From a virus, in IMG/VR virus record IMGVR_UViG_3300027801_001493, positions 32,001 to 96,000 of that record: DNA of 64,000 nucleotides; one strand, given 5' to 3'. The notes under the pieces were generated by a model. That model was not told where the DNA came from and did no database searches. It saw only the letters and a program-made list of their open reading frames with translations. A program made the translations under genes and the position numbers. This document shows positions 1 through 64,000 of this stretch, one piece after another. Every line of letters begins with the position of its first letter. The first letter of the stretch is position 1.

Positions 1-261
1 TGCGGCGGCTTTTGCCGCATCTTGTTGTTCTTTAACGTTGCCTAAAAACATCGCTAACTTATCGTACAAAGCGCCTACGACTGTCATTTCATTTCCTTTG
101 TATGCACCACGTTGTGCTCCAAGGTCAATAATCTGTGCAATCTGATCTAAGTCACGTAATGTGATTGACTCGACTGGTTGTGCAGGTGTCTCTGAACTTT
201 CTTCAGTAGTAGGTACTTCTTGTTCTACTACTTCTTCTGAAACTGTTTCTTTCTTAGCCAT
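1..261 (-). CDS. Hypothetical protein, runs off the window edge (not in ORF track)
   Basis: Manual translation MAKKETVSEEVVEQEV...ITLRDLDQIAQIIDLGAQRGAYKGNEMTVVGALYDKLAMFL...; GGAG Shine-Dalgarno (SD) upstream. Confidence 0.7.
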   Translation of the reverse strand, partial: MAKKETVSEEVVEQEVPTTEESSETPAQPVESITLRDLDQIAQIIDLGAQRGAYKGNEMTVVGALYDKLAMFLGNVKEQQDAAKAAA

Positions 262-344
262 TAAAATATCTCCGGTTTAATGTTTTGTTATATGCATTTA
301 TTTATAACATGTTTTAACTTGTAAGGATTATTTTTGGTGTGTTT

Positions 345-1079
345 TTAGTCAAACACAACGGTATCTTCAACAAAACCGTCAGAATCTAATACAACACCAC
401 TAACAAAGCCGCCTTTGCCAGCTCCAGTGTCAGTAAAGATAACTGTTCCGCCAATAGCATTCGTTTCAATAACAACCTCGTTGATGTTACTTTCGAATGC
501 AGGTACTTCACAGAAAGGACTCCTGTCGTGTCCAACAATAACAGTTCTACCTCTTGGGATTGCATCAGTCCACGCATAAGTTCTGTGTGGATACATATTG
601 CCATTCCATTCTATAAAAGGTTTACTACTATCTATCTCACCAAACAACCTAGCTCTGTCAAATTTCTTGTGGTCTATATCATCTGACCAATACGAAGCAG
701 TAAAGCCACCGTGAGTGATATGAGTATCACCAATCACCATGTGTGTTTTCATGTTGCTATAGAAAGACATAAAGTCTTCTCTAACAATTGAATCACTATT
801 CAATGCTTCAACAGTACTAATCATACCATGTCCGATTGTTACGTTATTACCTTTAAGGTATCGTGCAATTTTGTTATCGTGATTTCCTTCTATGAATGTT
901 GCTTTACCAGTTTTGGATAATGTACTTGCAAGAGCAATAGTTGAGGTTGCATGTTTTCCGTAATCTACAACATCTCCCACTGATACAATGTGTAAACCAT
1001 GCTCTTCAGCATAGATAGAGGCATCCATAAAGAACTTGTATTCATTATGTATATCACCTAAAACTAAATATTTACTCAC
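345..1079 (-). CDS. Calcineurin-like metallophosphoesterase, Pnkp/PrpA-type phosphatase domain
   Basis: GDIHN, GDVVDYG, GNHDNK, THGG, VGHD, DTGAGKGG motifs; GTG start after AGGAG. Confidence 0.85.
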   Translation of the reverse strand: MSKYLVLGDIHNEYKFFMDASIYAEEHGLHIVSVGDVVDYGKHATSTIALASTLSKTGKATFIEGNHDNKIARYLKGNNVTIGHGMISTVEALNSDSIVREDFMSFYSNMKTHMVIGDTHITHGGFTASYWSDDIDHKKFDRARLFGEIDSSKPFIEWNGNMYPHRTYAWTDAIPRGRTVIVGHDRSPFCEVPAFESNINEVVIETNAIGGTVIFTDTGAGKGGFVSGVVLDSDGFVEDTVVFD

Positions 1080-1105
1080 TGAGTTCTCCTACAAACTATA
1101 TACAT

Positions 1106-1134
1106 ATTATAGCAAAATTCGGGGGTGTTGTCAA
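1106..1134 (-). promoter_or_regulatory. sigma70-type promoter
   Basis: TTGACA-N17-TATAAT upstream of the phosphoesterase. Confidence 0.8.
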
Positions 1135-1135
1135 C

Positions 1136-2194
1136 CTAATATTGCTCTAATTTGCCTTCCCTAACCAGGTCTACACTCACACAATGTGGGCCTCCTGCAA
1201 GGGTTCTCATATGGCGCATTTTGACTGGAACTGGAGTTATGCCATGCTTCTCCATTGCACTCATTAAGTGCGTTTCTTCTTCTGGTACTATGACTGTTTC
1301 TGGATCAATACTAAGTGTATTCATGCCTATCCAACTACTTGCTGGAGCCAAGTCTTTGTATGCTTTTTGCCCTACACACATCTCTTCTGTGTACCATATA
1401 ATATCCCACCCATCAAACACATCAGGGACGGCTAATTTGCTTACCCTACTCGCATTCAACACTACAAGCCCGGGACGTAAGGGCATTATTGTACTGTCTA
1501 CATGAGCCCAGCTATAGAGATCGTGCATCATATGAACTTTAAATGCGTCTCCGAGGGTGTTCTGTAGCCATTTAGCACCCTTCTCATTACCAGTATTTGA
1601 TATCAAATACAATATATCGTACCCCATTCTAATCAAATTTGCTGGGTCTAATATAGGTTCTTCATTAGTAATGCTTGGGTCTAGTCCAGGTTGTATCCTA
1701 AACAAACTATCATTCAACATAGGTTTAGGCATTGGTAACCATTTAGAACCAGCCATCATCTTCTCTTGGAACAACTTATTGAACAAGAATGTCTCATGGT
1801 ATCTAGCTCTTAAACTCATTGCACCCTCTATAATAGTATCGCCTATCACTGTTACACTATCTCTAGGGCAGTATGCTTCGTATTGGTCAGTATGCCACTT
1901 ACCATTGGAAACTGCTGTAGTGAAGTCTACGGCTGTCGTATCGGGTCTATGAACTGTTATATCCGCTTGTTCTAGTATAGATACTAAGTTGTCTAAGTCC
2001 TCTTCTGCTTCTTCATATACCTTCTTAGGGTATCTGCCTTTGGGCATATTCTCATATTGTTCTTTGGTTAGGTTGGCATAGTTGGTTGCATGATGACTTA
2101 AATCATTCTCTGGAATGTTAGCACCAATGCTAGTGCCTATTATTATTTCTTTTAGGGGGTCCCACTCATTGCATGACCAAACTGGTGTTGTCAT
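1136..2194 (-). CDS. Amidinotransferase (AGAT/StrB family)
   Basis: NEWDPLKEIIIG N-terminus, CPRD, DPANL (Asp), WAHVDST (His), GGPHCVSVDLVR (Cys): catalytic triad intact. Confidence 0.9.
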   Translation of the reverse strand: MTTPVWSCNEWDPLKEIIIGTSIGANIPENDLSHHATNYANLTKEQYENMPKGRYPKKVYEEAEEDLDNLVSILEQADITVHRPDTTAVDFTTAVSNGKWHTDQYEAYCPRDSVTVIGDTIIEGAMSLRARYHETFLFNKLFQEKMMAGSKWLPMPKPMLNDSLFRIQPGLDPSITNEEPILDPANLIRMGYDILYLISNTGNEKGAKWLQNTLGDAFKVHMMHDLYSWAHVDSTIMPLRPGLVVLNASRVSKLAVPDVFDGWDIIWYTEEMCVGQKAYKDLAPASSWIGMNTLSIDPETVIVPEEETHLMSAMEKHGITPVPVKMRHMRTLAGGPHCVSVDLVREGKLEQY

Positions 2195-3375
2195 ACTATC
2201 CTCTGGAATTGATTCATACTATCGAAGTCATCGTTGATTATATCATACAGTTGTGTAAATGTGTCTCCGAATGATTGTTCTCTATATTTGTCCATACGTT
2301 TCATCCATACTAGAAAATGCTTATATCCATATTCCGAAGTGTTTGGTAGCATCATATAATCTTTTACTTCCTGTCTAGTTATCACTTGGAGTAATTGTTC
2401 TTTGATATTATCTGGAAAGTTTCTAATGTTCATGTAGTCTGGACCTTCTGCAAAACCTATCCAAGGTTCTTCTCCAAATGTTTCTCTTTGCCAGTCCATA
2501 ATCTCTTTTAAGTTTAAAACATTCTGTGTAGACATTGTCATGTTACCAAATATTTTTGTAGGTATTCCTAGTTCCATTGATTGTAAATCTTCTACAACTT
2601 CTAAAACAGTTTCCCACTTACCTGGATATCTTAAGTATTCAAACCTAGACTCTATTCCATCTATGCTTAAACTTATGTCAATACTCTTAAAATGTTTCCA
2701 TTGTTCTCTTAATCGTTCTGTAGGTTTGTTAGTAGCATTTGAATTGTACATAAGTTCTACTTCTTTTGCTCTGCCAGTATCAACTAAGTATTGTAGTATT
2801 TCATATTGTGTGATATTTAATAACGGTTCACCTCCAAAGAATTCTAAACGTTCTAGATTCTTTGCAACTGGTATCCATTCTTCCATAGGCACATGAGTTG
2901 CTGGAAACTTAGATACAAATGCTCCGCCATCGCCGTACTCTTTTGCATACACTTGTCCTTCTGGATCAAACTGATTACTATCATGAGCACCACAACTTCT
3001 ACAAGCAAGGTTACATACATTACTACTCCTGTACACAATAACTTTTGGTCCATCTAAGTATTTCTCTGTTTTAATAAAGTCTTCATACACATCAGTGTGA
3101 CTGTATTGCTCTAGCATACGTTGTCTTAGGCTAGGTTTACCTATTGTTTCTTCAGTAAAACATCTATTGCATTCACTAGCTTTTTCATTGTTTAAATGTT
3201 GTTGTCTAAGTTCGTTAAGTTCATCGGCATGCCATTGCTGTTCACCGCTAAGATGTGCATGGGGCCAATCGCCTGCCCCAAATGGGCACGGACTATTCAA
3301 TCCTCTGACATCTGGTCGAGTCATCATGAATGGTGCTAGGCATAAATTGTCTGGTTTTTTGTCTGGATAATCCAT
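2191..3375 (-). CDS. Radical SAM protein with N-terminal SPASM/twitch-like Cys segment
   Basis: CNLACRSC (CxxxCxxC), FFGGEPLL, SIDG; N-terminal CLAPF..CPF..CNRC; ATGA overlap with the amidinotransferase. Confidence 0.85.
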   Translation of the reverse strand: MDYPDKKPDNLCLAPFMMTRPDVRGLNSPCPFGAGDWPHAHLSGEQQWHADELNELRQQHLNNEKASECNRCFTEETIGKPSLRQRMLEQYSHTDVYEDFIKTEKYLDGPKVIVYRSSNVCNLACRSCGAHDSNQFDPEGQVYAKEYGDGGAFVSKFPATHVPMEEWIPVAKNLERLEFFGGEPLLNITQYEILQYLVDTGRAKEVELMYNSNATNKPTERLREQWKHFKSIDISLSIDGIESRFEYLRYPGKWETVLEVVEDLQSMELGIPTKIFGNMTMSTQNVLNLKEIMDWQRETFGEEPWIGFAEGPDYMNIRNFPDNIKEQLLQVITRQEVKDYMMLPNTSEYGYKHFLVWMKRMDKYREQSFGDTFTQLYDIINDDFDSMNQFQRIV

Positions 3376-3423
3376 TATGATGCCAACTTTGAATAAAGCC
3401 GCAGAATTTTGCTTGGTATATCT

Positions 3424-3744
3424 TTAGGTATTTTTAAACTCATCAGCAATATTTATCCTATCTATTGCTGGAGCTGGTGCTACTTGTGGTGTATCAAATG
3501 CTTGAAGTACTCTTGCTACATCATCTCTTGATTCAAAATATAAGATCCATTGCTCTCCCATATCTTTGAGAACACAATATTGACCTATAGCATTGTTAGT
3601 TAACCATTCAACTACAAGAGAATCGTCAGTTACAAACTTATTGCTTAACATAGTAGCAAACTTATCTGTGCCAGTTAGTCCTGTGAATTCTGCTTCTGTT
3701 AGTTTATTAAATCTTTTTATTACCATTTTTGATAATCCTTCCAT
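3424..3744 (-). CDS. Hypothetical protein
   Basis: ORF in a co-directional run, overlapping the upstream gene end. Confidence 0.6.
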   Translation of the reverse strand: MEGLSKMVIKRFNKLTEAEFTGLTGTDKFATMLSNKFVTDDSLVVEWLTNNAIGQYCVLKDMGEQWILYFESRDDVARVLQAFDTPQVAPAPAIDRINIADEFKNT

Positions 3745-4415
3745 TCTACCATTCTAAAATCGTCTCCATCGAAGGCTACACCGTACAACCATGTAGGCCC
3801 TTGGGCGCCTCGATTTATCATGCCTTTGTCAACGCCGCCTTTACCTAAGTCCCCATCATTGATTCTACTTACTATATAGTCTGCCCAATCCATAGGTTCC
3901 GCATTGGAGGCAGGACATATACCATATGCATTGATGTCGTTGTTTCTGTTGTTCCATATAATCTCATAGTCTAATGCTCTAAGATTTTTATACATGTGAA
4001 GATGTGCAAACTTTGGTCTATGGTCTGCGGCTATTTGGCTAGTGATATAACAGATGTTTCCTTTCCATCCTTTTAATGTTAACCAATTAGTAAGATAAGT
4101 TTTAAACCAGAGTTGGTCTCTGTTATTTACCCACCATTCATTATATGTTTCAAATGTCATCTCACCTTCATGCTCTTCAGTGCTAATTAATTCTTTAACC
4201 ATGCCAGTATTGATATTAAATATAATAGTATCAGGCAATGAAAGTGGTTCTAGTTCTTTATGAATAAATGATTGGATTAAATCTGGATGATAAAATACTT
4301 GTTTAATGTTTTTGTAAGGGCTGGCTTCTCGACCAAACGACTCAACAGTACCTTCCAGTTGAGATATTATTCGTTGAGACCAATCTGATGTTGCACCAAA
4401 GAACCAAGTTGACAT
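3720..4415 (-). CDS. Degenerate short-chain dehydrogenase (Rossmann)-like protein
   Basis: N-terminal FFGATSD, IIFNIN, CYITSQ, MYKNLR (YxxxR), INAYGICP. Confidence 0.4.
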   Translation of the reverse strand: MSTWFFGATSDWSQRIISQLEGTVESFGREASPYKNIKQVFYHPDLIQSFIHKELEPLSLPDTIIFNINTGMVKELISTEEHEGEMTFETYNEWWVNNRDQLWFKTYLTNWLTLKGWKGNICYITSQIAADHRPKFAHLHMYKNLRALDYEIIWNNRNNDINAYGICPASNAEPMDWADYIVSRINDGDLGKGGVDKGMINRGAQGPTWLYGVAFDGDDFRMVEWKDYQKW

Positions 4416-5767
4416 TATTTTTTATCCGCTGTTTCATATGGTACAGTAGTACCAAATGGCGAAACTGGAGTGTTACCTCCGTAGCCTCCACCATGTACAA
4501 TAAACAATGTATCACAGTAGTTTTCATCACCCCAACTATCCCAAGGGTAACCATCTGTAAACATCACAAACTTCTTAGGCATAATACCTTCTTCCTTGAA
4601 CCAATTGAAACAACATTCAAAGTCTGTGCCGCCGCCACCAGCTGGCTCGTACTCTAAAAACTCTTCCATGTTATGCATAGTAAATACTTGTGGGTTATGA
4701 ACTTCTGTATCAAAACAGAACAAATGTATTTTAAAGTCTGTGTACTGATCCATAACACCTTTTGTTTCACTAAGGATATCTCTCATCATAGTATCTGTCA
4801 TAGACCCTGATGTGTCAATACCAAGTGCAATATCAATTGTTTGTTCTCTGTCCATACCAGGCATCCAAATGCCTTGATCCATTCCTTTACGTGAAGGTGT
4901 GTTGAAATTGTAATCGCTTTTGATAACTGATTGTATCTCTTGTGGTAAAAGTTCTCTCCAACTAAGTTGAGGTTGAACTAAACTATCAACAAGTCTTTTA
5001 ACGCCACTAGGTAAGTTACCTGCACCAGCCGCCCTAGCCGCCTGTATTGTAGCATTCTTAAATTGTTCTTTAATAGTACGTTTTTCTTCAGCAGTATACT
5101 TTGCAGGACCTTTGCCATCTGCATCGTCATCTTGATTGCCGTCTGGGCCGGAACCTGAATCATCATCACCGTCATCCATATCTAAATGAACATCTAGTGT
5201 TGACATATCAATAACTCGACCTTCCTCTTCAGCCTGCTTAAATAAATCTGCATAAACTTCTTCTGAAGTCCAACGTTGGTATTTCCAATCAAAACATATT
5301 TCAACTAATGAAATCTTCTTACCAACATTACCTTCTACTAAATCCATGTTCACAACATAGTCGTTCGCAATGTTCCAAAGTAAAGGATTCTTATCGCCCC
5401 TACGACCAAAGTGGTCATAAACACAATGCTCAACTTCATGTCCACATAAGAATACAAGTTCCTCTTGATCCAATGCATCAATAAAGTTTCTGTTGTAGTA
5501 AAAGTATTTGCCATCAGTTGCGGCAGTTGGACACCACTTAGTAGCATCTCTAAACTCTAACCTACAAGCCAAGTTACCGTAAAATGGACAATGCAATAGC
5601 ATATTGATTCTAGCCGCAATTAAACGATCCTCAATCTCAGCCGTTGTCTTAGTTGTCTCTGGTATATTTGCTAAAGCCTTGTGACTAGTGTCATTGGGCG
5701 AGCCTTCGCTTACCTTTGGTGCCTTAGTTGCTTGGTGTAAAATTGTCATCGTTTGTATACTCCTCAA
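4415..5767 (-). CDS. vWA-domain protein with N-terminal HExxH metallopeptidase-like domain (DUF2201-like)
   Basis: TAATDGKYFYYN, HEVEH, acidic linker, IDTSGSM MIDAS, GGGTDF, FTDG. Confidence 0.85.
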   Translation of the reverse strand: MRSIQTMTILHQATKAPKVSEGSPNDTSHKALANIPETTKTTAEIEDRLIAARINMLLHCPFYGNLACRLEFRDATKWCPTAATDGKYFYYNRNFIDALDQEELVFLCGHEVEHCVYDHFGRRGDKNPLLWNIANDYVVNMDLVEGNVGKKISLVEICFDWKYQRWTSEEVYADLFKQAEEEGRVIDMSTLDVHLDMDDGDDDSGSGPDGNQDDDADGKGPAKYTAEEKRTIKEQFKNATIQAARAAGAGNLPSGVKRLVDSLVQPQLSWRELLPQEIQSVIKSDYNFNTPSRKGMDQGIWMPGMDREQTIDIALGIDTSGSMTDTMMRDILSETKGVMDQYTDFKIHLFCFDTEVHNPQVFTMHNMEEFLEYEPAGGGGTDFECCFNWFKEEGIMPKKFVMFTDGYPWDSWGDENYCDTLFIVHGGGYGGNTPVSPFGTTVPYETADKK

Positions 5768-5778
5768 TATATAAACAT

Positions 5779-5807
5779 ATTATACGTTTATTTACCATCA
5801 AAGTCAA
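5779..5807 (-). promoter_or_regulatory. sigma70-type promoter
   Basis: TTGACT-N17-TATAAT upstream of the vWA gene. Confidence 0.7.
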
Positions 5808-5852
5808 CCTTTTTTTACCTTATTTTGGCCCTAAGGTATGGTAAATATACAC

Positions 5853-6659
5853 ATGGACAACACTAACAAAGTGATTATCTGTGGTGATTCCTTCGCTACT
5901 ATCTCAAAGGATCAAGTACTCGAAGAACAATGGGCTCATATACTAGGCAATATAACCCTAGGGAGAACAGGCGCATGTACCACATATATCAAAGCCCAAG
6001 TAAAATATGCTGTGGAACAACTAAATGCAGATAAACTTATCATTTGGTCTACTACACCCGATAGGTTTGTATTTCCTATAACTCCTATCAAGCCTACTAC
6101 AAATACCAGACCAAACTTTGGGCCAAATGGATACAAGCCAGATGATTGGGCCGATGAATTACAATCAGCAGGACCTATACTAGCAAATACTATCCAAACA
6201 CATTTAGATGCTCGTGAGATTAACTATGAGTATCCAGACTACAATCCCATGTGGGCAAGTGATATACTATTAAACTTTTCTGTCCCTAGTGGCCCTTGGA
6301 ATAAACGACAGAAGCATTTAACTGAAGGTCAATACAAAGCCTTTAGAGCCTACTTATTATATCTGTCTGATCCAGAACTACTAAGAACAAACCGTAATAA
6401 CTTAATGGAAACCATATACTATTACTGTATGAAGTCAGGCATAGAAACTGTTATAGTTGATGTATGGTCAAATGAATCTGACAGCACTAATCCTAATTGG
6501 TGGGACGATGTTATAGATGCAGACAACATATCTATCGTAGATGGTTTTCCTAATGATGTTCTAAATCATACTGATTATATATTTGGTCCTACTGCACCTA
6601 GTAATCATTTACTACCTGAAGTACATTCTAGAATAGCCAAATACCTACAACAAATTTAA
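5853..6659 (+). CDS. SGNH/GDSL-like hypothetical protein (start likely 5853)
   Basis: ICGDSFA block I, C-terminal SNHLLPEVH; TAAATA lies 5 nt before this ATG. Confidence 0.55.
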   Translation: MDNTNKVIICGDSFATISKDQVLEEQWAHILGNITLGRTGACTTYIKAQVKYAVEQLNADKLIIWSTTPDRFVFPITPIKPTTNTRPNFGPNGYKPDDWADELQSAGPILANTIQTHLDAREINYEYPDYNPMWASDILLNFSVPSGPWNKRQKHLTEGQYKAFRAYLLYLSDPELLRTNRNNLMETIYYYCMKSGIETVIVDVWSNESDSTNPNWWDDVIDADNISIVDGFPNDVLNHTDYIFGPTAPSNHLLPEVHSRIAKYLQQI

Positions 6660-6662
6660 GTC

Positions 6663-6697
6663 AAAAAAAACCTCCCTTGCCTTGTGAGCTTGGGAGG
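6663..6697 (-). terminator. Intrinsic terminator after the MoxR gene
   Basis: CCTCCC/GGGAGG stem followed by a U8 run on the minus strand. Confidence 0.65.
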
Positions 6698-6763
6698 GTA
6701 AAACACGTTATCGTTTGTAGGAGTAACGATGTAGGATACAACAACGAAGTTTTAATTGTTCAT

Positions 6764-7861
6764 TTAAGAACCTGCTGGGAATAAGTATTTCCAGTAACGG
6801 TCCTTGAACTCCTTTTTGCCTGCTAGTTTGCGAGGCTTAATATCAATGTCATGGTCACTAAGAACAGTCTTAGCAGAGTATATAACTAGCTCTGGTTCAA
6901 AGTTATCCATAATAAAGTCAAAGAACAAATCAACACCTTTATCAAATGCTTTCTCATCATCTCTACTTTGGAGTTCTGCTAGTTCATAGCATAGTCCTAC
7001 AGCAAAGGAGTACTGAGCTGACTTCTCTTTAATGTTAAGTTTCTTAACTTGCCCGTTGAGGACATCTTCTGGATTAGGTAACTGGCTACTAATCTTTCTG
7101 TGTTCACAGAACTTAATTGCCATGCCTTCTCCAATTGCTCCTGCAACTTCCGCCTTCTGTTGGAATGCTGATGCAGTATCAAAACCTTCTGTATTAAGTA
7201 TTTCACTTACATAGTTCCACGAACGAGGTGTAGCAAACGATTGACTTGATGTCTTAGGATCAAAGTCAAACAAATCTGCTTTACTATATGTAAGGTAACC
7301 AATAACATCTTGGTGTACTTTATTGTTAGTAGCCCAAATGCTCCAATCTTCGAAGTTCACTTCCATGTTAATGTGTCTGAACCTGTTGCTCAAAGGACTA
7401 GGCATTCTATAAGTAACACCTCTATCAGTCTCTCTGTTACCTGCCGCTACAATTTTAACATTGCCTGGCATCTCATATTGACCAATCTTTCCATTAAGGA
7501 CTAACTGGTAAGCCGCCGCTTGTACACTTGGGGGTGCAGAGTTAAGCTCATCTAAAAATACTATAATAGTATCATACTCATCTGCCAACGCTTGAGTTGG
7601 AAGGTCAGCCGGTGGAGCCCACTCCATTGTGTTGTTTTCTGGATTACGGAACGGATAACCTCTAAGGTCAGTTGGTTCCATTAATGCTAGACGCATATCA
7701 ATCATATGACATTTGCCTAATTCACCTGAATCAGCAATTTGCTGAACAAGTTCTGATTTACCAATTCCGGGAGGACCCCATAAGAAAATTGGTCTGTTTG
7801 CCTTCATCGCTCTAAGAACGATATCTTTTGTGTCACTTGGACGGACTTGTAAAGTTTCCAT
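6764..7861 (-). CDS. MoxR-family AAA+ ATPase
   Basis: GPPGIGKS Walker A, DLRGYP, FLDELN Walker B, AAGNRETD, LSNRF, TPRSW. Confidence 0.88.
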   Translation of the reverse strand: METLQVRPSDTKDIVLRAMKANRPIFLWGPPGIGKSELVQQIADSGELGKCHMIDMRLALMEPTDLRGYPFRNPENNTMEWAPPADLPTQALADEYDTIIVFLDELNSAPPSVQAAAYQLVLNGKIGQYEMPGNVKIVAAGNRETDRGVTYRMPSPLSNRFRHINMEVNFEDWSIWATNNKVHQDVIGYLTYSKADLFDFDPKTSSQSFATPRSWNYVSEILNTEGFDTASAFQQKAEVAGAIGEGMAIKFCEHRKISSQLPNPEDVLNGQVKKLNIKEKSAQYSFAVGLCYELAELQSRDDEKAFDKGVDLFFDFIMDNFEPELVIYSAKTVLSDHDIDIKPRKLAGKKEFKDRYWKYLFPAGS

Positions 7862-7910
7862 ATATTACTCCTACGTAATGTTATTATGTTATTTCCTAAC
7901 TATGTATACT

Positions 7911-7938
7911 ATTATACTGGTATTTTAATCAAAGTCAA
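7911..7938 (-). promoter_or_regulatory. sigma70-type promoter
   Basis: TTGACT-N16-TATAAT upstream of the MoxR gene. Confidence 0.6.
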
Positions 7939-8362
7939 CCTTTTTCTGCAAATCTAACCAAATTTTCTGCAAATCGTCCCTTAATTCTGCCATTTCTTCT
8001 ACTCGCATCTCTTGATTTAGCCTAAACATCATACGTTCTATGTTCTTTATGTATTCAAAACTTAAATCTAGATACTGCTCACATTTTGTTATGTGGTCAT
8101 CCAATTCTTCTACACTGAATTCACCTACGAACTCATACTCACTGTCCTTCATAAACAGTTTGTGTGCTAAATCTGGTTTCTCATCAAACAAAAATGATTC
8201 AAAATCTTTTCGTTGTTCTGGGCTTAGTTGTCCTACTAGGTCGTCAAGAACCTCTCGGACAATTAAGCCAATCATCCTAGGGTCTTGTTCAGTGTTAGAC
8301 TTTGTGGGGAAAGGAATGACATTATCTTTGCCATTCCCATCGCCGTCTTTTTTATCTACCAT
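7925..8362 (-). CDS. Hypothetical protein
   Basis: ORF overlapping both neighbours; DNVIPFP motif; coiled-coil-like C-terminus. Confidence 0.6.
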   Translation of the reverse strand: MVDKKDGDGNGKDNVIPFPTKSNTEQDPRMIGLIVREVLDDLVGQLSPEQRKDFESFLFDEKPDLAHKLFMKDSEYEFVGEFSVEELDDHITKCEQYLDLSFEYIKNIERMMFRLNQEMRVEEMAELRDDLQKIWLDLQKKVDFD

Positions 8363-8886
8363 ACTCGTGTCATCACCGTAATAATTTCACCAACTTCTGG
8401 TCTGAAGTCTCTGTGAACATTTACTCTAGTACCATTTTGTAAGGTACCGGTTACACCATATCCAATAATAACTGGAGCATTATAAGGTACTGTATTAATT
8501 ACAGTCTCAATTTTACACTCAGCACCTCTTTGGTTATTGTGATCCATATTATTGCCAATCCTATTACCTAATAGTCCTGCAACAATTTTACCTGCATCAC
8601 TGGCGCCAAGTTCATCTGCAATAGCAACTCCAACACCTGCACCAACTAATCCACTTGTAGAACCAAATCCACGTTCTGTTATTTGTTCAAGAACTCCTTT
8701 TGAATTCCTTTTATAACAAACCTTTTCTCTACTCTCTACATCTTTGTAAACAGTTCTAAGACTAGTAAGCTCGTTAACATTGTCAACGGTCATTGTTTGT
8801 TGGAATACTTGTTCACTCCACGCAACTGGTGATAGCATGAACATAATCATACCAATTAATATTAAATTTACATACCTGTTATTCAT
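8356..8886 (-). CDS. Exported glycine-zipper protein
   Basis: Signal peptide ending VAWS; GLVGAGVGVAIA...AGLLGNRIG glycine zipper. Confidence 0.65.
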   Translation of the reverse strand: MNNRYVNLILIGMIMFMLSPVAWSEQVFQQTMTVDNVNELTSLRTVYKDVESREKVCYKRNSKGVLEQITERGFGSTSGLVGAGVGVAIADELGASDAGKIVAGLLGNRIGNNMDHNNQRGAECKIETVINTVPYNAPVIIGYGVTGTLQNGTRVNVHRDFRPEVGEIITVMTRVW

Positions 8887-8918
8887 AAAATTACTCCTTT
8901 TATTAACTTTAAGTGCTT

Positions 8919-8947
8919 ATTATTGCACCTTTTGTATGTAAAGTCAA
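8919..8947 (-). promoter_or_regulatory. sigma70-type promoter
   Basis: TTGACT-N17-AATAAT. Confidence 0.5.
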
Positions 8948-8990
8948 CCTTTTTCTTCCAAATTATCTGGCGCCACCCTTCATAGGAATC

Positions 8991-9191
8991 TTAGTCATAT
9001 TGCTCCTTATCCGTATGGTTTTTGATATACTCTCTAATTGCTGTTAAAACTGCAGATTCTAGTAAGATAGCCACTGTCTCTGGATCTATATCTAATGTTA
9101 GTCTAGCAGTACCATCTGGTTGCTCGTCAATTTCAATTACTTCTATGCTCACAGTTTGTCTCCTCCGTGTCCTGTGGGTTGTAATGTCCAC
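8991..9191 (-). CDS. Small hypothetical protein
   Basis: ORF in a co-directional run. Confidence 0.5.
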   Translation of the reverse strand: MDITTHRTRRRQTVSIEVIEIDEQPDGTARLTLDIDPETVAILLESAVLTAIREYIKNHTDKEQYD

Positions 9192-9433
9192 CGGTCATGT
9201 ACTACTTCACATACAGTACACTTCCAGTAACTGATACCATCGTATTTGCCTCGTACTTCAATGCCAATTACGTTTTTACCAAAATGTTTTGGGCTGTCTG
9301 GTGTACACCCATACATTGCACCTGACTGTAATGCTTTACGCCTAGTATAGCCTTTACGTTCAAAGTGTTCAGTAATCGTTTCCTCTTCTTCCCATGCAAT
9401 ATTGCAACTTGGACATTGACTTGGACTACTCAT
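9149..9433 (-). CDS. Small putative Zn-binding protein
   Basis: CPSC and CTVC pairs; GAGG SD. Confidence 0.6.
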   Translation of the reverse strand: MSSPSQCPSCNIAWEEEETITEHFERKGYTRRKALQSGAMYGCTPDSPKHFGKNVIGIEVRGKYDGISYWKCTVCEVVHDRWTLQPTGHGGDKL

Positions 9434-9454
9434 ATGCTTTCCTCTTTGTTAATT

Positions 9455-9531
9455 TGGTGGGCCCGGAGTGACTCGAACACTCGACCTGCCGATTATGAGT
9501 CGGATGCTCTAACCAACTGAGCTACAGGCCC
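9455..9531 (-). tRNA. tRNA-Ile2 (anticodon CAU, lysidine type; Met not fully excluded)
   Basis: GGGCCTGTAGCTCAGTTGGTTAGAGCATCCGACTCATAATCGG...GTTCGAGTC...GGGCCCACCA; full cloverleaf, encoded CCA, CGACTCATAATCG arm typical of ileX. Confidence 0.9.
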
Positions 9532-9578
9532 AAATTTATTGCTCTCTGTTTTTACCCTGGGAGAGCCTTACCAGAATG

Positions 9579-9665
9579 TGGTACCCGGAGACGGACTTGA
9601 ACCGTCAAGACCTTACGGTCGGCAGATTTTAAGTCTGCTGTGTTTACCAATTTCACCACCCGGGC
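9579..9665 (-). tRNA. tRNA-Leu (UAA)
   Basis: GCCCGGGTGGTGAAATTGGTAAACAC; GCAGA-CTTAAAA-TCTGC arm; long variable arm; GTTCAAGTC; CCA. Confidence 0.93.
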
Positions 9666-9666
9666 A

Positions 9667-9918
9667 TTAATCTTTGTTGTTGTGTACAATAAATGACAGA
9701 CTCATGTCTTCATAATCATCATCGTCCCATACATCGCTTGTATCACACGGTACAAATTCTATACAACCGTCATCGTTAATCATTATAACGAGTAAGTCTC
9801 CAACACTAGCCTTAATGTGTTCTAGTGTAAGTTCTTTATCCATTATAATTGTTCCATTTGGTGCTACATCAAAGTGATAATCTAAAAATTTCACGTTAGG
9901 GTTCCTCTTTACATGCAT
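9667..9918 (-). CDS. Small hypothetical protein between tRNAs
   Basis: 83-aa ORF filling the tRNA-Arg/tRNA-Leu spacer. Confidence 0.5.
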   Translation of the reverse strand: MHVKRNPNVKFLDYHFDVAPNGTIIMDKELTLEHIKASVGDLLVIMINDDGCIEFVPCDTSDVWDDDDYEDMSLSFIVHNNKD

Positions 9919-9924
9919 TGTGTT

Positions 9925-10001
9925 TGGTCCGCCCTCCAGGATTCGAACCTGGGACCTACGGTTTAGAAGACCGTTGTTCTATCCAACTGAACTAAGAGCG
10001 G
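9925..10001 (-). tRNA. tRNA-Arg (UCU)
   Basis: CCGCTCTTAGTTCAGTTGGATAGAAC; ACGGT-CTTCTAA-ACCGT arm; GTTCGAATC; CCA. Confidence 0.93.
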
Positions 10002-10030
10002 ATAATTCCTTTATTGCTTAAGATGTTGTT

Positions 10031-10058
10031 ATAATAACATCTATAGCGGATAAGTCAA
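10031..10058 (-). promoter_or_regulatory. sigma70-type promoter of the tRNA cluster
   Basis: TTGACT-N16-TATTAT about 30 nt upstream of tRNA-Arg. Confidence 0.55.
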
Positions 10059-10081
10059 CATTTATTTTAGATATTTTACCC

Positions 10082-10110
10082 AAAAAAAAGCACTCCGTAG
10101 AGTGCTTTTT
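10082..10110. terminator. Bidirectional intrinsic terminator
   Basis: A-run, GCACTC-CGTA-GAGTGC hairpin, T-run; just after the fibre gene stop. Confidence 0.8.
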
Positions 10111-10132
10111 AATGTTAAGTTATTAACTTGGT

Positions 10133-13100
10133 TTATGTGTTGTAAACATATTCAACTGTTACTGTCGCCGCACCTGCAGTGGCTACTGCCGCTGTTGATC
10201 CGTTTGACTGTACAACGTCTAACTGCAGAGTCGTCCCTGAAGTTAAAGGCTCCATTCCTAAGTCAAGTACATAAGTACCTGATACTGTAGGATCAGCCTG
10301 AGCCGCTGTAACGTAAGTAGTTTCACTACCTTCATTATCAGTAATCTTAAACCCATCTACTGAACCACCTGACCAAGCAGTCGAAACTTTAATCACTGCC
10401 TTATTGGCAAAGTAGCTTCTTCCACTTACTGTTGGTATAGCACCAATTGTGAACACTGATGTAGAACTATCTGCTGTTGCAGTTGCTCTTATAATACCAT
10501 CGTCCTGTGCTACTACTGAAGCATCAACGTATGCTTTAACAGATTGCTGTGTTGGAACTAATGTTGCACTATCACTAGCCATATTGTCTTCGTCGACAAA
10601 AGCTGTAATAGATAAACTACCATCACTTAAACTTGCAAAAGTTACAGTACCTGCTTTAAGATTAGCATCATTTAATGTTAAATCACCTGTGCTTGATCCT
10701 GTTGCTGATGTTGTTGCAAACTGGAATTGGTCAGCACTTTCGTCCCACCCAAAGAATGCATTATCATCACTGCCTCTTTCAATAACAATACCAGCATCGC
10801 CTGACGCTGAGCCAGATCTACCAGTTCCAAGTTCTAACAATGTGTCAGAAATTGTTGTGTTAGTTGAAGAAACAGTAGTTGTTGTACCGTTAACTGTTAA
10901 GTTACCTGCTAATGTTAAGTCAGTTGCACCAATAGTTGTTACACCACTTAGAGCACCTGCTGTCATTGTAGCAGTTCCGTCTGTTATTGAACCACCTTGT
11001 ACTGCACCAGAGAATGTACCTGCGACCATACTTGTTAAAGAAGTGTCTAGGTTTAATGTAACTGCATCGCCTGACACTACTGAAGTAATGTTAGTTCCGC
11101 CTGTTACAGTTAATGTATCTCCGCCATCAATTGTAGATGAACCAGTGTCACCAGCTAATGTAAATGATGTAGAAATAGAGGCTGTTGAAGCCGCTGTTAT
11201 TCTACCCTGAGCATCTACTGTTAGTACTGGAATTGCTGTACTACTACCATATGAAGCGGCACTTACTGCCGTATTATCAAGTGTTACAGTTAGTGTGTTA
11301 CCACTACCTGCTGTAGTTAAGCCTGTTCCGCCTGCAATAGTTAAAGTTTCTGTATCAAAATCAATTGCTAAACCGGCTGTTGTCGCATCGTCTGTAAAAG
11401 CCAATGTGTTACCAGTGTTTACCAAAGTGATTTGGTCATCAACATATTTTTTAACTGATTGTTGCGTAGGAATAAGAGTAGCACTATCGCTAGTCATGTC
11501 ATCTTCATCCGCAAAACCTGTAGCAGTAATTGTACCGTCACTTAAAGATCCAAATGTTACTGTTCCAGAAGTACTTAATGCACCAGTTAAACCAGTTATG
11601 GCTCCACCTGTCATTGTTGCTGTTCCGTCAGTTATTGAATCGCCTGTAACTGCACCAGTGGCTGTTACTGTTCCAGTTCCTACTGAAACTAGTCCACTTA
11701 AAGCACCACTTGTTAGTGTTGCTGTGCCATCTGTTAGTGATCCACCTGTAACTGCACCACTAAAGGTACCAGCTACACCACCTGTTAAAGTACCAGAGGC
11801 AATGCTTAAAGCACCGTCTGTGATAGTACCAGCAGTTGTAATTCCACCTGCTGTCAGTGTTCCACTTACTGTTGGTGCATTTACTAAGCCAATAGTAATA
11901 GCATCGTTTGAAACAGTTGTTTCAATTTCGTTACTAGTACCTGCAAAGTTTAATGTTCCACCAGTTGTGAACGTGTCATTCGCTCCTGAGTCAGCACTTA
12001 TTGTAAAGTCAGAACTAATACCTGCAATTTCAGTATCAACGTATGCTTTAACACTTTGTTGTGTTGGCACAGCCGTTGCTGAATCTGAAGACATATTGTC
12101 TTGGTCTAAAAATGCTGTTATTGTAGCACCACTGGCACCAACAAATGAAGCGCCTGTAACTGCCTGAGCATCTACATCGCCTAATCTTAAATTACTTGCT
12201 GTACCTGTGAAGGTGTTTGAGTTTTCTGTAGCATCTGCTATGAAAACAAATTCACTTGCTGAATCATCGTAACCAAAGAAACCTTTCTTTGCCGCTGATC
12301 CATCGTGCCAGTTGAATTTAATACCTCTATCTAAGTTGTCGTCTGAACTAATGCCAGGATCACCTACTTCAAAAATAGGATCGTCAACTTGAACAGTTGT
12401 ACTGTTTACTGTAGTAGTTGTTCCATTTACTGTTAAAGTACCTGAAACTACTGCATCACCAGTAATGTTAACCGTAGCCGATGTAATATCGTCTGAGTTA
12501 AGTGTGCCAGTAACGGTCAAATCGTTTCCGATTGTTACGTCATTGGGTAAACCAATTTGAATTTGGTTGTTTGAAACGGTCGTTTCTATCTCGTTGGTCG
12601 TACCAGCGAAAGTCATTGTGTCAGTACCTACTGTTACTGTATCATCACTTCCGTTATCTGCCGCAATAGTTAATGCAGAAGAAATACTGGCTGTTGAAGC
12701 CGCTGTAATTCTACCTTTTGCATCTACTGTTAGGACAGGAATAGCTGTACTACTACCATAACTTGCCGCACTAACACCAGTATTATCTAATGTTGTTGTT
12801 AGGGTTATGTTTTGACTACCATCAAAAGATGTAGCCGCTCCATCGACGTCGCCGTCAATAGTAATAGTTCTGGCAGTTGCTAATGCTGTTGCTGTATCTG
12901 AATTACCAGTTACATCACCAGTTAGGTCTCCAACAAATCCAGTTGTTGCTGTAATTGTTGTACCGCCGATAGCCGCTTTTGCACTTCCACCAATAATAGT
13001 GCCGTCTATTGCACCACCATCGATATCCACACTATTAGCCGCCTGTGTTGCTATAGTACCTAAACCAAGAGTTGAGATCGCCGCTGTTGCATCAGCATCG

Positions 13101-13402
13101 TCTATAAGACTTCTACCAAATGCACTTATGTCTGCAGATCCAAATGTATTAGCGCCTGTAGTATATAGAATTTTATCTTGTGCTACTGAACTAAGTCCTG
13201 TACCACCTTTTGTTACAGCAATTTCAGTACCTGACCAGGTACCTGCTTGAACTGTTGCAAACTCTACATCTTCCAGAGCTGAACCGTTGTCTTTAAATTG
13301 GAATTTATTGTTGGATGTATCGTAAACTACGAAACCTCCAGACTTTCCAAGTTGAACATCGGCGGCTATACCTTTGATTCCAAAGTTTTTAATATTCGCC
13401 AT
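10133..13402 (-). CDS. Large virion structural/tail-fibre-like protein with internal repeats
   Basis: 1089 aa, Thr/Gly/Ala/Ser rich; three SDSATxxPTQQSVKxYVD repeats, two YGSSTAIPVLTVDAxGRIT repeats, C-terminal beta-rich module. Confidence 0.75.
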   Translation of the reverse strand: MANIKNFGIKGIAADVQLGKSGGFVVYDTSNNKFQFKDNGSALEDVEFATVQAGTWSGTEIAVTKGGTGLSSVAQDKILYTTGANTFGSADISAFGRSLIDDADATAAISTLGLGTIATQAANSVDIDGGAIDGTIIGGSAKAAIGGTTITATTGFVGDLTGDVTGNSDTATALATARTITIDGDVDGAATSFDGSQNITLTTTLDNTGVSAASYGSSTAIPVLTVDAKGRITAASTASISSALTIAADNGSDDTVTVGTDTMTFAGTTNEIETTVSNNQIQIGLPNDVTIGNDLTVTGTLNSDDITSATVNITGDAVVSGTLTVNGTTTTVNSTTVQVDDPIFEVGDPGISSDDNLDRGIKFNWHDGSAAKKGFFGYDDSASEFVFIADATENSNTFTGTASNLRLGDVDAQAVTGASFVGASGATITAFLDQDNMSSDSATAVPTQQSVKAYVDTEIAGISSDFTISADSGANDTFTTGGTLNFAGTSNEIETTVSNDAITIGLVNAPTVSGTLTAGGITTAGTITDGALSIASGTLTGGVAGTFSGAVTGGSLTDGTATLTSGALSGLVSVGTGTVTATGAVTGDSITDGTATMTGGAITGLTGALSTSGTVTFGSLSDGTITATGFADEDDMTSDSATLIPTQQSVKKYVDDQITLVNTGNTLAFTDDATTAGLAIDFDTETLTIAGGTGLTTAGSGNTLTVTLDNTAVSAASYGSSTAIPVLTVDAQGRITAASTASISTSFTLAGDTGSSTIDGGDTLTVTGGTNITSVVSGDAVTLNLDTSLTSMVAGTFSGAVQGGSITDGTATMTAGALSGVTTIGATDLTLAGNLTVNGTTTTVSSTNTTISDTLLELGTGRSGSASGDAGIVIERGSDDNAFFGWDESADQFQFATTSATGSSTGDLTLNDANLKAGTVTFASLSDGSLSITAFVDEDNMASDSATLVPTQQSVKAYVDASVVAQDDGIIRATATADSSTSVFTIGAIPTVSGRSYFANKAVIKVSTAWSGGSVDGFKITDNEGSETTYVTAAQADPTVSGTYVLDLGMEPLTSGTTLQLDVVQSNGSTAAVATAGAATVTVEYVYNT
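10523..12800 (-). repeat. Intragenic peptide repeats in the fibre gene
   Basis: Motif A at about 10523-10603, 11438-11518, 12035-12114; motif B at about 11170-11286 and 12684-12800; copies differ mostly at synonymous sites. Confidence 0.8.
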
Positions 13403-13515
13403 CTTGTTACTCCTTAAGGATTATTTTTATCAATATTGATGTACAAGAATATGACTCCCGTCATAGATTTATACAACTATATTTATCGTATCTTAAGGGT
13501 TATTGGGGGTTATGC

Positions 13516-15549
13516 CTAGACGTAGGTAACTGTTATCTTACCTGCTCCGAGTGTTGCTCCGGAGTGTGTAATTTTAGCTCTAAGTGTTAGTTCGCTGTTT
13601 TGACTTGCTGGATAAACATAGTTAGGATTAGCAGTATAAGTACCATTAGAACTTAGGTCACTTTCATCACCTTCCATGTAAGCATTTATGTCTGAAGTAT
13701 CGCCTACTTCTATAATTGGTGTTGTGCCTGAGAAGTTGCTGTACGGTGTAGTTACTTCAACACCTATGTCTACAATTCTTGCTCCAGGTGATATGTTGCC
13801 TAGTGTTATTGTTTCGACACCACCAAAGCCTCCGCCTGGTGTTTCTAGTGTGAACGTTAATGTTTGAGCATCAGTTGCCGCACTATCTTGGTTACCTATT
13901 TCTACCCATGCACTACCATCATAAACATACATTGCCCATTCGGCATCTCCACTATCAGTAACATAAGCCATGTCGCCCACTTGTGGACTTAGTGCATCTC
14001 TACCGGCAATGTTTGCCACCACAGTTGTACCAGCACTTCTAACTCCATGCTCTACATAAAGTCCTAAAGGAAACTGTCCATTGTGTACACTTGTTAATCC
14101 AAAGTCTGCAATTGGTGTGCCTAGCTTTTCTTCTAAGTCAATAGCACCACCATCTGTTCTAGTAAGTCTTAATAACTTACCTGTACTTGAAACTGTAGTT
14201 GTAGGTAGTCCAGTAATACTGTTGTCTCCTGCAAAAACTACACTTGCCTGTGCATCTGCTTGTACATTAAAAATGTTTATAGCATTACCACTTGCTTCTT
14301 CTAGTTTTAATCTACCGTCGCCAAGTATTGTTGTGGTTAAGTTATCAACAGCCAAAGCATCTATAACTGTTTTAATGTCTGTGCCATTAGCAATACCGGC
14401 ACCATATTGTGCATTACCACTTGGTGCTGTTGTTACGTTGACTAGTACATTGCCTGCACCAGTATTAATATTAGCACTAAATGGAATGTATCCACCTAAT
14501 AGTCCGTAACTATAATCACTAGTATCCGATGTTGCGTTTGTTGGTACAGGTGCCTCTGTGGCTGTAACAAACGTGTTTGAAGCACTTGTAATGTCTGTTA
14601 CAGCATTTGATATGCTTGTACCAGTACTAAGTGTTACATTAACACCATTAATTTCCATTACGTTGTTTTGAGTAGTTGTAGCATTAGATATGTTTCCTGT
14701 TGCTACAGAGTTTACTGCGTCCTTAATCTTTAAGAACATTATCTTACCTGTATCTGTAGTAGTTAAGTCGCCGTCTGTGTCAGCATATATAAAACTACCT
14801 ATACTTCCTGGCAAAGCAGGATTGAAATCTATAATTTGGTTTTGTGGTTTAACTTTAAATCTATCTGGTCCTGGACCTACATAACTTACAACACCAATTG
14901 TTCTGGATATCGTAGATGCATTTGCTTTTTCATAAGTACCACCAGTAGTAACTACAACAACATCTCCTCTAGCAAAACTATGTCCTGTCTTTGCTAACGG
15001 AAAATGTTCTGCTGGATTCATATATTCGAATCTACTAACAATGTTTGGATAAAAATCTGCACTTACAACACTTGCTGGAAGTGGATCTATCATAGGCATG
15101 CCTTCACCATTCAGTGTGAACAATACGCCTGTACCTGGTACACTAAATATTGGTGAACCTGTACTACTTCTAAACACATTATATCTATCTACATCTTCTG
15201 CAACACAAACAACTGTGGTTGCATTCTTACTTGTAATTGAAACTATCTGGAGACATTTTCCGTCCTGTGAGCCTGATACCCAGTCGCCAACACTTACATC
15301 CATGCCGTTATATTTTCTATGTTCTCTAGTCTTATGTGAACCATGTGTATATTCTGTAACTGTGAATGTCAAAGTATATTGATATGGTTTTGCTGAGCCG
15401 CCACCTGACCACCAAGGATCACCTAAGCCGTCATTGTGTTCCCAATTCTTATATGCAGATGCTAATGTATAAGACAGTTGTAAAACCTTTGCTGGTTTAT
15501 AAACGTCTAATGTTGAGTCTGCACTTTTATTAAATATTATTTCTGCCAT
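13516..15549 (-). CDS. Virion structural protein
   Basis: 677 aa beta-rich; GDMAYVTDSGDAEWAMYVYDG module and C-terminal domain shared with 33904-34971. Confidence 0.65.
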   Translation of the reverse strand: MAEIIFNKSADSTLDVYKPAKVLQLSYTLASAYKNWEHNDGLGDPWWSGGGSAKPYQYTLTFTVTEYTHGSHKTREHRKYNGMDVSVGDWVSGSQDGKCLQIVSITSKNATTVVCVAEDVDRYNVFRSSTGSPIFSVPGTGVLFTLNGEGMPMIDPLPASVVSADFYPNIVSRFEYMNPAEHFPLAKTGHSFARGDVVVVTTGGTYEKANASTISRTIGVVSYVGPGPDRFKVKPQNQIIDFNPALPGSIGSFIYADTDGDLTTTDTGKIMFLKIKDAVNSVATGNISNATTTQNNVMEINGVNVTLSTGTSISNAVTDITSASNTFVTATEAPVPTNATSDTSDYSYGLLGGYIPFSANINTGAGNVLVNVTTAPSGNAQYGAGIANGTDIKTVIDALAVDNLTTTILGDGRLKLEEASGNAINIFNVQADAQASVVFAGDNSITGLPTTTVSSTGKLLRLTRTDGGAIDLEEKLGTPIADFGLTSVHNGQFPLGLYVEHGVRSAGTTVVANIAGRDALSPQVGDMAYVTDSGDAEWAMYVYDGSAWVEIGNQDSAATDAQTLTFTLETPGGGFGGVETITLGNISPGARIVDIGVEVTTPYSNFSGTTPIIEVGDTSDINAYMEGDESDLSSNGTYTANPNYVYPASQNSELTLRAKITHSGATLGAGKITVTYV

Positions 15550-15553
15550 TGGT

Positions 15554-18397
15554 CTAGCTACCCATTATGAAGTATATCCAAGCATGACTGGTCTGTCCAA
15601 AGCCACTGCTTGATCCTGTTTCCGAACGTGTCAAACTCATTGTAACATTTGCACTTCCTAAACTGCCATGAGGTGTACCAGTACCATCTAATTTTAATGT
15701 GGTATTGATAGCACTTTGTATTTGGCTCTTTATGTTATACTCCGTAGTGGATTGGCTGTAACCATATGCTGTTATGCCTAGTGGTGGTCTATTATAATTT
15801 CCTGCAAAGTCTATTATAATTTCACAACTGTTTGCCGCTGAATTATTAACTGTGACATTTCCCATATTCGTACTCTTATCACTTATACCGCCAACACCTT
15901 GAGCAGTATCAATTGCTCCTGCTGATGTGTAATAGAGTTTGAAGTATTCATAACTTGTTCCAGAGCCACCGCCACCACCACTTATATTAGTATGAGATAC
16001 ATTAGTAATTCTACCTGTTGCATCTACTGTAAATACTGCTGATTTTGTTGAACTTCCGTATGTTCCTGCTGTTGCGCCTGAGTCTGTTATGCTGATAGCA
16101 CCACTACTAAACGTAATGCCTGTGCCACCGCTTACATAAGCCTCTACATTCGCATCACCATAATTGCCCGATACACTTGCCAGTGTGCTTGTTAAGTCTA
16201 CGTTTCCTGATTGTCCAGTTAAACTAATTACATTTCCTGATATAGTCATGTCCTGACTATCAGTTTCACTTGTTAAGTATGAACTTAAATCTGGTGGTGT
16301 AAATGTATAAACACCTGTTCCGCTGTTGTATCCTAAACCACCTGAACCACTTGCTGATGCTGTGGTAACACTAAAGTCTGTTAGTGCCGTTCCACCACCT
16401 GCTGGGCCTGTTGCCCCAATTGGTCCTCTTATATTTCCAACGTTCTGTGTGCTGGAATTACTATAAGTTAATGTTAAATCGTTACCCGCCAATGCAACTG
16501 TAGTAATACCGTTGCCGACCGCTCCTGTTGAACCTACGTTACCCTGTGGTCCTGTTGGTCCTACGTTACCCTGTGGTCCTGTGGCTCCTAAACCACTTAA
16601 ATCTACAGTAGTACTATCATATTCTAAATTACTTCCACTTAATGTTAGTGATGGTCTACTTGTTAAATCTGTAAATAGTCCGCTTGTTCCAACTGTGGAA
16701 AGCGAACTTGTATCTGCCTTTGTGGCAATTGAATTTGTTATTGTTGTACTAAAGTTTGCATCGTCACCTAGTGCCGCGGCTAATTCATTCAATGTATCTA
16801 ATGTGCCTGGAGCACTACTAGTAATTGCCGCTACTATTGTTGACTGTGTTGCAAAGCCTTGTGCTGTTAAGTATGTACCAACATTGCTGTCGCCATAGTT
16901 ACCACCGCCAGTTGCTATTGCAGTTGTTAAATCTACTGTTCCGCCATTAGTTAATGTAATTACATTACCACTAAGGCTTAAATCTTGTGTATCAGTATCA
17001 GTATCTGCTGAATTAATCCATGCACTACCATTGTATTTTAATACTTGTCCACTTGTTGGACTTGTAATTGCTGTATCAGTTAGTTCTGTTAAAGTATCAA
17101 ATGAAGTTTTTAGTGTACTTAAATCTATTGCATTACCACCACTAATACTAATTGTACTTGTGCCAGCATTCCAACTTAATGTTTGAGTACTACCACCGCT
17201 TTGTGCTACCCAGTCATAGTCTGTGCCATTCCAACTTAATACTTCTCCTGAACTTGCTGTACTTTTATTTAGATGTATGTCGACATTTGCATCAGCATAA
17301 CTTCCGCCACCGCCGCCACTGTTATTGTCTGCCGCTGGTGCCCAACTAGTACCATTGTATTTTAATACTTGTCCGTTAGTTACACCGGATGTACTTACAC
17401 CTGATAAGTCATCTAAGTTAATTGAATCTAATGCAATAGAAAGATTTTTATCTCCTGCAGAAGTTGTTACTGTAATTTTGTTTCCGCCTCTAATGTCTAA
17501 GTCATTACCTGTTGTGGTATATGATGTAGAACCATTAGTAACAACAATATCAGCAATAGAGTTAGATGTTATAGCACTATCTGTTTGTGCTTTAGTATAA
17601 ACATCTCCTGTTTGGGCAAAGTTTGCCGCAGGTATTGAACCTAAGTTGGTAGCATTAACGGCTATGTCTGCCGTACCCCTAAAGTATGTACTAAAAATCT
17701 GTGAATACTTTTGAGTAGAATTACCTATGCTATATAAATTGTTTATTGCAGGTTGATAGTTTGCAGTAGTTGTTACTGCTTGGGCTATATGGGCGTTAAA
17801 ATCTGCTCTATCTGTTTTGCCAGATATATTTGTTCTGGCTACCCAATCTAAATTATTAGAACCGTCTGTTACTAATACTTGTCCAGCCGTTCCATCTGCT
17901 ACAGGCATAACCATTCCAGCGAATGTTAGGTTAGTTGTTACTAAACCGTTACTTGTAACTGTGCCATTGTTAATAGTTGTATTTTGTGATGCACCTAGTA
18001 TGCTTAATGTAGTACCATCGTATGTGATACTGTCTGAACCATTAGCAATATTGCCGTTTGCATCTGCTACTAATATTGTATTTGCATTTGCTGTGCCTAA
18101 TGCTAAACTTCCAGTGCCTACTACTGCATCAATAGTAATAACATTATCATTTAATGCTATTGTGGCATTTGCACCTGCTTGTAGTTTATAAAATTCTAAA
18201 TACTGACTATCGTTTTGCTTGTATAAGCCAACTCCATAAGTGCCTACGTTTCTACCTTGTCCAGTTACACTGGCGTTGGCGCTAACTGCCGCTGTTTCAT
18301 TCTTAAAAGATCCAGTCGCGGCATCATAAACTAATATTTGATTATCAGCTATGCTATCGATATTAAATGTTATGTTGTCGTTAGTTCCAATTGGCAT
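15554..18397 (-). CDS. Tail fibre protein with collagen-like segment
   Basis: GQVLKYNGxxW repeats, TLDTLNELAAALGDDANFSTT fibre motif, GPTGPQGNV Gly-X-Y run. Confidence 0.8.
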   Translation of the reverse strand: MPIGTNDNITFNIDSIADNQILVYDAATGSFKNETAAVSANASVTGQGRNVGTYGVGLYKQNDSQYLEFYKLQAGANATIALNDNVITIDAVVGTGSLALGTANANTILVADANGNIANGSDSITYDGTTLSILGASQNTTINNGTVTSNGLVTTNLTFAGMVMPVADGTAGQVLVTDGSNNLDWVARTNISGKTDRADFNAHIAQAVTTTANYQPAINNLYSIGNSTQKYSQIFSTYFRGTADIAVNATNLGSIPAANFAQTGDVYTKAQTDSAITSNSIADIVVTNGSTSYTTTGNDLDIRGGNKITVTTSAGDKNLSIALDSINLDDLSGVSTSGVTNGQVLKYNGTSWAPAADNNSGGGGGSYADANVDIHLNKSTASSGEVLSWNGTDYDWVAQSGGSTQTLSWNAGTSTISISGGNAIDLSTLKTSFDTLTELTDTAITSPTSGQVLKYNGSAWINSADTDTDTQDLSLSGNVITLTNGGTVDLTTAIATGGGNYGDSNVGTYLTAQGFATQSTIVAAITSSAPGTLDTLNELAAALGDDANFSTTITNSIATKADTSSLSTVGTSGLFTDLTSRPSLTLSGSNLEYDSTTVDLSGLGATGPQGNVGPTGPQGNVGSTGAVGNGITTVALAGNDLTLTYSNSSTQNVGNIRGPIGATGPAGGGTALTDFSVTTASASGSGGLGYNSGTGVYTFTPPDLSSYLTSETDSQDMTISGNVISLTGQSGNVDLTSTLASVSGNYGDANVEAYVSGGTGITFSSGAISITDSGATAGTYGSSTKSAVFTVDATGRITNVSHTNISGGGGGSGTSYEYFKLYYTSAGAIDTAQGVGGISDKSTNMGNVTVNNSAANSCEIIIDFAGNYNRPPLGITAYGYSQSTTEYNIKSQIQSAINTTLKLDGTGTPHGSLGSANVTMSLTRSETGSSSGFGQTSHAWIYFIMGS
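16533..16582. repeat. Exact 23-nt direct repeat with 27-nt period (collagen-like coding)
   Basis: cctacgttaccctgtggtcctgt at 16533 and 16560. Confidence 0.85.
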
Positions 18398-18452
18398 ACT
18401 TATATCCTGCTATGTTATAGCAGTATTTATCACTTCTAGAAGTTTTTTGCTG

Positions 18453-18866
18453 TTAAGCAGACATGCGGACATAAGCAATCGAGCCGTAATCCGTTAAGTA
18501 TGAAGTACCATCACCTATATAAGACCTATCCATCTTAACTCTTAGGTATGTAAAGTTACCATTTATATTGTATGCTTCTGTACCAGTAAAGCCTGCTGTA
18601 CCAGTTATTGGGAATGTTTTAAATCCACCAGCCGAAACTGATTGTCCACCTGGTATTTGTATTGGAAAGTAATCAGCATCTGTAGGTGTTAAAGACAATG
18701 TTCCTTGTATAGTAACTCTGCCTTTAAAGGCGGCATACTGTATTGCAATGGTGTGCATACCATCTGAGTAGCCGTAGTAACTGTCACCTTCTACTTTATC
18801 AGTAGTAAGATTCATTTCGGAGTTTGTTGCTCCATGCACTAAAATTGATTTTCTATTAATGGTCAT
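18453..18866 (-). CDS. Small beta-rich hypothetical protein (likely structural)
   Basis: First gene of the structural run; TAAATA 5 nt upstream of its ATG. Confidence 0.6.
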   Translation of the reverse strand: MTINRKSILVHGATNSEMNLTTDKVEGDSYYGYSDGMHTIAIQYAAFKGRVTIQGTLSLTPTDADYFPIQIPGGQSVSAGGFKTFPITGTAGFTGTEAYNINGNFTYLRVKMDRSYIGDGTSYLTDYGSIAYVRMSA

Positions 18867-18883
18867 ATTTGTATTTATCGCTT

Positions 18884-19522
18884 TTAGTCATTTTTGATTA
18901 CAATGACTCGAATAATATTTTTAATTACATTGCCTTTTTGCAGTTTCATAAAGAACTGTACGTCTTCAATATCTTTTTCATTCAAGTATGTGTTTCGTGT
19001 ATTTGTTTTGCTATCAGCAACACTCATTACATTATCGCCCAAGTCTTCAAAATATTTATACCAATCCCGGCCCGTGGAGTGGTTTCCTCCACCATATACC
19101 TCGGCAACGTTGGGCCAATCCCATACAATTTTTGTATCAAACTTTCCAAAGTACTTGCTTGTTCTTATTTCCCATTGCTCTAACGCATGGTTGCTTATGG
19201 AATTAACTTTTTGTAATGCTTCACAATGAGACTTACTTATAGGACCCATAATTAAATTTACTGCATCACCAAATATATACATGAATTCTTCAAATGCATC
19301 TAATGTTTTAAAATACACATGCCTAGTATAGTTGTCTACTATCTTCATATGTTTGCTACGAAAGTCATCGTGTACATATCTAACAATAGCCGCAGATTTA
19401 TCTATATCTTCATAATTTATACTGTTACCAAGCAGTCTTACTTTAAAAGGATAATGTGCATAGTATACTTTATCAGAGCCTACTATTTTACAATTATACT
19501 TCTTTGGGTCTAGTGGTTTCAA
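18884..19522 (-). CDS. Hypothetical protein
   Basis: 212-aa ORF overlapping the clpA stop. Confidence 0.6.
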   Translation of the reverse strand: MKPLDPKKYNCKIVGSDKVYYAHYPFKVRLLGNSINYEDIDKSAAIVRYVHDDFRSKHMKIVDNYTRHVYFKTLDAFEEFMYIFGDAVNLIMGPISKSHCEALQKVNSISNHALEQWEIRTSKYFGKFDTKIVWDWPNVAEVYGGGNHSTGRDWYKYFEDLGDNVMSVADSKTNTRNTYLNEKDIEDVQFFMKLQKGNVIKNIIRVIVIKND

Positions 19523-21689
19523 TGTTTACTTCTCCATCTATGTCCTGAACAGTAACAAATAAATTTTTCATATCCTCAAATAAAATCTTTTTACTTAAAG
19601 GTTTTTTAAGTTCATTCTCGAACAATCGTTTTAATGGTCTCGCTCCCATTGATGGGTCGTATCCTTTATCTACAAAGTAAGTAACTGCACTCTTGTCTAG
19701 CTCTATTGCAATGTTTCTCTCTTTTAATTGTTCGTTAATTTCTTCTTCAAGGCGTTTTACAATCTTTTCAACTACACCTTTATCTAATTTGTTGAATCTA
19801 ATTACAGCATCTAATCTGTTTCTAAACTCTGGAGTGAAGAAACTTTTAACTGCCGCAACATCTGTATCAATTTTAGTATTTTTACCAAATCCAATTTTAA
19901 GTTTCTCTGCATCTGCGGCTCCTAAGTTACTGGTCATTAACAATACAACATTAGTAAAGTCTGTCTTTTTACCTGTTGCGCCTGTTAAGTGTCCATCGTC
20001 CATTACTTGTAGTAATACCTGCAATACCTCTGGTGCGGCTTTCTCAACCTCATCAAGTAACAATACGCAATTAGGATTTTCTTCTACTGCTGTGAGTAGT
20101 TGTCCTTGCCCCATTTTGCCTTCTGCATGTCCAACATATCCTGGAGGAGCACCAATAAGTTTACTTACACTATGTCGTTCCTGATACTCTGACATATCAA
20201 AACGTACTAGTTTACTTTCTAATGCTACTGCTAATTGTTTAGCACTTTCTGTTTTACCTGTACCAGTTGGTCCTACTAATAGGAAACTACCCACCGGCTT
20301 GTTCGCTTCTCTTAATCCTGATTTAGCAACTAGTATACTTTCAACAATGCTATCAATTGCTTCGTCTTGTCCGTATACTTTTGTTTTAATTCTTTTATCT
20401 AAACTTTTATATCCTTGTGTGCTATCAACATCAATAACATCTTTACCAATCTTACTCATCTTGCTTATAACATGTAGAATGTCATCTTGCATTACTTCTG
20501 TTTCGCCTCTGAGTTTTGTTCTGGCTCCAGCCGCATCAATAATATCTACTGCTTTGTCTGGGAAGAATTTATTCTTAATGTACCTGTCTGCTAAGTCTAC
20601 ACTTTTCTCTACCATTTCATCTGTGTACGTTACATTATGGAATGCTTCAAAGTAAGGCTTTAGTCCTACAGCAATTTTAATTGTATCTTCTACATTAGTA
20701 GGCTCAATATCTATACGTTGGAATCTACGCATTAATGCTTTGTCTTTTTCAAAATGTGTTGCGTACTCATCATTAGTTGTAGCACCCATAGTAAGCATCT
20801 TACCTCTTCCTAACACAGGCTTTAACAAGTTTGCTATATCTACATTACTACTGCCGGCACTACCGGCTCCCATTATCATATGAATCTCATCAATAAACAA
20901 TATAATGTTCTTGTTCTTTTCTAAGTTATCTAATACAATTTTAATACGTTCCTCAAAGTCTCCTCTGTATCTAGTACCAGCAAGTAAGGCACCAATGTCT
21001 AAGCTGAATACTGTTTTGTCTTTAAGTGCATTAGGTACTTGACCTTCTACAATTTTTAATGCTAGTCCTTCAGCAATAGCAGTTTTACCTGTGCCTGGCT
21101 CACCAATTAGTAATGGATTGTTTTTCTTACGTCTTGCTAAAATATGTACCAAGTCATCTACTTCTTCCATTCTACCTATAAGTGGATCTATCTCACTTTC
21201 AGATGCTTTTTCATTTAAGTTAATTAAAAATTCTTCTGCATCTTTCATAGCATCGCCAACACTTTGATTCTTAGTTAGGTGCTCTATAAGTTTAAATCTA
21301 TGTATACCGTTAAGTTCTAGTAAGTATCTAGCATGTGTATTCTCTTCTGATAGAATACTAACAAGTAAGTCCATTGCATTCACTTGTTCTCTAGCACTGA
21401 ATATTACTTGGGCAAATGCTCGTTGTAATACACGTTCGATACTAACAGTTTTCTTAGGTCTACCGTCCCATGGTACTTCACCATGTAGTCCATTGTATGC
21501 TGTATCGTTTAAGTATTCGTGTAAATCAGTCTTAGCGGTTTCCCAATCACATTCAACTAGTTGAAGTATATCTGTTACGTCAGAATCTTCTAGTAAGCAG
21601 TACACTAAATGTTCTAGTGTTACATACTCATGTTTGTTATCTGTTGCATAATTAACTGCACATTCTATTACATTATCTACGTTGCTCAT
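19494..21689 (-). CDS. clpA: ATP-dependent Clp protease ATP-binding subunit ClpA
   Basis: Clp N-domain, GEPGTGKT/IDEIH (D1), GPTGTGKT/LDEVEKA (D2), GAPPGYVG, IGF loop, no M-domain. Confidence 0.92.
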   Translation of the reverse strand: MSNVDNVIECAVNYATDNKHEYVTLEHLVYCLLEDSDVTDILQLVECDWETAKTDLHEYLNDTAYNGLHGEVPWDGRPKKTVSIERVLQRAFAQVIFSAREQVNAMDLLVSILSEENTHARYLLELNGIHRFKLIEHLTKNQSVGDAMKDAEEFLINLNEKASESEIDPLIGRMEEVDDLVHILARRKKNNPLLIGEPGTGKTAIAEGLALKIVEGQVPNALKDKTVFSLDIGALLAGTRYRGDFEERIKIVLDNLEKNKNIILFIDEIHMIMGAGSAGSSNVDIANLLKPVLGRGKMLTMGATTNDEYATHFEKDKALMRRFQRIDIEPTNVEDTIKIAVGLKPYFEAFHNVTYTDEMVEKSVDLADRYIKNKFFPDKAVDIIDAAGARTKLRGETEVMQDDILHVISKMSKIGKDVIDVDSTQGYKSLDKRIKTKVYGQDEAIDSIVESILVAKSGLREANKPVGSFLLVGPTGTGKTESAKQLAVALESKLVRFDMSEYQERHSVSKLIGAPPGYVGHAEGKMGQGQLLTAVEENPNCVLLLDEVEKAAPEVLQVLLQVMDDGHLTGATGKKTDFTNVVLLMTSNLGAADAEKLKIGFGKNTKIDTDVAAVKSFFTPEFRNRLDAVIRFNKLDKGVVEKIVKRLEEEINEQLKERNIAIELDKSAVTYFVDKGYDPSMGARPLKRLFENELKKPLSKKILFEDMKNLFVTVQDIDGEVNIETTRPKEV

Positions 21690-21697
21690 ACTACTAT

Positions 21698-22492
21698 TTA
21701 CATCTCCTTATCAATAAAGTTGCCGAATCTTTGCAACTGTTCTTCTGTTAAATTTGGGGTAGTTACATCTACTATTACAAATAGGTCTCCTACACGCCCT
21801 CCTTGGGGGTTTGACATACCTTTTCCTTGTAATTTTAATCTGCTCTGAGGAGCCGAATTTTTTGGAACTTTTACTTCAAACTCTTTTCCATCTAAGTGAT
21901 GAAACCTCACAACTGTACCAGTGATTGCTTGTATGTAATTTATTTGTACTCTAACAAATAAATTGTTACGTTCCCTTCCCCACTCTTGTGGTTCGTGTAC
22001 AAACACTCTGCATATTAAATCTCCAGCTGGTATGCCTTGTTGTTGTATTGGACCTTTACCACGCATAACAAACTTACTGCCTTGCTCAGTTCCCATTGGG
22101 ATAGTTAGTTTATATTTTGCATAGCCTGTATCAATTATTTTCTCTGTACCTGAATATACTTCTGCTAAGTCTACATGAACATCACATACTGCATCTGGGT
22201 TACGTTGGGGTCTTCGCTGTTGTCTAAAGCCTCCGCCAAATATATCACTAAATACATCTCCAAAAGGATTACCTTGTCCAAAAGGATCTTGTCCTTGAAA
22301 AGGACTTGGGTTATCGTACTGCTGTCTCTTATCAGGATCGCTTAATACTTCGTATGCTTGTTGTATCTTTTTAAACTCTTCTGGATCGCCGCCTTTGTCA
22401 GGGTGATGTTTACTCGCAAGTTTACGAAAAGACTGTTTAATCTCCGCTTTATCTGATTGAGGTGTAACACCTAATGTTTGGTAATGGTCCAT
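21698..22492 (-). CDS. dnaJ: DnaJ-class (CbpA-like, no Zn finger) co-chaperone
   Basis: J-domain with HPDKGG, G/F-rich linker, C-terminal GKGM...GDLFV domain. Confidence 0.88.
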   Translation of the reverse strand: MDHYQTLGVTPQSDKAEIKQSFRKLASKHHPDKGGDPEEFKKIQQAYEVLSDPDKRQQYDNPSPFQGQDPFGQGNPFGDVFSDIFGGGFRQQRRPQRNPDAVCDVHVDLAEVYSGTEKIIDTGYAKYKLTIPMGTEQGSKFVMRGKGPIQQQGIPAGDLICRVFVHEPQEWGRERNNLFVRVQINYIQAITGTVVRFHHLDGKEFEVKVPKNSAPQSRLKLQGKGMSNPQGGRVGDLFVIVDVTTPNLTEEQLQRFGNFIDKEM

Positions 22493-22498
22493 GACTTA

Positions 22499-22527
22499 AT
22501 TATATACTACTAGTTGTAGGAAGTCAA
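22499..22527 (-). promoter_or_regulatory. sigma70-type promoter; dnaJ ATG at predicted +1
   Basis: TTGACT-N17-TATAAT-N6-ATG, no SD. Confidence 0.75.
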
Positions 22528-22534
22528 GTTAAAA

Positions 22535-22765
22535 CTATGCTAGGTCGTTTACTAGAGCTATTAAGTCTTTAACTGTCTTGATGTCATCTATATCGTCGTC
22601 TGCAATTTCTATATCAAACTCATTTTCAAATGCTAAAACAACTTCTACTGAGTCCAAACTATCAAAGTTTAAATCATCAAAGAGATGTGAATCTTCTTTA
22701 ATCTTTTCTTTTGGTATGTTTAGTTCTGTTGAAATTACTTTTTGTACTTGTTCAAATATATTCAT
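22535..22765 (-). CDS. acpP: Acyl carrier protein
   Basis: 76 aa acidic; DLNFDSLDSVEVVLAFENEFDIEI phosphopantetheine Ser motif; IKTVKD. Confidence 0.92.
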   Translation of the reverse strand: MNIFEQVQKVISTELNIPKEKIKEDSHLFDDLNFDSLDSVEVVLAFENEFDIEIADDDIDDIKTVKDLIALVNDLA

Positions 22766-22767
22766 TA

Positions 22768-23502
22768 TTAATCCTTACTGCCTAATGACGGTAATAGTGA
22801 TGATAGACTGAATGCACTTTTTGTTTCTTGTACATCTGGTGCTGGTCCAGTCGGGGTTTCATTGTCAGCCTCTGCGGCATCCTTGTCGTTTTGTTGTCTT
22901 TCTTTATTCTCTTCTAGCCAACCTTCTTTACCTTTAGGAGCAGTTGCCTCTCTATAGTAATATATTATATCTTTCTGTTGACCAATGTATCGCTTAATCT
23001 CTTGTAGGTTAGCAGACATTTTTTCATAGCCTACTGGAGTCATTGCAAATATAACAAAGTCTCCATCTAACATTATTTCGACTTCTACAATCTTTTGTTC
23101 TAAGTTACCACATACTTGGATAACACCATTGCCATCTGTTAAGTGTTCTAATTCTACACGTTTGTTCTTTTCATCTCTTTGAACTACTCGTTTTGTTGTA
23201 CCATCTTCTTGTGCAACTTGGTCGTATGCAAATCTTTCTGTGGTGTAATACCACTTACCTTGTGATAATGTTTTCTTGCCTGTTGCAGGTTTGCATGGAG
23301 TATTAGTAATAACTTTCCAGTCTACATCATTTAAGTTAATTGATTGTGGTAAAGGTGGTGCGTATATTTCTACTTCAACAGTTTCAGTAATTACTTTAAC
23401 TGGAGGTAAAGGTTGGAAGCCAGTTGAAGCACATGATGTCATAAGAAATGCTAGTGCTAGAATTGATGCTGTCTGTATTGTTTTTCTGTTTAAAATATCC
23501 AT
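22768..23502 (-). CDS. Putative o-spanin lipoprotein with internal insertion (start likely 23502)
   Basis: Lipobox MTSC, Pro-rich PPLPQSINLNDVDWKVIT, FAMTPVGYEKMSANLQEIKRYIGQQKDIIYYY. Confidence 0.6.
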   Translation of the reverse strand: MDILNRKTIQTASILALAFLMTSCASTGFQPLPPVKVITETVEVEIYAPPLPQSINLNDVDWKVITNTPCKPATGKKTLSQGKWYYTTERFAYDQVAQEDGTTKRVVQRDEKNKRVELEHLTDGNGVIQVCGNLEQKIVEVEIMLDGDFVIFAMTPVGYEKMSANLQEIKRYIGQQKDIIYYYREATAPKGKEGWLEENKERQQNDKDAAEADNETPTGPAPDVQETKSAFSLSSLLPSLGSKD

Positions 23503-23642
23503 TGTATAATAAGTGTTAGTAGCACTCCTTTCGAAAATGCCATCCATAAGTATGTGTAGTCGTTAATATTGTATTTGTCTTGAAAATCTTCAACCGCGTC
23601 TTTGTGCCAGTCTATAATGTCGTTTAATGTTTCTTTAATCAT
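23490..23642 (-). CDS. Small membrane protein, 50 aa (not in ORF track)
   Basis: MIKETLNDIIDWHKDAVEDFQDKYNINDYTYLWMAFSKGVLLTLIIQWIF; overlaps both spanin-like neighbours. Confidence 0.6.
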   Translation of the reverse strand: MIKETLNDIIDWHKDAVEDFQDKYNINDYTYLWMAFSKGVLLTLIIQWIF

Positions 23643-24072
23643 CTGCTCTCTCCACTTCATTTAAATTAGCAACTTCCTTGCTGTCTTGTTCTACTGCTCT
23701 AAATATACTACTAGTAGCATCATTGGCTCTACTTTCAATCATGCCAGGTCTTAATCTAGACAGTTTAGTAAAGTTATGGTCACTGAATATCTTCTGAGCT
23801 TCTTTTGCCTGTCTTTCCCACTCATTGGATTTAACTGTAAGGTCTCCAATTTGTGCTATTTGTTTGCTGTTACTCTCTTCTAAACCTCTAATAGTTGATT
23901 CGTTAATATCTGCCGCACTTTGTAACGAAACGTTGTGTTGGTTAAGTACATTGATTTGAATTTGTTGTTCTTCTACTTGCTTTGTTAAGCCGTTAACTAT
24001 AAACGTATGGGCTCCATAGGCAAATAAAAGTGCTATCCCTACAAAGGGTAATGATTTAATAAATGCTAACAT
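23635..24072 (-). CDS. Putative i-spanin
   Basis: N-terminal TM helix then long coiled coil; HNFTKLSRLRPGMIESRAN; lies upstream of the lipoprotein. Confidence 0.6.
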   Translation of the reverse strand: MLAFIKSLPFVGIALLFAYGAHTFIVNGLTKQVEEQQIQINVLNQHNVSLQSAADINESTIRGLEESNSKQIAQIGDLTVKSNEWERQAKEAQKIFSDHNFTKLSRLRPGMIESRANDATSSIFRAVEQDSKEVANLNEVERADD

Positions 24073-24824
24073 GGTTTTGCAACTAACACTTGGTCAGTAG
24101 CAGGATTGTGGAATACAATATGCTTATTGATTGGAATGATGTTTAACTCTCCTCTCATGCTTTCTAATGTACTCACTAAAGTCTTATCCCAATCGTAATC
24201 TATTGCCGCTTCGGATATGCCTGCTTCTTCTAGTGTTACCTTTCCTTCTCCAAATTGTACAAATTCTAGTTGTAATTTATACTTATAGTCTCTAATTGTT
24301 AAGACGTTGTTTTCAAGAACACAATCTTTGATAAACGTATTGTTCAGAATAAAATCTTCTATTTCTACTATTTTCATATTCTCATCCGCTTTTGTTTTTT
24401 GTTCTTTTGTTTGGTAAGTCTCAGGTGATTGCTTAATAAGTGTTTCGAGCATAGGATCACTTAGTGAAAGTTCTGAATCAGATAGTAAAGGTTTAACTTG
24501 CCAATCAAGGTTACCACTTACATTAATAATATCTTTACAAAGGTTTCTTAAGCCTTCTATCATACCTTCTGTTCTGTCTACTTCAACAAACACCATATAA
24601 AGATTATCTTCATTTGGGTTTGGTGTTACTTCAACATCTCTGTGTTCATGTATACTCTTTGAAATAAATTTTGCTAAATCGTCTCCAGCATTTTGTTCTG
24701 TTACATAAAATCCTATAACTGCAATGTCTTCTTTCTCTCCAGTCTTTGGTTCGAATTCATCTACACTAACTTTATTTGTAACTACACCTTGTAGGTCACC
24801 ATGTTTTAATGCTTCTTTTATCAT
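24066..24824 (-). CDS. Hypothetical protein
   Basis: 252-aa ORF coupled to neighbours. Confidence 0.65.
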   Translation of the reverse strand: MIKEALKHGDLQGVVTNKVSVDEFEPKTGEKEDIAVIGFYVTEQNAGDDLAKFISKSIHEHRDVEVTPNPNEDNLYMVFVEVDRTEGMIEGLRNLCKDIINVSGNLDWQVKPLLSDSELSLSDPMLETLIKQSPETYQTKEQKTKADENMKIVEIEDFILNNTFIKDCVLENNVLTIRDYKYKLQLEFVQFGEGKVTLEEAGISEAAIDYDWDKTLVSTLESMRGELNIIPINKHIVFHNPATDQVLVAKPC

Positions 24825-24826
24825 TA

Positions 24827-25171
24827 TTATTCTCCTGGATGATCTTTTTGATGTTCTTTCATGTGTTCATCAAACTCTGTCTGAATTTTTGATATTTCCT
24901 TTTGTAGGTATTCAATGTTTAAATCTTGTACAGCATCATCAGGTAACGCACCCAACTCACCTCTTGGCCATTTGATTCTAAACTCTGAATTAATCTCTAC
25001 AGAATCTTGCATTCTAACTGTGTCTAATTGTAATTGAGAAATCTCTCCAGTCAGTGTAAAATATACACCTGCTATAGACAATATAGTAATCAGTATTCCT
25101 ACTAGACTTTTTATATCTATTGTTAGTTGACTCCTGTCGTTCAACGCTATTGGTTTGATGTCTTCACTCAT
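24827..25171 (-). CDS. Single-TM hypothetical protein
   Basis: LVGILITILSIAGVYFTL followed by coiled coil. Confidence 0.6.
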   Translation of the reverse strand: MSEDIKPIALNDRSQLTIDIKSLVGILITILSIAGVYFTLTGEISQLQLDTVRMQDSVEINSEFRIKWPRGELGALPDDAVQDLNIEYLQKEISKIQTEFDEHMKEHQKDHPGE

Positions 25172-25728
25172 ACTAAAGGTGCCTCCGCTCCAGGTACAGC
25201 CATGTTAGGGTCTGGATTAACGTTAGGTTGTTCTAATGCTTGGTCCTGAGCACTTTGCATTGCTTCTAAATCAACATAACTATCTTCTGCCGCTTCTACT
25301 TGTTCTCTGCTAAACTCATCTACATAACGTCTTGGCATTTTAATCTCAACTATCCAAATAGGATGGTCTTGTTTTTTTGCAACACGTCTTGGATTCATAC
25401 CTCTAACTTTAACTTCTGTGTCCTCTATGCTTTTGATAGGTCTCGAAGTAACTAATGTATCTTTGTACATTTTAACTTCACAGTCGTTTTCTTTTAAACG
25501 TAATAGCCCTTCTGGATCAGGCATTCCCTTATGCTTGTACATTAAAGCAACTTCTACAAAGTATCTACCTAACTTAGGGCCAGCAATTACTTCGCCTTGA
25601 TCCCAATTCTTGTATGCATATAAGTCAAAGTTGTCAATTACACCTTCAAACTCGCATAACATATCTAAAAGAGTGTTAGTATCTGATATCTTTTTTACGT
25701 TATCGTTAATAATTTTAATAGTTTGCAT
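25168..25728 (-). CDS. Hypothetical protein
   Basis: 186-aa ORF; TAAATA motif and AGGA SD upstream. Confidence 0.65.
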   Translation of the reverse strand: MQTIKIINDNVKKISDTNTLLDMLCEFEGVIDNFDLYAYKNWDQGEVIAGPKLGRYFVEVALMYKHKGMPDPEGLLRLKENDCEVKMYKDTLVTSRPIKSIEDTEVKVRGMNPRRVAKKQDHPIWIVEIKMPRRYVDEFSREQVEAAEDSYVDLEAMQSAQDQALEQPNVNPDPNMAVPGAEAPLV

Positions 25729-25943
25729 TTTATATATTTCCTAATTACATGTATTTATGCAAAAAAGATAAACTCCAGCCGTTTTTTAAAACAGGTGTTT
25801 AACATTTTACACCTGATGCTAAATATTTTATGTATTATGATAATCAACCATATAAAAAGTTGTCGACAAACATTACATCCAACATATACCGTGATGGGGC
25901 AATCCATTTACGGTTTTTTTATGGCTCAACCAAGGAGACTATT

Positions 25944-26690
25944 ATGTCAAGAAGTAAAAGAAAAGACAAGAAGTTTAAAACTAGATTCAAGGAGAACGCA
26001 CATTTGAAAATAATCGCAGGCGGTCAAGTCGAGACTATAAAACGACAAACCAAAGTAAACATAGTTCCACGTAACTTTAAACAAGACGATTTATTAGGAT
26101 TGTTATCCGATTCCACCAAACCCATTGTATTCGCTACAGGACCAGCAGGAACTGGTAAGACCATTGTGAGTACATTATATGCTATCAAGCAATTCAGGGA
26201 AGGGAAGTGTGATAAGATAATAATTACGAGACCAGCAGTAAGTGTAGATGAGCAACACGGATTCTTGCCCGGTACATTAGTGGAGAAGATGGCTCCATGG
26301 ACACGCCCTATAATGGATGTGTTCGAAGAATTCTATCACCCCAAAGAGATTGAATATCTTGTTGAGGAGAACAAGGTAGAAATAGCACCGTTGGCATACA
26401 TGAGAGGTAGAACATTTAAAAATGCTATCATACTTGCAGATGAAATGCAGAATGCTACAAAAGAGCAGATCAAAATGTTATTAACAAGGATAGGAGATAA
26501 TAGTAAACTTATTGTTAATGGCGATTTGAATCAGCACGATAGAGGTTATGAGACCAACGGCTTAAAGGACTTTCTGGCTAGGTTAAAGGAAAGTAGTTCT
26601 AGTATGATGGGTTTAATTGAGTTTGACCACAATCAAATTGAAAGGCACCCGGCAGTTAGTGAGGTACTTAGGATTTATCAATCCGAGTAA
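25944..26690 (+). CDS. phoH: PhoH-family ATPase (start likely 25944)
   Basis: GPAGTGKT, TRPAV, GFLPG, LAYMRGRTF, DEMQN, NGDLNQHD, RHP; AAGGAGA SD. Confidence 0.92.
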   Translation: MSRSKRKDKKFKTRFKENAHLKIIAGGQVETIKRQTKVNIVPRNFKQDDLLGLLSDSTKPIVFATGPAGTGKTIVSTLYAIKQFREGKCDKIIITRPAVSVDEQHGFLPGTLVEKMAPWTRPIMDVFEEFYHPKEIEYLVEENKVEIAPLAYMRGRTFKNAIILADEMQNATKEQIKMLLTRIGDNSKLIVNGDLNQHDRGYETNGLKDFLARLKESSSSMMGLIEFDHNQIERHPAVSEVLRIYQSE

Positions 26691-26880
26691 GTAACTCTCT
26701 TAACACGTTCTGACACAGTTCACCGAATTGGGAGTCTTGTATATCATATAAGTCTCTCATTCGGTCTACTGCACTTTGTACAGCTCTTAACGGATCTGGA
26801 TTTCCACCAACAACATGTTTCCAAACAAACCCACCTGGCTTAAACTCTGGTTCTTTTAAAATTTCTTGAACATTGTCCAA
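26668..26880 (-). CDS. Small hypothetical protein
   Basis: 70-aa ORF coupled to the upstream gene. Confidence 0.5.
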   Translation of the reverse strand: MDNVQEILKEPEFKPGGFVWKHVVGGNPDPLRAVQSAVDRMRDLYDIQDSQFGELCQNVLRELLTRIDKS

Positions 26881-26881
26881 T

Positions 26882-27400
26882 TTAATTTAATACTGATGCA
26901 ATATAATGATTACCATCACCTTGGTCAATCAATGGAGTAATCTCTAAGTTAAGTTCTCCAATTGCTTCGCGTATCTGGTCTGTGTTGTAATCTACTGTAA
27001 TTATTCTGCCTGGTCTTCTTAATAAGCCTGACAGTTCATACATTGTTCTGTTTAATATTTCCTGGTATTCTGCATCCTGCATATCACCTTCTGTAGGTAC
27101 AACAAACGGTAAACTACAAAATATAAGATCTGTTTTGTGCGTTAGGTCGTCCCAGCCCTCTGGACTTAACACATTATGTGAAATAGTTATATCCTTATAT
27201 TCAGCATAATCTTCCCATTTTGCTTGGAATATTTGTTGTCTGAAATCTTCAATAATTGTAACTTTTTTACCTAGGTCTAAATATTTTTTTGCAAGGGCAC
27301 CGTTGCCTCTGCCAAACTCTACTAGAGTGATGTCTGTTGCATCCTCCATATAGATGTCTAAAATGTTGATTATACTGGATTCATAGTTTTCGATTAGCAT
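26882..27400 (-). CDS. Class I SAM-methyltransferase-like fold
   Basis: LVEFGRGNG motif I-like, VTIIED, DLIFCSLPF, LLRRPGRIITVDYN. Confidence 0.5.
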   Translation of the reverse strand: MLIENYESSIINILDIYMEDATDITLVEFGRGNGALAKKYLDLGKKVTIIEDFRQQIFQAKWEDYAEYKDITISHNVLSPEGWDDLTHKTDLIFCSLPFVVPTEGDMQDAEYQEILNRTMYELSGLLRRPGRIITVDYNTDQIREAIGELNLEITPLIDQGDGNHYIASVLN

Positions 27401-27514
27401 TTATTGTCCCTCATTAATGCATGTATTTAACTTAACTACTCACTTATCTTCTCTAGAATTGGTTTAAATAATATTGCTGGTTATAATTGTAACTGGCATT
27501 TAAGGGAGAATAAA

Positions 27515-27748
27515 ATGGATATACTTAAAAAGATTAGCGATTGGGCTAATAGTTTAACACAAACAGGTTTATCCTTACTAGCACTAGGTGTAGTATTAGA
27601 AGTACTATTCAACGGAGTCGGAATTCCATTCTGGCCCGACATTAGTGTAGTCGGAAATATAATGGGCATACTGAAAGGACTATCCTCAGAAGGATTGCTT
27701 GGTCTCGTAGGCGTTGCTGTTTTATATCATCTCTTTACCCGTAAGTAG
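27515..27748 (+). CDS. Small two-TM membrane protein
   Basis: Two hydrophobic helices; GGGAGA SD; followed by a terminator. Confidence 0.7.
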   Translation: MDILKKISDWANSLTQTGLSLLALGVVLEVLFNGVGIPFWPDISVVGNIMGILKGLSSEGLLGLVGVAVLYHLFTRK

Positions 27749-27766
27749 GTGAAGTAGGTAAAACTT

Positions 27767-27795
27767 TGAAAGGGTCATAATGGCCCTTTCATTTT
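27767..27795 (+). terminator. Intrinsic terminator
   Basis: TGAAAGGGTC-ATAAT-GGCCCTTTCA hairpin then T-rich tail. Confidence 0.65.
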
Positions 27796-27848
27796 ATAAT
27801 ACATACAACACAGACTTCCTTAAATTATAACTGCTTAAAGGGGTAACT

Positions 27849-28052
27849 ATGTCTAAGCATAACAGGAAGGTAAGTGCCTTCAAAACATTAACGTGGCGTA
27901 TTGTCGCATCAACTGATACATTCTTAATCGGGTGGCTTATATCTGGTAGTACAAGTATTGGATTAAGTATAGCAAGTATCGAAGTAGTAACCAAATTAGT
28001 TCTATACTATTGGCATGAAAGACTCTGGGAGAATCACGCCAGAAAGATTTAG
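27849..28052 (+). CDS. DUF2061-like small membrane protein
   Basis: KTLTWRIVASTDT ... KLVLYYWHERLW signature. Confidence 0.8.
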   Translation: MSKHNRKVSAFKTLTWRIVASTDTFLIGWLISGSTSIGLSIASIEVVTKLVLYYWHERLWENHARKI

Positions 28053-28058
28053 GTTATA

Positions 28059-28130
28059 GGAGTGTAAAGCATTACGGAAGTGCAAGTGTCATAGGCATAG
28101 CGGTTGGGTTCGACTCCCAATACACTCCTA
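28059..28130 (+). ncRNA. tRNA-like element with aberrant anticodon arm, no encoded CCA
   Basis: GGAGTGTA/TACACTCC acceptor-like stem, GCAT-TACGGAA-GTGC D-arm, TTGGG-TTCGACT-CCCAA T-arm; fills the intergenic gap. Confidence 0.55.
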
Positions 28131-29168
28131 CTAACTTATAACGTCATCAAATATGTCTTGAAAGTCTTGTGCTGTAAATGGAACAGGATGACTGATGTAT
28201 GCACTATCTCTTACAGCCTGAGCTATAAATCTATCTTGATGTTGTTTTCTATATCTGGATATCAAATCCCATTCAAGAATATACTGTCCGTATACTGCTA
28301 ACACTTGTTGAATCGGTGTGTGCTGATATGCATCAACATCTTTCTCTAAAGTCTTTGCAATGACATATGGAGCAAATAGTGTGTTAAGTTCTCCATGTGA
28401 TAAATCTGTGTTGTTAGCAATAGCATACGTGATAGTATGTATGTGTCCTAGTCCACAGTCCATTGCCTTGCTACCTAGCAATCCTACAATAGCCATATCC
28501 TCACGCCATTTATAGTTTATTTCGTATGCCGGTAAATGTTTTATTGCTAGTTGTATACCATACAATGCACTACCCTCTGCTATAGGGTTCCTTAGACTGC
28601 TTACAGCTCCTTCTAAGCAATGGGTCATGGCGTCTAGGGCAATTACCTCACTTATTCTTTTAGGTAAAGTTAATGCCAACGTAGGGTCTACGATGATAAC
28701 ATCTGGCTGTACACCTATATCATACACACTTTTCTTAGTATGGTCTGGTCTTACAATCATAAAACCTTTTGTAAGTTCTGTGCCAGCATAAGTTGTGGGT
28801 ACGAGTATTAAGTTAGGTCTATTGGTCAAGTTGAAGTATACTACTGCTTTGGCTAAGTCTATTACACTACCGCCACCTATACCAATAATAGTATCTGCTT
28901 CACTTTGTTTGAATGCCTCTATGGCTTGATTAACACTTTCCTCACTTGGGTCTACAAATGAGTCTACATACATTACAGCATTACCAAAACGTGCATTGTC
29001 TATAACATGGTTAAGTTTGTCTTGGTCTAAACTGCTTGTAGCAATTACAAATACCTTAGACATATTAAATTCATCTCTAAGGTCTTTAAGAAAGATACTG
29101 AATGCATCCTTCTCTATAATTATGTCTACATTCTGTTCTTTAAATCTCGCCATTTTTCTGCAGAGCAA
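28131..29168 (-). CDS. Iron-containing (type III) alcohol dehydrogenase
   Basis: GIGGGSVIDLAK, PTTYAGTE, DAMTHCLEG, GHIH, SHG metal ligands. Confidence 0.85.
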   Translation of the reverse strand: MLCRKMARFKEQNVDIIIEKDAFSIFLKDLRDEFNMSKVFVIATSSLDQDKLNHVIDNARFGNAVMYVDSFVDPSEESVNQAIEAFKQSEADTIIGIGGGSVIDLAKAVVYFNLTNRPNLILVPTTYAGTELTKGFMIVRPDHTKKSVYDIGVQPDVIIVDPTLALTLPKRISEVIALDAMTHCLEGAVSSLRNPIAEGSALYGIQLAIKHLPAYEINYKWREDMAIVGLLGSKAMDCGLGHIHTITYAIANNTDLSHGELNTLFAPYVIAKTLEKDVDAYQHTPIQQVLAVYGQYILEWDLISRYRKQHQDRFIAQAVRDSAYISHPVPFTAQDFQDIFDDVIS

Positions 29169-29748
29169 TCATAAAGTGGTCTTCTTCAAGATCCGGTCTA
29201 TCCCAATTTGTGTTAAAGTATTTTTCTGTGCTACAGCCTTTTGCTTTTACCCAACCGTCTACACTACGTCTGATGTTTGCTTTGTTATAGTCTGGTATAA
29301 GCATTACTCCGCCTTCTTCTAATGCCCACCACCATAACTTAACTGTTTCTGATACAACCATTTCAACTGTGTTTGGACTTTGCTCTAGTCTCCAAGGCAA
29401 ATTTACATACAATAAATCATATGGACCATCGTCCTCTATTTGTTTTTGATTTACTTCTAAAGGAGTTGTGTTGTTAAACTGTACACCATCGAGTGATATA
29501 TCTCTAACTTTTAAATGCTCATGTAAGTCTAGTTTATGTTGGGCACCTTGTGGGTGTAAGTCAAATACATCATGTAAATGTATTTTAACTTCTGTCATTG
29601 CCCTAATCTTTTCTACAGTACTTGCTTTAGTCTGCATGAACTCGTTGATTAATATTTGGCTTTCGCTTAATGCACAATAATTCATGAGGACCATATAACT
29701 GTCCGTACCTAACATTCTGTTTAGGTCTTTCTCCTCAAGTAGGTGCAT
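29140..29748 (-). CDS. Degenerate methyltransferase-like protein
   Basis: YDLLYVNLPW ... WALEEGGVMLIPDYN resembles the C-terminal half of a class I MTase. Confidence 0.4.
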   Translation of the reverse strand: MHLLEEKDLNRMLGTDSYMVLMNYCALSESQILINEFMQTKASTVEKIRAMTEVKIHLHDVFDLHPQGAQHKLDLHEHLKVRDISLDGVQFNNTTPLEVNQKQIEDDGPYDLLYVNLPWRLEQSPNTVEMVVSETVKLWWWALEEGGVMLIPDYNKANIRRSVDGWVKAKGCSTEKYFNTNWDRPDLEEDHFMIALQKNGEI

Positions 29749-30002
29749 TAATATTTCTTCAGTATCTGGAAGTCAAAGGGTTTAACTGTTTTAATCTCTA
29801 GAGGATTATCGTTGATATCAACACCTACAATATGTGTTGCAGTTTTCTTTGATATACTCTTTAAGTCAAATACCTTTTTCTTTCTAGTTGTAGTTTGAGT
29901 GCCATCTTCTACTTTAGTAATGACCTCATCTTCAAACCATACTGTTAGTTCGTAGTGTTCGACCCATAAGCCGTGCCACCAGTCTTTTATACGTTCTAAC
30001 AT
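29748..30002 (-). CDS. Small hypothetical protein
   Basis: Coupled ORF with GGAG SD. Confidence 0.6.
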   Translation of the reverse strand: MLERIKDWWHGLWVEHYELTVWFEDEVITKVEDGTQTTTRKKKVFDLKSISKKTATHIVGVDINDNPLEIKTVKPFDFQILKKY

Positions 30003-30010
30003 TCTATCTC

Positions 30011-30934
30011 CTATATGCTATTCATTTCCAGTTCAACAAGTGTAGCGGCTAAATTAATTTCTGGATCTGCCACTGCTACACTTTTAGCAATACCATTACG
30101 GATGATAACTATTGCTTGGTCTTGTTTCATATCTGTGTCACCCCACAGATTAAGGTTGCGGTACATAAACTTGTACACTTCTTCATATTCTTCAGGTCTT
30201 GCCTGTCCAACAATCATTCCTCTTGCTTCTTTGTATTTACCTGCTTTAAACAACTCTACAGCACTGAGCATCCAATCCGATGTATTACCATCACCAGCCT
30301 GTGGTTTCTGGAGTACGCCATCAAGTACATTCTGCTGAGTAAGATTAATTGCTTTACGCAAGTCTGGGTATGTTGCTTGTACATAAGTGTCTAGTGTTTC
30401 TAAATCTACTTCAACACCTTCTTCAATACAGATAGTTGCAATACGAGCCGTGAACTCGTTGGTGTCTAGTTTCTCAATATGAAAACCCTGGCACCTACTA
30501 TGAAGTGCCGGGATAATCCTTTGTGGGTAGTTACAAGTTAATATGAATCTACAACTTGTGTGATAAGTTTCCATAACGCCACGTAGAGCCGCCTGTCCAT
30601 TAGGAGTAATATAGTCTGCTTCATCTAGTAATACATACTTCATATCACCAAACGGCATTGTGCTACTAAAATTAGTAATCTTACTCCTAATAATGTCTAC
30701 GCTATTTTCATTAGATGCATTAATCTCTAGTATGTCCATACTATCAACATCTAATTCTTGCAATAACACTTTTGCAAGTGTTGTCTTTCCTGTGCCAGGG
30801 GCTCCGCTGAATAGTAAATGAGGTAATGCCCCATCTTCTTTCCAACCGTTCACTTGTCTGCGTTGTTGGTCATCTCTAAACACATAGGTGTCTATGCTAC
30901 TAGGACGATACTTTTCTACCCACAATTCTTTCAT
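30011..30934 (-). CDS. Clamp loader subunit (RFC small subunit / T4 gp44-like)
   Basis: LWVEKYRP, GAPGTGKT, INAS, LDEADY, LHSRC, PDLRKAIN. Confidence 0.92.
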   Translation of the reverse strand: MKELWVEKYRPSSIDTYVFRDDQQRRQVNGWKEDGALPHLLFSGAPGTGKTTLAKVLLQELDVDSMDILEINASNENSVDIIRSKITNFSSTMPFGDMKYVLLDEADYITPNGQAALRGVMETYHTSCRFILTCNYPQRIIPALHSRCQGFHIEKLDTNEFTARIATICIEEGVEVDLETLDTYVQATYPDLRKAINLTQQNVLDGVLQKPQAGDGNTSDWMLSAVELFKAGKYKEARGMIVGQARPEEYEEVYKFMYRNLNLWGDTDMKQDQAIVIIRNGIAKSVAVADPEINLAATLVELEMNSI

Positions 30935-30937
30935 TAA

Positions 30938-31174
30938 TTATATTCCAGTGTTTAGTATAGTTATTGTTTCTACATCATTGTATTCACCATTTTCGGTAAA
31001 CGAACGTGTAGTTGTAATTCTTTTAACCATGCCAGTAGGAAGATTTTCCATACTAATAAGTTTTTGCTCCATTAGTCCAGTTCTTGGTTGCTCAAATACA
31101 AGGTCATTCTTGTAGTCTGAGATAATTCTTGCAGACTTAGTATAAGTCCCTTTAGTTTTATAATCAGTTGTCAT
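30938..31174 (-). CDS. Small hypothetical protein (start likely 31174)
   Basis: GGAG SD 6 nt before ATG; promoter at 31199-31227. Confidence 0.55.
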   Translation of the reverse strand: MTTDYKTKGTYTKSARIISDYKNDLVFEQPRTGLMEQKLISMENLPTGMVKRITTTRSFTENGEYNDVETITILNTGI

Positions 31175-31198
31175 GTACTTCTCCATTATTATGTTTTC

Positions 31199-31227
31199 AT
31201 TATACATGAATGTAACTAGGAAGTCAA
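31199..31227 (-). promoter_or_regulatory. sigma70-type promoter of the clamp-loader operon
   Basis: TTGACT-N17-TATAAT. Confidence 0.75.
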
Positions 31228-31276
31228 GCACTTTTTTGATAAATAATACTGAACGCATGACTGTAGGAGTTAATAA

Positions 31277-33904
31277 GTGGCAAACGAATATAGATTTGGA
31301 CAAAAAGGTGTTTCAACTGACCTTCAATTTGGAAAGAGAGGACCTCGATTAGTAGCAAATGCTACTACATCCGCATTACAAGTAACAGCAACAGATGGAA
31401 CTACACTCAACAATGTAAGAATTGCTGATGGTGTAATAGCCAGTGACGCCGTTACTAAGAGCCAACTAGACGCCAGTGTTGCTAATATTAGCACAAATGC
31501 TTATAACATTACACTAGGAACTGGTGGTGACGGTGATTTTGTCAGCCCAGGTAGTGTAACAACATTAACAAGTTCAACTACAGTATCAGAGTCCATAGAT
31601 AGATTAAACGAGACTATGGAAAACATAAGAAACAATACTTATGTTAAAAGTGTAGACGCAACAACTAATGTTAGTTCAGGTGGTAATCCACTTACAGTAA
31701 CTTTAACAATTAGTACTGTTGGTACTTCAAATCAATATGATATAGATTGGGGAGATGGAAGTTCAACTACAGCAACTTCAGATAGTACTCCAAGTCATAC
31801 ATATACAGATAATTCAAATTCACCATATGATGTCGTAATTGTAGCAAGAAATACAAGCGGTAGTGGTGAAGGTTCTAGTGCTTCAATCACTAAGAGCAAC
31901 TTTATAACATTGTACACAGCAACTCCTGTTGCAAACTTTGGTTTATTTACTGCCAGTTCAGGCGGTAGTGCATTAAGTGGTAACAGTAGAGAAATAGATG
32001 CTGGTGAGACAATGTACTTAGAAAATACAACAACAAATTCAGGTTCAGCAACATGTACATACGAAATTAATTGGGGAGATGGCGGAGCCAATACTTCAGT
32101 AAGTTCAGGTGGTACTGGTGATGTTGGACAAGCAAGAGCAAGTCATACATACTCAGATGATAGTGGTACGTCAATGTATACTATTACAATGCAACAGACT
32201 GCTCATAATACAGCAGACCCAGGTGAGGTTGGTAGTACAACAAACAATTCATTAAAAGTTTATGACGCTGGAATAAGTGCTCCAAGTGGACTGAGTTCTA
32301 AAACAATTTCATTTAGTGAAAGTAGTTCAGGTTCAAGTCCAAGGGCGGCAGTTGGATTCACAGATAATAGTGCAGAAGATACAGTTGCTAGTGGATCAAG
32401 TGTTATAAGAATAACCAATGCAAGTGCAGGTTCAAATACAGATTCAGATACATTAAGTAGTTTTGCTTATAATGGTGATTCAGGAACATTAACTGCAACA
32501 ATAGATGCTAGTGCCGATGGTGCTATAACATTTACAAATTCAGATGATAGTGGATCAAATGATGGTCTAACAATTACACAAGAAAACGATTACCAATTCT
32601 TAAATGCAAGTGGCTCTACTGTATCATTTAGTAGTTCAGTATATAGTCCAGGACTATATCAAGGCTTTAAGGCTAAAGTAAGTAAATCAACAACAGGATT
32701 AGCAGTAGGTTCACATAGTTATAAACTAGGACATAGTGCAACTGGCGATACAAACATATTAAGTTTTATAAAAGACGATGTTACAAGCACTCCAACAACT
32801 GTTATGGCTAACGTTGTTATTTCAGAAGCAAGTGCAGGAACATTAAAACATATTTCAGGTGTACCTTACTACACTAACGATGCTACACTAACACTTTCAG
32901 GTGTTGAAGTGTACAATTGGATTGGACAATGTTACGCAAGTACAAGTACTCCTCTCCAAGTAACAAATGGTACCAACCAAGAATCAACAAGTGGTAGTGC
33001 AATAGGTTCACAGTTTTATTCCTATGCAGACATTGATGGTTCAACAAGTTTCTTAACAGGTGGTGTTCCAGAAGCGAACACTGGTCCTAATAGTAGTAGT
33101 GCTTATACACTAGGTTCTTTAACAGTTAATGTTAATGGCGGTGGAATAGGTATTGAACAACTTAAAGCAAGAATGTTTAGTGTGAATGGCAATGGTAGTT
33201 ACCAAGAACTAACAGGAAAATACATTAGTGCATTTAACGGTAGTACAGGAATTGACGAAGAAAGTATTCCAGTAAGTAGTAGTTTAGGTGCTGGCTTTAA
33301 TGATAACGGAAAAAGAATTACAGGATTTAGTGGCGTAGCAGATACTCCAGCATTTGATAATACAGTTAATAACTATACAGCAAATGTATGGACAGGTTCA
33401 CAGACTATAGCAGGTACTCCAGAAGCAGTAACAAGATGGGGTGACGTAACTCACTTCACAACAGATTTAAGTGGTAGTGCATATCTACCAGCAGGTCCTG
33501 ATTTAAATACAGGAAGAAGTGGAGCTCAGTACTTTACTTTTGCATTTAGAAGAACTACAATGGCTAACTTTACAGTAACACTAAGTGGTAAGGTGAGTGG
33601 CTTCTTTGTAGCGGCTCCAGGTACAACTATAGACAATGCTAGTACATTGAATGGTTGGACAGATGCAAGTATCACATACGGTGGTGCAGGTTGTCCGGGT
33701 GCTAACACAGGAGCAGGTGGTAATGGTTCTAATGGTGTTGCATTTACTTCAGGTGATAGAATTGCAGACGGAACTACATATAATTCAGATAATTTTACAT
33801 TGACACTTGGTGACCAGAATGGAACAGGTGCAACAGGAAACAACATCCTGATAAGAATTAAACTAGAGTCCGGTGACGAACTCACAGCATTGAGTATAGC
33901 ATAA
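31277..33904 (+). CDS. Virion structural protein with PKD-like domains
   Basis: YDIDWGDGS and YEINWGDG, SHTY motifs; Ser/Thr/Gly rich; TAAATA at 31240 and AGGAG SD; GTG start. Confidence 0.7.
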   Translation: MANEYRFGQKGVSTDLQFGKRGPRLVANATTSALQVTATDGTTLNNVRIADGVIASDAVTKSQLDASVANISTNAYNITLGTGGDGDFVSPGSVTTLTSSTTVSESIDRLNETMENIRNNTYVKSVDATTNVSSGGNPLTVTLTISTVGTSNQYDIDWGDGSSTTATSDSTPSHTYTDNSNSPYDVVIVARNTSGSGEGSSASITKSNFITLYTATPVANFGLFTASSGGSALSGNSREIDAGETMYLENTTTNSGSATCTYEINWGDGGANTSVSSGGTGDVGQARASHTYSDDSGTSMYTITMQQTAHNTADPGEVGSTTNNSLKVYDAGISAPSGLSSKTISFSESSSGSSPRAAVGFTDNSAEDTVASGSSVIRITNASAGSNTDSDTLSSFAYNGDSGTLTATIDASADGAITFTNSDDSGSNDGLTITQENDYQFLNASGSTVSFSSSVYSPGLYQGFKAKVSKSTTGLAVGSHSYKLGHSATGDTNILSFIKDDVTSTPTTVMANVVISEASAGTLKHISGVPYYTNDATLTLSGVEVYNWIGQCYASTSTPLQVTNGTNQESTSGSAIGSQFYSYADIDGSTSFLTGGVPEANTGPNSSSAYTLGSLTVNVNGGGIGIEQLKARMFSVNGNGSYQELTGKYISAFNGSTGIDEESIPVSSSLGAGFNDNGKRITGFSGVADTPAFDNTVNNYTANVWTGSQTIAGTPEAVTRWGDVTHFTTDLSGSAYLPAGPDLNTGRSGAQYFTFAFRRTTMANFTVTLSGKVSGFFVAAPGTTIDNASTLNGWTDASITYGGAGCPGANTGAGGNGSNGVAFTSGDRIADGTTYNSDNFTLTLGDQNGTGATGNNILIRIKLESGDELTALSIA

Positions 33905-34971
33905 TGGCAATATCAGATTCACAAAAAATTGATTTACTTTGGAAGAAGATTGGTTTTGGTAAAGCAAAAACTGATACTAACTCAAACAAGAAGGCTCCTA
34001 ACGAACCTAATGCAAGTAGTTTAATTATTAAAGATTCCGATATTTGGAATCAAAGTTCAAGTATTACAGGCATTATTCCTAGTGCTAATTCAAGTATTGC
34101 TAATGTCTATTTAGATAGTGTTAGTGGTGCTTTACAAACAACTGAAGATGGTGCATCTAGTGATAACCGTACATGGAGTACTGGTACCACTAATTGGATT
34201 GCTCCTAGTTTTGGTGCAACATATCAGTTAAAAGTCTATGCCGCGGCAAGTGGTACAGCAAATCCTCAATCAAACGGAACACAGTTATTTGAAACTGGTT
34301 CAGGTTCAAGTGATGAATGGTACTTTGACTATCAGTCAGGTATACTAAACTTCATTGGTGACAACCTTCCAAGTGCAATAGGCACTTCAAGTGGTAACGT
34401 AATTTTTGTAGCTGGTGCAGTATACACAGGTAACACTGGTGTTACTAGTACTGGTTCTAGCATGGTTTACAGAACATACGCAAACCTTACAGCCTTGTAT
34501 GCCGCTAGTGATATTGAAACAGGTGACTTTATTAAAGTTACTGATGGCGGAGACGGTGAGTATAGATTATACATAGCCGGACAAGCAGATCCAAGTCAAG
34601 CAAGTCATTTAACACTAATTGGAACAGCCGATAGTGCTGTTACTGATGCTGGTACACTTACAACAACTATTACACATGAAAGTGGTGCTAGTGTTGTTAT
34701 TGGTAATATTAGTAGCGGTAAGAAAGTTACAAGTGTTACTGTTAATGTTACAACTGCATTTGATGGTAGTGCACCAACAGTTACAGTTGGTGATGCTAGT
34801 GTTAATAACAGACTGCAAGAAGCAGATGATAATGACCTAAAAGAAGCATACGCATACGAAAGCACTCCAAACTTTGTTTATAGTAGTGCTACTGATGAAA
34901 GTATTTTAGTGTATTTTAATGCTGATAGTAGTACGACAGGTACTGCTGTAGTTACTGTAACTTATGCTTAA
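33904..34971 (+). CDS. Virion structural protein
   Basis: Coupled to the previous gene; C-terminal module similar to 13516-15549. Confidence 0.65.
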   Translation: MAISDSQKIDLLWKKIGFGKAKTDTNSNKKAPNEPNASSLIIKDSDIWNQSSSITGIIPSANSSIANVYLDSVSGALQTTEDGASSDNRTWSTGTTNWIAPSFGATYQLKVYAAASGTANPQSNGTQLFETGSGSSDEWYFDYQSGILNFIGDNLPSAIGTSSGNVIFVAGAVYTGNTGVTSTGSSMVYRTYANLTALYAASDIETGDFIKVTDGGDGEYRLYIAGQADPSQASHLTLIGTADSAVTDAGTLTTTITHESGASVVIGNISSGKKVTSVTVNVTTAFDGSAPTVTVGDASVNNRLQEADDNDLKEAYAYESTPNFVYSSATDESILVYFNADSSTTGTAVVTVTYA

Positions 34972-35141
34972 TCGTTAGCTGAACGTCCGCTTTCTAAACC
35001 AACACCCATAAGTAATAACATAATACTAGCAAGTATCCACCATGGATTTAATGCATTAAATACTACGCCTGCTAGTATAATACATCCTGCTAAACCTAAT
35101 GTGGATAATCCTGTTCTATTGTTTGATTCTGGAAATTTCAT
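34968..35141 (-). CDS. Small two-TM membrane protein, 57 aa (not in ORF track)
   Basis: MKFPESNNRTGLSTLGLAGCIILAGVVFNALNPWWILASIMLLLMGVGLESGRSAND. Confidence 0.55.
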   Translation of the reverse strand: MKFPESNNRTGLSTLGLAGCIILAGVVFNALNPWWILASIMLLLMGVGLESGRSAND

Positions 35142-35142
35142 A

Positions 35143-35517
35143 TTAACCTTTAATTGAGCCGTCCCATTTAGCCATTCTAACTAAGTCGCCGACATTTGTT
35201 GCATTTGCAGTTGGATTGTCATCTGATATAAGCATACATGCTTCTGGATCTACTTTCCAAATTTTTGCGCCTTCTTCTAGTCTATCATCTTTAACAGTAA
35301 ATCCTTCAGTCCATCTACCATATTCTACATATAGCCATTGTCCTGGTGTTACCCAATCAATGTCTGGGCCTACGTCAAATGCTTTGAACCATCTAGGTGC
35401 AATACCTTCATCTGATCCAATTGTTGATTTGATAATAATGCCTGAAGCAGTCTCTTTGTCTCCAAAGTCTCCTTCAACGCATAGTATGTTATCCTTGTAT
35501 GCTCTAAGAGTTGTCAT
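35143..35517 (-). CDS. groES: GroES-like co-chaperonin (start likely 35517)
   Basis: TLRAYKDNIL, KETASGIII mobile loop, DVGPD, VTPGQWLY; divergent, phage gp31-like. Confidence 0.65.
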   Translation of the reverse strand: MTTLRAYKDNILCVEGDFGDKETASGIIIKSTIGSDEGIAPRWFKAFDVGPDIDWVTPGQWLYVEYGRWTEGFTVKDDRLEEGAKIWKVDPEACMLISDDNPTANATNVGDLVRMAKWDGSIKG

Positions 35518-35944
35518 CCCAATCATCCTCATATACTGGTACCATTTCAATATCACCGTTAGGTAATTCTACTTCTTTGTAACTAACAGGTTGTCTAGTT
35601 TCTGCCATTACTGGAGCATCTTCAACAGCATTCATGACACTTTGGTCTTGTTCTGTTCGTTGTGCTTCAGCAGTTTTTAGTTCAGGTTGTGCATTAGTAT
35701 CTGGTTGGATTGGTTGGTCAGGCGCAGGGCCTTTTAGAGTTGTTTGTGCAGTACTGCTCAATGGGTTATCTTGATAGTATGCTCTTACTCTATCTTCTGC
35801 TTTCTGTACTATCTCGCCATTCTTTCCTAGCACATCACCGTTAGCATTCACACCCATATTACCTACAGCAGGTTCATCGCCTTGGGCGGCGATAAGTGCC
35901 TCCATATCTACGATAACACCTCTGTTTGATTTCTTTTCTGTCAT
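35504..35944 (-). CDS. Hypothetical protein
   Basis: GNMGVNANGDVLGKNG motif; GAGG SD. Confidence 0.65.
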   Translation of the reverse strand: MTEKKSNRGVIVDMEALIAAQGDEPAVGNMGVNANGDVLGKNGEIVQKAEDRVRAYYQDNPLSSTAQTTLKGPAPDQPIQPDTNAQPELKTAEAQRTEQDQSVMNAVEDAPVMAETRQPVSYKEVELPNGDIEMVPVYEDDWDDNS

Positions 35945-35952
35945 GTTTTCCT

Positions 35953-36462
35953 CTACTTTAAAAACTCTTTAATGTCTAAGTTATATGTTAGACTATTTAT
36001 TTTATGTACATCTAAAACGTACAATACATAACTAGCAACACTACTGCCTCTGCCTACACCCCAAACTAAGGAATGCTTTCGCATAGTGTCCACTATGTAT
36101 ATTAGTATTTGTAATACAGGAAATAACTTCCTTTCCTCAAACATAGCTAGTTCCATTTCTACTCTTGCTTTTGCGTTGACAGATATATCTGAATCTCTGC
36201 ATTTGCTTTCAACTAACTTACTAACATACTCCCTTACATCTAACTCTTTGTAGTGCTCTGGAATGTTATATGTATTTATACGGTCGAAGTCCTCACCACC
36301 TATAATTTTTAGTAAATTTAAGTCCATTTCATGAGCAAACTCTTGAAACTTAGCAATATCTTCGTTTAACGTATATTCAGCATTAGATAATTCTTTACCA
36401 TGATAAAGCATTTCTACGCCAGTATTTTCATCACTAATGTATCTATTGTTTTTATCTAACAT
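35953..36462 (-). CDS. Stand-alone fragment of DNA polymerase III alpha (DnaE)
   Basis: RVEMELAMF...IVDTMRKHSLVWGVGRGSSVASYVLYVLDVHKIN; ends before the PDID catalytic motif. Confidence 0.7.
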   Translation of the reverse strand: MLDKNNRYISDENTGVEMLYHGKELSNAEYTLNEDIAKFQEFAHEMDLNLLKIIGGEDFDRINTYNIPEHYKELDVREYVSKLVESKCRDSDISVNAKARVEMELAMFEERKLFPVLQILIYIVDTMRKHSLVWGVGRGSSVASYVLYVLDVHKINSLTYNLDIKEFLK

Positions 36463-36468
36463 CTTCGT

Positions 36469-36497
36469 ATTGTACTGCCTTTGTGAGGTGAAGTCAA
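36469..36497 (-). promoter_or_regulatory. sigma70-type promoter; ATG at predicted +1
   Basis: TTGACT-N17-TACAAT-N6-ATG. Confidence 0.7.
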
Positions 36498-36502
36498 CCT
36501 TT

Positions 36503-37249
36503 TTATACTAACTTTGGTTTCCACTTCTTTTGTTTGGTTTTAAAGTCTACTTCTACGACTTCGCCTTCTGGAATAAAGCCTGCTTGACTCATTTGGCTTC
36601 TTACTTCTTGTTCAATCATGTTAAAGTCTGCATCTAATACATCCTTTTGTTCTGCAAGATTTTTTCTAATAAGTATTAGTTCTTGTTCATCTAATGCATA
36701 GTTATCGTATGTGCTGATGTCATCACGTTCCCACCATACAGTATCGTATATGCTTAAATCACCCATAAACTCTGATTGGTAAGGAAGGAATTCTGGTACT
36801 TCGCCTTCTTCATCTTCGTAGTCATACGTTATACCTGTCTCTAGGTCTACTACTCCAATATTGGAAACTGTTATATGGTTCTTACATATAGCATTAAACT
36901 TGGCAAATAAACAATTAGTTAAGTATGTTATATTAACTTCTGGAGTTATCACAAATACATTGTCTGTAGAAGCAAAATGATTTTCTATTGTTCTTAGTGC
37001 AAACTTGTCATACCATAAACTGTCATGTAAATAGTATTTAATAAAATGCTGAATACGTTGATAACTGATGTTCTGTTCTACACTTAAATCGTTGACGTCT
37101 TCAACAGTATCATCAAACGTTGCATACATACCAAACTTAATAATGTATCTGTTCGACTTAATTGCATCTATTTCTAACCCATCATCTCTTCCAAATACAG
37201 AGATAATATTTACTTCACATTCGGACTTTAGTTTAACTTTCTTCGCCAT
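36503..37249 (-). CDS. Hypothetical protein
   Basis: 248-aa acidic ORF, coupled. Confidence 0.65.
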   Translation of the reverse strand: MAKKVKLKSECEVNIISVFGRDDGLEIDAIKSNRYIIKFGMYATFDDTVEDVNDLSVEQNISYQRIQHFIKYYLHDSLWYDKFALRTIENHFASTDNVFVITPEVNITYLTNCLFAKFNAICKNHITVSNIGVVDLETGITYDYEDEEGEVPEFLPYQSEFMGDLSIYDTVWWERDDISTYDNYALDEQELILIRKNLAEQKDVLDADFNMIEQEVRSQMSQAGFIPEGEVVEVDFKTKQKKWKPKLV

Positions 37250-37565
37250 TTGTCTTTTTTTCCTTATAAGTATCGACTACTGCTTTAACAAATAACTCCG
37301 TGTCATCCATATAGTCTGGTGTATATGTTTCGGATTCTATTGCACCGATGTCTATTACTTGTGCTGGGTTTTTAATGTTTTCTTTATGCTGAGCAATGTA
37401 CATACGTTCTTGGTATTCCATTGTGCATTGTTCTCGTAAATCCAATATGTAGTTATACAATGGAGTTGAACTGTCCATTTTGTATAATTGCTTTGTGTAT
37501 TTTTGATTTTCTTTTAACAAATCATCTGTTGTCATTAAAGTAAAATCTTTGAATGGGTTACTCAT
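37233..37565 (-). CDS. Hypothetical protein
   Basis: 110-aa ORF with ATGA overlap. Confidence 0.6.
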   Translation of the reverse strand: MSNPFKDFTLMTTDDLLKENQKYTKQLYKMDSSTPLYNYILDLREQCTMEYQERMYIAQHKENIKNPAQVIDIGAIESETYTPDYMDDTELFVKAVVDTYKEKKTNGEES

Positions 37566-37915
37566 ATAGATAATCTAAATAGAAATGCAAACTGCTCATC
37601 TTTAAAACGTACTACGTTTCCTTTTATTTGATAATCAAGCATTTCTTCTAGTCCGTGTTTGTCTGTAAAATTCTTTGTAAGTGTTTTAGTATCTATATAT
37701 TCTAGTTCTAACTTATATCGTTGAATGCCTTTGTGTAACTTTGCTGGACGTACTACTTGGTTTGGTTTCCATTCGTCCCAAAGGTTACCAAAGTGTTCTG
37801 CTCTAGTTTGTAAATCAACCTTAGTTGTACCAAATACTCTTTCTAATTGATGTTCATTAAGTAAACTGTTCACTTTATATAATTCATCTGCGTTATACAA
37901 TACTGTTAAGTTCAT
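37562..37915 (-). CDS. Hypothetical protein (start likely 37915)
   Basis: MNLTVLYN...; C-terminal VRFKDEQFAFLFRL. Confidence 0.55.
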   Translation of the reverse strand: MNLTVLYNADELYKVNSLLNEHQLERVFGTTKVDLQTRAEHFGNLWDEWKPNQVVRPAKLHKGIQRYKLELEYIDTKTLTKNFTDKHGLEEMLDYQIKGNVVRFKDEQFAFLFRLSI

Positions 37916-38765
37916 GATTTTCCAACTCGTTATAATAAAAAATAGAATCTTCATTAAGCCCATTATGGTTATGTCTTTGGCTAATAATTAATTCTAAGTT
38001 AGGCAATGCTTCTGGAAAGTTCTTCTCTAACACATAACTTTTATCTTTGCCTGCTATGTTAAACTCCCAACCTCTTGTAACATGCTTAGGTGGTAAGTTC
38101 GTATTCTTTTTGTAAATGTCTGCAATAATTTTCTTTTGTTCTTTACTAATCTTAGGACTGCTGAAACCTTTTGCTGTTAATAATGCAGTTAAATCTACTA
38201 TGTCATCTGTTTTAAATACTAATGTATTAATTTTAACTGGATCCTTGTTTACATTCCACATGATATTAAATCTATTATTATCACATACTGAAGTAATATA
38301 GTTAGGACTCTTTCTTACAACTCTAAATTTTAGTCCTTCATTAATGCTGTTTACTGTATTAATATTACTACAGTTAAATACTATTCCAGCAAAGTAATCT
38401 AATGGAGATTCGACACCAGCAACACCTACTGTAGTAAAATGTTTATCGTAAGTAGACTTAAATTGTTCTACAGGGTATGTGTATATATTTACACCTTGTA
38501 TTTTAGCAACATTAAGTCCTGTTGTATCACAATGTAAACTGCCATCTAGCGAGTTTGTTGCGTTAAAACCTATGCCACTTAAACCCGTTGGTATATCCAA
38601 GGAGTTAAGTAGTATGACACATTGATTAACTGCCCACATACTAGCCTTTCCATTTTTGCTCACACTTATTTGGTTAAACCCTAAGCCAGTTAATTGAATG
38701 GTTGTGTCTTCTACGTTATGAGTACTTGGGTTAACATTGTACTCTATAAAATTAAGCTCTGCCAT
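37893..38765 (-). CDS. Degenerate VOC/4-hydroxyphenylpyruvate dioxygenase-like protein (start likely 38765)
   Basis: LNFIEY..LGF..CVILLN N-terminal VOC pattern; LVFKTDDI..LTAKGF; IISQR..G; iron ligands not evident. Confidence 0.45.
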   Translation of the reverse strand: MAELNFIEYNVNPSTHNVEDTTIQLTGLGFNQISVSKNGKASMWAVNQCVILLNSLDIPTGLSGIGFNATNSLDGSLHCDTTGLNVAKIQGVNIYTYPVEQFKSTYDKHFTTVGVAGVESPLDYFAGIVFNCSNINTVNSINEGLKFRVVRKSPNYITSVCDNNRFNIMWNVNKDPVKINTLVFKTDDIVDLTALLTAKGFSSPKISKEQKKIIADIYKKNTNLPPKHVTRGWEFNIAGKDKSYVLEKNFPEALPNLELIISQRHNHNGLNEDSIFYYNELENHELNSIV

Positions 38766-38770
38766 TCGCT

Positions 38771-38965
38771 CTAACTGTCTCCTTCTGCTGTGTCGCATTG
38801 CTGACAGCATTCTGGTGTACCACACTTATCGTGAACTACTTCTTCTGAAAGATCCTCACCGTAACGTCCACGTTCTCTATTGCCGTCTCCGTTTAATTCG
38901 GTTGCATCTTGTTGTATTGCCTTAAAATCTTTTTTAAGTGTTACTCTCTTTGGCTCCATCTTCAT
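38771..38965 (-). CDS. Small hypothetical protein
   Basis: C-terminal [13 protein letters not shown] Cys cluster. Confidence 0.5.
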
Positions 38966-39551
38966 CCCTTGTGTTAATTATTTCGTCTGCAAGACCCCAG
39001 TCCAGAGCCTCTTGTGCAGTAAGGAAATTATCCCTATCCATCCCTATCTCAAATTCTTCGTATGTTTTTCCTTTACTGTTATGCTGTACATATATCTCAG
39101 TAAGTTCTTTTTTCATACGTTCAATCTCATGATACTGAATTGCAATATCCGATGCCATTCCTCTAGCACCACCACTTGGTTGATGTATCATTGTTCTAGC
39201 TCTAGGCAGTAAATACCTTTTGCCTGCCGCACCTGCTTGGGATAGTAAACTTCCCATTGATGCCGCTTGTCCCATTACAATAGTTGAAACGTCTGGTTTA
39301 ATGTATTGCATTGTGTCGTACATTGCCATACCTGATGTTACAACTCCTCCTGGACTATTAATATAAAAATTAATGTCTGCATTTGGATCTTCTGCTTCTA
39401 AGAAAAGTAACTGAGCACAAATACTATTTGATACTTGGTCGTTTACTTCACCGTTTAGAAACACAATACGTTCCTTTAAAAGTCTGCTGTAGATATCGTA
39501 ACTACGTTCTCCAGCACTTGTTTTTTCTATTACATATGGTACAAAATTCAT
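38934..39551 (-). CDS. clpP: ATP-dependent Clp protease proteolytic subunit
   Basis: [26 protein letters not shown] (Ser), MIHQP (His), DRD. Confidence 0.95.
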
Positions 39552-39575
39552 GTTATCCTCTTATTAGTATTTATA

Positions 39576-39923
39576 TTAAACAGATAGCTCTTTAAGTCTA
39601 GTTATGAAACTATCTACACCTTTTAAACGTTGATATGATACTTTAGCAACGGTTAAAAATTCATAGTTGTCCATGCTAATATTACGGACGTCTTCTATAG
39701 TATGTAGTTGTGACGTTATAGCTGTTAAAAGACCTTTAACAAAGGAACTGTCACTATCAAACACTACGGTATCTTCTTTTAATATTACCCACACACGACT
39801 TTGGCAACCATGCACAAGATTATCTTCATGCTGTATTGCTTTATTGTTATCTGTCTCTGATAGCTCTATAATTGCTTCATAGAAGTCCATCGGTTCCAGT
39901 TCATTTAAATAGGTTATATCCAT
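39576..39923 (-). CDS. sufE: SufE-family sulfur acceptor
   Basis: NLVHGCQSRVW active Cys, FDSDSSFVKGL. Confidence 0.85.
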   Translation of the reverse strand: MDITYLNELEPMDFYEAIIELSETDNNKAIQHEDNLVHGCQSRVWVILKEDTVVFDSDSSFVKGLLTAITSQLHTIEDVRNISMDNYEFLTVAKVSYQRLKGVDSFITRLKELSV

Positions 39924-39930
39924 AGTGCTT

Positions 39931-39959
39931 ATTATATACTCGACTTATTGTAAAGTCAA
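39931..39959 (-). promoter_or_regulatory. sigma70-type promoter; sufE ATG at predicted +1/+2
   Basis: TTGACT-N17-TATAAT-N7-ATG. Confidence 0.72.
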
Positions 39960-39968
39960 TAGTATTTA

Positions 39969-40352
39969 CTATCTATGGTCTTTGTAAGGATCACCTTTTG
40001 GCGCCTTTGGCACCGAAGTGGTAGACTTCTTTTTCTTCTTTTTCTTCTTCTTTTTGACTGGGCTTGAACCCCATAGGCTGTAAGAGCCTCTTCCTACTGA
40101 AGGTGTGGGATTAGAGGGAGCATCGGAAGAACTTCCGTCGCCTGCAGACCCTCCTCCTCCACTTGAATCTCCGTGGGAACCATTACCTGAACCGTTGCCA
40201 GGACCTGCTCCTCCACCTGAACCAGCACCTGCACCAGATCCAGCACCGCCGCCGGCTCCACCGCCGCCGCCAGCACCACCGCCTCCACCGCCTCCGGCTT
40301 CAGCATCTAATCTTTTGCGTTTAACTGCTTCTAAAATTTCTGCAAATTTCAT
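39969..40352 (-). CDS. Gly-rich, poly-Lys low-complexity protein
   Basis: MKFAEILEA N-terminus, long Gly/Ala/Ser tract, K10 run with mixed AAA/AAG codons. Confidence 0.6.
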   Translation of the reverse strand: MKFAEILEAVKRKRLDAEAGGGGGGGAGGGGGAGGGAGSGAGAGSGGGAGPGNGSGNGSHGDSSGGGGSAGDGSSSDAPSNPTPSVGRGSYSLWGSSPVKKKKKKKKKKSTTSVPKAPKGDPYKDHR

Positions 40353-40362
40353 TTAACTTACT

Positions 40363-40779
40363 TTAAACAACGTATCCGCTGTCTGAAAGTAATGTTACTA
40401 TTTCGTCTGCATCAGTAATTTTAGCGAGGTTGTCGCTATCACCGTTGTCAGTTTTAAAATAGTCACCTGTAGCATCTTCTGTAAACCACGTTCTGTAGTC
40501 TGCACCACTAACTGAATCATCAAAATGAATTGGAGTGTAACCTGTAAAGTCTCCACCACCTTCTCCACCTGCTGTTTCGCTACCAATTGCAGTAAGTTCT
40601 GCAACCTTGGCATCTAGTAAAGTATCTGCCGCACCTTTGTCTGAATCGTTTGTAATAAACCATGCACTTGGATCGCCATCTGCATTAGTTCCTTGTTCAA
40701 AGTATCCAGCATAAGTACCTGCTTCTGCTATAAGCTCTAAATGAGCTCTTAATTTTTGTTCTTCAACATAACTTGCCAT
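40363..40779 (-). CDS. Acidic hypothetical protein (start likely 40779)
   Basis: MASYVEEQKLRAHL...; GAGG SD within the upstream small ORF. Confidence 0.6.
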   Translation of the reverse strand: MASYVEEQKLRAHLELIAEAGTYAGYFEQGTNADGDPSAWFITNDSDKGAADTLLDAKVAELTAIGSETAGGEGGGDFTGYTPIHFDDSVSGADYRTWFTEDATGDYFKTDNGDSDNLAKITDADEIVTLLSDSGYVV

Positions 40780-40940
40780 TATTTGTCCTCTTCTGTATAC
40801 ATTGTCCACGCACCATATATAATCATGCCGTAGGCAATTAAATTAACAGGTGCTAATATCATCACGATACCACCACCAATAAGTAAAGCGCCATCAAGTG
40901 ATGTTCTTTCTTTTAATCTTGCTTTGATAAAATCTATCAT
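40779..40940 (-). CDS. Small two-TM membrane protein, 53 aa (not in ORF track)
   Basis: MIDFIKARLKERTSLDGALLIGGGIVMILAPVNLIAYGMIIYGAWTMYTEEDK; AGGAG SD; TAATG coupling. Confidence 0.65.
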   Translation of the reverse strand: MIDFIKARLKERTSLDGALLIGGGIVMILAPVNLIAYGMIIYGAWTMYTEEDK

Positions 40941-40965
40941 GTAAATCTCCTGTTATATAACAGTA

Positions 40966-41757
40966 CTATTTATCGTCTTTGGCTATGACGCCGGCTTTTT
41001 CTATATAGTTCGGCATACCGTGATCCGCTACAAAGTCGAAGAATTTAAACTGTTTAGCCGCGGCCCAAAAGCCTCTAAACTGGTCTTTGACTCTTTGCCA
41101 AAAAGTACTAACTCGTATCTTCCCGTTATGATTGATATACATAAGTCTTCCGCCGTGTACAAACATTAACCAACTCGGTGGTACTTTAGGCACTATATCG
41201 TTGTTATTAACATAACGAATGTATGCACCAATATCGCAACCTTCTAGGTGCTGACGGAATCTTCTATTACCAACTCTTGGTTGCCCATAGGTTCTAAGTT
41301 CCTTCACTGGAATACCTTCGTTTGTTAATTGTTCTGCTACTAATACTGCCATTGCTCCACCTAAACTGTGACCAACTACATACACGTTCTCTTGTTTCTT
41401 TCTATTTGCTTTAACTGTTTTTAAGATTTCATCAAATACTAATTGTGTATACTCATAAAATCCATGATGCACTCTACCATTACGTGGATGCCTAATTGGA
41501 TATGTCTTTAAATCTGCAAGTATATCTGAAAACTTTGTAGGTTCTGTTCCTCTACAAGCAACAACTATACCATCATCCTTTGTAAAGAATACCCATGCTT
41601 CAGCATCACCGTCTTTAATAAACACGGCTTTTTTACGTTTCATTTTTATTTTGTTTTGTGCATCCTTTAATTCTTCTGCACTAAGATAGGCTCTACCCGC
41701 CAACTTTGCCAAAACTTCGGCTCGCTCGGACTCAGAGCATTCTGCTAACCATCCCAT
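40966..41757 (-). CDS. Lipase class 3 family hydrolase
   Basis: CRGTE, VHHGF, GHSLGGA, YGQPRVGN, NDIVP, DHGM. Confidence 0.88.
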   Translation of the reverse strand: MGWLAECSESERAEVLAKLAGRAYLSAEELKDAQNKIKMKRKKAVFIKDGDAEAWVFFTKDDGIVVACRGTEPTKFSDILADLKTYPIRHPRNGRVHHGFYEYTQLVFDEILKTVKANRKKQENVYVVGHSLGGAMAVLVAEQLTNEGIPVKELRTYGQPRVGNRRFRQHLEGCDIGAYIRYVNNNDIVPKVPPSWLMFVHGGRLMYINHNGKIRVSTFWQRVKDQFRGFWAAAKQFKFFDFVADHGMPNYIEKAGVIAKDDK

Positions 41758-41815
41758 AACTACTCCTACATAATTTTAGATTAATTTATTATAGTAGTAT
41801 TTATCGGATTTGTAT

Positions 41816-41855
41816 AAAAAAGTAGCACTCCAATGTTAGAGTGCTACTAGTTTTT
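41816..41855. terminator. Intrinsic terminator (bidirectional-type)
   Basis: AGTAGCACTC/GAGTGCTACT 10-bp stem flanked by A and T runs. Confidence 0.75.
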
Positions 41856-41885
41856 AAGAGAGAACGGTTGTTCTCGAATTAATTG

Positions 41886-42077
41886 TTAGAATGGTGTAAT
41901 AATTGGTTTCATTGCAACATACATAAAAACAAAACAGCCGATTAACAGACCAAACGTGAAAATAGATTCACATGTTTGTCCATCAGGGCAGTATTTGTCT
42001 TTGAACTCTTTGAAAGAGTTTTTAGTACGAGCTACGAAAGAACTATTATCATTCACTTCATTTGTGATGATAGACAT
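41886..42077 (-). CDS. Small C-terminal-TM protein with long leader (start likely 42077)
   Basis: AGGAG SD; CPDGQTC then hydrophobic helix. Confidence 0.6.
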   Translation of the reverse strand: MSIITNEVNDNSSFVARTKNSFKEFKDKYCPDGQTCESIFTFGLLIGCFVFMYVAMKPIITPF

Positions 42078-42315
42078 TTCTTTTCTCCTGAGTCTAAATT
42101 TATTAGCACCCAATTCACGCCTCCTCTCGAACGACGCTCAGATAAAAAAGTTCCTAAACTTTTATGTATACTCGTATTGTGTTTATTGTACTTTGCATTA
42201 AAGCCTATAGAGGATACGCACCTCGACAAAAACAACGACATATACCAAATATCTGTTGTGCAAGTAGGATTGCTATTATACTTGCAATCGTATTTATCTA
42301 TCGTTCTAACAGGTG

Positions 42316-44217
42316 TTAAGTTATTGTGGTATTTGCGTTGGAAATAGTCTCTTCAGATACTATTTGTGTGATTAATGACTTACCCCAACCCTGTCTACGT
42401 CTAAAGTAGAGCCTGTTGTAGTATTCATCGTCCTTAACATGTTCTAACATATCTATATTATATGCATTTTGACATGTGACTAATTCGTCATCTATTGTAT
42501 TCATGTACTCATAGAAGTTAAATCCAAAGTTTGATTGGAAAGGATACAGTTTATTAGGATCTGTAGTGTATGCTTCTTGGAACTCCAACAAGTGTGAATA
42601 CATGTATAAATCTAAATTGCAGTACTCTTGTGTTAAATGCTTGTTTACAAATTGTCTAATCTGTGTGTTATTTCTATGGAAGTCTTTTTGTGCCTCCCAC
42701 ATTAATGTGTGACCACTGAAGCCTTTGCTTTCTCCAGTTTCTAAATAGTATGTAATATGTTGCTTGGCTTGGTCGAATAACTTGCCTACTATACCATCAT
42801 CTGTTTTACATGCTTCAAACATTTTATCGTATGTTTCTTCATACTCTATGCCTTTGTGTTTATATATTATTCTTGCTATTGCTTGGCTCCATCCAAAGTT
42901 ATGGAAGTTATTAATTACCCAAGCATACAGCCAACTGTCTATAAATTTATCTTTAGGCATGTACTTGGTTCCGGTTATCAACTCGACCTTTTCAGGTATG
43001 TTGTCCTCTTCTTCGAATCCACTTATATAGTTTTCTACAATCACACTAGTTAAGCCATGCTTTTCTTTTTCGCTTGGTACGTTCATGTGTGCATTTTCTA
43101 GCAGTTGTGCCAACCAACTTTCAATAGCATTGTGTTGCCCTGCTTTAATTATTTCACATAGTCCAGACTTCCAAGTATCAAATGTCTCTAAAGGTAATCC
43201 TAATATAAGTTCTGTGTAACTAGGTATTCCTTCTCTATTACATTTTTCAAATATCATTGTAAGGTCTGACATTTCCATGTTACGTCTTTTAATCTCTTCT
43301 AGTACATCCATGTCCATACTTTGCACACTAAGAGTAAGTCCTCTATTGAATCCACTACTAATAAACTTTTTAACAATCTCTAATATCTCATCACTACTGT
43401 TCTTATACCATGTAGCATCTACTACTTTAGGATAACCGTATTGGTTTTGTAAGTCAACTAATTTTTCTGTTACTTCCATATCTCTGTCTGTGAATACACC
43501 AAAGTTAGCATCTGCAATAGTGACATAGTCTATTTGATTCTCAGCCATCCATGTTAGTTCTTGTATTACTTTAGGTATAGGAAACTGCTTAATTTTAGCA
43601 TAAGTTAAACTACCCCAATCACAAAATGTACATGCAAAAGGGCAACCTCTATTAGTTTCTAATGTGCCATTAAACACATACCCAGTGTTGTTTGCTATAA
43701 TATCGTCGAATACGCCAGTTAAGTAGGGACTCGGAATGTTTAAATCCACTAGTCTGCCGCCTTCATAGACGTCTTGTAACGGGTCGTTGTTGTTTATTGA
43801 TGTAAGTATATCCACAAACATCTCTTCGCCTTCACCTAACACTATGCTGTCTACATAGGGGTGATTATCAAAGAATAGTTCTTCTTGTGGTCTATTTGTA
43901 ACTTGTGGACCACCAAATATAATTAGTATGCTTGGATTTTGTTCTTTTAAGGATTTTGCTACATGCTTGTTGTATTCCCAATTCCACATGTAATTAGAAA
44001 AGAAAACAACCTTACAATCTTGTAGTCTATCTACGACATCGTTTGGTTGTTCTCGTTTGAAAATAATGTCTTTCAGGGTGAAAGACTTCTGTACCCATTC
44101 GTATTGATTTGCGTAACTCCATAAGCACCCTACCGAGTAAGGTAGCCAATAACCTACGAAACTGCCACCGCCTATTTTGAAGTTTGGTTGAACTAATGCT
44201 ACTTGCAATTTACTCAT
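42316..44217 (-). CDS. Cobalamin-binding radical SAM protein
   Basis: N-terminal B12-binding-like domain (WLPYS, SNYMWN, GGPQ, GEGE); ETNRGCPFACTFCDWG; DANFG; ILGLP. Confidence 0.88.
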   Translation of the reverse strand: MSKLQVALVQPNFKIGGGSFVGYWLPYSVGCLWSYANQYEWVQKSFTLKDIIFKREQPNDVVDRLQDCKVVFFSNYMWNWEYNKHVAKSLKEQNPSILIIFGGPQVTNRPQEELFFDNHPYVDSIVLGEGEEMFVDILTSINNNDPLQDVYEGGRLVDLNIPSPYLTGVFDDIIANNTGYVFNGTLETNRGCPFACTFCDWGSLTYAKIKQFPIPKVIQELTWMAENQIDYVTIADANFGVFTDRDMEVTEKLVDLQNQYGYPKVVDATWYKNSSDEILEIVKKFISSGFNRGLTLSVQSMDMDVLEEIKRRNMEMSDLTMIFEKCNREGIPSYTELILGLPLETFDTWKSGLCEIIKAGQHNAIESWLAQLLENAHMNVPSEKEKHGLTSVIVENYISGFEEEDNIPEKVELITGTKYMPKDKFIDSWLYAWVINNFHNFGWSQAIARIIYKHKGIEYEETYDKMFEACKTDDGIVGKLFDQAKQHITYYLETGESKGFSGHTLMWEAQKDFHRNNTQIRQFVNKHLTQEYCNLDLYMYSHLLEFQEAYTTDPNKLYPFQSNFGFNFYEYMNTIDDELVTCQNAYNIDMLEHVKDDEYYNRLYFRRRQGWGKSLITQIVSEETISNANTTIT

Positions 44218-44232
44218 GCAAGTATTTATAGT

Positions 44233-44484
44233 CTACTTCTTGGAGGCTTTGAGTACTTCGGCAACTAAAACGTCTTTCTTCTTACGTTTGTCTAGTTCAA
44301 CACCAAATTCTCTTCCTTTAGTTTCTAAATCTGCTTTAGTAAGTTTTGATAAACTTGCTGTAGTTAATTTAGCCACTGTAGGTGCAGTTGCTTTAGCAAC
44401 TGTTTTAGTTGGTGCTTTTGCAGGTACTACTTCGTTACCATCGCTGGCTCCAAAGAAATCTGCTAACCATTTAAATAAACCCAT
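44233..44484 (-). CDS. Small basic hypothetical protein
   Basis: C-terminal KLTKADLE...GVELDKRKKKDVLV, Rho-N/HeH-like. Confidence 0.6.
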   Translation of the reverse strand: MGLFKWLADFFGASDGNEVVPAKAPTKTVAKATAPTVAKLTTASLSKLTKADLETKGREFGVELDKRKKKDVLVAEVLKASKK

Positions 44485-45425
44485 TATAAACTCCTGTCTA
44501 GTATGTTTAATAGTTCAAACCTATCTTTATTAATAGGATGTTCTAAGTTAAAAGGATTCGCTCTTTTGAATGCTGTATTCAACACTCTATCTACTAAAAG
44601 TCTGACCTTCTTCGCAGTTTGCTCTTCCGTAATGTTATTTATGTATAAATTAATAGTATTATTGTCTATTCTTGGTAATGAAAGCAATTCAAACAATATA
44701 ATATCGAACTCTAAGTATGTCATACCTAATTGATCTGCATCACTATTGCTTATTCCTAAGCCGTCTGTGGGCAATGCATCTAGTGTTGCTTGTGGTATGC
44801 CTAACATCTTTGCTAACATAGGCACCTCCCAACTTTTACTTAAACTTTGTATAGGTGCAACGTCACCTACATCACCATGTAGTGTCCAAAACCCTGCGGC
44901 TAGTTCACTAAAGTTATCTGTACTACCAACACAACCACCTACTTGATGTGCAAGGTTATACAATGTTGTCATTCTTAGCCTTGCTCTAATGTTGCCTTGT
45001 CTTTGTAATTCTTTATAAGTCTTAGCATCTGTTAATCCTAAAAACTCTGACATGTTATCAAACTGTTCGCTCAAATCAAAACTGTGTGGTACTAGTTCAA
45101 GTGCATCTATGGCTTCTTGCCCTCTATCAGTTTCTTCTTGTTTTTGATGTATAGGTAATGTTACTCCGTGTACTGTCCAACCTGCTTCTTTAAACAAGGC
45201 GGCAGTTAAGGCACTATCAATACCTCCGCTCATTCCTATTACAACATCTTCTATAAAGTTATCTGCTTTATATTCTGCTAGTTGTCTCACTATTACAGAC
45301 AATGTTCTTTCTAGTTTTTGATGATTACTGTATTTCTCTGATTGAATAAGTTTCTTTAATTTAGTTTCAAACCATTCCGTTAGTTCAATTTTACCTGGAG
45401 TTACTGCTAGTATCTCATTTATCAT
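44484..45425 (-). CDS. nadE: NH3-dependent NAD+ synthetase
   Basis: GMSGGIDSA PP-loop, GNIRARLRM, TDNFSE, GFWTLHGD, PTDGL, DADQLGMTY. Confidence 0.88.
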   Translation of the reverse strand: MINEILAVTPGKIELTEWFETKLKKLIQSEKYSNHQKLERTLSVIVRQLAEYKADNFIEDVVIGMSGGIDSALTAALFKEAGWTVHGVTLPIHQKQEETDRGQEAIDALELVPHSFDLSEQFDNMSEFLGLTDAKTYKELQRQGNIRARLRMTTLYNLAHQVGGCVGSTDNFSELAAGFWTLHGDVGDVAPIQSLSKSWEVPMLAKMLGIPQATLDALPTDGLGISNSDADQLGMTYLEFDIILFELLSLPRIDNNTINLYINNITEEQTAKKVRLLVDRVLNTAFKRANPFNLEHPINKDRFELLNILDRSL

Positions 45426-45930
45426 TTTTTATATCCTCTGGCGATTTTAATTTAATCATTGCCGCAATTTTTTCTCTACTTACACCTCGACGTAACCAGA
45501 ATTTTAAATCCTTAACGGGTTTGCCATCTTCTTCCCTAAAGAATGAACCCATCTTACCATGTTGTCCTTTTACAAAGAATGTAACTGCATGACCACCATC
45601 AGGTATAACAACTCTATGGAAATCAGTATGAGACCTCCAAGCAAACCAGCCTGGTCCTCTCCACATCATTTCCTTACCTCTAACCTCATAGTATCCTCCC
45701 GACAGTATGAGAGTAAAATAACCCCAAGGGTGATTATGTTCCGTAGGTAAATCACTTCCAAGAATAAGGTTTAAGCAAACTCTACCGCCATGGTAATTGC
45801 CTGCAATACCTGTCTTATGGATTTGTCTACCTAAGAAAACTCTGTGCATGTATTCATGGTCGGTGTATATGTTAGTTAAGGTCTCTGTGCCTCTACGTTT
45901 CGCTAACCACCAAAATATTTTTTGCCACAT
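45415..45930 (-). CDS. Cupin-like protein (start likely 45930)
   Basis: EHNHPWGYFTLILSGGYYE ... FHRV; AAGGA SD. Confidence 0.65.
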   Translation of the reverse strand: MWQKIFWWLAKRRGTETLTNIYTDHEYMHRVFLGRQIHKTGIAGNYHGGRVCLNLILGSDLPTEHNHPWGYFTLILSGGYYEVRGKEMMWRGPGWFAWRSHTDFHRVVIPDGGHAVTFFVKGQHGKMGSFFREEDGKPVKDLKFWLRRGVSREKIAAMIKLKSPEDIKNDK

Positions 45931-45965
45931 AAAGTGTTCCTTTGTAAAGTACATATTTATCGCCC

Positions 45966-45996
45966 AAAAAAAAGCCAAACTGTAAAGTCTGGCTTT
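45966..45996 (-). terminator. Intrinsic terminator
   Basis: AAAGCCA/TGGCTTT stem with T-run on the minus strand. Confidence 0.6.
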
Positions 45997-46018
45997 GTTA
46001 TTAAAAACGTTGTGTTAC

Positions 46019-46642
46019 TTAGGTAATATACTCTACACTTATGTTTTTTATTTTTGCTGGAAACGTTAAATTTGCTTTTAAATGGTGTTCTCTTCTAGGT
46101 TTAGAATCATCTGCTATACCAACACCTAATAAAAACACTGGTTTATGAGGTATATCTAACACTCTTTGAACTTCGTCTTTATTAATACAACCACAGAACC
46201 CTGTAGTATATCCTAATAATGAACTTGTAAGGTTAGCATAACCTCCTGCTACACCAATTGCTTGATGCATATCTCTATCCATTTGTTCCCAAACATCACT
46301 TATATCTGTTTTCTTTTCTGCATCTTCTTTATCAAAGTCCCTAGCAAATACTATTAACAGTTGTGCTAAAGTTTGTGGATTAGTAGTAAGGCTGTTTCCC
46401 TTTGCTCCTTCATTTCCATCTTTGATTAAAAATCCAGATGTTTGTCTATGCACTCTTTCTATCTTTTCTCTATTTGTAATAAAGTAAGGTTTGAAAAATT
46501 GAATGTTCTGTTTACTAGGTGCTCCAGTTATTGATTCTGCAATAATATCAATATCTTCTTGCGGAATTGTTTTTGTGAGATCCCAATTACGTTGAACGTG
46601 CTGACTTTCTTTTATAGCTTTTCTTAGCATAGATTTGAACAT
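46019..46642 (-). CDS. Nitroreductase-family flavoprotein
   Basis: QRNWD, APSKQNIQ, LGYTTGFCGC, LGVGIAD. Confidence 0.75.
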   Translation of the reverse strand: MFKSMLRKAIKESQHVQRNWDLTKTIPQEDIDIIAESITGAPSKQNIQFFKPYFITNREKIERVHRQTSGFLIKDGNEGAKGNSLTTNPQTLAQLLIVFARDFDKEDAEKKTDISDVWEQMDRDMHQAIGVAGGYANLTSSLLGYTTGFCGCINKDEVQRVLDIPHKPVFLLGVGIADDSKPRREHHLKANLTFPAKIKNISVEYIT

Positions 46643-46682
46643 TTGTACTCCTACAATGATAACGTGTGTATGTTAAACATAT

Positions 46683-46856
46683 TTATCGTATAAAAAGTGT
46701 TTCGGCTCTGCACACATCTGCACTCCTACAGTTTCTAATATTTTGCTCCCATACTACTCGTTCAGGCATCCAATCGAACTCATGCGGACCATTGTAGTCT
46801 GAACTAGTGCATCCTGTTATAATAATACTACTTACTAGCAATATTAATTTTTTCAT
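46683..46856 (-). CDS. Small lipoprotein, 57 aa (not in ORF track)
   Basis: MKKLILLVSSIIITGC lipobox ... CRSADVC; start overlaps the upstream gene end. Confidence 0.6.
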   Translation of the reverse strand: MKKLILLVSSIIITGCTSSDYNGPHEFDWMPERVVWEQNIRNCRSADVCRAETLFIR

Positions 46857-48114
46857 CTCGTTCCTCTTTTAGTTTATTGTATCCTTCATCATCTAGATGT
46901 GTAATAGCCAACCAAGCATGTGTCATTTCATCGCCTGTTCTACTGCCTCCCATTACCCACATATCAGGATCCGGATTGTTTGGATTGTTAGAAGTATTAT
47001 CATACCATTGCTTCAGTATAATAACAGCACCCGTTGGTATAAGTGGTGCTACATCAGGTTCATACAAATGACTGTGATGCCATGTTGCACTCCAATTACT
47101 TACTTGGCTAATCTGTTCTGTTTGTCCTGTCTCTGGATAGAATATCTCTAGGCTAGCGGCATTCATTCTTAAATGTCCGTGTGGCTGAAAACTATCTAGT
47201 CTAACAGGATGGTCAAAACTATGGAAGCCTTGTGTCATGTAGTAGCCGTTGGGTGGAATAGTTATATCGTCCTGGTCGCCTAGGCGATACAAACTCAAAT
47301 CTTGTTTGTATTTCAATTCTTGGCTTTCCTCTTCGCTGTATAACCACAGCCCAATCTCTACTACGTTGTTTTTGATAACTGATCCTGGTGCCATTGCTCC
47401 AAGTCCACCTGGGAACATATGAATATCCCATGCCACTTCTGCGTTGGCTGGTATAGTTCTGCATACTCCTGCAGGAACTATCTCTCCCCACTTTCCCATA
47501 GCATACTCAGTTAGCATTCCTTGTCTGCCTCCCTCAGTTATAATACTGCTGTTAGCATGGTGTACTACTGACTTTGCATTACCACGTGGCTTAACTTGTA
47601 CTGCCTTAATACATCTATCACTAGTTAGCCCTGTTGGAACATTGTGTTTGTGCCATAAGTCGTTACCGGTTGCTGGTATGTCAATTGGTACACTTGGAAT
47701 GATTACATCTGGTAGACCAAAGTCGGGTTCAAAATTCCATGCTTCTGTGTCTCTAAGCCTAGGGGGAATTCTAAAGACATCCTGGTCTCCGTATTGTGCT
47801 CCTTGTTCTACCCAATTATCTATTGTGTCTATGTCTTTAGTGGACAGTCTCCAATCTCCTTGTAAGTCCTGTATACCAATTCCATGGTCATAAGCATACG
47901 GTGGCATTTCTCTTGTTAATACCTTTAATTGTATTAGTGGTGCCCACGGTCTGACTTGCTCATAACTTTCAAAACTCATAGGACCTATACCTCCTTGACG
48001 GTGACATACTACACAATTATCATTAATAATATCTGCTACTTCCGTAACATAATCTGTAGCCCACACTGAAGTAGACCATATGGCTGTTAGAGCCACGGCT
48101 ATGTGCTTGTACAT
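46828..48114 (-). CDS. Secreted c-type haem / PHM-like copper monooxygenase
   Basis: Signal peptide, CVVCH, VHHAN, DIHM, PHGHLR, GDEM. Confidence 0.75.
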   Translation of the reverse strand: MYKHIAVALTAIWSTSVWATDYVTEVADIINDNCVVCHRQGGIGPMSFESYEQVRPWAPLIQLKVLTREMPPYAYDHGIGIQDLQGDWRLSTKDIDTIDNWVEQGAQYGDQDVFRIPPRLRDTEAWNFEPDFGLPDVIIPSVPIDIPATGNDLWHKHNVPTGLTSDRCIKAVQVKPRGNAKSVVHHANSSIITEGGRQGMLTEYAMGKWGEIVPAGVCRTIPANAEVAWDIHMFPGGLGAMAPGSVIKNNVVEIGLWLYSEEESQELKYKQDLSLYRLGDQDDITIPPNGYYMTQGFHSFDHPVRLDSFQPHGHLRMNAASLEIFYPETGQTEQISQVSNWSATWHHSHLYEPDVAPLIPTGAVIILKQWYDNTSNNPNNPDPDMWVMGGSRTGDEMTHAWLAITHLDDEGYNKLKEERDEKINIASK

Positions 48115-48204
48115 TTTATTTTCCTTTTAGATTGCGTATCAACTACGAGTGAATACTCTGATACTTCAATAGTTTTTTACTATTATGTGTATATTTATTA
48201 AAAA

Positions 48205-48990
48205 CTAACGGATTTTTTTATTTGTTTCGACTGCCTTTTTAAGCATATTAAGTTTAATATTCTTATCATGTGCATACTTTAAAAGTGCTTCTGTATCTTT
48301 GGGGAAACAATGTCCTCCAAAGCCAAGTTCTCCGTCTGGACCTGGTACCTGCATATGGCTACCGCCTATACGTGGATCTCTTGTTAGCATGTCTGTAAAC
48401 TGTTCCCAACTAACCATACTACTGCCACTGTTATGTAACTTATGTAAGTCATTAAAGAACATTACTTTAGTTGCTAAGTAACTGTTAATAGTATATTTGA
48501 GTAGACTCGCTGTTGTTAAATCTGTTTTAAATGTAGGAACAATCTTAACTGAACTGTGTCTAAGATATGCTTTTTCTACTACTTCACAGTCTCTCCATTT
48601 ACCACCTAACACTTGCATATTAGGATTTTTAAAATCTTCGTTTGCATTTGCTTCTGTGAGGAACTCTGGATTATAAACTATTTTTAGTTCGTATTCTTTT
48701 TTAAATTCCTGTAAATAGTCTGGTATAACTGTACTCTTAATTACTACAACACCCTTGTACTGAAGTCTATTAAGCTCTGAGAGTACATCATTTGCTATGG
48801 TTGTATCACAACTACCATCTTCTGCAACTGGTGTAGGGACACAAACAAATATTAGTTTGCAATCATGCAAGTCATTTATAGTGTTATCTGTGTACTTAGG
48901 GTCTACAATAACTTGCTCACAGTCTTTATCGAATCCGTTTGCTACTGCTGAGCCTACAAATCCTTTACCTATGATTCCTAACTTTAACAT
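48205..48990 (-). CDS. ugd: UDP-glucose/GDP-mannose dehydrogenase family, lacking C-terminal domain
   Basis: GIIGKGFVG, FVCVPTP, IKSTV, YNPEFL, KYTINSYLA, GFGGHCFPKD. Confidence 0.82.
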   Translation of the reverse strand: MLKLGIIGKGFVGSAVANGFDKDCEQVIVDPKYTDNTINDLHDCKLIFVCVPTPVAEDGSCDTTIANDVLSELNRLQYKGVVVIKSTVIPDYLQEFKKEYELKIVYNPEFLTEANANEDFKNPNMQVLGGKWRDCEVVEKAYLRHSSVKIVPTFKTDLTTASLLKYTINSYLATKVMFFNDLHKLHNSGSSMVSWEQFTDMLTRDPRIGGSHMQVPGPDGELGFGGHCFPKDTEALLKYAHDKNIKLNMLKKAVETNKKIR

Positions 48991-49262
48991 TATACGTTGC
49001 CTTTAATCCGTTCTATTATATAGCGGTCTTCGTATGGCTCATCGCCAACATACTCTGGTGCATTAACTAATGCCTTATCCACTCTCATTTTAATATCCCA
49101 TAGTCGACGTTTCATGTCACTGCCGGTCCAGCCATCATTACGTGGGTTCTTCATTTCATGTTCTAGTTCCCATATAATATGTAGGGCTTCGTCGCTGTTA
49201 GGGATAATCATTCCTTCTCTGTTATAATATATTCGCTCATTGTGAGCATTGTTTTTATTCAC
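48990..49262 (-). CDS. Small hypothetical protein
   Basis: Coupled ORF. Confidence 0.6.
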   Translation of the reverse strand: MNKNNAHNERIYYNREGMIIPNSDEALHIIWELEHEMKNPRNDGWTGSDMKRRLWDIKMRVDKALVNAPEYVGDEPYEDRYIIERIKGNV

Positions 49263-50304
49263 CTACCTGTAAGTTTTCAAAAACTGTATTATGTGTTGAC
49301 TTACATTGTACAAAAGTTGTACACTTAGATAAATTCTTTAATTTGTCGGCACCAACGTAAGTGCAACCACTACGCAAACCTCCAAGTAAGTCTGTGACAA
49401 CATTGGTAACTGGACCTTTACGAGGTATTCGTACAATTCTGCCTTCACTTGTTCTATGATCCTGTACTCCACCTGTATTCTCCTGTGCTTGAGTAGTGCT
49501 ACTACCGTAAAATTCTATTGTATTTGATTCACCGTCTATCTTGCCGCCTTCGTCACAACCTGCCATCATGCCACCTAGCATAACAAAGTCTGCTCCGGCA
49601 CCAAATGCCTTAACTACATCTCCAGGACTACTACAGCCGCCATCAGCAATGATGTGTCCGCCAAGACCATGAGCGGCATCGGCACACTCAATAACGGCTG
49701 ATAATTGCGGATACCCAACACCTGTCTTAATACGAGTAGTACAAACACTACCAGGCCCAATGCCAACTTTAACGATATCTGCTCCACGTAATAATAACTC
49801 CTCAGTTAAGTCTGCTGTAACTACGTTACCAGCAATAATTGTAAGTTCTGGATACTGGTCTCTAAACCTTGCTACAAAGTCTAAAAATCGTTCGCTGTAC
49901 CCATTTGCAACATCAATACACACATATTTTATACTGCGTGATAGTTTGATAGTTGCGTCTATTCGTTCTTTGTCTATATCTGTAATGCCTGTGCTTATTG
50001 CTATGTTTCTGCATAGGTCTGGTTTGTGTACATGATTGCCTAACCAATTCCAAATGTCTGCTGGCTGGTAGTTTTTATCTAAACATGTAAACATCGGCTT
50101 TCTAACAAGTTCTTCTGCCATTGCAAATGTGCCAACGCCTTGCATGTTAGCCGCCATAATAGGAATACCTTCCCATTCTTTACCGCTGTTCCTAAATTTG
50201 TATCTACGTTTTAAGTCAACGTCTTTACGACTGCCCACAGTACTTCGTTTGGGTCTAAGTAAAACGTCATTGTAATCTAATTTTACGTCTGCTTCTATTC
50301 TCAT
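49255..50304 (-). CDS. guaC: GMP reductase
   Basis: [52 protein letters not shown]; no CBS domains. Confidence 0.9.
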
Positions 50305-50627
50305 TTTGTTGGAATTCCTAAGCCTTGTCTAATAACGTCATCTTCTTTTACAAACACTCCATCAATCATCATGCCTTTACGATCCTTGATATCATCGTAT
50401 GCTTTTTGTAAACATTGAGTAAGTGTTAATTCATTACGTTCAGCTATGTTAATTAACACAACCATCATGTCACCTATGTCATCACTGATGTCTCTTTCTT
50501 TGCAAATGTTGTCTGACAACTCACCTGCTTCTTGTATAAGTTTAGCAAATTGTGTTTTGTCATCCGATCCTTCTATAAGGTTTCTATCGTAATGCCATTT
50601 AGTAATTAGTCTAACTAGTTCTTCCAT
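50301..50627 (-). CDS. MazG-like nucleotide pyrophosphohydrolase
   Basis: KLIQEAGEL, DDIGDMMVVL, AYDDIKDRKG. Confidence 0.8.
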   Translation of the reverse strand: MEELVRLITKWHYDRNLIEGSDDKTQFAKLIQEAGELSDNICKERDISDDIGDMMVVLINIAERNELTLTQCLQKAYDDIKDRKGMMIDGVFVKEDDVIRQGLGIPTK

Positions 50628-51004
50628 TCGAGTGTATCTCCAAATTCTTCAATATGTGCTGATTCCATTTCACCATACTTTTCTTTATAGTCGGGTCCTA
50701 AGAAATACATAACTGCTTTACCCTCAGTTGTTTCTGTTGGTATCTTATTGTAAAAGTCTGGATAACCTTCTATAGCATCTAACTGATCCATTACTTCATC
50801 GTTTACTAACCAAACTTCGCCTTTAATCTTTTTTGATCCGCCCATAACTACACCTGGAAATGCACCCAAGTCCATCATATCATAATCTGGATATACAGTT
50901 GTAGCCATACCCACAATCTCTACCTTGTCTGGTCCAAAGCCATTAAGACCTCTAATTTCTCCGCCACTTTTAAGTGTGCCGTAAACAAATACCTTGTTAT
51001 TCAT
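50615..51004 (-). CDS. Gamma-glutamylcyclotransferase (AIG2-like)
   Basis: VFVYGTLK, FPG, GEVW, LDAIEG. Confidence 0.82.
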   Translation of the reverse strand: MNNKVFVYGTLKSGGEIRGLNGFGPDKVEIVGMATTVYPDYDMMDLGAFPGVVMGGSKKIKGEVWLVNDEVMDQLDAIEGYPDFYNKIPTETTEGKAVMYFLGPDYKEKYGEMESAHIEEFGDTLEWKN

Positions 51005-51236
51005 ATTCTTTCCTACTGTCTAAATCAATAATCTTTGTTTCTAGTGCTTTAATTCTAGCATTCATCCCAGAGATAATAATACTTGTATCCTGGTCTACAA
51101 TGGTTGAATCTAACGCAATCCTGTCATTTTGTAGATTTTCAATTTCTGTTTGTTGCTCTTTAACGGTCTTTTCTAAGTCAGAACACAATGTTATTAGTTC
51201 TGCTTTAGTCATTTGTGTTTTAGATTTTTTGCTCAT
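50997..51236 (-). CDS. Small coiled-coil protein
   Basis: Heptad pattern; ATG at predicted +1 of a promoter. Confidence 0.6.
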   Translation of the reverse strand: MSKKSKTQMTKAELITLCSDLEKTVKEQQTEIENLQNDRIALDSTIVDQDTSIIISGMNARIKALETKIIDLDSRKEYE

Positions 51237-51242
51237 AGGTTA

Positions 51243-51271
51243 ATTATACTGCATTCCTTAGTTATTGTCAA
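51243..51271 (-). promoter_or_regulatory. sigma70-type promoter; ATG at predicted +1
   Basis: TTGACA-N17-TATAAT-N6-ATG. Confidence 0.8.
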
Positions 51272-51890
51272 GTAAATTATTATATATTTTATACTCTGGT
51301 GCCAAGTATTCCATAATTGCATCTTTATGTGGCGTTAGTTCTTGTGCTATTTGCTGTTTGTGTTCATCTACAGTTTGGTTTACTTTGAGTATATTCATAC
51401 CTTGTTTGTTAAACCATTCTGTGAGGTTGTCTGTTTTTACTACAGTTAAAGATTTATACAGCATGTGTTCTGTGATATACAACCAATTTGCTGTATGTCC
51501 ATCATCATAACTATAATTACCAATTGTGAATCCATTGTCAATGCTGTTTGTATTTGTTCTTGTTAATTGACAAAATGCACTAACATATCTTTGCCATGGA
51601 TCTCTAATTATTAAAACAACGTCAGTATCTTTCCAAAATGCATTATCGAAAGGTATGTTATCTTGACTTGGTAATTCATTTGGGTACACAGTTCTGTCTA
51701 TAAGGTAGTTACTGTTTCCACGTGGAGGTACTTTAGGACTTAGTGGGTCTGGATTACCATGCTGGTATATTGTGCTACTAGAGTAATTTTTCCAATCATC
51801 GTAATCATTAAATAGATTAGACAAAGACATTAATCCGCATTTACGAGCGGAAATTATAACTTTGTTTTCCTTCTCGTTTAAAAAAATCAT
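51258..51890 (-). CDS. Sulfotransferase-like protein
   Basis: RKCGLMSL (5'-PSB-like), IRDPWQRYVSAF (3'-PB-like), DGH, KVNQT. Confidence 0.55.
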   Translation of the reverse strand: MIFLNEKENKVIISARKCGLMSLSNLFNDYDDWKNYSSSTIYQHGNPDPLSPKVPPRGNSNYLIDRTVYPNELPSQDNIPFDNAFWKDTDVVLIIRDPWQRYVSAFCQLTRTNTNSIDNGFTIGNYSYDDGHTANWLYITEHMLYKSLTVVKTDNLTEWFNKQGMNILKVNQTVDEHKQQIAQELTPHKDAIMEYLAPEYKIYNNLLDNN

Positions 51891-52832
51891 TTAGTATTCC
51901 AATTTGTCTGTGTCTTTTAACTTAGTGTACTTGTCAAAATAGTCATCTACCATGTTGTCATAATGGAATGTAATCCTATGTAGTACTCTATTTGCAATTA
52001 CTTCAGGTTCCCATTCTACTCTTTTATGTAGTGTTAGTACTTGGTCTGATATAACAATATCGCCAGGATGCCATTCATGTTCATATATGTATTTGTGTTG
52101 GAAACAATGTTCCATTAATAATTTTTTAAGTTCTTTATCTTCGAAAGTACAGTTGTTATGATAATGGAAGTATAAACCTTTCTTACCATTAAAGCCTTCG
52201 TGTACCAAAGGCATTGTGTACTTGTGGTCAACTAATCCAAAACCTTTCATCATTTGTAGTTGTGGAGTTGCTACACCTTTTGCCCAATTTTCAGGAGCAT
52301 ATTCATAGTTGCCTATAACACCTTCGCAACGTGCTTTTAATTCATCTGGCATATCATCGTATGCTTTTACAGTATCCATAAATGCTGTATGTGTTCCTTC
52401 ACTGTGCCAAGCACCTTGTAAAGCAACACCTCTGGCTCTATCCATATCACCATTCATATTACTGTGCCAATCTAGTTCTCCGTTGCCAAAGATACCAGTT
52501 GGTAAACCTTTTTCTGTTTTCTTGCCTGTTACTCGTTGTAGTGGGAAGTCATTGTCCTCACCTTCAAATGTAAATGGATCTACATATTCAAGATTGCCTA
52601 TGTTAGCACCATCTTGTTTCCATAGCATTTGTTTCCAATTAGCAAAGCCACCCATCTTGTGACATAACTTTGCAAATGGTACTGTTTCAAATGGTTGTTT
52701 GACAAAAGCAATTAACAAGTTGTCTAAGTATATCTCATTAATGTCTTGATAGTCTTGTTCTGTAAGTTTTGATATGTTGCAGTCTATTAGAACTCCTGCA
52801 TTTACTAATGGTATTACTTTCATTTTACTCAC
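51891..52832 (-). CDS. TauD/TfdA-family 2-oxoglutarate/Fe(II) dioxygenase-like protein
   Basis: LDWHSN, TAFMD, PLVH, WHPGDIVISDQVLTLHKR, RVLHRI. Confidence 0.75.
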   Translation of the reverse strand: MSKMKVIPLVNAGVLIDCNISKLTEQDYQDINEIYLDNLLIAFVKQPFETVPFAKLCHKMGGFANWKQMLWKQDGANIGNLEYVDPFTFEGEDNDFPLQRVTGKKTEKGLPTGIFGNGELDWHSNMNGDMDRARGVALQGAWHSEGTHTAFMDTVKAYDDMPDELKARCEGVIGNYEYAPENWAKGVATPQLQMMKGFGLVDHKYTMPLVHEGFNGKKGLYFHYHNNCTFEDKELKKLLMEHCFQHKYIYEHEWHPGDIVISDQVLTLHKRVEWEPEVIANRVLHRITFHYDNMVDDYFDKYTKLKDTDKLEY

Positions 52833-53331
52833 TTAAATGTTCGACTACGCATCCACTCTTTTCTAAAAAGTCTCTGCCTGATCCTTTGGCGGCATCATAT
52901 GTATTTTTAAAATATACTTCTGATATGCCTGATTGAAATATTAATTTAGCACATTCTATACAAGGCTCGTGTGTACAAAATAGTACAGCATCCTTACAAC
53001 TTTCACTGCTTTGTGCTACTTTGGCTATTGCATTTGTTTCTGCATGTAGCACTTCTGGTTTTGTTTTTAATTTGCTCCAAGTATTACCATGTGGTGAACT
53101 ATGCATAACAGCACCATCACCAATAAACTTGTCTCTCATGTGAGGAATATCATTCCATGTATCAGTAGTTTCGCATTCATTAGTCCATCCGCTAGGCATA
53201 CCATTGTAACCTATACTAATAATTCTGTTGTCTTTAACAATAATAGCACCTACTTGGGCACGTTTGGCAGTACTAAGTTCTGCAAACTGTTCTGCTACTT
53301 TTATATAGACTTCTTTAAATTTATCCTTCAC
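52825..53331 (-). CDS. dCMP deaminase
   Basis: VGAIIVKDNRIISIGYNG, HAETNAI, PCIECAK. Confidence 0.9.
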   Translation of the reverse strand: MKDKFKEVYIKVAEQFAELSTAKRAQVGAIIVKDNRIISIGYNGMPSGWTNECETTDTWNDIPHMRDKFIGDGAVMHSSPHGNTWSKLKTKPEVLHAETNAIAKVAQSSESCKDAVLFCTHEPCIECAKLIFQSGISEVYFKNTYDAAKGSGRDFLEKSGCVVEHLSE

Positions 53332-54542
53332 TTGTTATACTCGGTTGTTATACTAACTGCCGCACTTCTTCCACCAAACCCAAATGATGTTTTAAACATC
53401 CTGTTGTACTTTGCTTCTTTTACTTCTGTTGGTAAGTTAAAGTGTCCGTCGTCTGTAAACGGATTTGTTAAATTTGCATTAGCTGGTATGAATCCTTCGA
53501 CCATTGCTTCTGCACCTAATACAATTTCTGCAAGTCCACTAGCACCCATCATATGGCCCACTTGTCCTTTGTTGCCGTACAAGTGACTTCCTTCTGGAAA
53601 GTAATCTTTCAACACGTTATACTCTACAGGATCACCAAATGGCGTACTTGTGGCATGTGCATTTAAAACTGTATATTCGTCAGCACTTGCACCGGCTTGC
53701 TTTAATGCTTTATCAATAGCAATCCTGGCTCCAGTGCCGTCTAAATCTGGTTGTGTTGCATGGGCTCCATCGTTAGCAATGCCTAATCCATCAACTACCC
53801 AACGTATATTTGCTCCACGCTCTTGTGCAAGTTCCAATGGTTCTACTACTAGATAAACACTACCTTCTCCCATAACAAAACCATCTCTGCTTTCGTCCCA
53901 AGGAACACTTCTGCCTGTTGGACTAATTGCTCCTAACAGTTGGAAGTATATAGTACTCATTGAACTTGTCATGAAATCTGTTCCACCTACAATAGCACTT
54001 GTATAGCCTTCTGTTTGCATATACTTCTTTGCTATATCCAGTGCTTGTAACCCGCTAATACATGTTCCGCTAGTACCCATACTAGGCCCATGTAACTTGT
54101 AATGACTGCTTATATGGTTGCTAACGTACTCATGTGAGCTACTTAACAGTATCTGAGGATGTACTTTACGTCTTTTATCATTTAGAATTTGTCCGTACCT
54201 TGCTAGGTTTGGTGCACCGCCTCTAATAGTACCAACTATCACTGGTGTGTCTTGTGGTAAGTCTAATCCACTTTGTTTAACTGCATGGTCAACTGCAATC
54301 ATACTGGTAACTACAGTAGGATCTATCCAACGTTTGTCTTTCTTTTTGATGAGATGCTCAATGTCTACATCGTCATAATTACAATGGAATGCTTTTTCTA
54401 CTTCTAGTATCCAGTCACTGAAATGACCTTGTTGCCTGTAATCAGTTATGGGTACTTCGAGTGCCTTTAAGTTTCTGATATTTTCAGAGAGTGTATTGCC
54501 CAAAGGCGAGACGATACCTACTCCAGTAATTGCAAGTTTCAT
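53328..54542 (-). CDS. fabF: 3-oxoacyl-ACP synthase II (ketosynthase)
   Basis: ITGVGIVSPLG, GTCISG (Cys), MGEGS, NAHATST (His), KGQVGH (His), SFGFGG. Confidence 0.88.
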   Translation of the reverse strand: MKLAITGVGIVSPLGNTLSENIRNLKALEVPITDYRQQGHFSDWILEVEKAFHCNYDDVDIEHLIKKKDKRWIDPTVVTSMIAVDHAVKQSGLDLPQDTPVIVGTIRGGAPNLARYGQILNDKRRKVHPQILLSSSHEYVSNHISSHYKLHGPSMGTSGTCISGLQALDIAKKYMQTEGYTSAIVGGTDFMTSSMSTIYFQLLGAISPTGRSVPWDESRDGFVMGEGSVYLVVEPLELAQERGANIRWVVDGLGIANDGAHATQPDLDGTGARIAIDKALKQAGASADEYTVLNAHATSTPFGDPVEYNVLKDYFPEGSHLYGNKGQVGHMMGASGLAEIVLGAEAMVEGFIPANANLTNPFTDDGHFNLPTEVKEAKYNRMFKTSFGFGGRSAAVSITTEYNK

Positions 54543-54612
54543 AAACGTATTTACCGTGAAATATTAGAGGTAAGGATACAGAATTGGTAACCTTATTTTG
54601 AATTTAAAGGGA

Positions 54613-55464
54613 TTAAGACTTTTTGATTAATGCGCCTTGCCAAAAACCTGAATTATCTGATTCTGAATTTAAACACCATTCTGATGTCCAATTCTTGCCA
54701 GTTAATGTCATAGGGTTCATAGCGGCCCAAAATGCTTCATTTACATTTGGAATGTGGAAGTTTAATATTGCCATAACTTCACCTGTTTCCATCTTATTAA
54801 AGATTGTTGCAAACATTTTTGTTTGTGTATACACGTCTAATTCTGGGAAGCCCATGTTAGGTATCCAAGGATTAATAACCCAAACATCAGGATTAAAAGT
54901 TCCTGCTGTTGTAGAGTCACCTAGTTTGGTTCCATCATGTGCAACACACAATGATTCACTTGCCCATGTTCTTGTTAACTGTGAGATTTCATTCATTGTC
55001 AATGTTGGTACTGCGTCTGCAAGTGTAATAGTGGTAATTAACTCTGGGTCTGCATCTGGATCTGTATACGGATCAAAGTATTTAACGGAAACTGCTTCTG
55101 CGGCTTCGTTATAAACTACTTCTGCTGTTGCTGATGTATCATGTTTAAATACGTTTGCTACATTTCCTGTATTAGAAAAGTAATCACTGGTTGTTAGGAA
55201 TGTATCAATATATGTATCTGATGTAACAATTTTAACGCCTGCTTGGTTACTTGCATTGTCTACAATAAACTTTGCAGTTTTACCTGTTGCCGCATACGGT
55301 TCAACTATGTTAAGTACTTCTCCAGTAGCCATCTTTTCTACTACTGATTGAATTAATTTACCTTGTAGTTCTGTTAGTGTTCCATCAAGTAAATCATCCC
55401 ATGTAAACGCGGTATCATCGATTGCATCAATTTCTGCCGCTGTTGGTAATGTCATATTAGCCAT
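54613..55464 (-). CDS. Hypothetical protein, possibly degenerate MTase fold
   Basis: LNIVEPYAATGKTA motif I-like; acidic; TAAATA and SD upstream. Confidence 0.5.
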   Translation of the reverse strand: MANMTLPTAAEIDAIDDTAFTWDDLLDGTLTELQGKLIQSVVEKMATGEVLNIVEPYAATGKTAKFIVDNASNQAGVKIVTSDTYIDTFLTTSDYFSNTGNVANVFKHDTSATAEVVYNEAAEAVSVKYFDPYTDPDADPELITTITLADAVPTLTMNEISQLTRTWASESLCVAHDGTKLGDSTTAGTFNPDVWVINPWIPNMGFPELDVYTQTKMFATIFNKMETGEVMAILNFHIPNVNEAFWAAMNPMTLTGKNWTSEWCLNSESDNSGFWQGALIKKS

Positions 55465-55497
55465 TCTTTTCTCCAGTGTTAAATGCTTTTACACTTG

Positions 55498-56412
55498 TTA
55501 TTTATCATTTAATGGCAGTAACTCTACGATATTAGGAAACTCAATTACAAGTTTATGCATTTCTTCCATAGTAAAATCTTCTGCAACTTCGCCTAGCCTA
55601 ATTCTGCCTACCCTATATTCTGGTGCTGTAAACGGTAAAGGAACATTATGCTCATTGCACCACGCATAATATTCTTCCATTTTCCAATAATCCTGCTCTT
55701 CTGTATTCTTAAATTGTGGACCTTGGTCAAAATTCATTGCAAATGCTGGAGCATACGTTGTTTGTTGTCTTAATTCATCTGCATGTTCTGTTGCTAATAC
55801 TACATCTGATGTGCCAAAACATGCCGCTAAATCCTTGCCAACTGTATTATAATCTAACTCTAAAAATCCCCACATACCCCATGGTAGTTTTGAGTCAAAG
55901 TCCTCATCTGTTATTGTTAAGTCTATACCCTCTAATATGTGCGGTCTATAATATTCTTGCTTTGCCACAATAAGAACTTTATCCATATCAGTTGGAACTG
56001 TTTCTAATGTGTGTACTAGTATATTAACACGTTCTAGTAGTTCTTGTGTTTCACTACCTTTGCCATGCTCTTCTGTAAACTGTTGAAATATTAAATGTAA
56101 TTGATTTAGTCTTTCTGGTTGTAAATGTGGCTCTAAATTTAAGTCTAACAAACAAGTTAGCGGTATACTACATAGACCTAACTGGTTTACTTTGTTAATA
56201 ACAGAGTTCATTTCCTCTGCTAATACACTTGCACTATTGTTATCTTGGTTAAAAGTTTGGTCTATTCTATATAGAACATTACTGTTGGGTTCCGCTCTTG
56301 CTATCTCCAACGACTCCATAACTTTCTTTGCTATAGGTGTATCGTATAGTTTAAAATCTAGGTAACGTTTATCATTACCGATTTCACTCTGTAGTATTAT
56401 TCTCAGTTTCAT
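55498..56412 (-). CDS. Hypothetical protein
   Basis: 304-aa ORF overlapping the peroxiredoxin end. Confidence 0.65.
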   Translation of the reverse strand: MKLRIILQSEIGNDKRYLDFKLYDTPIAKKVMESLEIARAEPNSNVLYRIDQTFNQDNNSASVLAEEMNSVINKVNQLGLCSIPLTCLLDLNLEPHLQPERLNQLHLIFQQFTEEHGKGSETQELLERVNILVHTLETVPTDMDKVLIVAKQEYYRPHILEGIDLTITDEDFDSKLPWGMWGFLELDYNTVGKDLAACFGTSDVVLATEHADELRQQTTYAPAFAMNFDQGPQFKNTEEQDYWKMEEYYAWCNEHNVPLPFTAPEYRVGRIRLGEVAEDFTMEEMHKLVIEFPNIVELLPLNDK

Positions 56413-56986
56413 CTTGTTGAGCCATGTCTTCTTGTTGTTCTGCTAATGCTTGTCTTCTAACATCTTTAATTCCTGTTAAATAATTAAGCATTGATGTTGC
56501 ATCACTTACATCAAATGGATCGCCGGCATAGTTATCTTCTTTGCCTTGCTCTACAAAAATCATTTCAATATAACCATTGTCTACGACCATTGAATATCTG
56601 TGGCTTCTTAATCCAAAGTTTACTGCTTCTTTCTTAACAAGCATACCCATATTTCTAGAAAAGTCACCGTTGCCATCTGCGATTGGTTTAACATTTTCTA
56701 TACCTAAACTATCTAACCATGCATTCATAACAAATGAATCATTAACACTTAGACAAAAAACTTCGTCTACGTCCTGATCAATAATGTCATCATAGTTTGC
56801 TTCGTATCCAGGTAAATGTGTACTACTACATGTTGGTGTAAATGCTCCAGGTAGTGAAAATACCACAACTCGCTTACCACCGAATAAATCTTCTGTGTTC
56901 TCACTGATCCAGTCAAAGTCTACTCTGCCTTCTGGAATGCCTCTTCTGTTAAACTGTACCATAGGTACGGTCATCTCTACTGCCAT
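56384..56986 (-). CDS. Peroxiredoxin (Prx5/PGdx type)
   Basis: FSLPGAFTPTCSSTHLPGY, SVNDSFVMNAW, DGNGDF, RYSMVVDNG. Confidence 0.92.
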   Translation of the reverse strand: MAVEMTVPMVQFNRRGIPEGRVDFDWISENTEDLFGGKRVVVFSLPGAFTPTCSSTHLPGYEANYDDIIDQDVDEVFCLSVNDSFVMNAWLDSLGIENVKPIADGNGDFSRNMGMLVKKEAVNFGLRSHRYSMVVDNGYIEMIFVEQGKEDNYAGDPFDVSDATSMLNYLTGIKDVRRQALAEQQEDMAQQDETENNTTE

Positions 56987-57015
56987 GTCTATCTCCGATT
57001 TTTTAAAATGTACTA

Positions 57016-58509
57016 CTAATTATCACTAAATTGTTCAATATCGAATAATTCATGATATTCTTTTAGAACGTCTACCGTTCTTATTCTCTTTAATTTGTCT
57101 ACGTTGTAAGGTTCTTTAATCTTTTCATTTGTATAATTACAAATGTTATCCCAAAAATTTCCTTCTATGTTTGTTAGTTGTGCCATCATACGTTTTCTGT
57201 TTTCTTCTATCTTAGGTCTTGCTTTTAACCATCTTAAATGCATTTCTGATAAAGGTACTTCACACAATGTAGCAATCTCTTTTGAAATTGCTTTTAAACG
57301 TTTTTCACTGTCCACTATGTTATCGTAATCTTCACTGAAACCTAACTCTTCTGCTAGTGTATGAAATCCAAGTTTTTTAAACTTTGCAATCATGCCTGGC
57401 TGTCCATATAATATAAGACCTTGCCCATATACCATAGGCTTTAACACTTTTTCTGTATAAAAAGTATTCACATTTTCATGGTCTGCTACTGTTTCACATG
57501 TATACCATACATAACTATTTTCCATCTGTGGAGCATACTTACTTTCTACTGCACCTATATAAGCATGGTCTCCTGGTATACTTTGCCCAAGTTTGTAATA
57601 TTTTTTAAATGTATCGAACGTGTCTGCTGTTAATTGGTTTCTCATCATAGGTGCATTTCTTGCCAATATTTGTTTAAAATAGTCTACTGTAAGAAATTTT
57701 CCAACACCCTCTGCTTTACCAATCTTATGAAACACTTGTGGTGGAAAAGCACTTACAATACTCTTATACTTCCATGTATTAACTAAAAACAATGCCCAAA
57801 GTGCCACAGCCCTAGATTCAGAATAACGTCTATTTAAAAATGTAAATGTGTTTCCTTTTGATGTGTACCAATGCTCTTGGTCCCATGATACAAACTTTAG
57901 TTTGCCTGGAACACTTCTGTCTATACCCTTCTCTAAGTCTGCAGTATCTAGATGACCATGCATATTCCATTGTACAACATACTTAACAGGATTTACATTT
58001 TCTTTCGATGCATACTTATTAACTTGTTCTTGCCCATCAAAATTATTACCTACAAGTATAACTTTGTCTGCACTTATATCAAATAACTGCATACAAGAAT
58101 ATAGTTGTGGAATACATTGTTCTAGTTTAGGACTCTCATCTGCAAAGTTTATAACTAACGGCTTATTTAATATACCGCTGTCTAACCCATCAAAGTATGC
58201 AATCATAAAATCTACATGCTGTGGGTGAAACTCCCATGTTGTTATATGGTTTCCGTCTACAGTTTCACTACGCCCTGGGGTAGGGATAAAAAATGTTATA
58301 CTCGTTATTTCTTTATTAATCTCTTTTTGCTTACTTGATAATCCGCCTCTATGTACTTCTGTACAGGAAACTAGTTCATGCCCTAGCATTCCAGCTGGCA
58401 ATGTCATTGTCCAAGGTTCTCCTTGCCATGCATCTGATGATAAATCTACTATAAATTTTTCGCCGGTCTTGTCATGTGTACAATCCAGATACTTGATATC
58501 TAAATCCAT
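57016..58509 (-). CDS. Hypothetical protein with GT10-like C-terminal motif
   Basis: ETV...FYTEKVLKPM..G..ILYGQPG..LGF...EDYDNI. Confidence 0.5.
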   Translation of the reverse strand: MDLDIKYLDCTHDKTGEKFIVDLSSDAWQGEPWTMTLPAGMLGHELVSCTEVHRGGLSSKQKEINKEITSITFFIPTPGRSETVDGNHITTWEFHPQHVDFMIAYFDGLDSGILNKPLVINFADESPKLEQCIPQLYSCMQLFDISADKVILVGNNFDGQEQVNKYASKENVNPVKYVVQWNMHGHLDTADLEKGIDRSVPGKLKFVSWDQEHWYTSKGNTFTFLNRRYSESRAVALWALFLVNTWKYKSIVSAFPPQVFHKIGKAEGVGKFLTVDYFKQILARNAPMMRNQLTADTFDTFKKYYKLGQSIPGDHAYIGAVESKYAPQMENSYVWYTCETVADHENVNTFYTEKVLKPMVYGQGLILYGQPGMIAKFKKLGFHTLAEELGFSEDYDNIVDSEKRLKAISKEIATLCEVPLSEMHLRWLKARPKIEENRKRMMAQLTNIEGNFWDNICNYTNEKIKEPYNVDKLKRIRTVDVLKEYHELFDIEQFSDN

Positions 58510-58865
58510 TGCAATAGATGTCCTAAGATTGCTGAACTAAGTATAAACACTAGTACAGAATTTAAAATTATTAATGCTCTATCTTTCCAAAGTATTCCAA
58601 CCCAAGTCCAACCTATGGTACCTATTAAACTAAACACTTGATCCATAAATTGGTATTGTGGACCTTGAGCTCTAAATAATACTGCTGTAAGTATAAAGAG
58701 ACTTGCTGTCCATTTAATATACCAACTTAAATCTTGTTTAGGAGTAGCACTCTTGTAAACTCTATTGCTGTTTTGTATCTCGCCTATTGTGAACTCTTTG
58801 CCTGTTTTTGTTTTGACTATCGTGTCCTGACTAGGCCCATCAGTAATTTTAAATTCTTTCTTCAT
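58500..58865 (-). CDS. Small multi-TM membrane protein
   Basis: WYIKWTAS, three hydrophobic helices, WKDRALIILN. Confidence 0.65.
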   Translation of the reverse strand: MKKEFKITDGPSQDTIVKTKTGKEFTIGEIQNSNRVYKSATPKQDLSWYIKWTASLFILTAVLFRAQGPQYQFMDQVFSLIGTIGWTWVGILWKDRALIILNSVLVFILSSAILGHLLQWI

Positions 58866-59221
58866 AGTATGCCGATTTGATATTTGCCTTCGTCACTTAT
58901 CATTGTGTCTGGATTCCATGGTGGATCAAACGTTAGTGTAACTTTAACTCCGTTTATACATTCTACTGCTCTTGTGGCAAACTCTATTTCCATAGGGATA
59001 ATTTCAGCCGCCGGGCAGTTAGGTGAGGTTAGTGTCATTATGATGTTTGCATCATACTCTTGATTTACTGCTACTTGATATATAAGTCCTAAGTCATAAA
59101 CATTCAAGTTTATTTCAGGATCATATACCCTACGCAAATTTGCTATAATTTGGTCAACCAATTGGTCTTGCAAATTTTCTGGAGGACCTACTCCTTGTTC
59201 AGTTTCTTTATCGCCTGCCAT
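58862..59221 (-). CDS. sufT: DUF59/SufT Fe-S maturation protein
   Basis: VYDPEINLNVYDLGLIY, MTLTSPNCP, FDPPW. Confidence 0.9.
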   Translation of the reverse strand: MAGDKETEQGVGPPENLQDQLVDQIIANLRRVYDPEINLNVYDLGLIYQVAVNQEYDANIIMTLTSPNCPAAEIIPMEIEFATRAVECINGVKVTLTFDPPWNPDTMISDEGKYQIGIL

Positions 59222-60423
59222 ATTCCCTCTACTAATTTAACACAATCGTGTTCGTCATTGTATGGTGCAGTACTAACTCTAAATATGCCAGTACCTTTGT
59301 TGTTATATCTGTTACTTGCTGGGTAGGCACACATATGGCCCGTTCTAACACATACATCTGATATGTCTAAGAACCCTGCAATATCACTTGCATTGTAGTC
59401 TAACTCTGGATCAACAACAAAACTAAAAACACTTCTAGGATATGGATCTCCAATTAACTGTAGTTCTGGAATGTCAAACAATCCTTTGTCATGTAACATG
59501 TAATAAAATTCTGCTTCGTTCTCTTGTATTTCTTTATAGCCGACTTCCATAATCCATTCTGCCGCCGCCCCTATACTGTGTACTCCTGATATATTAGGTG
59601 TACCTGCTTCTACTTGACTGACATCATTGTTTAATACATATCCTGTTTCAAAATCTACGTGACTAACTGTGCCGCCACCTATACGTGATTCTACATCAGT
59701 AAATCCGCCTCTATGAAATAACACTCCGATACCTGTACCAGCAAACATTTTATGTCCACTAAATGCAATCCAATCAATGTTATTCAGTTTGGTGTCTATT
59801 TCTTGATGTGCAATACTTTGACATGCATCAAGTATCACTTCACAGTCATGTTCTTTTGCTATGGCTACCATTTGTTGCCACTTCAACATGTGTCCGCTTA
59901 AATTACTTTGTGTTAAAAATGCAACTATACTACCTGGGTTCTCACTACAAACTTCTACCCAATCCTGCATACTAACATCACCAGTGTCTGTTGCTTTACA
60001 AACAACTAGTCCATCATTTTCTGTAGTCCTGCCTTGTCTCATCCAAGGTAACGCATTACTGTGATGTTCCAATGCTGTTATAATTACTTTCCTTGCATCA
60101 TCTTTATAATGCTCTGCAACCATGTTTAAACTTTCTGTTGTACCGCTAGTAAATGCAACCTCAAAAGGTTCGCACCCTATTAACTTTGCTACTGAGTCTC
60201 TGGCTTTGTCATAAATGTCTGTTGCAATACCGCTAGTCTTAAAGTCTCCCCTATGTACATTTGCTCTGTAGTTATAGTAATAATCGCTAATTGCTTTTAC
60301 ACTGGTGTCCACAGTTTGTGTACTTGCCGCATTATCTAAATACGTTAAGTCACTATATGCTAGAGCAGGAAAACATGCTCTAATTTGTTTGATTGATTTT
60401 GCTTTTTTGTAGGCTTTTAACAT
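59188..60423 (-). CDS. sufS: Cysteine desulfurase SufS
   Basis: YLDNAAST, ANVHRG, GTTESLN, EHHSN, FSGHKM (PLP Lys), RTGHMCA (Cys). Confidence 0.9.
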   Translation of the reverse strand: MLKAYKKAKSIKQIRACFPALAYSDLTYLDNAASTQTVDTSVKAISDYYYNYRANVHRGDFKTSGIATDIYDKARDSVAKLIGCEPFEVAFTSGTTESLNMVAEHYKDDARKVIITALEHHSNALPWMRQGRTTENDGLVVCKATDTGDVSMQDWVEVCSENPGSIVAFLTQSNLSGHMLKWQQMVAIAKEHDCEVILDACQSIAHQEIDTKLNNIDWIAFSGHKMFAGTGIGVLFHRGGFTDVESRIGGGTVSHVDFETGYVLNNDVSQVEAGTPNISGVHSIGAAAEWIMEVGYKEIQENEAEFYYMLHDKGLFDIPELQLIGDPYPRSVFSFVVDPELDYNASDIAGFLDISDVCVRTGHMCAYPASNRYNNKGTGIFRVSTAPYNDEHDCVKLVEGIWQAIKKLNKE

Positions 60424-61709
60424 AGAAAACTTTCCACTAATATATCTTTGGCACTATCTTTATCAAAACCTCTGCTCTGCAGATAGTACATGTGTTCATT
60501 ATTAATGTTACTTATCGTACAACCATGAGAACATTCTATTTCTTTGGTATGTATATCTAGTATAGGTCTGGTATGCATTTTTGTATCTTTAGTAAGCATT
60601 AAATTATTGTTATTCATCTCTCCGTTGAAGCCTATACTGTATGGACTAACGTCGAACTTTCCTATGAAACTGGTATTAGCCTTTTCTCTTCCAACGTTTT
60701 TAATATCTATAACACTTTTGTTATTATCGTTTTGACTTTTCACTAAAACATACTGATGATACTCATTGCCAGCAAGTATATTATTTCTACCTTTTACATT
60801 TATATCTACGTGACTGCTACATTTAAAGTAAAAGTTTTCTTGTGAGTACTTACTGCCTTCATTGTTAAAATTAATAGTAACTTTACTTCCTGGATGGCAG
60901 ACAAATCTACTATCAAAAATCCCCCAGCCGCCACAGTCAACTGTGTTTCTGTCAATTACTAATTCTGCATCTTCCCTAACAATGTATGTTACATAATTCA
61001 TTTGTCCTGCTTGGGCTTTTACAGTTTCATTTATTTTGACCTTAGTGTTATATTGTACATCAACTATAGTAGTGTTTGCTTCTAGTATAGGATCTTGTGT
61101 GCTGTTCTCATAATATATGTTAAGTGGCTTATTGTAGTAACGTTCTTTAGATCCTGTTGGAAATATAATTACGTTTGTAAATGGTGTTAATGCGTATGTT
61201 AAATTTCTAAAGTCTTCAGTAGGCTCTATAATCTTAATATACTCATCTTGTTTTTGTTTATTAAATTTAATATTATCTAATATCTGCACACCAAAAGGTT
61301 TTTTGCTACCTAAGTCCATGCTAGTTAAAATAACACTATCGTTAATAACAATAGATTGTTCTTGATGTGCAACCCATTCAAATCTTTCTAATGCTTCAAC
61401 TGGATCGTACTGTGATTGTTTTGCTAATATATCTAATTGCTTTAGTTTGTTTAAATTACTAAAATTAAATTGTTCATGTTTGTTATTAGGGATACCAACT
61501 TCTCTAAGATACATTAAGTTGTCTACAAAATGATTATGTACTCCTGGAACTTTTTTTTGATATCCGCTTTGTTCTGCCAATGCAATAAAGTCAGACGAAC
61601 TAATATAGTCTGCCAAATCTTCTAATTTAAAATAACTTGCAACACCTGTTTGACTGTCTACCAGTCTTTCGCTGTAAAGATTCTTATACACTATCAAACC
61701 CTTCCGCAA
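60417..61709 (-). CDS. sufD: Fe-S assembly scaffold SufD (divergent N-terminus)
   Basis: C-terminal RPILDIHTKEIECSHG, YYLQSRG; position between sufC and sufS. Confidence 0.8.
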   Translation of the reverse strand: MRKGLIVYKNLYSERLVDSQTGVASYFKLEDLADYISSSDFIALAEQSGYQKKVPGVHNHFVDNLMYLREVGIPNNKHEQFNFSNLNKLKQLDILAKQSQYDPVEALERFEWVAHQEQSIVINDSVILTSMDLGSKKPFGVQILDNIKFNKQKQDEYIKIIEPTEDFRNLTYALTPFTNVIIFPTGSKERYYNKPLNIYYENSTQDPILEANTTIVDVQYNTKVKINETVKAQAGQMNYVTYIVREDAELVIDRNTVDCGGWGIFDSRFVCHPGSKVTINFNNEGSKYSQENFYFKCSSHVDINVKGRNNILAGNEYHQYVLVKSQNDNNKSVIDIKNVGREKANTSFIGKFDVSPYSIGFNGEMNNNNLMLTKDTKMHTRPILDIHTKEIECSHGCTISNINNEHMYYLQSRGFDKDSAKDILVESFLC

Positions 61710-62379
61710 ATATTTTTTGTGCTAATTCTTTTCCGCCACCAACTACATGGTCTTTCTTTAACACAATGATTGCATCTGGGTTTAAACTTTCAATAAGTTT
61801 TTCGTAATGTGTTACAACAATAAGTGTATTGTCTGCTGTTCGCCATTCATTTAGTTGTTTGGATAATGCTTTAATACCGTCAACATCTAAACCACTATCT
61901 GGTTCATCTAACATTGCTAGTGATGTATTAAGCATCTGCATTTGAATTAGTTCGTTCTTTTTCTTTTCGCCTCCACTAGCATCGGTGTTTAAGTTTCGTT
62001 TATCCCACCCTTCAGGTAATCCTAATGATTGGCTCAGTCCTTTAAACTTTTCTAGTGTTTCTCTAATTTCAGTACCCTTAGTGTTCAATGCTTGTTTTAA
62101 GAATTGAAAGTTGCTTAGTCCTGGTATGCTTGTTGGTGATTGAAACCCTATAAACATTCCAGCCTTTGCTCTTTCATCTACTTCAAACTCATTAATGTTT
62201 TCACCGTTAAGTTCTACATCACCTGATACTTCTAAATCAGGTCTGCCCATAATACTATGTAGTAGTGTACTCTTACCAATTCCATTAGAACCCATAATAA
62301 TATATGTACGCCCAACATCAAACTCAATGTTGAGGTTTTCTAAAACTGGACTTACTGAATAATTCGTTAATTTTAACAT
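61684..62379 (-). CDS. sufC: Fe-S assembly ATPase SufC
   Basis: GSNGIGKS, ASGGEKKKNE, LDEPDSGLD, VTHY. Confidence 0.93.
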   Translation of the reverse strand: MLKLTNYSVSPVLENLNIEFDVGRTYIIMGSNGIGKSTLLHSIMGRPDLEVSGDVELNGENINEFEVDERAKAGMFIGFQSPTSIPGLSNFQFLKQALNTKGTEIRETLEKFKGLSQSLGLPEGWDKRNLNTDASGGEKKKNELIQMQMLNTSLAMLDEPDSGLDVDGIKALSKQLNEWRTADNTLIVVTHYEKLIESLNPDAIIVLKKDHVVGGGKELAQKIFAEGFDSV

Positions 62380-62385
62380 GTGTAT

Positions 62386-62414
62386 ATTGTACTACCTTTT
62401 GTTTGTGATGTCAA
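62386..62414 (-). promoter_or_regulatory. Internal sigma70-type promoter; sufC ATG at predicted +1
   Basis: TTGACA-N17-TACAAT-N6-ATG in the sufB-sufC gap. Confidence 0.7.
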
Positions 62415-62417
62415 GTG

Positions 62418-63878
62418 TTATCCGACCGCTCCTTCAAGTGTTACACTTAACAACTTGTTGGCTTCGGCGGCAAATTCTAATGGCAGTTTTTGGAATACAT
62501 CTTTACAAAATCCGTTTACTACTAAATTCATAGCATCATCTTCGCTAAATCCTCTAGTTGCCAAGTAATACATTTGTTCTTCACTAATCTTTCCAGCACT
62601 TGCTTCATGTTCTACAGTTGCAGTACTGTTTTGACTTGTTACATATGGTATAGTTAATGCTCTACTGTCTTGTAACATTAAACTATCGCACTTTGTATAG
62701 TTAGAAGCATTTGTGGCTCCTGGGTTTATTTTAACAGCACCTCTATATACATTTGTACTGTCTCCAAAACTAATGCCTTTGGATATAATGGTGCTCTTGG
62801 TATTCTTACCTATATGAATCATTTTAGTACCAGTGTCTGCTTGTTGCTTTCCTTTAGTAACAGCAACACTAAAAAATTCTCCTGTGCTACCTTCACCTTT
62901 TAAAATACAACTAGGGTACTTCCATGTAATTGCACTTCCTGTTTCTACTTGAGTCCAAGATACTTTTGAATTTTTACCTTCACACTTGGCTCTCTTTGTT
63001 ACGAAGTTGTAAACACCGCCTACTCCATTCTCATCTCCTGGATACCAATTTTGTACTGTTGAATATTTTATCTCTGCATCGTCCATTGTAATTAGTTCTA
63101 CACAGGCGGCATGTAAAGTGTTCTCATCATACGCTGGTGCAGTACAACCTTCTAAGTAACTTACATAACTGCCTTCGTCTGCTATAATAAGTGTGCGTTC
63201 AAACTGTCCTGTGTTTCTAGCATTAATACGGAAGTAAGTGTTAAGTTCCATTGGGCATTTAACACCTGGTGGAATGTATACAAATGTACCGTCTGAGAAT
63301 ACAGCAGAGTTCAGTGTAGCAAAGTAATTGTCTGTGTAAGGAATTACACTACCTAAATATTTTTTAACTAAGTCTGGGTGGCTTTGAACTGCTTCACTAA
63401 TACTACAAAACACAATACCGTGTTTTTCTAGTTCTGCTTTAAATGTAGTAGCAACACTAACACTATCAAATACTGCATCAATGGCTACTGTTGGAATAAG
63501 GTTGTCTTGTTTAGGTTTACTTGTATCTAATCCAAGTAATGCATCTCGTTCGTGTAATGGTACACCTAACTTTTCAAACGTATCTAAAATTTCTTGTGGA
63601 ATATCACCTTCTTCAAAGAACTTAGGTGCAGAGTGATAACTCAATGCTTGGTAGTCTATTGGTTCATAGTCTAGTTCTCCCCATTGTGGTTCGCTCATGC
63701 CTTGCCATCTTTTAAAAGATTTCAGTCTAAAGTCTAACAACCATTCTGGTTCTTTTTTTAATTCACTAAGGTTTCTTACAACTTGTTCATCTAGTCCTGG
63801 TGGAAAAGAATCACTTACAACATCAGTTATAAATCCGTCTGCATACTGTTGCTTTGCATTTATGTCAGCATCTTTCAT
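62418..63878 (-). CDS. sufB: Fe-S assembly scaffold SufB
   Basis: [60 protein letters not shown]. Confidence 0.95.
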
Positions 63879-64000
63879 TATTCTACCTGCTTTGTTTTAA
63901 GTTGTAATGGATGTCCGTTGCCTCTAGCAGTTGCTAAGGCTTCAGTAGTTTTTTGTTCTGCTATCTCGAAGTTATAAGTACCAGCCACTGCTTGTCCGTG
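63878..64000 (-). CDS. clpS: ClpS adaptor, C-terminal part (not in ORF track; 5' end outside window)
   Basis: ...[35 protein letters not shown]...; TAATG overlap with sufB. Confidence 0.75.

What the first reader, a model, noticed from the sequence alone, without database searches (positions are those of the whole stretch)
58862..63878. Near-complete phage-encoded SUF Fe-S cluster assembly system
Seen: sufB-sufC-sufD-sufS-sufT in an overlapping run with catalytic motifs intact, and sufE with its Cys about 19 kb away next to clpP. The same window encodes two radical SAM clients and a peroxiredoxin downstream. Known: SufBCD-SE is the oxidation- and iron-limitation-resistant Fe-S pathway. Inference: the phage carries a self-sufficient Fe-S supply for its own enzymes. 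Single Fe-S carrier genes are common in phages, but a full scaffold-desulfurase set is unusual and is the strongest system-level candidate here.
Basis: partly seen in the sequence, partly recalled or inferred. Interest (0 to 1): 0.8.

Follow-up and report, generated by a model that had tools for sequence, protein, structure and literature searches.

The report
Phage-encoded SUF iron-sulfur assembly operon
A fragment of an uncultured marine giant (T4-type) phage carries an intact, conserved set of bacterial-type genes for building iron-sulfur clusters (sufB, C, D, S, T, plus sufE elsewhere), so this virus seems to bring a whole cofactor-building pathway and not just a single helper gene.

Summary
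On the minus strand, 58862-63878 encodes SufB, SufC, SufD, SufS and SufT with every catalytic residue I checked intact. SufE, with its Cys, lies at 39576-39923 beside clpP.

The window is part of a 119-kb IMG/VR virus record that CheckV rates 32% complete, implying a genome of roughly 370 kb. It has a T4/Rak2-type PolB, a gp44-like clamp loader, tail-fibre-like proteins and three tRNAs, but no capsid or terminase gene. A 328-kb complete relative (PolB 54% identical) has Gp23-type capsid, terminase and sufBCD.

The operon is not a chimera:
- It lies in the same gene order in at least 16 IMG/VR contigs and three ENA assemblies.
- An independent run holds identical contigs that bridge both operon borders.

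The phage SufB forms a virus-only clade. SufS is 56-93% identical among unnamed metagenome proteins seen on contigs up to 345 kb, against 41% or less for any other protein. Within the clade, dN/dS is about 0.04-0.26.

"Self-sufficient" and "for its own enzymes" remain inference, and no A-type carrier was found in the fragment. I found no paper describing a full phage SUF set. This scan has noted the same system on other DNA (e1-5319705, e1-5319689, e1-5320267).

The parts
62418..63878 (-). sufB, scaffold subunit (486 aa). Its start overlaps the clpS stop (TAATG).
   Evidence: NF008773 scores 805 bits, above the cut-off. It aligns with E. coli SufB 5awf_A at E 4e-185, and C254, C405, E434, R226, Q285, W287 and K303 all have equivalents. 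Junction read.
62386..62414 (-). Promoter-like site (TTGACA-17-TACAAT, 11 of 12 matches) in the 38-nt sufB-sufC gap.
   Evidence: Consensus scan only (L130 10414-10386). This is not evidence of function.
61684..62379 (-). sufC, ABC-type ATPase (231 aa).
   Evidence: TIGR01978 scores 230, above the 212.8 cut-off. Walker A, Q-loop, SGGE signature, Walker B D-E and H-loop are present against SufC 2d2e.
60417..61709 (-). sufD, scaffold partner (430 aa from a TTG start; the true start may lie a few codons downstream).
   Evidence: SUFBD_core E 3e-33. C393-S-H395 matches E. coli C358-S-H360. The AlphaFold model (pLDDT 84, pTM 0.86) matches E. coli SufD over its full length: 5awf_B E 2.5e-11, TM 0.65-0.69.
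59188..60423 (-). sufS, PLP-dependent cysteine desulfurase (411 aa).
   Evidence: Aminotran_5 E 9e-84. The best NCBIfam model is the SufS subfamily, though below its cut-off. K225, C365, R360 and H120 are invariant in 13 phage orthologues.
58862..59221 (-). sufT, a DUF59 Fe-S maturation factor (119 aa).
   Evidence: FeS_assembly_P E 9e-15. TIGR02945 scores 112 bits, below its cut-off of 143. The DPE...TSPNC69P motif is present.
39576..39923 (-). sufE, sulfur acceptor for SufS (115 aa), next to clpP.
   Evidence: Pfam SufE scores 51 bits against a cut-off of 27. G-C40-QS aligns with the active Cys of solved SufE. C40 is invariant in relatives, and homologues occur in G001-G004.
58500..58865 (-). 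DUF6552 small protein (121 aa) with hydrophobic stretches that look like membrane helices. It is coupled to sufT by a 4-nt overlap. Its role is unknown and it is not shown to be part of SUF.
   Evidence: PF20189 E 1e-15. It follows sufT in most full-operon relatives. Sequence read.
57016..58509 (-). A 497-aa protein from virus-only clusters with a weak GT-B glycosyltransferase-like fold. Probably not an Fe-S factor.
   Evidence: No Pfam, NCBIfam or PHROG match. Atlas clusters are 100% viral. The model has pLDDT 67, and the best fold matches (OtsA, UGTs) have E about 1e-3 and TM about 0.3.
56384..56986 (-). Peroxiredoxin (Redoxin family, 200 aa) downstream in the same orientation.
   Evidence: PF08534 E 8e-26. 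It is conserved in the same place in relatives.
63878..64000 (-). 3' end of clpS. The gene runs to 64177, beyond the window. rpmG (L33) and hsp20 lie further upstream.
   Evidence: ClpS E 1e-27, Ribosomal_L33 E 2e-5, HSP20 E 2e-18. The order is the same in the ENA contigs.
38934..39551 (-). clpP, next to sufE.
   Evidence: CLP_protease E 5e-77.
42316..44217 (-). B12-binding radical SAM enzyme (633 aa), a candidate Fe-S client.
   Evidence: Radical_SAM and B12-binding domains. CPFACTFC motif at residue 192.
2191..3375 (-). Radical SAM enzyme (394 aa), a candidate Fe-S client.
   Evidence: Radical_SAM and Fer4_12 domains. CNLACRSC motif at residue 121.

Best explanation
This is a genuine, functional SUF iron-sulfur cluster assembly pathway carried by an uncultured marine T4-type jumbo phage.

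**Mechanism, inferred by homology with E. coli SUF.**
1. SufS uses its PLP (K225) to take sulfur from cysteine, forming a persulfide on C365.
2. The persulfide passes to SufE C40 and then to SufB C245.
3. The cluster is built at the SufB-SufD interface, at SufB C397 and E425 and SufD H395. Two SufC ATPases drive this step.
4. SufT helps hand clusters to target proteins.

**Likely clients.** These are the phage's own radical SAM enzymes and ferredoxin, and possibly host enzymes whose supply fails during infection.

**Setting.** The genes sit in a stress and proteostasis neighbourhood (hsp20, clpS, peroxiredoxin, and clpP next to sufE). That fits SUF's known role under oxidative stress and iron scarcity.

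**Shown versus inferred.** Shown: gene presence, intact motifs, phage context, conservation and purifying selection. Inferred: complex formation, activity, and which proteins are the clients.
For: **Identity and motifs.** See the observation check. The SufD model matches E. coli SufD over its full length.

**Phage context.**
- G000 is an IMG/VR virus record that CheckV rates 32% complete.
- PolB matches phrog_262 at 1e-196 and is 41-45% identical to jumbo phages Phosso, Atu_ph07 and the Rak2-like group.
- The contig also has a gp44-like clamp loader, tail-fibre and structural-protein matches and three tRNAs. It is 94% coding.
- PolB is 77% identical in G002, at the same roughly 70-kb distance from sufB. 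It is 54% identical in G003, a 328-kb genome with terminal repeats that has Gp23 capsid, terminase and sufBCD.

**Not a chimera.**
- The gene order hsp20-rpmG-clpS-sufBCDST-DUF6552-...-peroxiredoxin recurs in at least 16 IMG/VR loci and three ENA assemblies.
- 18 DNA runs from more than a dozen studies each hold half or more of the stretch's sampled words.
- In independent run X4, an 8,746-bp contig with no mismatch spans 54102-62847, and another spans 63558-64996.
- GC content of the operon equals that of the contig.

**Virus-specific lineage.**
- The window's SufB lies in a 17-row full-operon clade (SH-aLRT 100) inside a 28-row virus-only clade (98), apart from the 80 best bacterial SufB.
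- The best bacterial identities are SufB 65%, SufC 43%, SufD 37%, SufS 41% and SufT 50%, against 72-89% for the closest viral contigs.
- Among 5.8 billion proteins, SufS relatives at 56-93% identity are all unnamed metagenome proteins, seen on contigs up to 345 kb. The next hits drop to 41% or less.

**Selection.** Within the clade, dN/dS is 0.04-0.26 for all five genes; for SufB against L006 it is 0.11 at dS 0.65.

**Clients.** The fragment has two Radical_SAM genes, a QueE-like gene and a ferredoxin-like ORF. The complete relative G003 has 22 Radical_SAM matches.

**SufS-SufE complex model: weak support only.**
- The score is 0.59 and the best of 3 controls is 0.00.
- The pass mark was reached by 58 of 80 solved complexes and 2 of 110 mismatched pairs. 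Scores of 0.60 or under came from only 7 of those 80 solved complexes and from both of the mismatched pairs that passed.
- The three runs agree in at least 92% of contacts, and the partner's pLDDT is at least 87.
- A similar complex is already solved (8vbs), so the pass may come from the model's memory.

**Transcription: weak hint only.** RNA-library contigs identical to parts of sufB, sufS and sufT occur in two metatranscriptome studies. DNA carry-over is not excluded.
Against: - No capsid, terminase or portal gene lies on this 119-kb fragment or on the two closest long relatives. The link to a virion rests on IMG/VR/CheckV classification, the replication genes and a more distant complete relative.
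- G003's own SufB sits in a different branch, nested in Alphaproteobacteria.
- SufD, SufS and SufT score below NCBIfam's equivalog or subfamily cut-offs.
- SufS has GHMCA in place of the usual GHHCA.
- No A-type carrier or NifU domain was found in G000, G001 or G002. Two thirds of the genome are unseen.
- dS is near or above saturation for most pairs, so the dN/dS values are rough.
- No biochemical or genetic data exist, and the host is unknown.
Confidence: 0.8

Rival explanations
1. The suf segment is cellular DNA: a host insert joined by misassembly, or the whole contig is a bacterial or plasmid fragment wrongly called viral. This is what has been argued for the 'phage' MaAM05/PhiMa05.
For: - No terminase or capsid gene is on the contig.
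- The contig is rich in cellular-type genes: Clp proteases, DnaJ, L33, a FabF-like synthase and NAD synthase.
- The only GenBank phage record with sufBCDS lies among panBC and pxpA and is disputed as bacterial.
Against: - The same junctions on both sides of the operon recur in at least 16 IMG/VR loci, three ENA contigs and identical contigs of an independent run.
- No bacterial genome among the best 80 exceeds 65% identity for SufB or 41% for SufS, whereas viral contigs reach 89% and 81%, and SufS of unnamed metagenome contigs reaches 93%.
- T4-type PolB, a clamp loader, HNH endonucleases, tail-fibre-like proteins and many virus-only ORFs lie on the same molecule.
- Composition is uniform across the contig.
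Confidence: 0.03
2. The genes are phage-borne, but their job is not general cluster assembly. One option is that SufS and SufE mobilise sulfur for thiolation of tRNA or DNA. Another is that the scaffold proteins bind and redirect the host's SUF machinery, as a decoy or modulator.
For: - The contig carries nucleic-acid-modification genes: QueE-like, GTP cyclohydrolase and dCMP deaminase.
- Other phage clades keep only sufB, or sufB and sufC with a 188-192-aa SufD remnant, so partial sets are useful to phages.
- The phage SufS is diverged: below the family cut-off and with GHMCA.
Against: - Every residue needed for cluster assembly is retained and invariant in the phage clade, not just those for sulfur transfer. 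These include SufB C397 and E425, SufD H395 and the SufC ATPase motifs.
- SufD keeps the full-length fold.
- All five genes are co-conserved under purifying selection.
Confidence: 0.08
3. The pathway assembles clusters but is not self-sufficient. Phage subunits form mixed complexes with host Suf proteins and depend on host carriers. The main beneficiaries are host enzymes needed for phage replication, not phage-encoded enzymes.
For: - No A-type carrier or NifU domain is in the held fragments of this clade.
- Only two or three Fe-S clients are seen in this fragment.
- SufB stays about 63% identical to bacterial SufB, so mixed complexes are conceivable.
Against: - SufC, SufD and SufS are only 37-43% identical to the best bacterial homologues, yet co-evolve as a set within the phage clade.
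- The more distant relatives G003 (complete) and G004 (47% complete) do carry an A-type carrier, and have 22 and 9 Radical_SAM matches respectively.
Confidence: 0.15

Closest known systems
E. coli-type SUF system (SufABCDSE; SufBC2D scaffold PDB 5awf, SufC-SufD 2zu0, SufS 1jf9/6mr2, SufE 1mzg, SufS-SufE 8vbs)
   Same: It has the same component set and the same order, sufB-C-D-S. SufE rather than SufU is the sulfur acceptor. All key residues are kept. SufB aligns end to end at E 4e-185, and the SufD model matches 5awf_B over its full length.
   Different: - It is carried by a virus.
- No sufA was seen.
- sufE is unlinked, 19 kb away beside clpP.
- sufT (DUF59) closes the operon, as in many non-enteric bacteria.
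- SufC, SufD and SufS are at most 43% identical to the bacterial homologues compared.
- SufS has GHMCA.
- The upstream partners are clpS, rpmG and hsp20 rather than a Fur/OxyR/IscR-controlled sufA promoter.
Single Fe-S 'auxiliary metabolic genes' of marine phages: A-type carriers and IscU (Nishimura 2017, PMC5332604), sufE and nifU (PMC8940887), sufB in amoC-phages (bioRxiv 10.64898/2026.06.18.733297)
   Same: These are phage-borne Fe-S biogenesis genes in marine or freshwater T4-like and jumbo phages. They co-occur with radical SAM genes, paaD/DUF59 and clpP.
   Different: Those reports describe one or two genes that must plug into host machinery. Here the scaffold, ATPase, desulfurase, sulfur acceptor and maturation factor are all present. 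I found no paper in the searchable library reporting that full set in a phage.
Microcystis 'phage' MaAM05/PhiMa05 (MW495066.1), sufB-C-D-S-iscU
   Same: It is the only record in the GenBank phage collection with a full suf run. Its SufB is 60% identical to the window's.
   Different: Its suf genes lie among panB, panC and pxpA. [quoted passage not shown] It is not a reliable precedent. The window's operon, by contrast, is embedded in conserved phage synteny.
Other viral suf arrangements in IMG/VR
   Same: They come from the same broad group of marine and freshwater viral contigs. Ten sufB-only contigs and L028 share the virus-only SufB clade with the window.
   Different: - Many contigs carry sufB alone.
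- L038, in the complete 328-kb G003, has sufB, sufC and a 192-aa SufD remnant, and L026 has sufB with a 188-aa one.
- The L038 SufB branch is nested in Alphaproteobacteria, which implies a separate acquisition.

Membership tests
SUF Fe-S assembly system (SufBC2D scaffold + SufS/SufE) | SufB with the sulfur-acceptor Cys (E. coli C254), the tunnel residues, and the cluster-site C405 and E434 | tested here: met
   C245, R217, Q276, W278, K295, C397 and E425 align with these residues in 5awf_A. NF008773 scores above its cut-off.
SUF Fe-S assembly system (SufBC2D scaffold + SufS/SufE) | SufC ABC ATPase with Walker A and B, Q-loop, signature and H-loop | tested here: met
   G30..GKST38, SGGE135-138, D158-E159 and H191 are present. 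TIGR01978 scores above its cut-off.
SUF Fe-S assembly system (SufBC2D scaffold + SufS/SufE) | Full-length SufD (N-terminal helices, beta-helix, C-terminal SufC-binding helices) with the His360 equivalent | tested here: met
   H395 lies in C-S-H-G. The model (pLDDT 84) matches 5awf_B, 2zu0 and 1vh4 over about 415 columns with TM 0.65-0.69. The sequence score is below the TIGR01981 cut-off.
SUF Fe-S assembly system (SufBC2D scaffold + SufS/SufE) | Type II (SufS/CsdA-type) cysteine desulfurase with the PLP lysine and catalytic Cys | tested here: met
   K225 and C365 are invariant in 13 phage orthologues. The best PDB and NCBIfam matches are SufS-type enzymes. It scores below the SufS subfamily cut-off and the motif is GHMCA, so equivalog status is not established.
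SUF Fe-S assembly system (SufBC2D scaffold + SufS/SufE) | SufE (or SufU) sulfur acceptor with the active Cys | tested here: met
   Pfam SufE scores above its gathering threshold. C40 aligns with the Cys of solved SufE and is invariant in relatives. The gene is unlinked, 19 kb away.
SUF Fe-S assembly system (SufBC2D scaffold + SufS/SufE) | A-type carrier (SufA/ErpA) for delivery to targets | tested here: inconclusive
   PF01521 was not found in G000, G001 or G002, all about 30% complete. It is present in G003 and G004. Many bacterial suf operons also lack sufA.
SUF Fe-S assembly system (SufBC2D scaffold + SufS/SufE) | The proteins assemble (SufBC2D, SufS-SufE) and build or transfer clusters | not testable with these tools
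   The only data are a weak-support SufS-SufE model: score 0.59 against 0.00 for the best control, for a pair whose complex is already solved. No biochemical data exist.
Tailed phage genome (Caudoviricetes, T4-type jumbo lineage) | Major capsid, terminase and portal genes on the same molecule | tested here: not met
   Terminase_6N and Gp23 were not found in G000, G001, G002 or G004, which are fragments 30-47% complete. Portal was not searched. This is expected if the structural module lies in the missing two thirds.
Tailed phage genome (Caudoviricetes, T4-type jumbo lineage) | Phage-type replication and virion-associated genes, and kinship with complete phage genomes | tested here: met
   PolB matches phrog_262 at 1e-196 and is 41-45% identical to cultured jumbo phages. 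It is 54% identical to G003, which has terminal repeats, Gp23 and terminase. A clamp loader, exonuclease, HNH endonucleases and tail-fibre-like proteins are also present.

The most novel reading that the evidence does not exclude
Marine T4-type jumbo phages keep an old, virus-specific lineage of the whole SUF pathway: scaffold, ATPase, desulfurase, SufE and SufT. It has evolved apart from any sequenced cell and makes the infected cell's Fe-S supply independent of host suf/isc expression. It is run as part of a phage stress and proteostasis programme (hsp20, ClpS/P/A/X, DnaJ, peroxiredoxin). This would be a virus-encoded cofactor-biogenesis machine, and other phage clades would show stepwise reduction from it: sufB alone, or SufC with a mini-SufD.
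Probability: 0.5. Interest if true: 0.7.

Novelty: new member of a known kind. Interest (0 to 1): 0.62.

Why it matters
Until now, phage Fe-S genes have been described as single helpers that plug into host machinery. A complete scaffold, desulfurase and acceptor set, conserved and under selection in a cosmopolitan marine phage group, means a virus may take over a whole cofactor-building pathway.

This bears on three questions:
- how jumbo phages supply their many radical SAM enzymes;
- how infection copes with iron scarcity and oxidative stress in surface seawater;
- how viral 'auxiliary metabolic genes' should be interpreted in iron and sulfur budgets.

The diverged phage proteins (SufC, SufD and SufS at most 43% identical to the bacterial homologues compared) are also a natural test set for what the SufBC2D/SufSE mechanism really needs. 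The phage clades with reduced sets offer a series for studying how such a machine is trimmed or repurposed.

Tried and rejected
- **Capsid and terminase on the contig.** Pfam Terminase_6N and Gp23 were found only in the complete relative G003.
- **Large ORFs with no PHROG match.** These are the 677, 633, 428 and 497-aa ORFs in the window and the 520 and 468-aa ORFs outside it.
- **MaAM05 as a precedent.** Rejected: its suf genes have cellular flanks and a published comment disputes the record. The other 'phage' records with SufB hits are 44% identical or less (one unannotated human-gut contig, 61%) and were not inspected.
- **A-type carrier (PF01521) and NifU (PF01106).** Neither was found in the fragments of this clade. 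This is not evidence of absence from the full genome.
- **Host identification.** The nearest bacterial SufB hits sit at 61-65% and are spread over many phyla. The first named bacterial SufS hits are only 35-37% identical. The host remains unknown.
- **Function of the 497-aa ORF and DUF6552.** There are only a weak GT-B fold hint and virus-only clusters. I do not count them as SUF parts.
- **Abundant RNA upstream of hsp20.** It has no Rfam family and its folding z-score is -0.59.
- **RNA cover of the operon.** sufC and most of sufD had no RNA-library contig in either run. With contigs this proves nothing either way.
- **Literature.** Eight searches found no report of a full phage SUF set. The library is incomplete.
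- **Earlier notes on this genome.** There are none.

Full report
**What is there.** The window is bases 32001-96000 of a single 119,027-bp contig. The contig has 36.9% GC, is 94% coding, has no terminal repeat, and has nearly all genes on the minus strand.

At 58862-63878 on the minus strand lie five genes:
- sufB, 62418-63878
- sufC, 61684-62379
- sufD, 60417-61709
- sufS, 59188-60423
- sufT, 58862-59221

SufB and SufC pass NCBIfam's equivalog cut-offs. SufD, SufS and SufT match the right models below their cut-offs, but pass Pfam's thresholds.

**Motifs, from residue-level alignments to solved structures.**
- SufB keeps the equivalents of E. coli C254, C405 and E434 and of tunnel residues R226, Q285, W287 and K303.
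- SufD keeps C-S-H395-G, matching H360.
- SufC keeps Walker A and B, the Q-loop, the SGGE signature and the H-loop.
- SufS keeps HHSN, the PLP lysine K225 and the catalytic C365, in GHMCA rather than GHHCA.
- SufT has the DUF59 motif with C69.
- SufD aligns with E. coli SufD by sequence only in its last 90 residues. However, an AlphaFold model built on 12 phage orthologues (pLDDT 84, pTM 0.86) matches E. coli SufD over the full length: 5awf_B at E 2.5e-11, TM 0.65-0.69.
- SufE is at 39576-39923, directly beside clpP and 18.9 kb from sufT, with the active G-C40-QS.

One small correction applies: sufB and sufC are separated by 38 nt holding a promoter-like site, while the other junctions overlap.

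**Is it a phage?** The contig is an IMG/VR virus record that CheckV rates 32% complete, which implies a genome near 370 kb. It encodes:
- a family-B DNA polymerase (phrog_262, E 1e-196) that is 41-45% identical to jumbo phages Phosso, Atu_ph07, Vibrio 2.275.O and the Rak2-like group;
- a gp44-like clamp loader, an exonuclease and HNH endonucleases;
- large proteins with tail-fibre and structural-protein matches;
- three tRNAs;
- many ORFs with no family or only virus-only relatives.

No terminase or Gp23-type capsid gene lies on it or on the two closest long relatives, which are also about 30% complete. Both genes are present in G003, a 328-kb record with direct terminal repeats. G003's PolB is 54% identical to the window contig's, and it carries sufB, sufC and a short sufD. 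G002 shares PolB at 77% identity, at the same roughly 70-kb distance from sufB, so the two contigs are colinear over that span.

**Is the operon a chimeric or host insert?** No.
- A scan of IMG/VR with SufB found 40 loci. At least 16 of them carry the same neighbourhood on both sides of the operon, with graded divergence: SufB 71-89%, SufC 46-85%, SufD 28-72%, SufS 36-81%.
- Three ENA assemblies with SufS at 93% identity show the identical order: hsp20, rpmG, clpS, sufB, C, D, S, T, DUF6552, a 509-aa ORF, peroxiredoxin and onwards.
- Eighteen DNA runs from more than a dozen marine studies each hold half or more of the stretch's sampled words.
- In one run not flagged as a possible source, an 8,746-bp contig with zero mismatches spans 54102-62847, from the downstream genes through sufT, S, D and C into sufB. 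Another spans 63558-64996, from sufB into clpS, rpmG and hsp20. Contigs break only in the most conserved part of sufB, where other organisms' sequences pile up.
- GC content across the operon (33-37%) equals that of the contig.

**Relation to cellular SUF.** The 80 best bacterial SufB found in 185,579 species genomes are all 61-65% identical and come from many phyla. In a tree of 119 sequences, the window falls in a 17-row clade of full-operon viral contigs (SH-aLRT 100). That clade sits inside a 28-row virus-only clade (98), which also holds contigs carrying sufB alone. A second viral clade, which includes G003, is nested in Alphaproteobacteria, so phages acquired sufB more than once.

For the faster-evolving proteins the gap is wider. 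The best bacterial identities are SufC 43%, SufD 37%, SufS 41% and SufT 50%. A search of 5.8 billion proteins with SufS found 38 clusters at 56-93% identity, all unnamed metagenome proteins. Several of them were seen on contigs of 276-345 kb. Identity then drops to 41% and to about 36% for named bacterial SufS. The sampling of bacteria is by best hit, so a closer, unsequenced host homologue cannot be excluded.

**Selection and expression.** Pairwise dN/dS against clade members is 0.04-0.26 for all five genes (up to 0.44 against the more distant full-operon contigs). For SufB against L006 it is 0.11 at dS 0.65. Most other pairs are near saturation, so the values are rough. The catalytic residues are invariant across the phage orthologues.

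Two metatranscriptome libraries from different studies hold contigs identical to parts of sufB, sufS and sufT. Contigs cannot show strand, and DNA carry-over is not excluded, so this is only a hint.

Consensus scans suggest the following layout (consensus matches only):
- a terminator-like hairpin after hsp20;
- a promoter-like site inside rpmG, ahead of clpS-sufB;
- another promoter-like site in the sufB-sufC gap.

**Mechanism.** By homology with the E. coli system, the steps would be:
1. SufS forms a persulfide on C365.
2. SufE C40 accepts it and passes it to SufB C245.
3. The cluster forms at the SufB (C397, E425) / SufD (H395) interface, under control of the SufC ATPase dimer.
4. SufT aids maturation of target proteins.

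A SufS-SufE complex model gave weak support only:
- The score was 0.59 and the best of 3 controls was 0.00.
- The pass mark was reached by 58 of 80 solved complexes and 2 of 110 mismatched pairs. Scores of 0.60 or under came from only 7 of those 80 solved complexes and from both of the mismatched pairs that passed.
- The runs agree in at least 92% of contacts, and the partner's pLDDT is at least 87.
- A similar complex is already solved, so the pass may reflect the model's memory.

Candidate clients in this fragment are two radical SAM enzymes, a QueE-like enzyme and a ferredoxin-like ORF. The complete relative G003 has 22 Radical_SAM matches. Whether clusters go to phage or host enzymes is open. 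No A-type carrier or NifU domain was found in the held third of the genome, so 'self-sufficient' is not shown.

The neighbours are hsp20, clpS, a peroxiredoxin and clpP beside sufE, with ClpA-like, ClpX-like and DnaJ genes elsewhere on the contig. They place the operon in a stress and proteostasis setting.

**Genes coupled downstream.** DUF6552, a small protein with hydrophobic stretches that look like membrane helices, overlaps sufT by 4 nt and follows sufT in most relatives. The next gene, a 497-aa ORF, belongs to virus-only clusters and has only a weak GT-B glycosyltransferase-like fold. I do not count either as part of SUF.

**Comparison with what is known.** Papers report single Fe-S genes in phages:
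- A-type carriers and IscU, with paaD/DUF59, clpP and radical SAM genes, in marine T4-like genomes (PMC5332604);
- sufE and nifU in oxygen-minimum-zone viromes, where the authors note sufE without sufS (PMC8940887);
- sufB in freshwater amoC-phages.

The one GenBank 'phage' with sufBCDS, MaAM05/PhiMa05, has cellular flanks and is disputed as a bacterial fragment. Eight literature searches found no description of a full phage SUF set. The library is incomplete, so this is not proof of novelty.

This scan has noted the same system on other DNA: e1-5319705, e1-5319689, e1-5320267, e1-5339039 and e1-5799666. Those are unchecked AI notes. I repeated the key tests here independently.

**Verdict.** This is a real, intact SUF pathway maintained by purifying selection in a cosmopolitan marine T4-type jumbo phage. 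Mechanistically it is a canonical SUF system, so I class it as a new member of a known kind. The interest lies in its viral carrier, its virus-only lineage and its completeness.

Noticed in passing
Just beyond the window's right end: contig C1:96881-97330 (L130:12881-13330), upstream of hsp20: RNA-library contigs identical to L130:12968-13271 have depth 394 and 1089 in two metatranscriptome studies. Neighbouring genes show 3-17, and DNA depth is flat. The roughly 450-nt intergenic region is 67-84% conserved in relatives and has a promoter-like site just upstream (TTGATT-18-TATAAT). It has no Rfam family and its folding z-score is -0.59. It is a candidate abundant phage small RNA or a long hsp20 leader. 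The strand is unknown.
   Followed up: partly
window 19494-22492, 38934-39551, 63878-64000; contig C1:95878-96880 and C1:106177-107448: The contig carries a large proteostasis set: a ClpA-like ATPase (731 aa), DnaJ, ClpP, ClpS, a ClpX-like ATPase, Hsp20 and a ribosomal protein L33 gene.
   Followed up: no
window 44484-56412: A dense island of metabolic genes downstream of the operon. It holds NAD synthase, a nitroreductase, a UDP-glucose dehydrogenase-like gene, an IMPDH/GMP reductase-family gene, MazG, GGACT, a TauD dioxygenase, dCMP deaminase and a FabF-like ketoacyl synthase.
   Followed up: no
window 57016-58509: A 497-aa ORF coupled to the suf run belongs to virus-only protein clusters. 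It has only a weak GT-B glycosyltransferase-like fold (E about 1e-3, TM about 0.3, model pLDDT 67).
   Followed up: partly
L026:10292-10858, L038:16454-17032; sufB-only loci L020-L025, L033, L036, L044: Other viral contigs carry reduced sets. Some have sufB alone. L026 has sufB with a 188-aa protein, and L038 has sufB and sufC with a 192-aa one, that keeps only the C-terminal part of SufD. The L038 SufB clade is nested in Alphaproteobacteria, which implies a separate acquisition.
   Followed up: partly
G003 (328-kb complete relative) and G004: G003 has 22 Radical_SAM matches and G004 has 9. Both carry an A-type Fe-S carrier, and in G004 it lies about 100 nt from a SufE-like gene.
   Followed up: no
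contig C1:7682-9847 (outside the window): A QueE-like radical SAM gene and a GTP cyclohydrolase gene suggest a 7-deazaguanine pathway.
   Followed up: no
L140 (ENA contig, 66.6 kb): In this assembly sufB, sufD and the ketoacyl synthase are each split into two or three ORFs, while the sister contigs L138 and L139 have them whole. The cause of the splits was not checked.
   Followed up: no
L001 (MW495066.1, 'Microcystis phage MaAM05'): The sufBCDS-iscU run at the end of this 274-kb 'phage' record is flanked by panB, panC, pxpA and a gluconeogenesis-factor gene. This agrees with the published comment that the record is probably bacterial DNA.
   Followed up: partly
window 9455-10001: Three tRNA genes (Met-CAT, Leu-TAA, Arg-TCT) lie next to the tail-fibre-like genes.
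   Followed up: no
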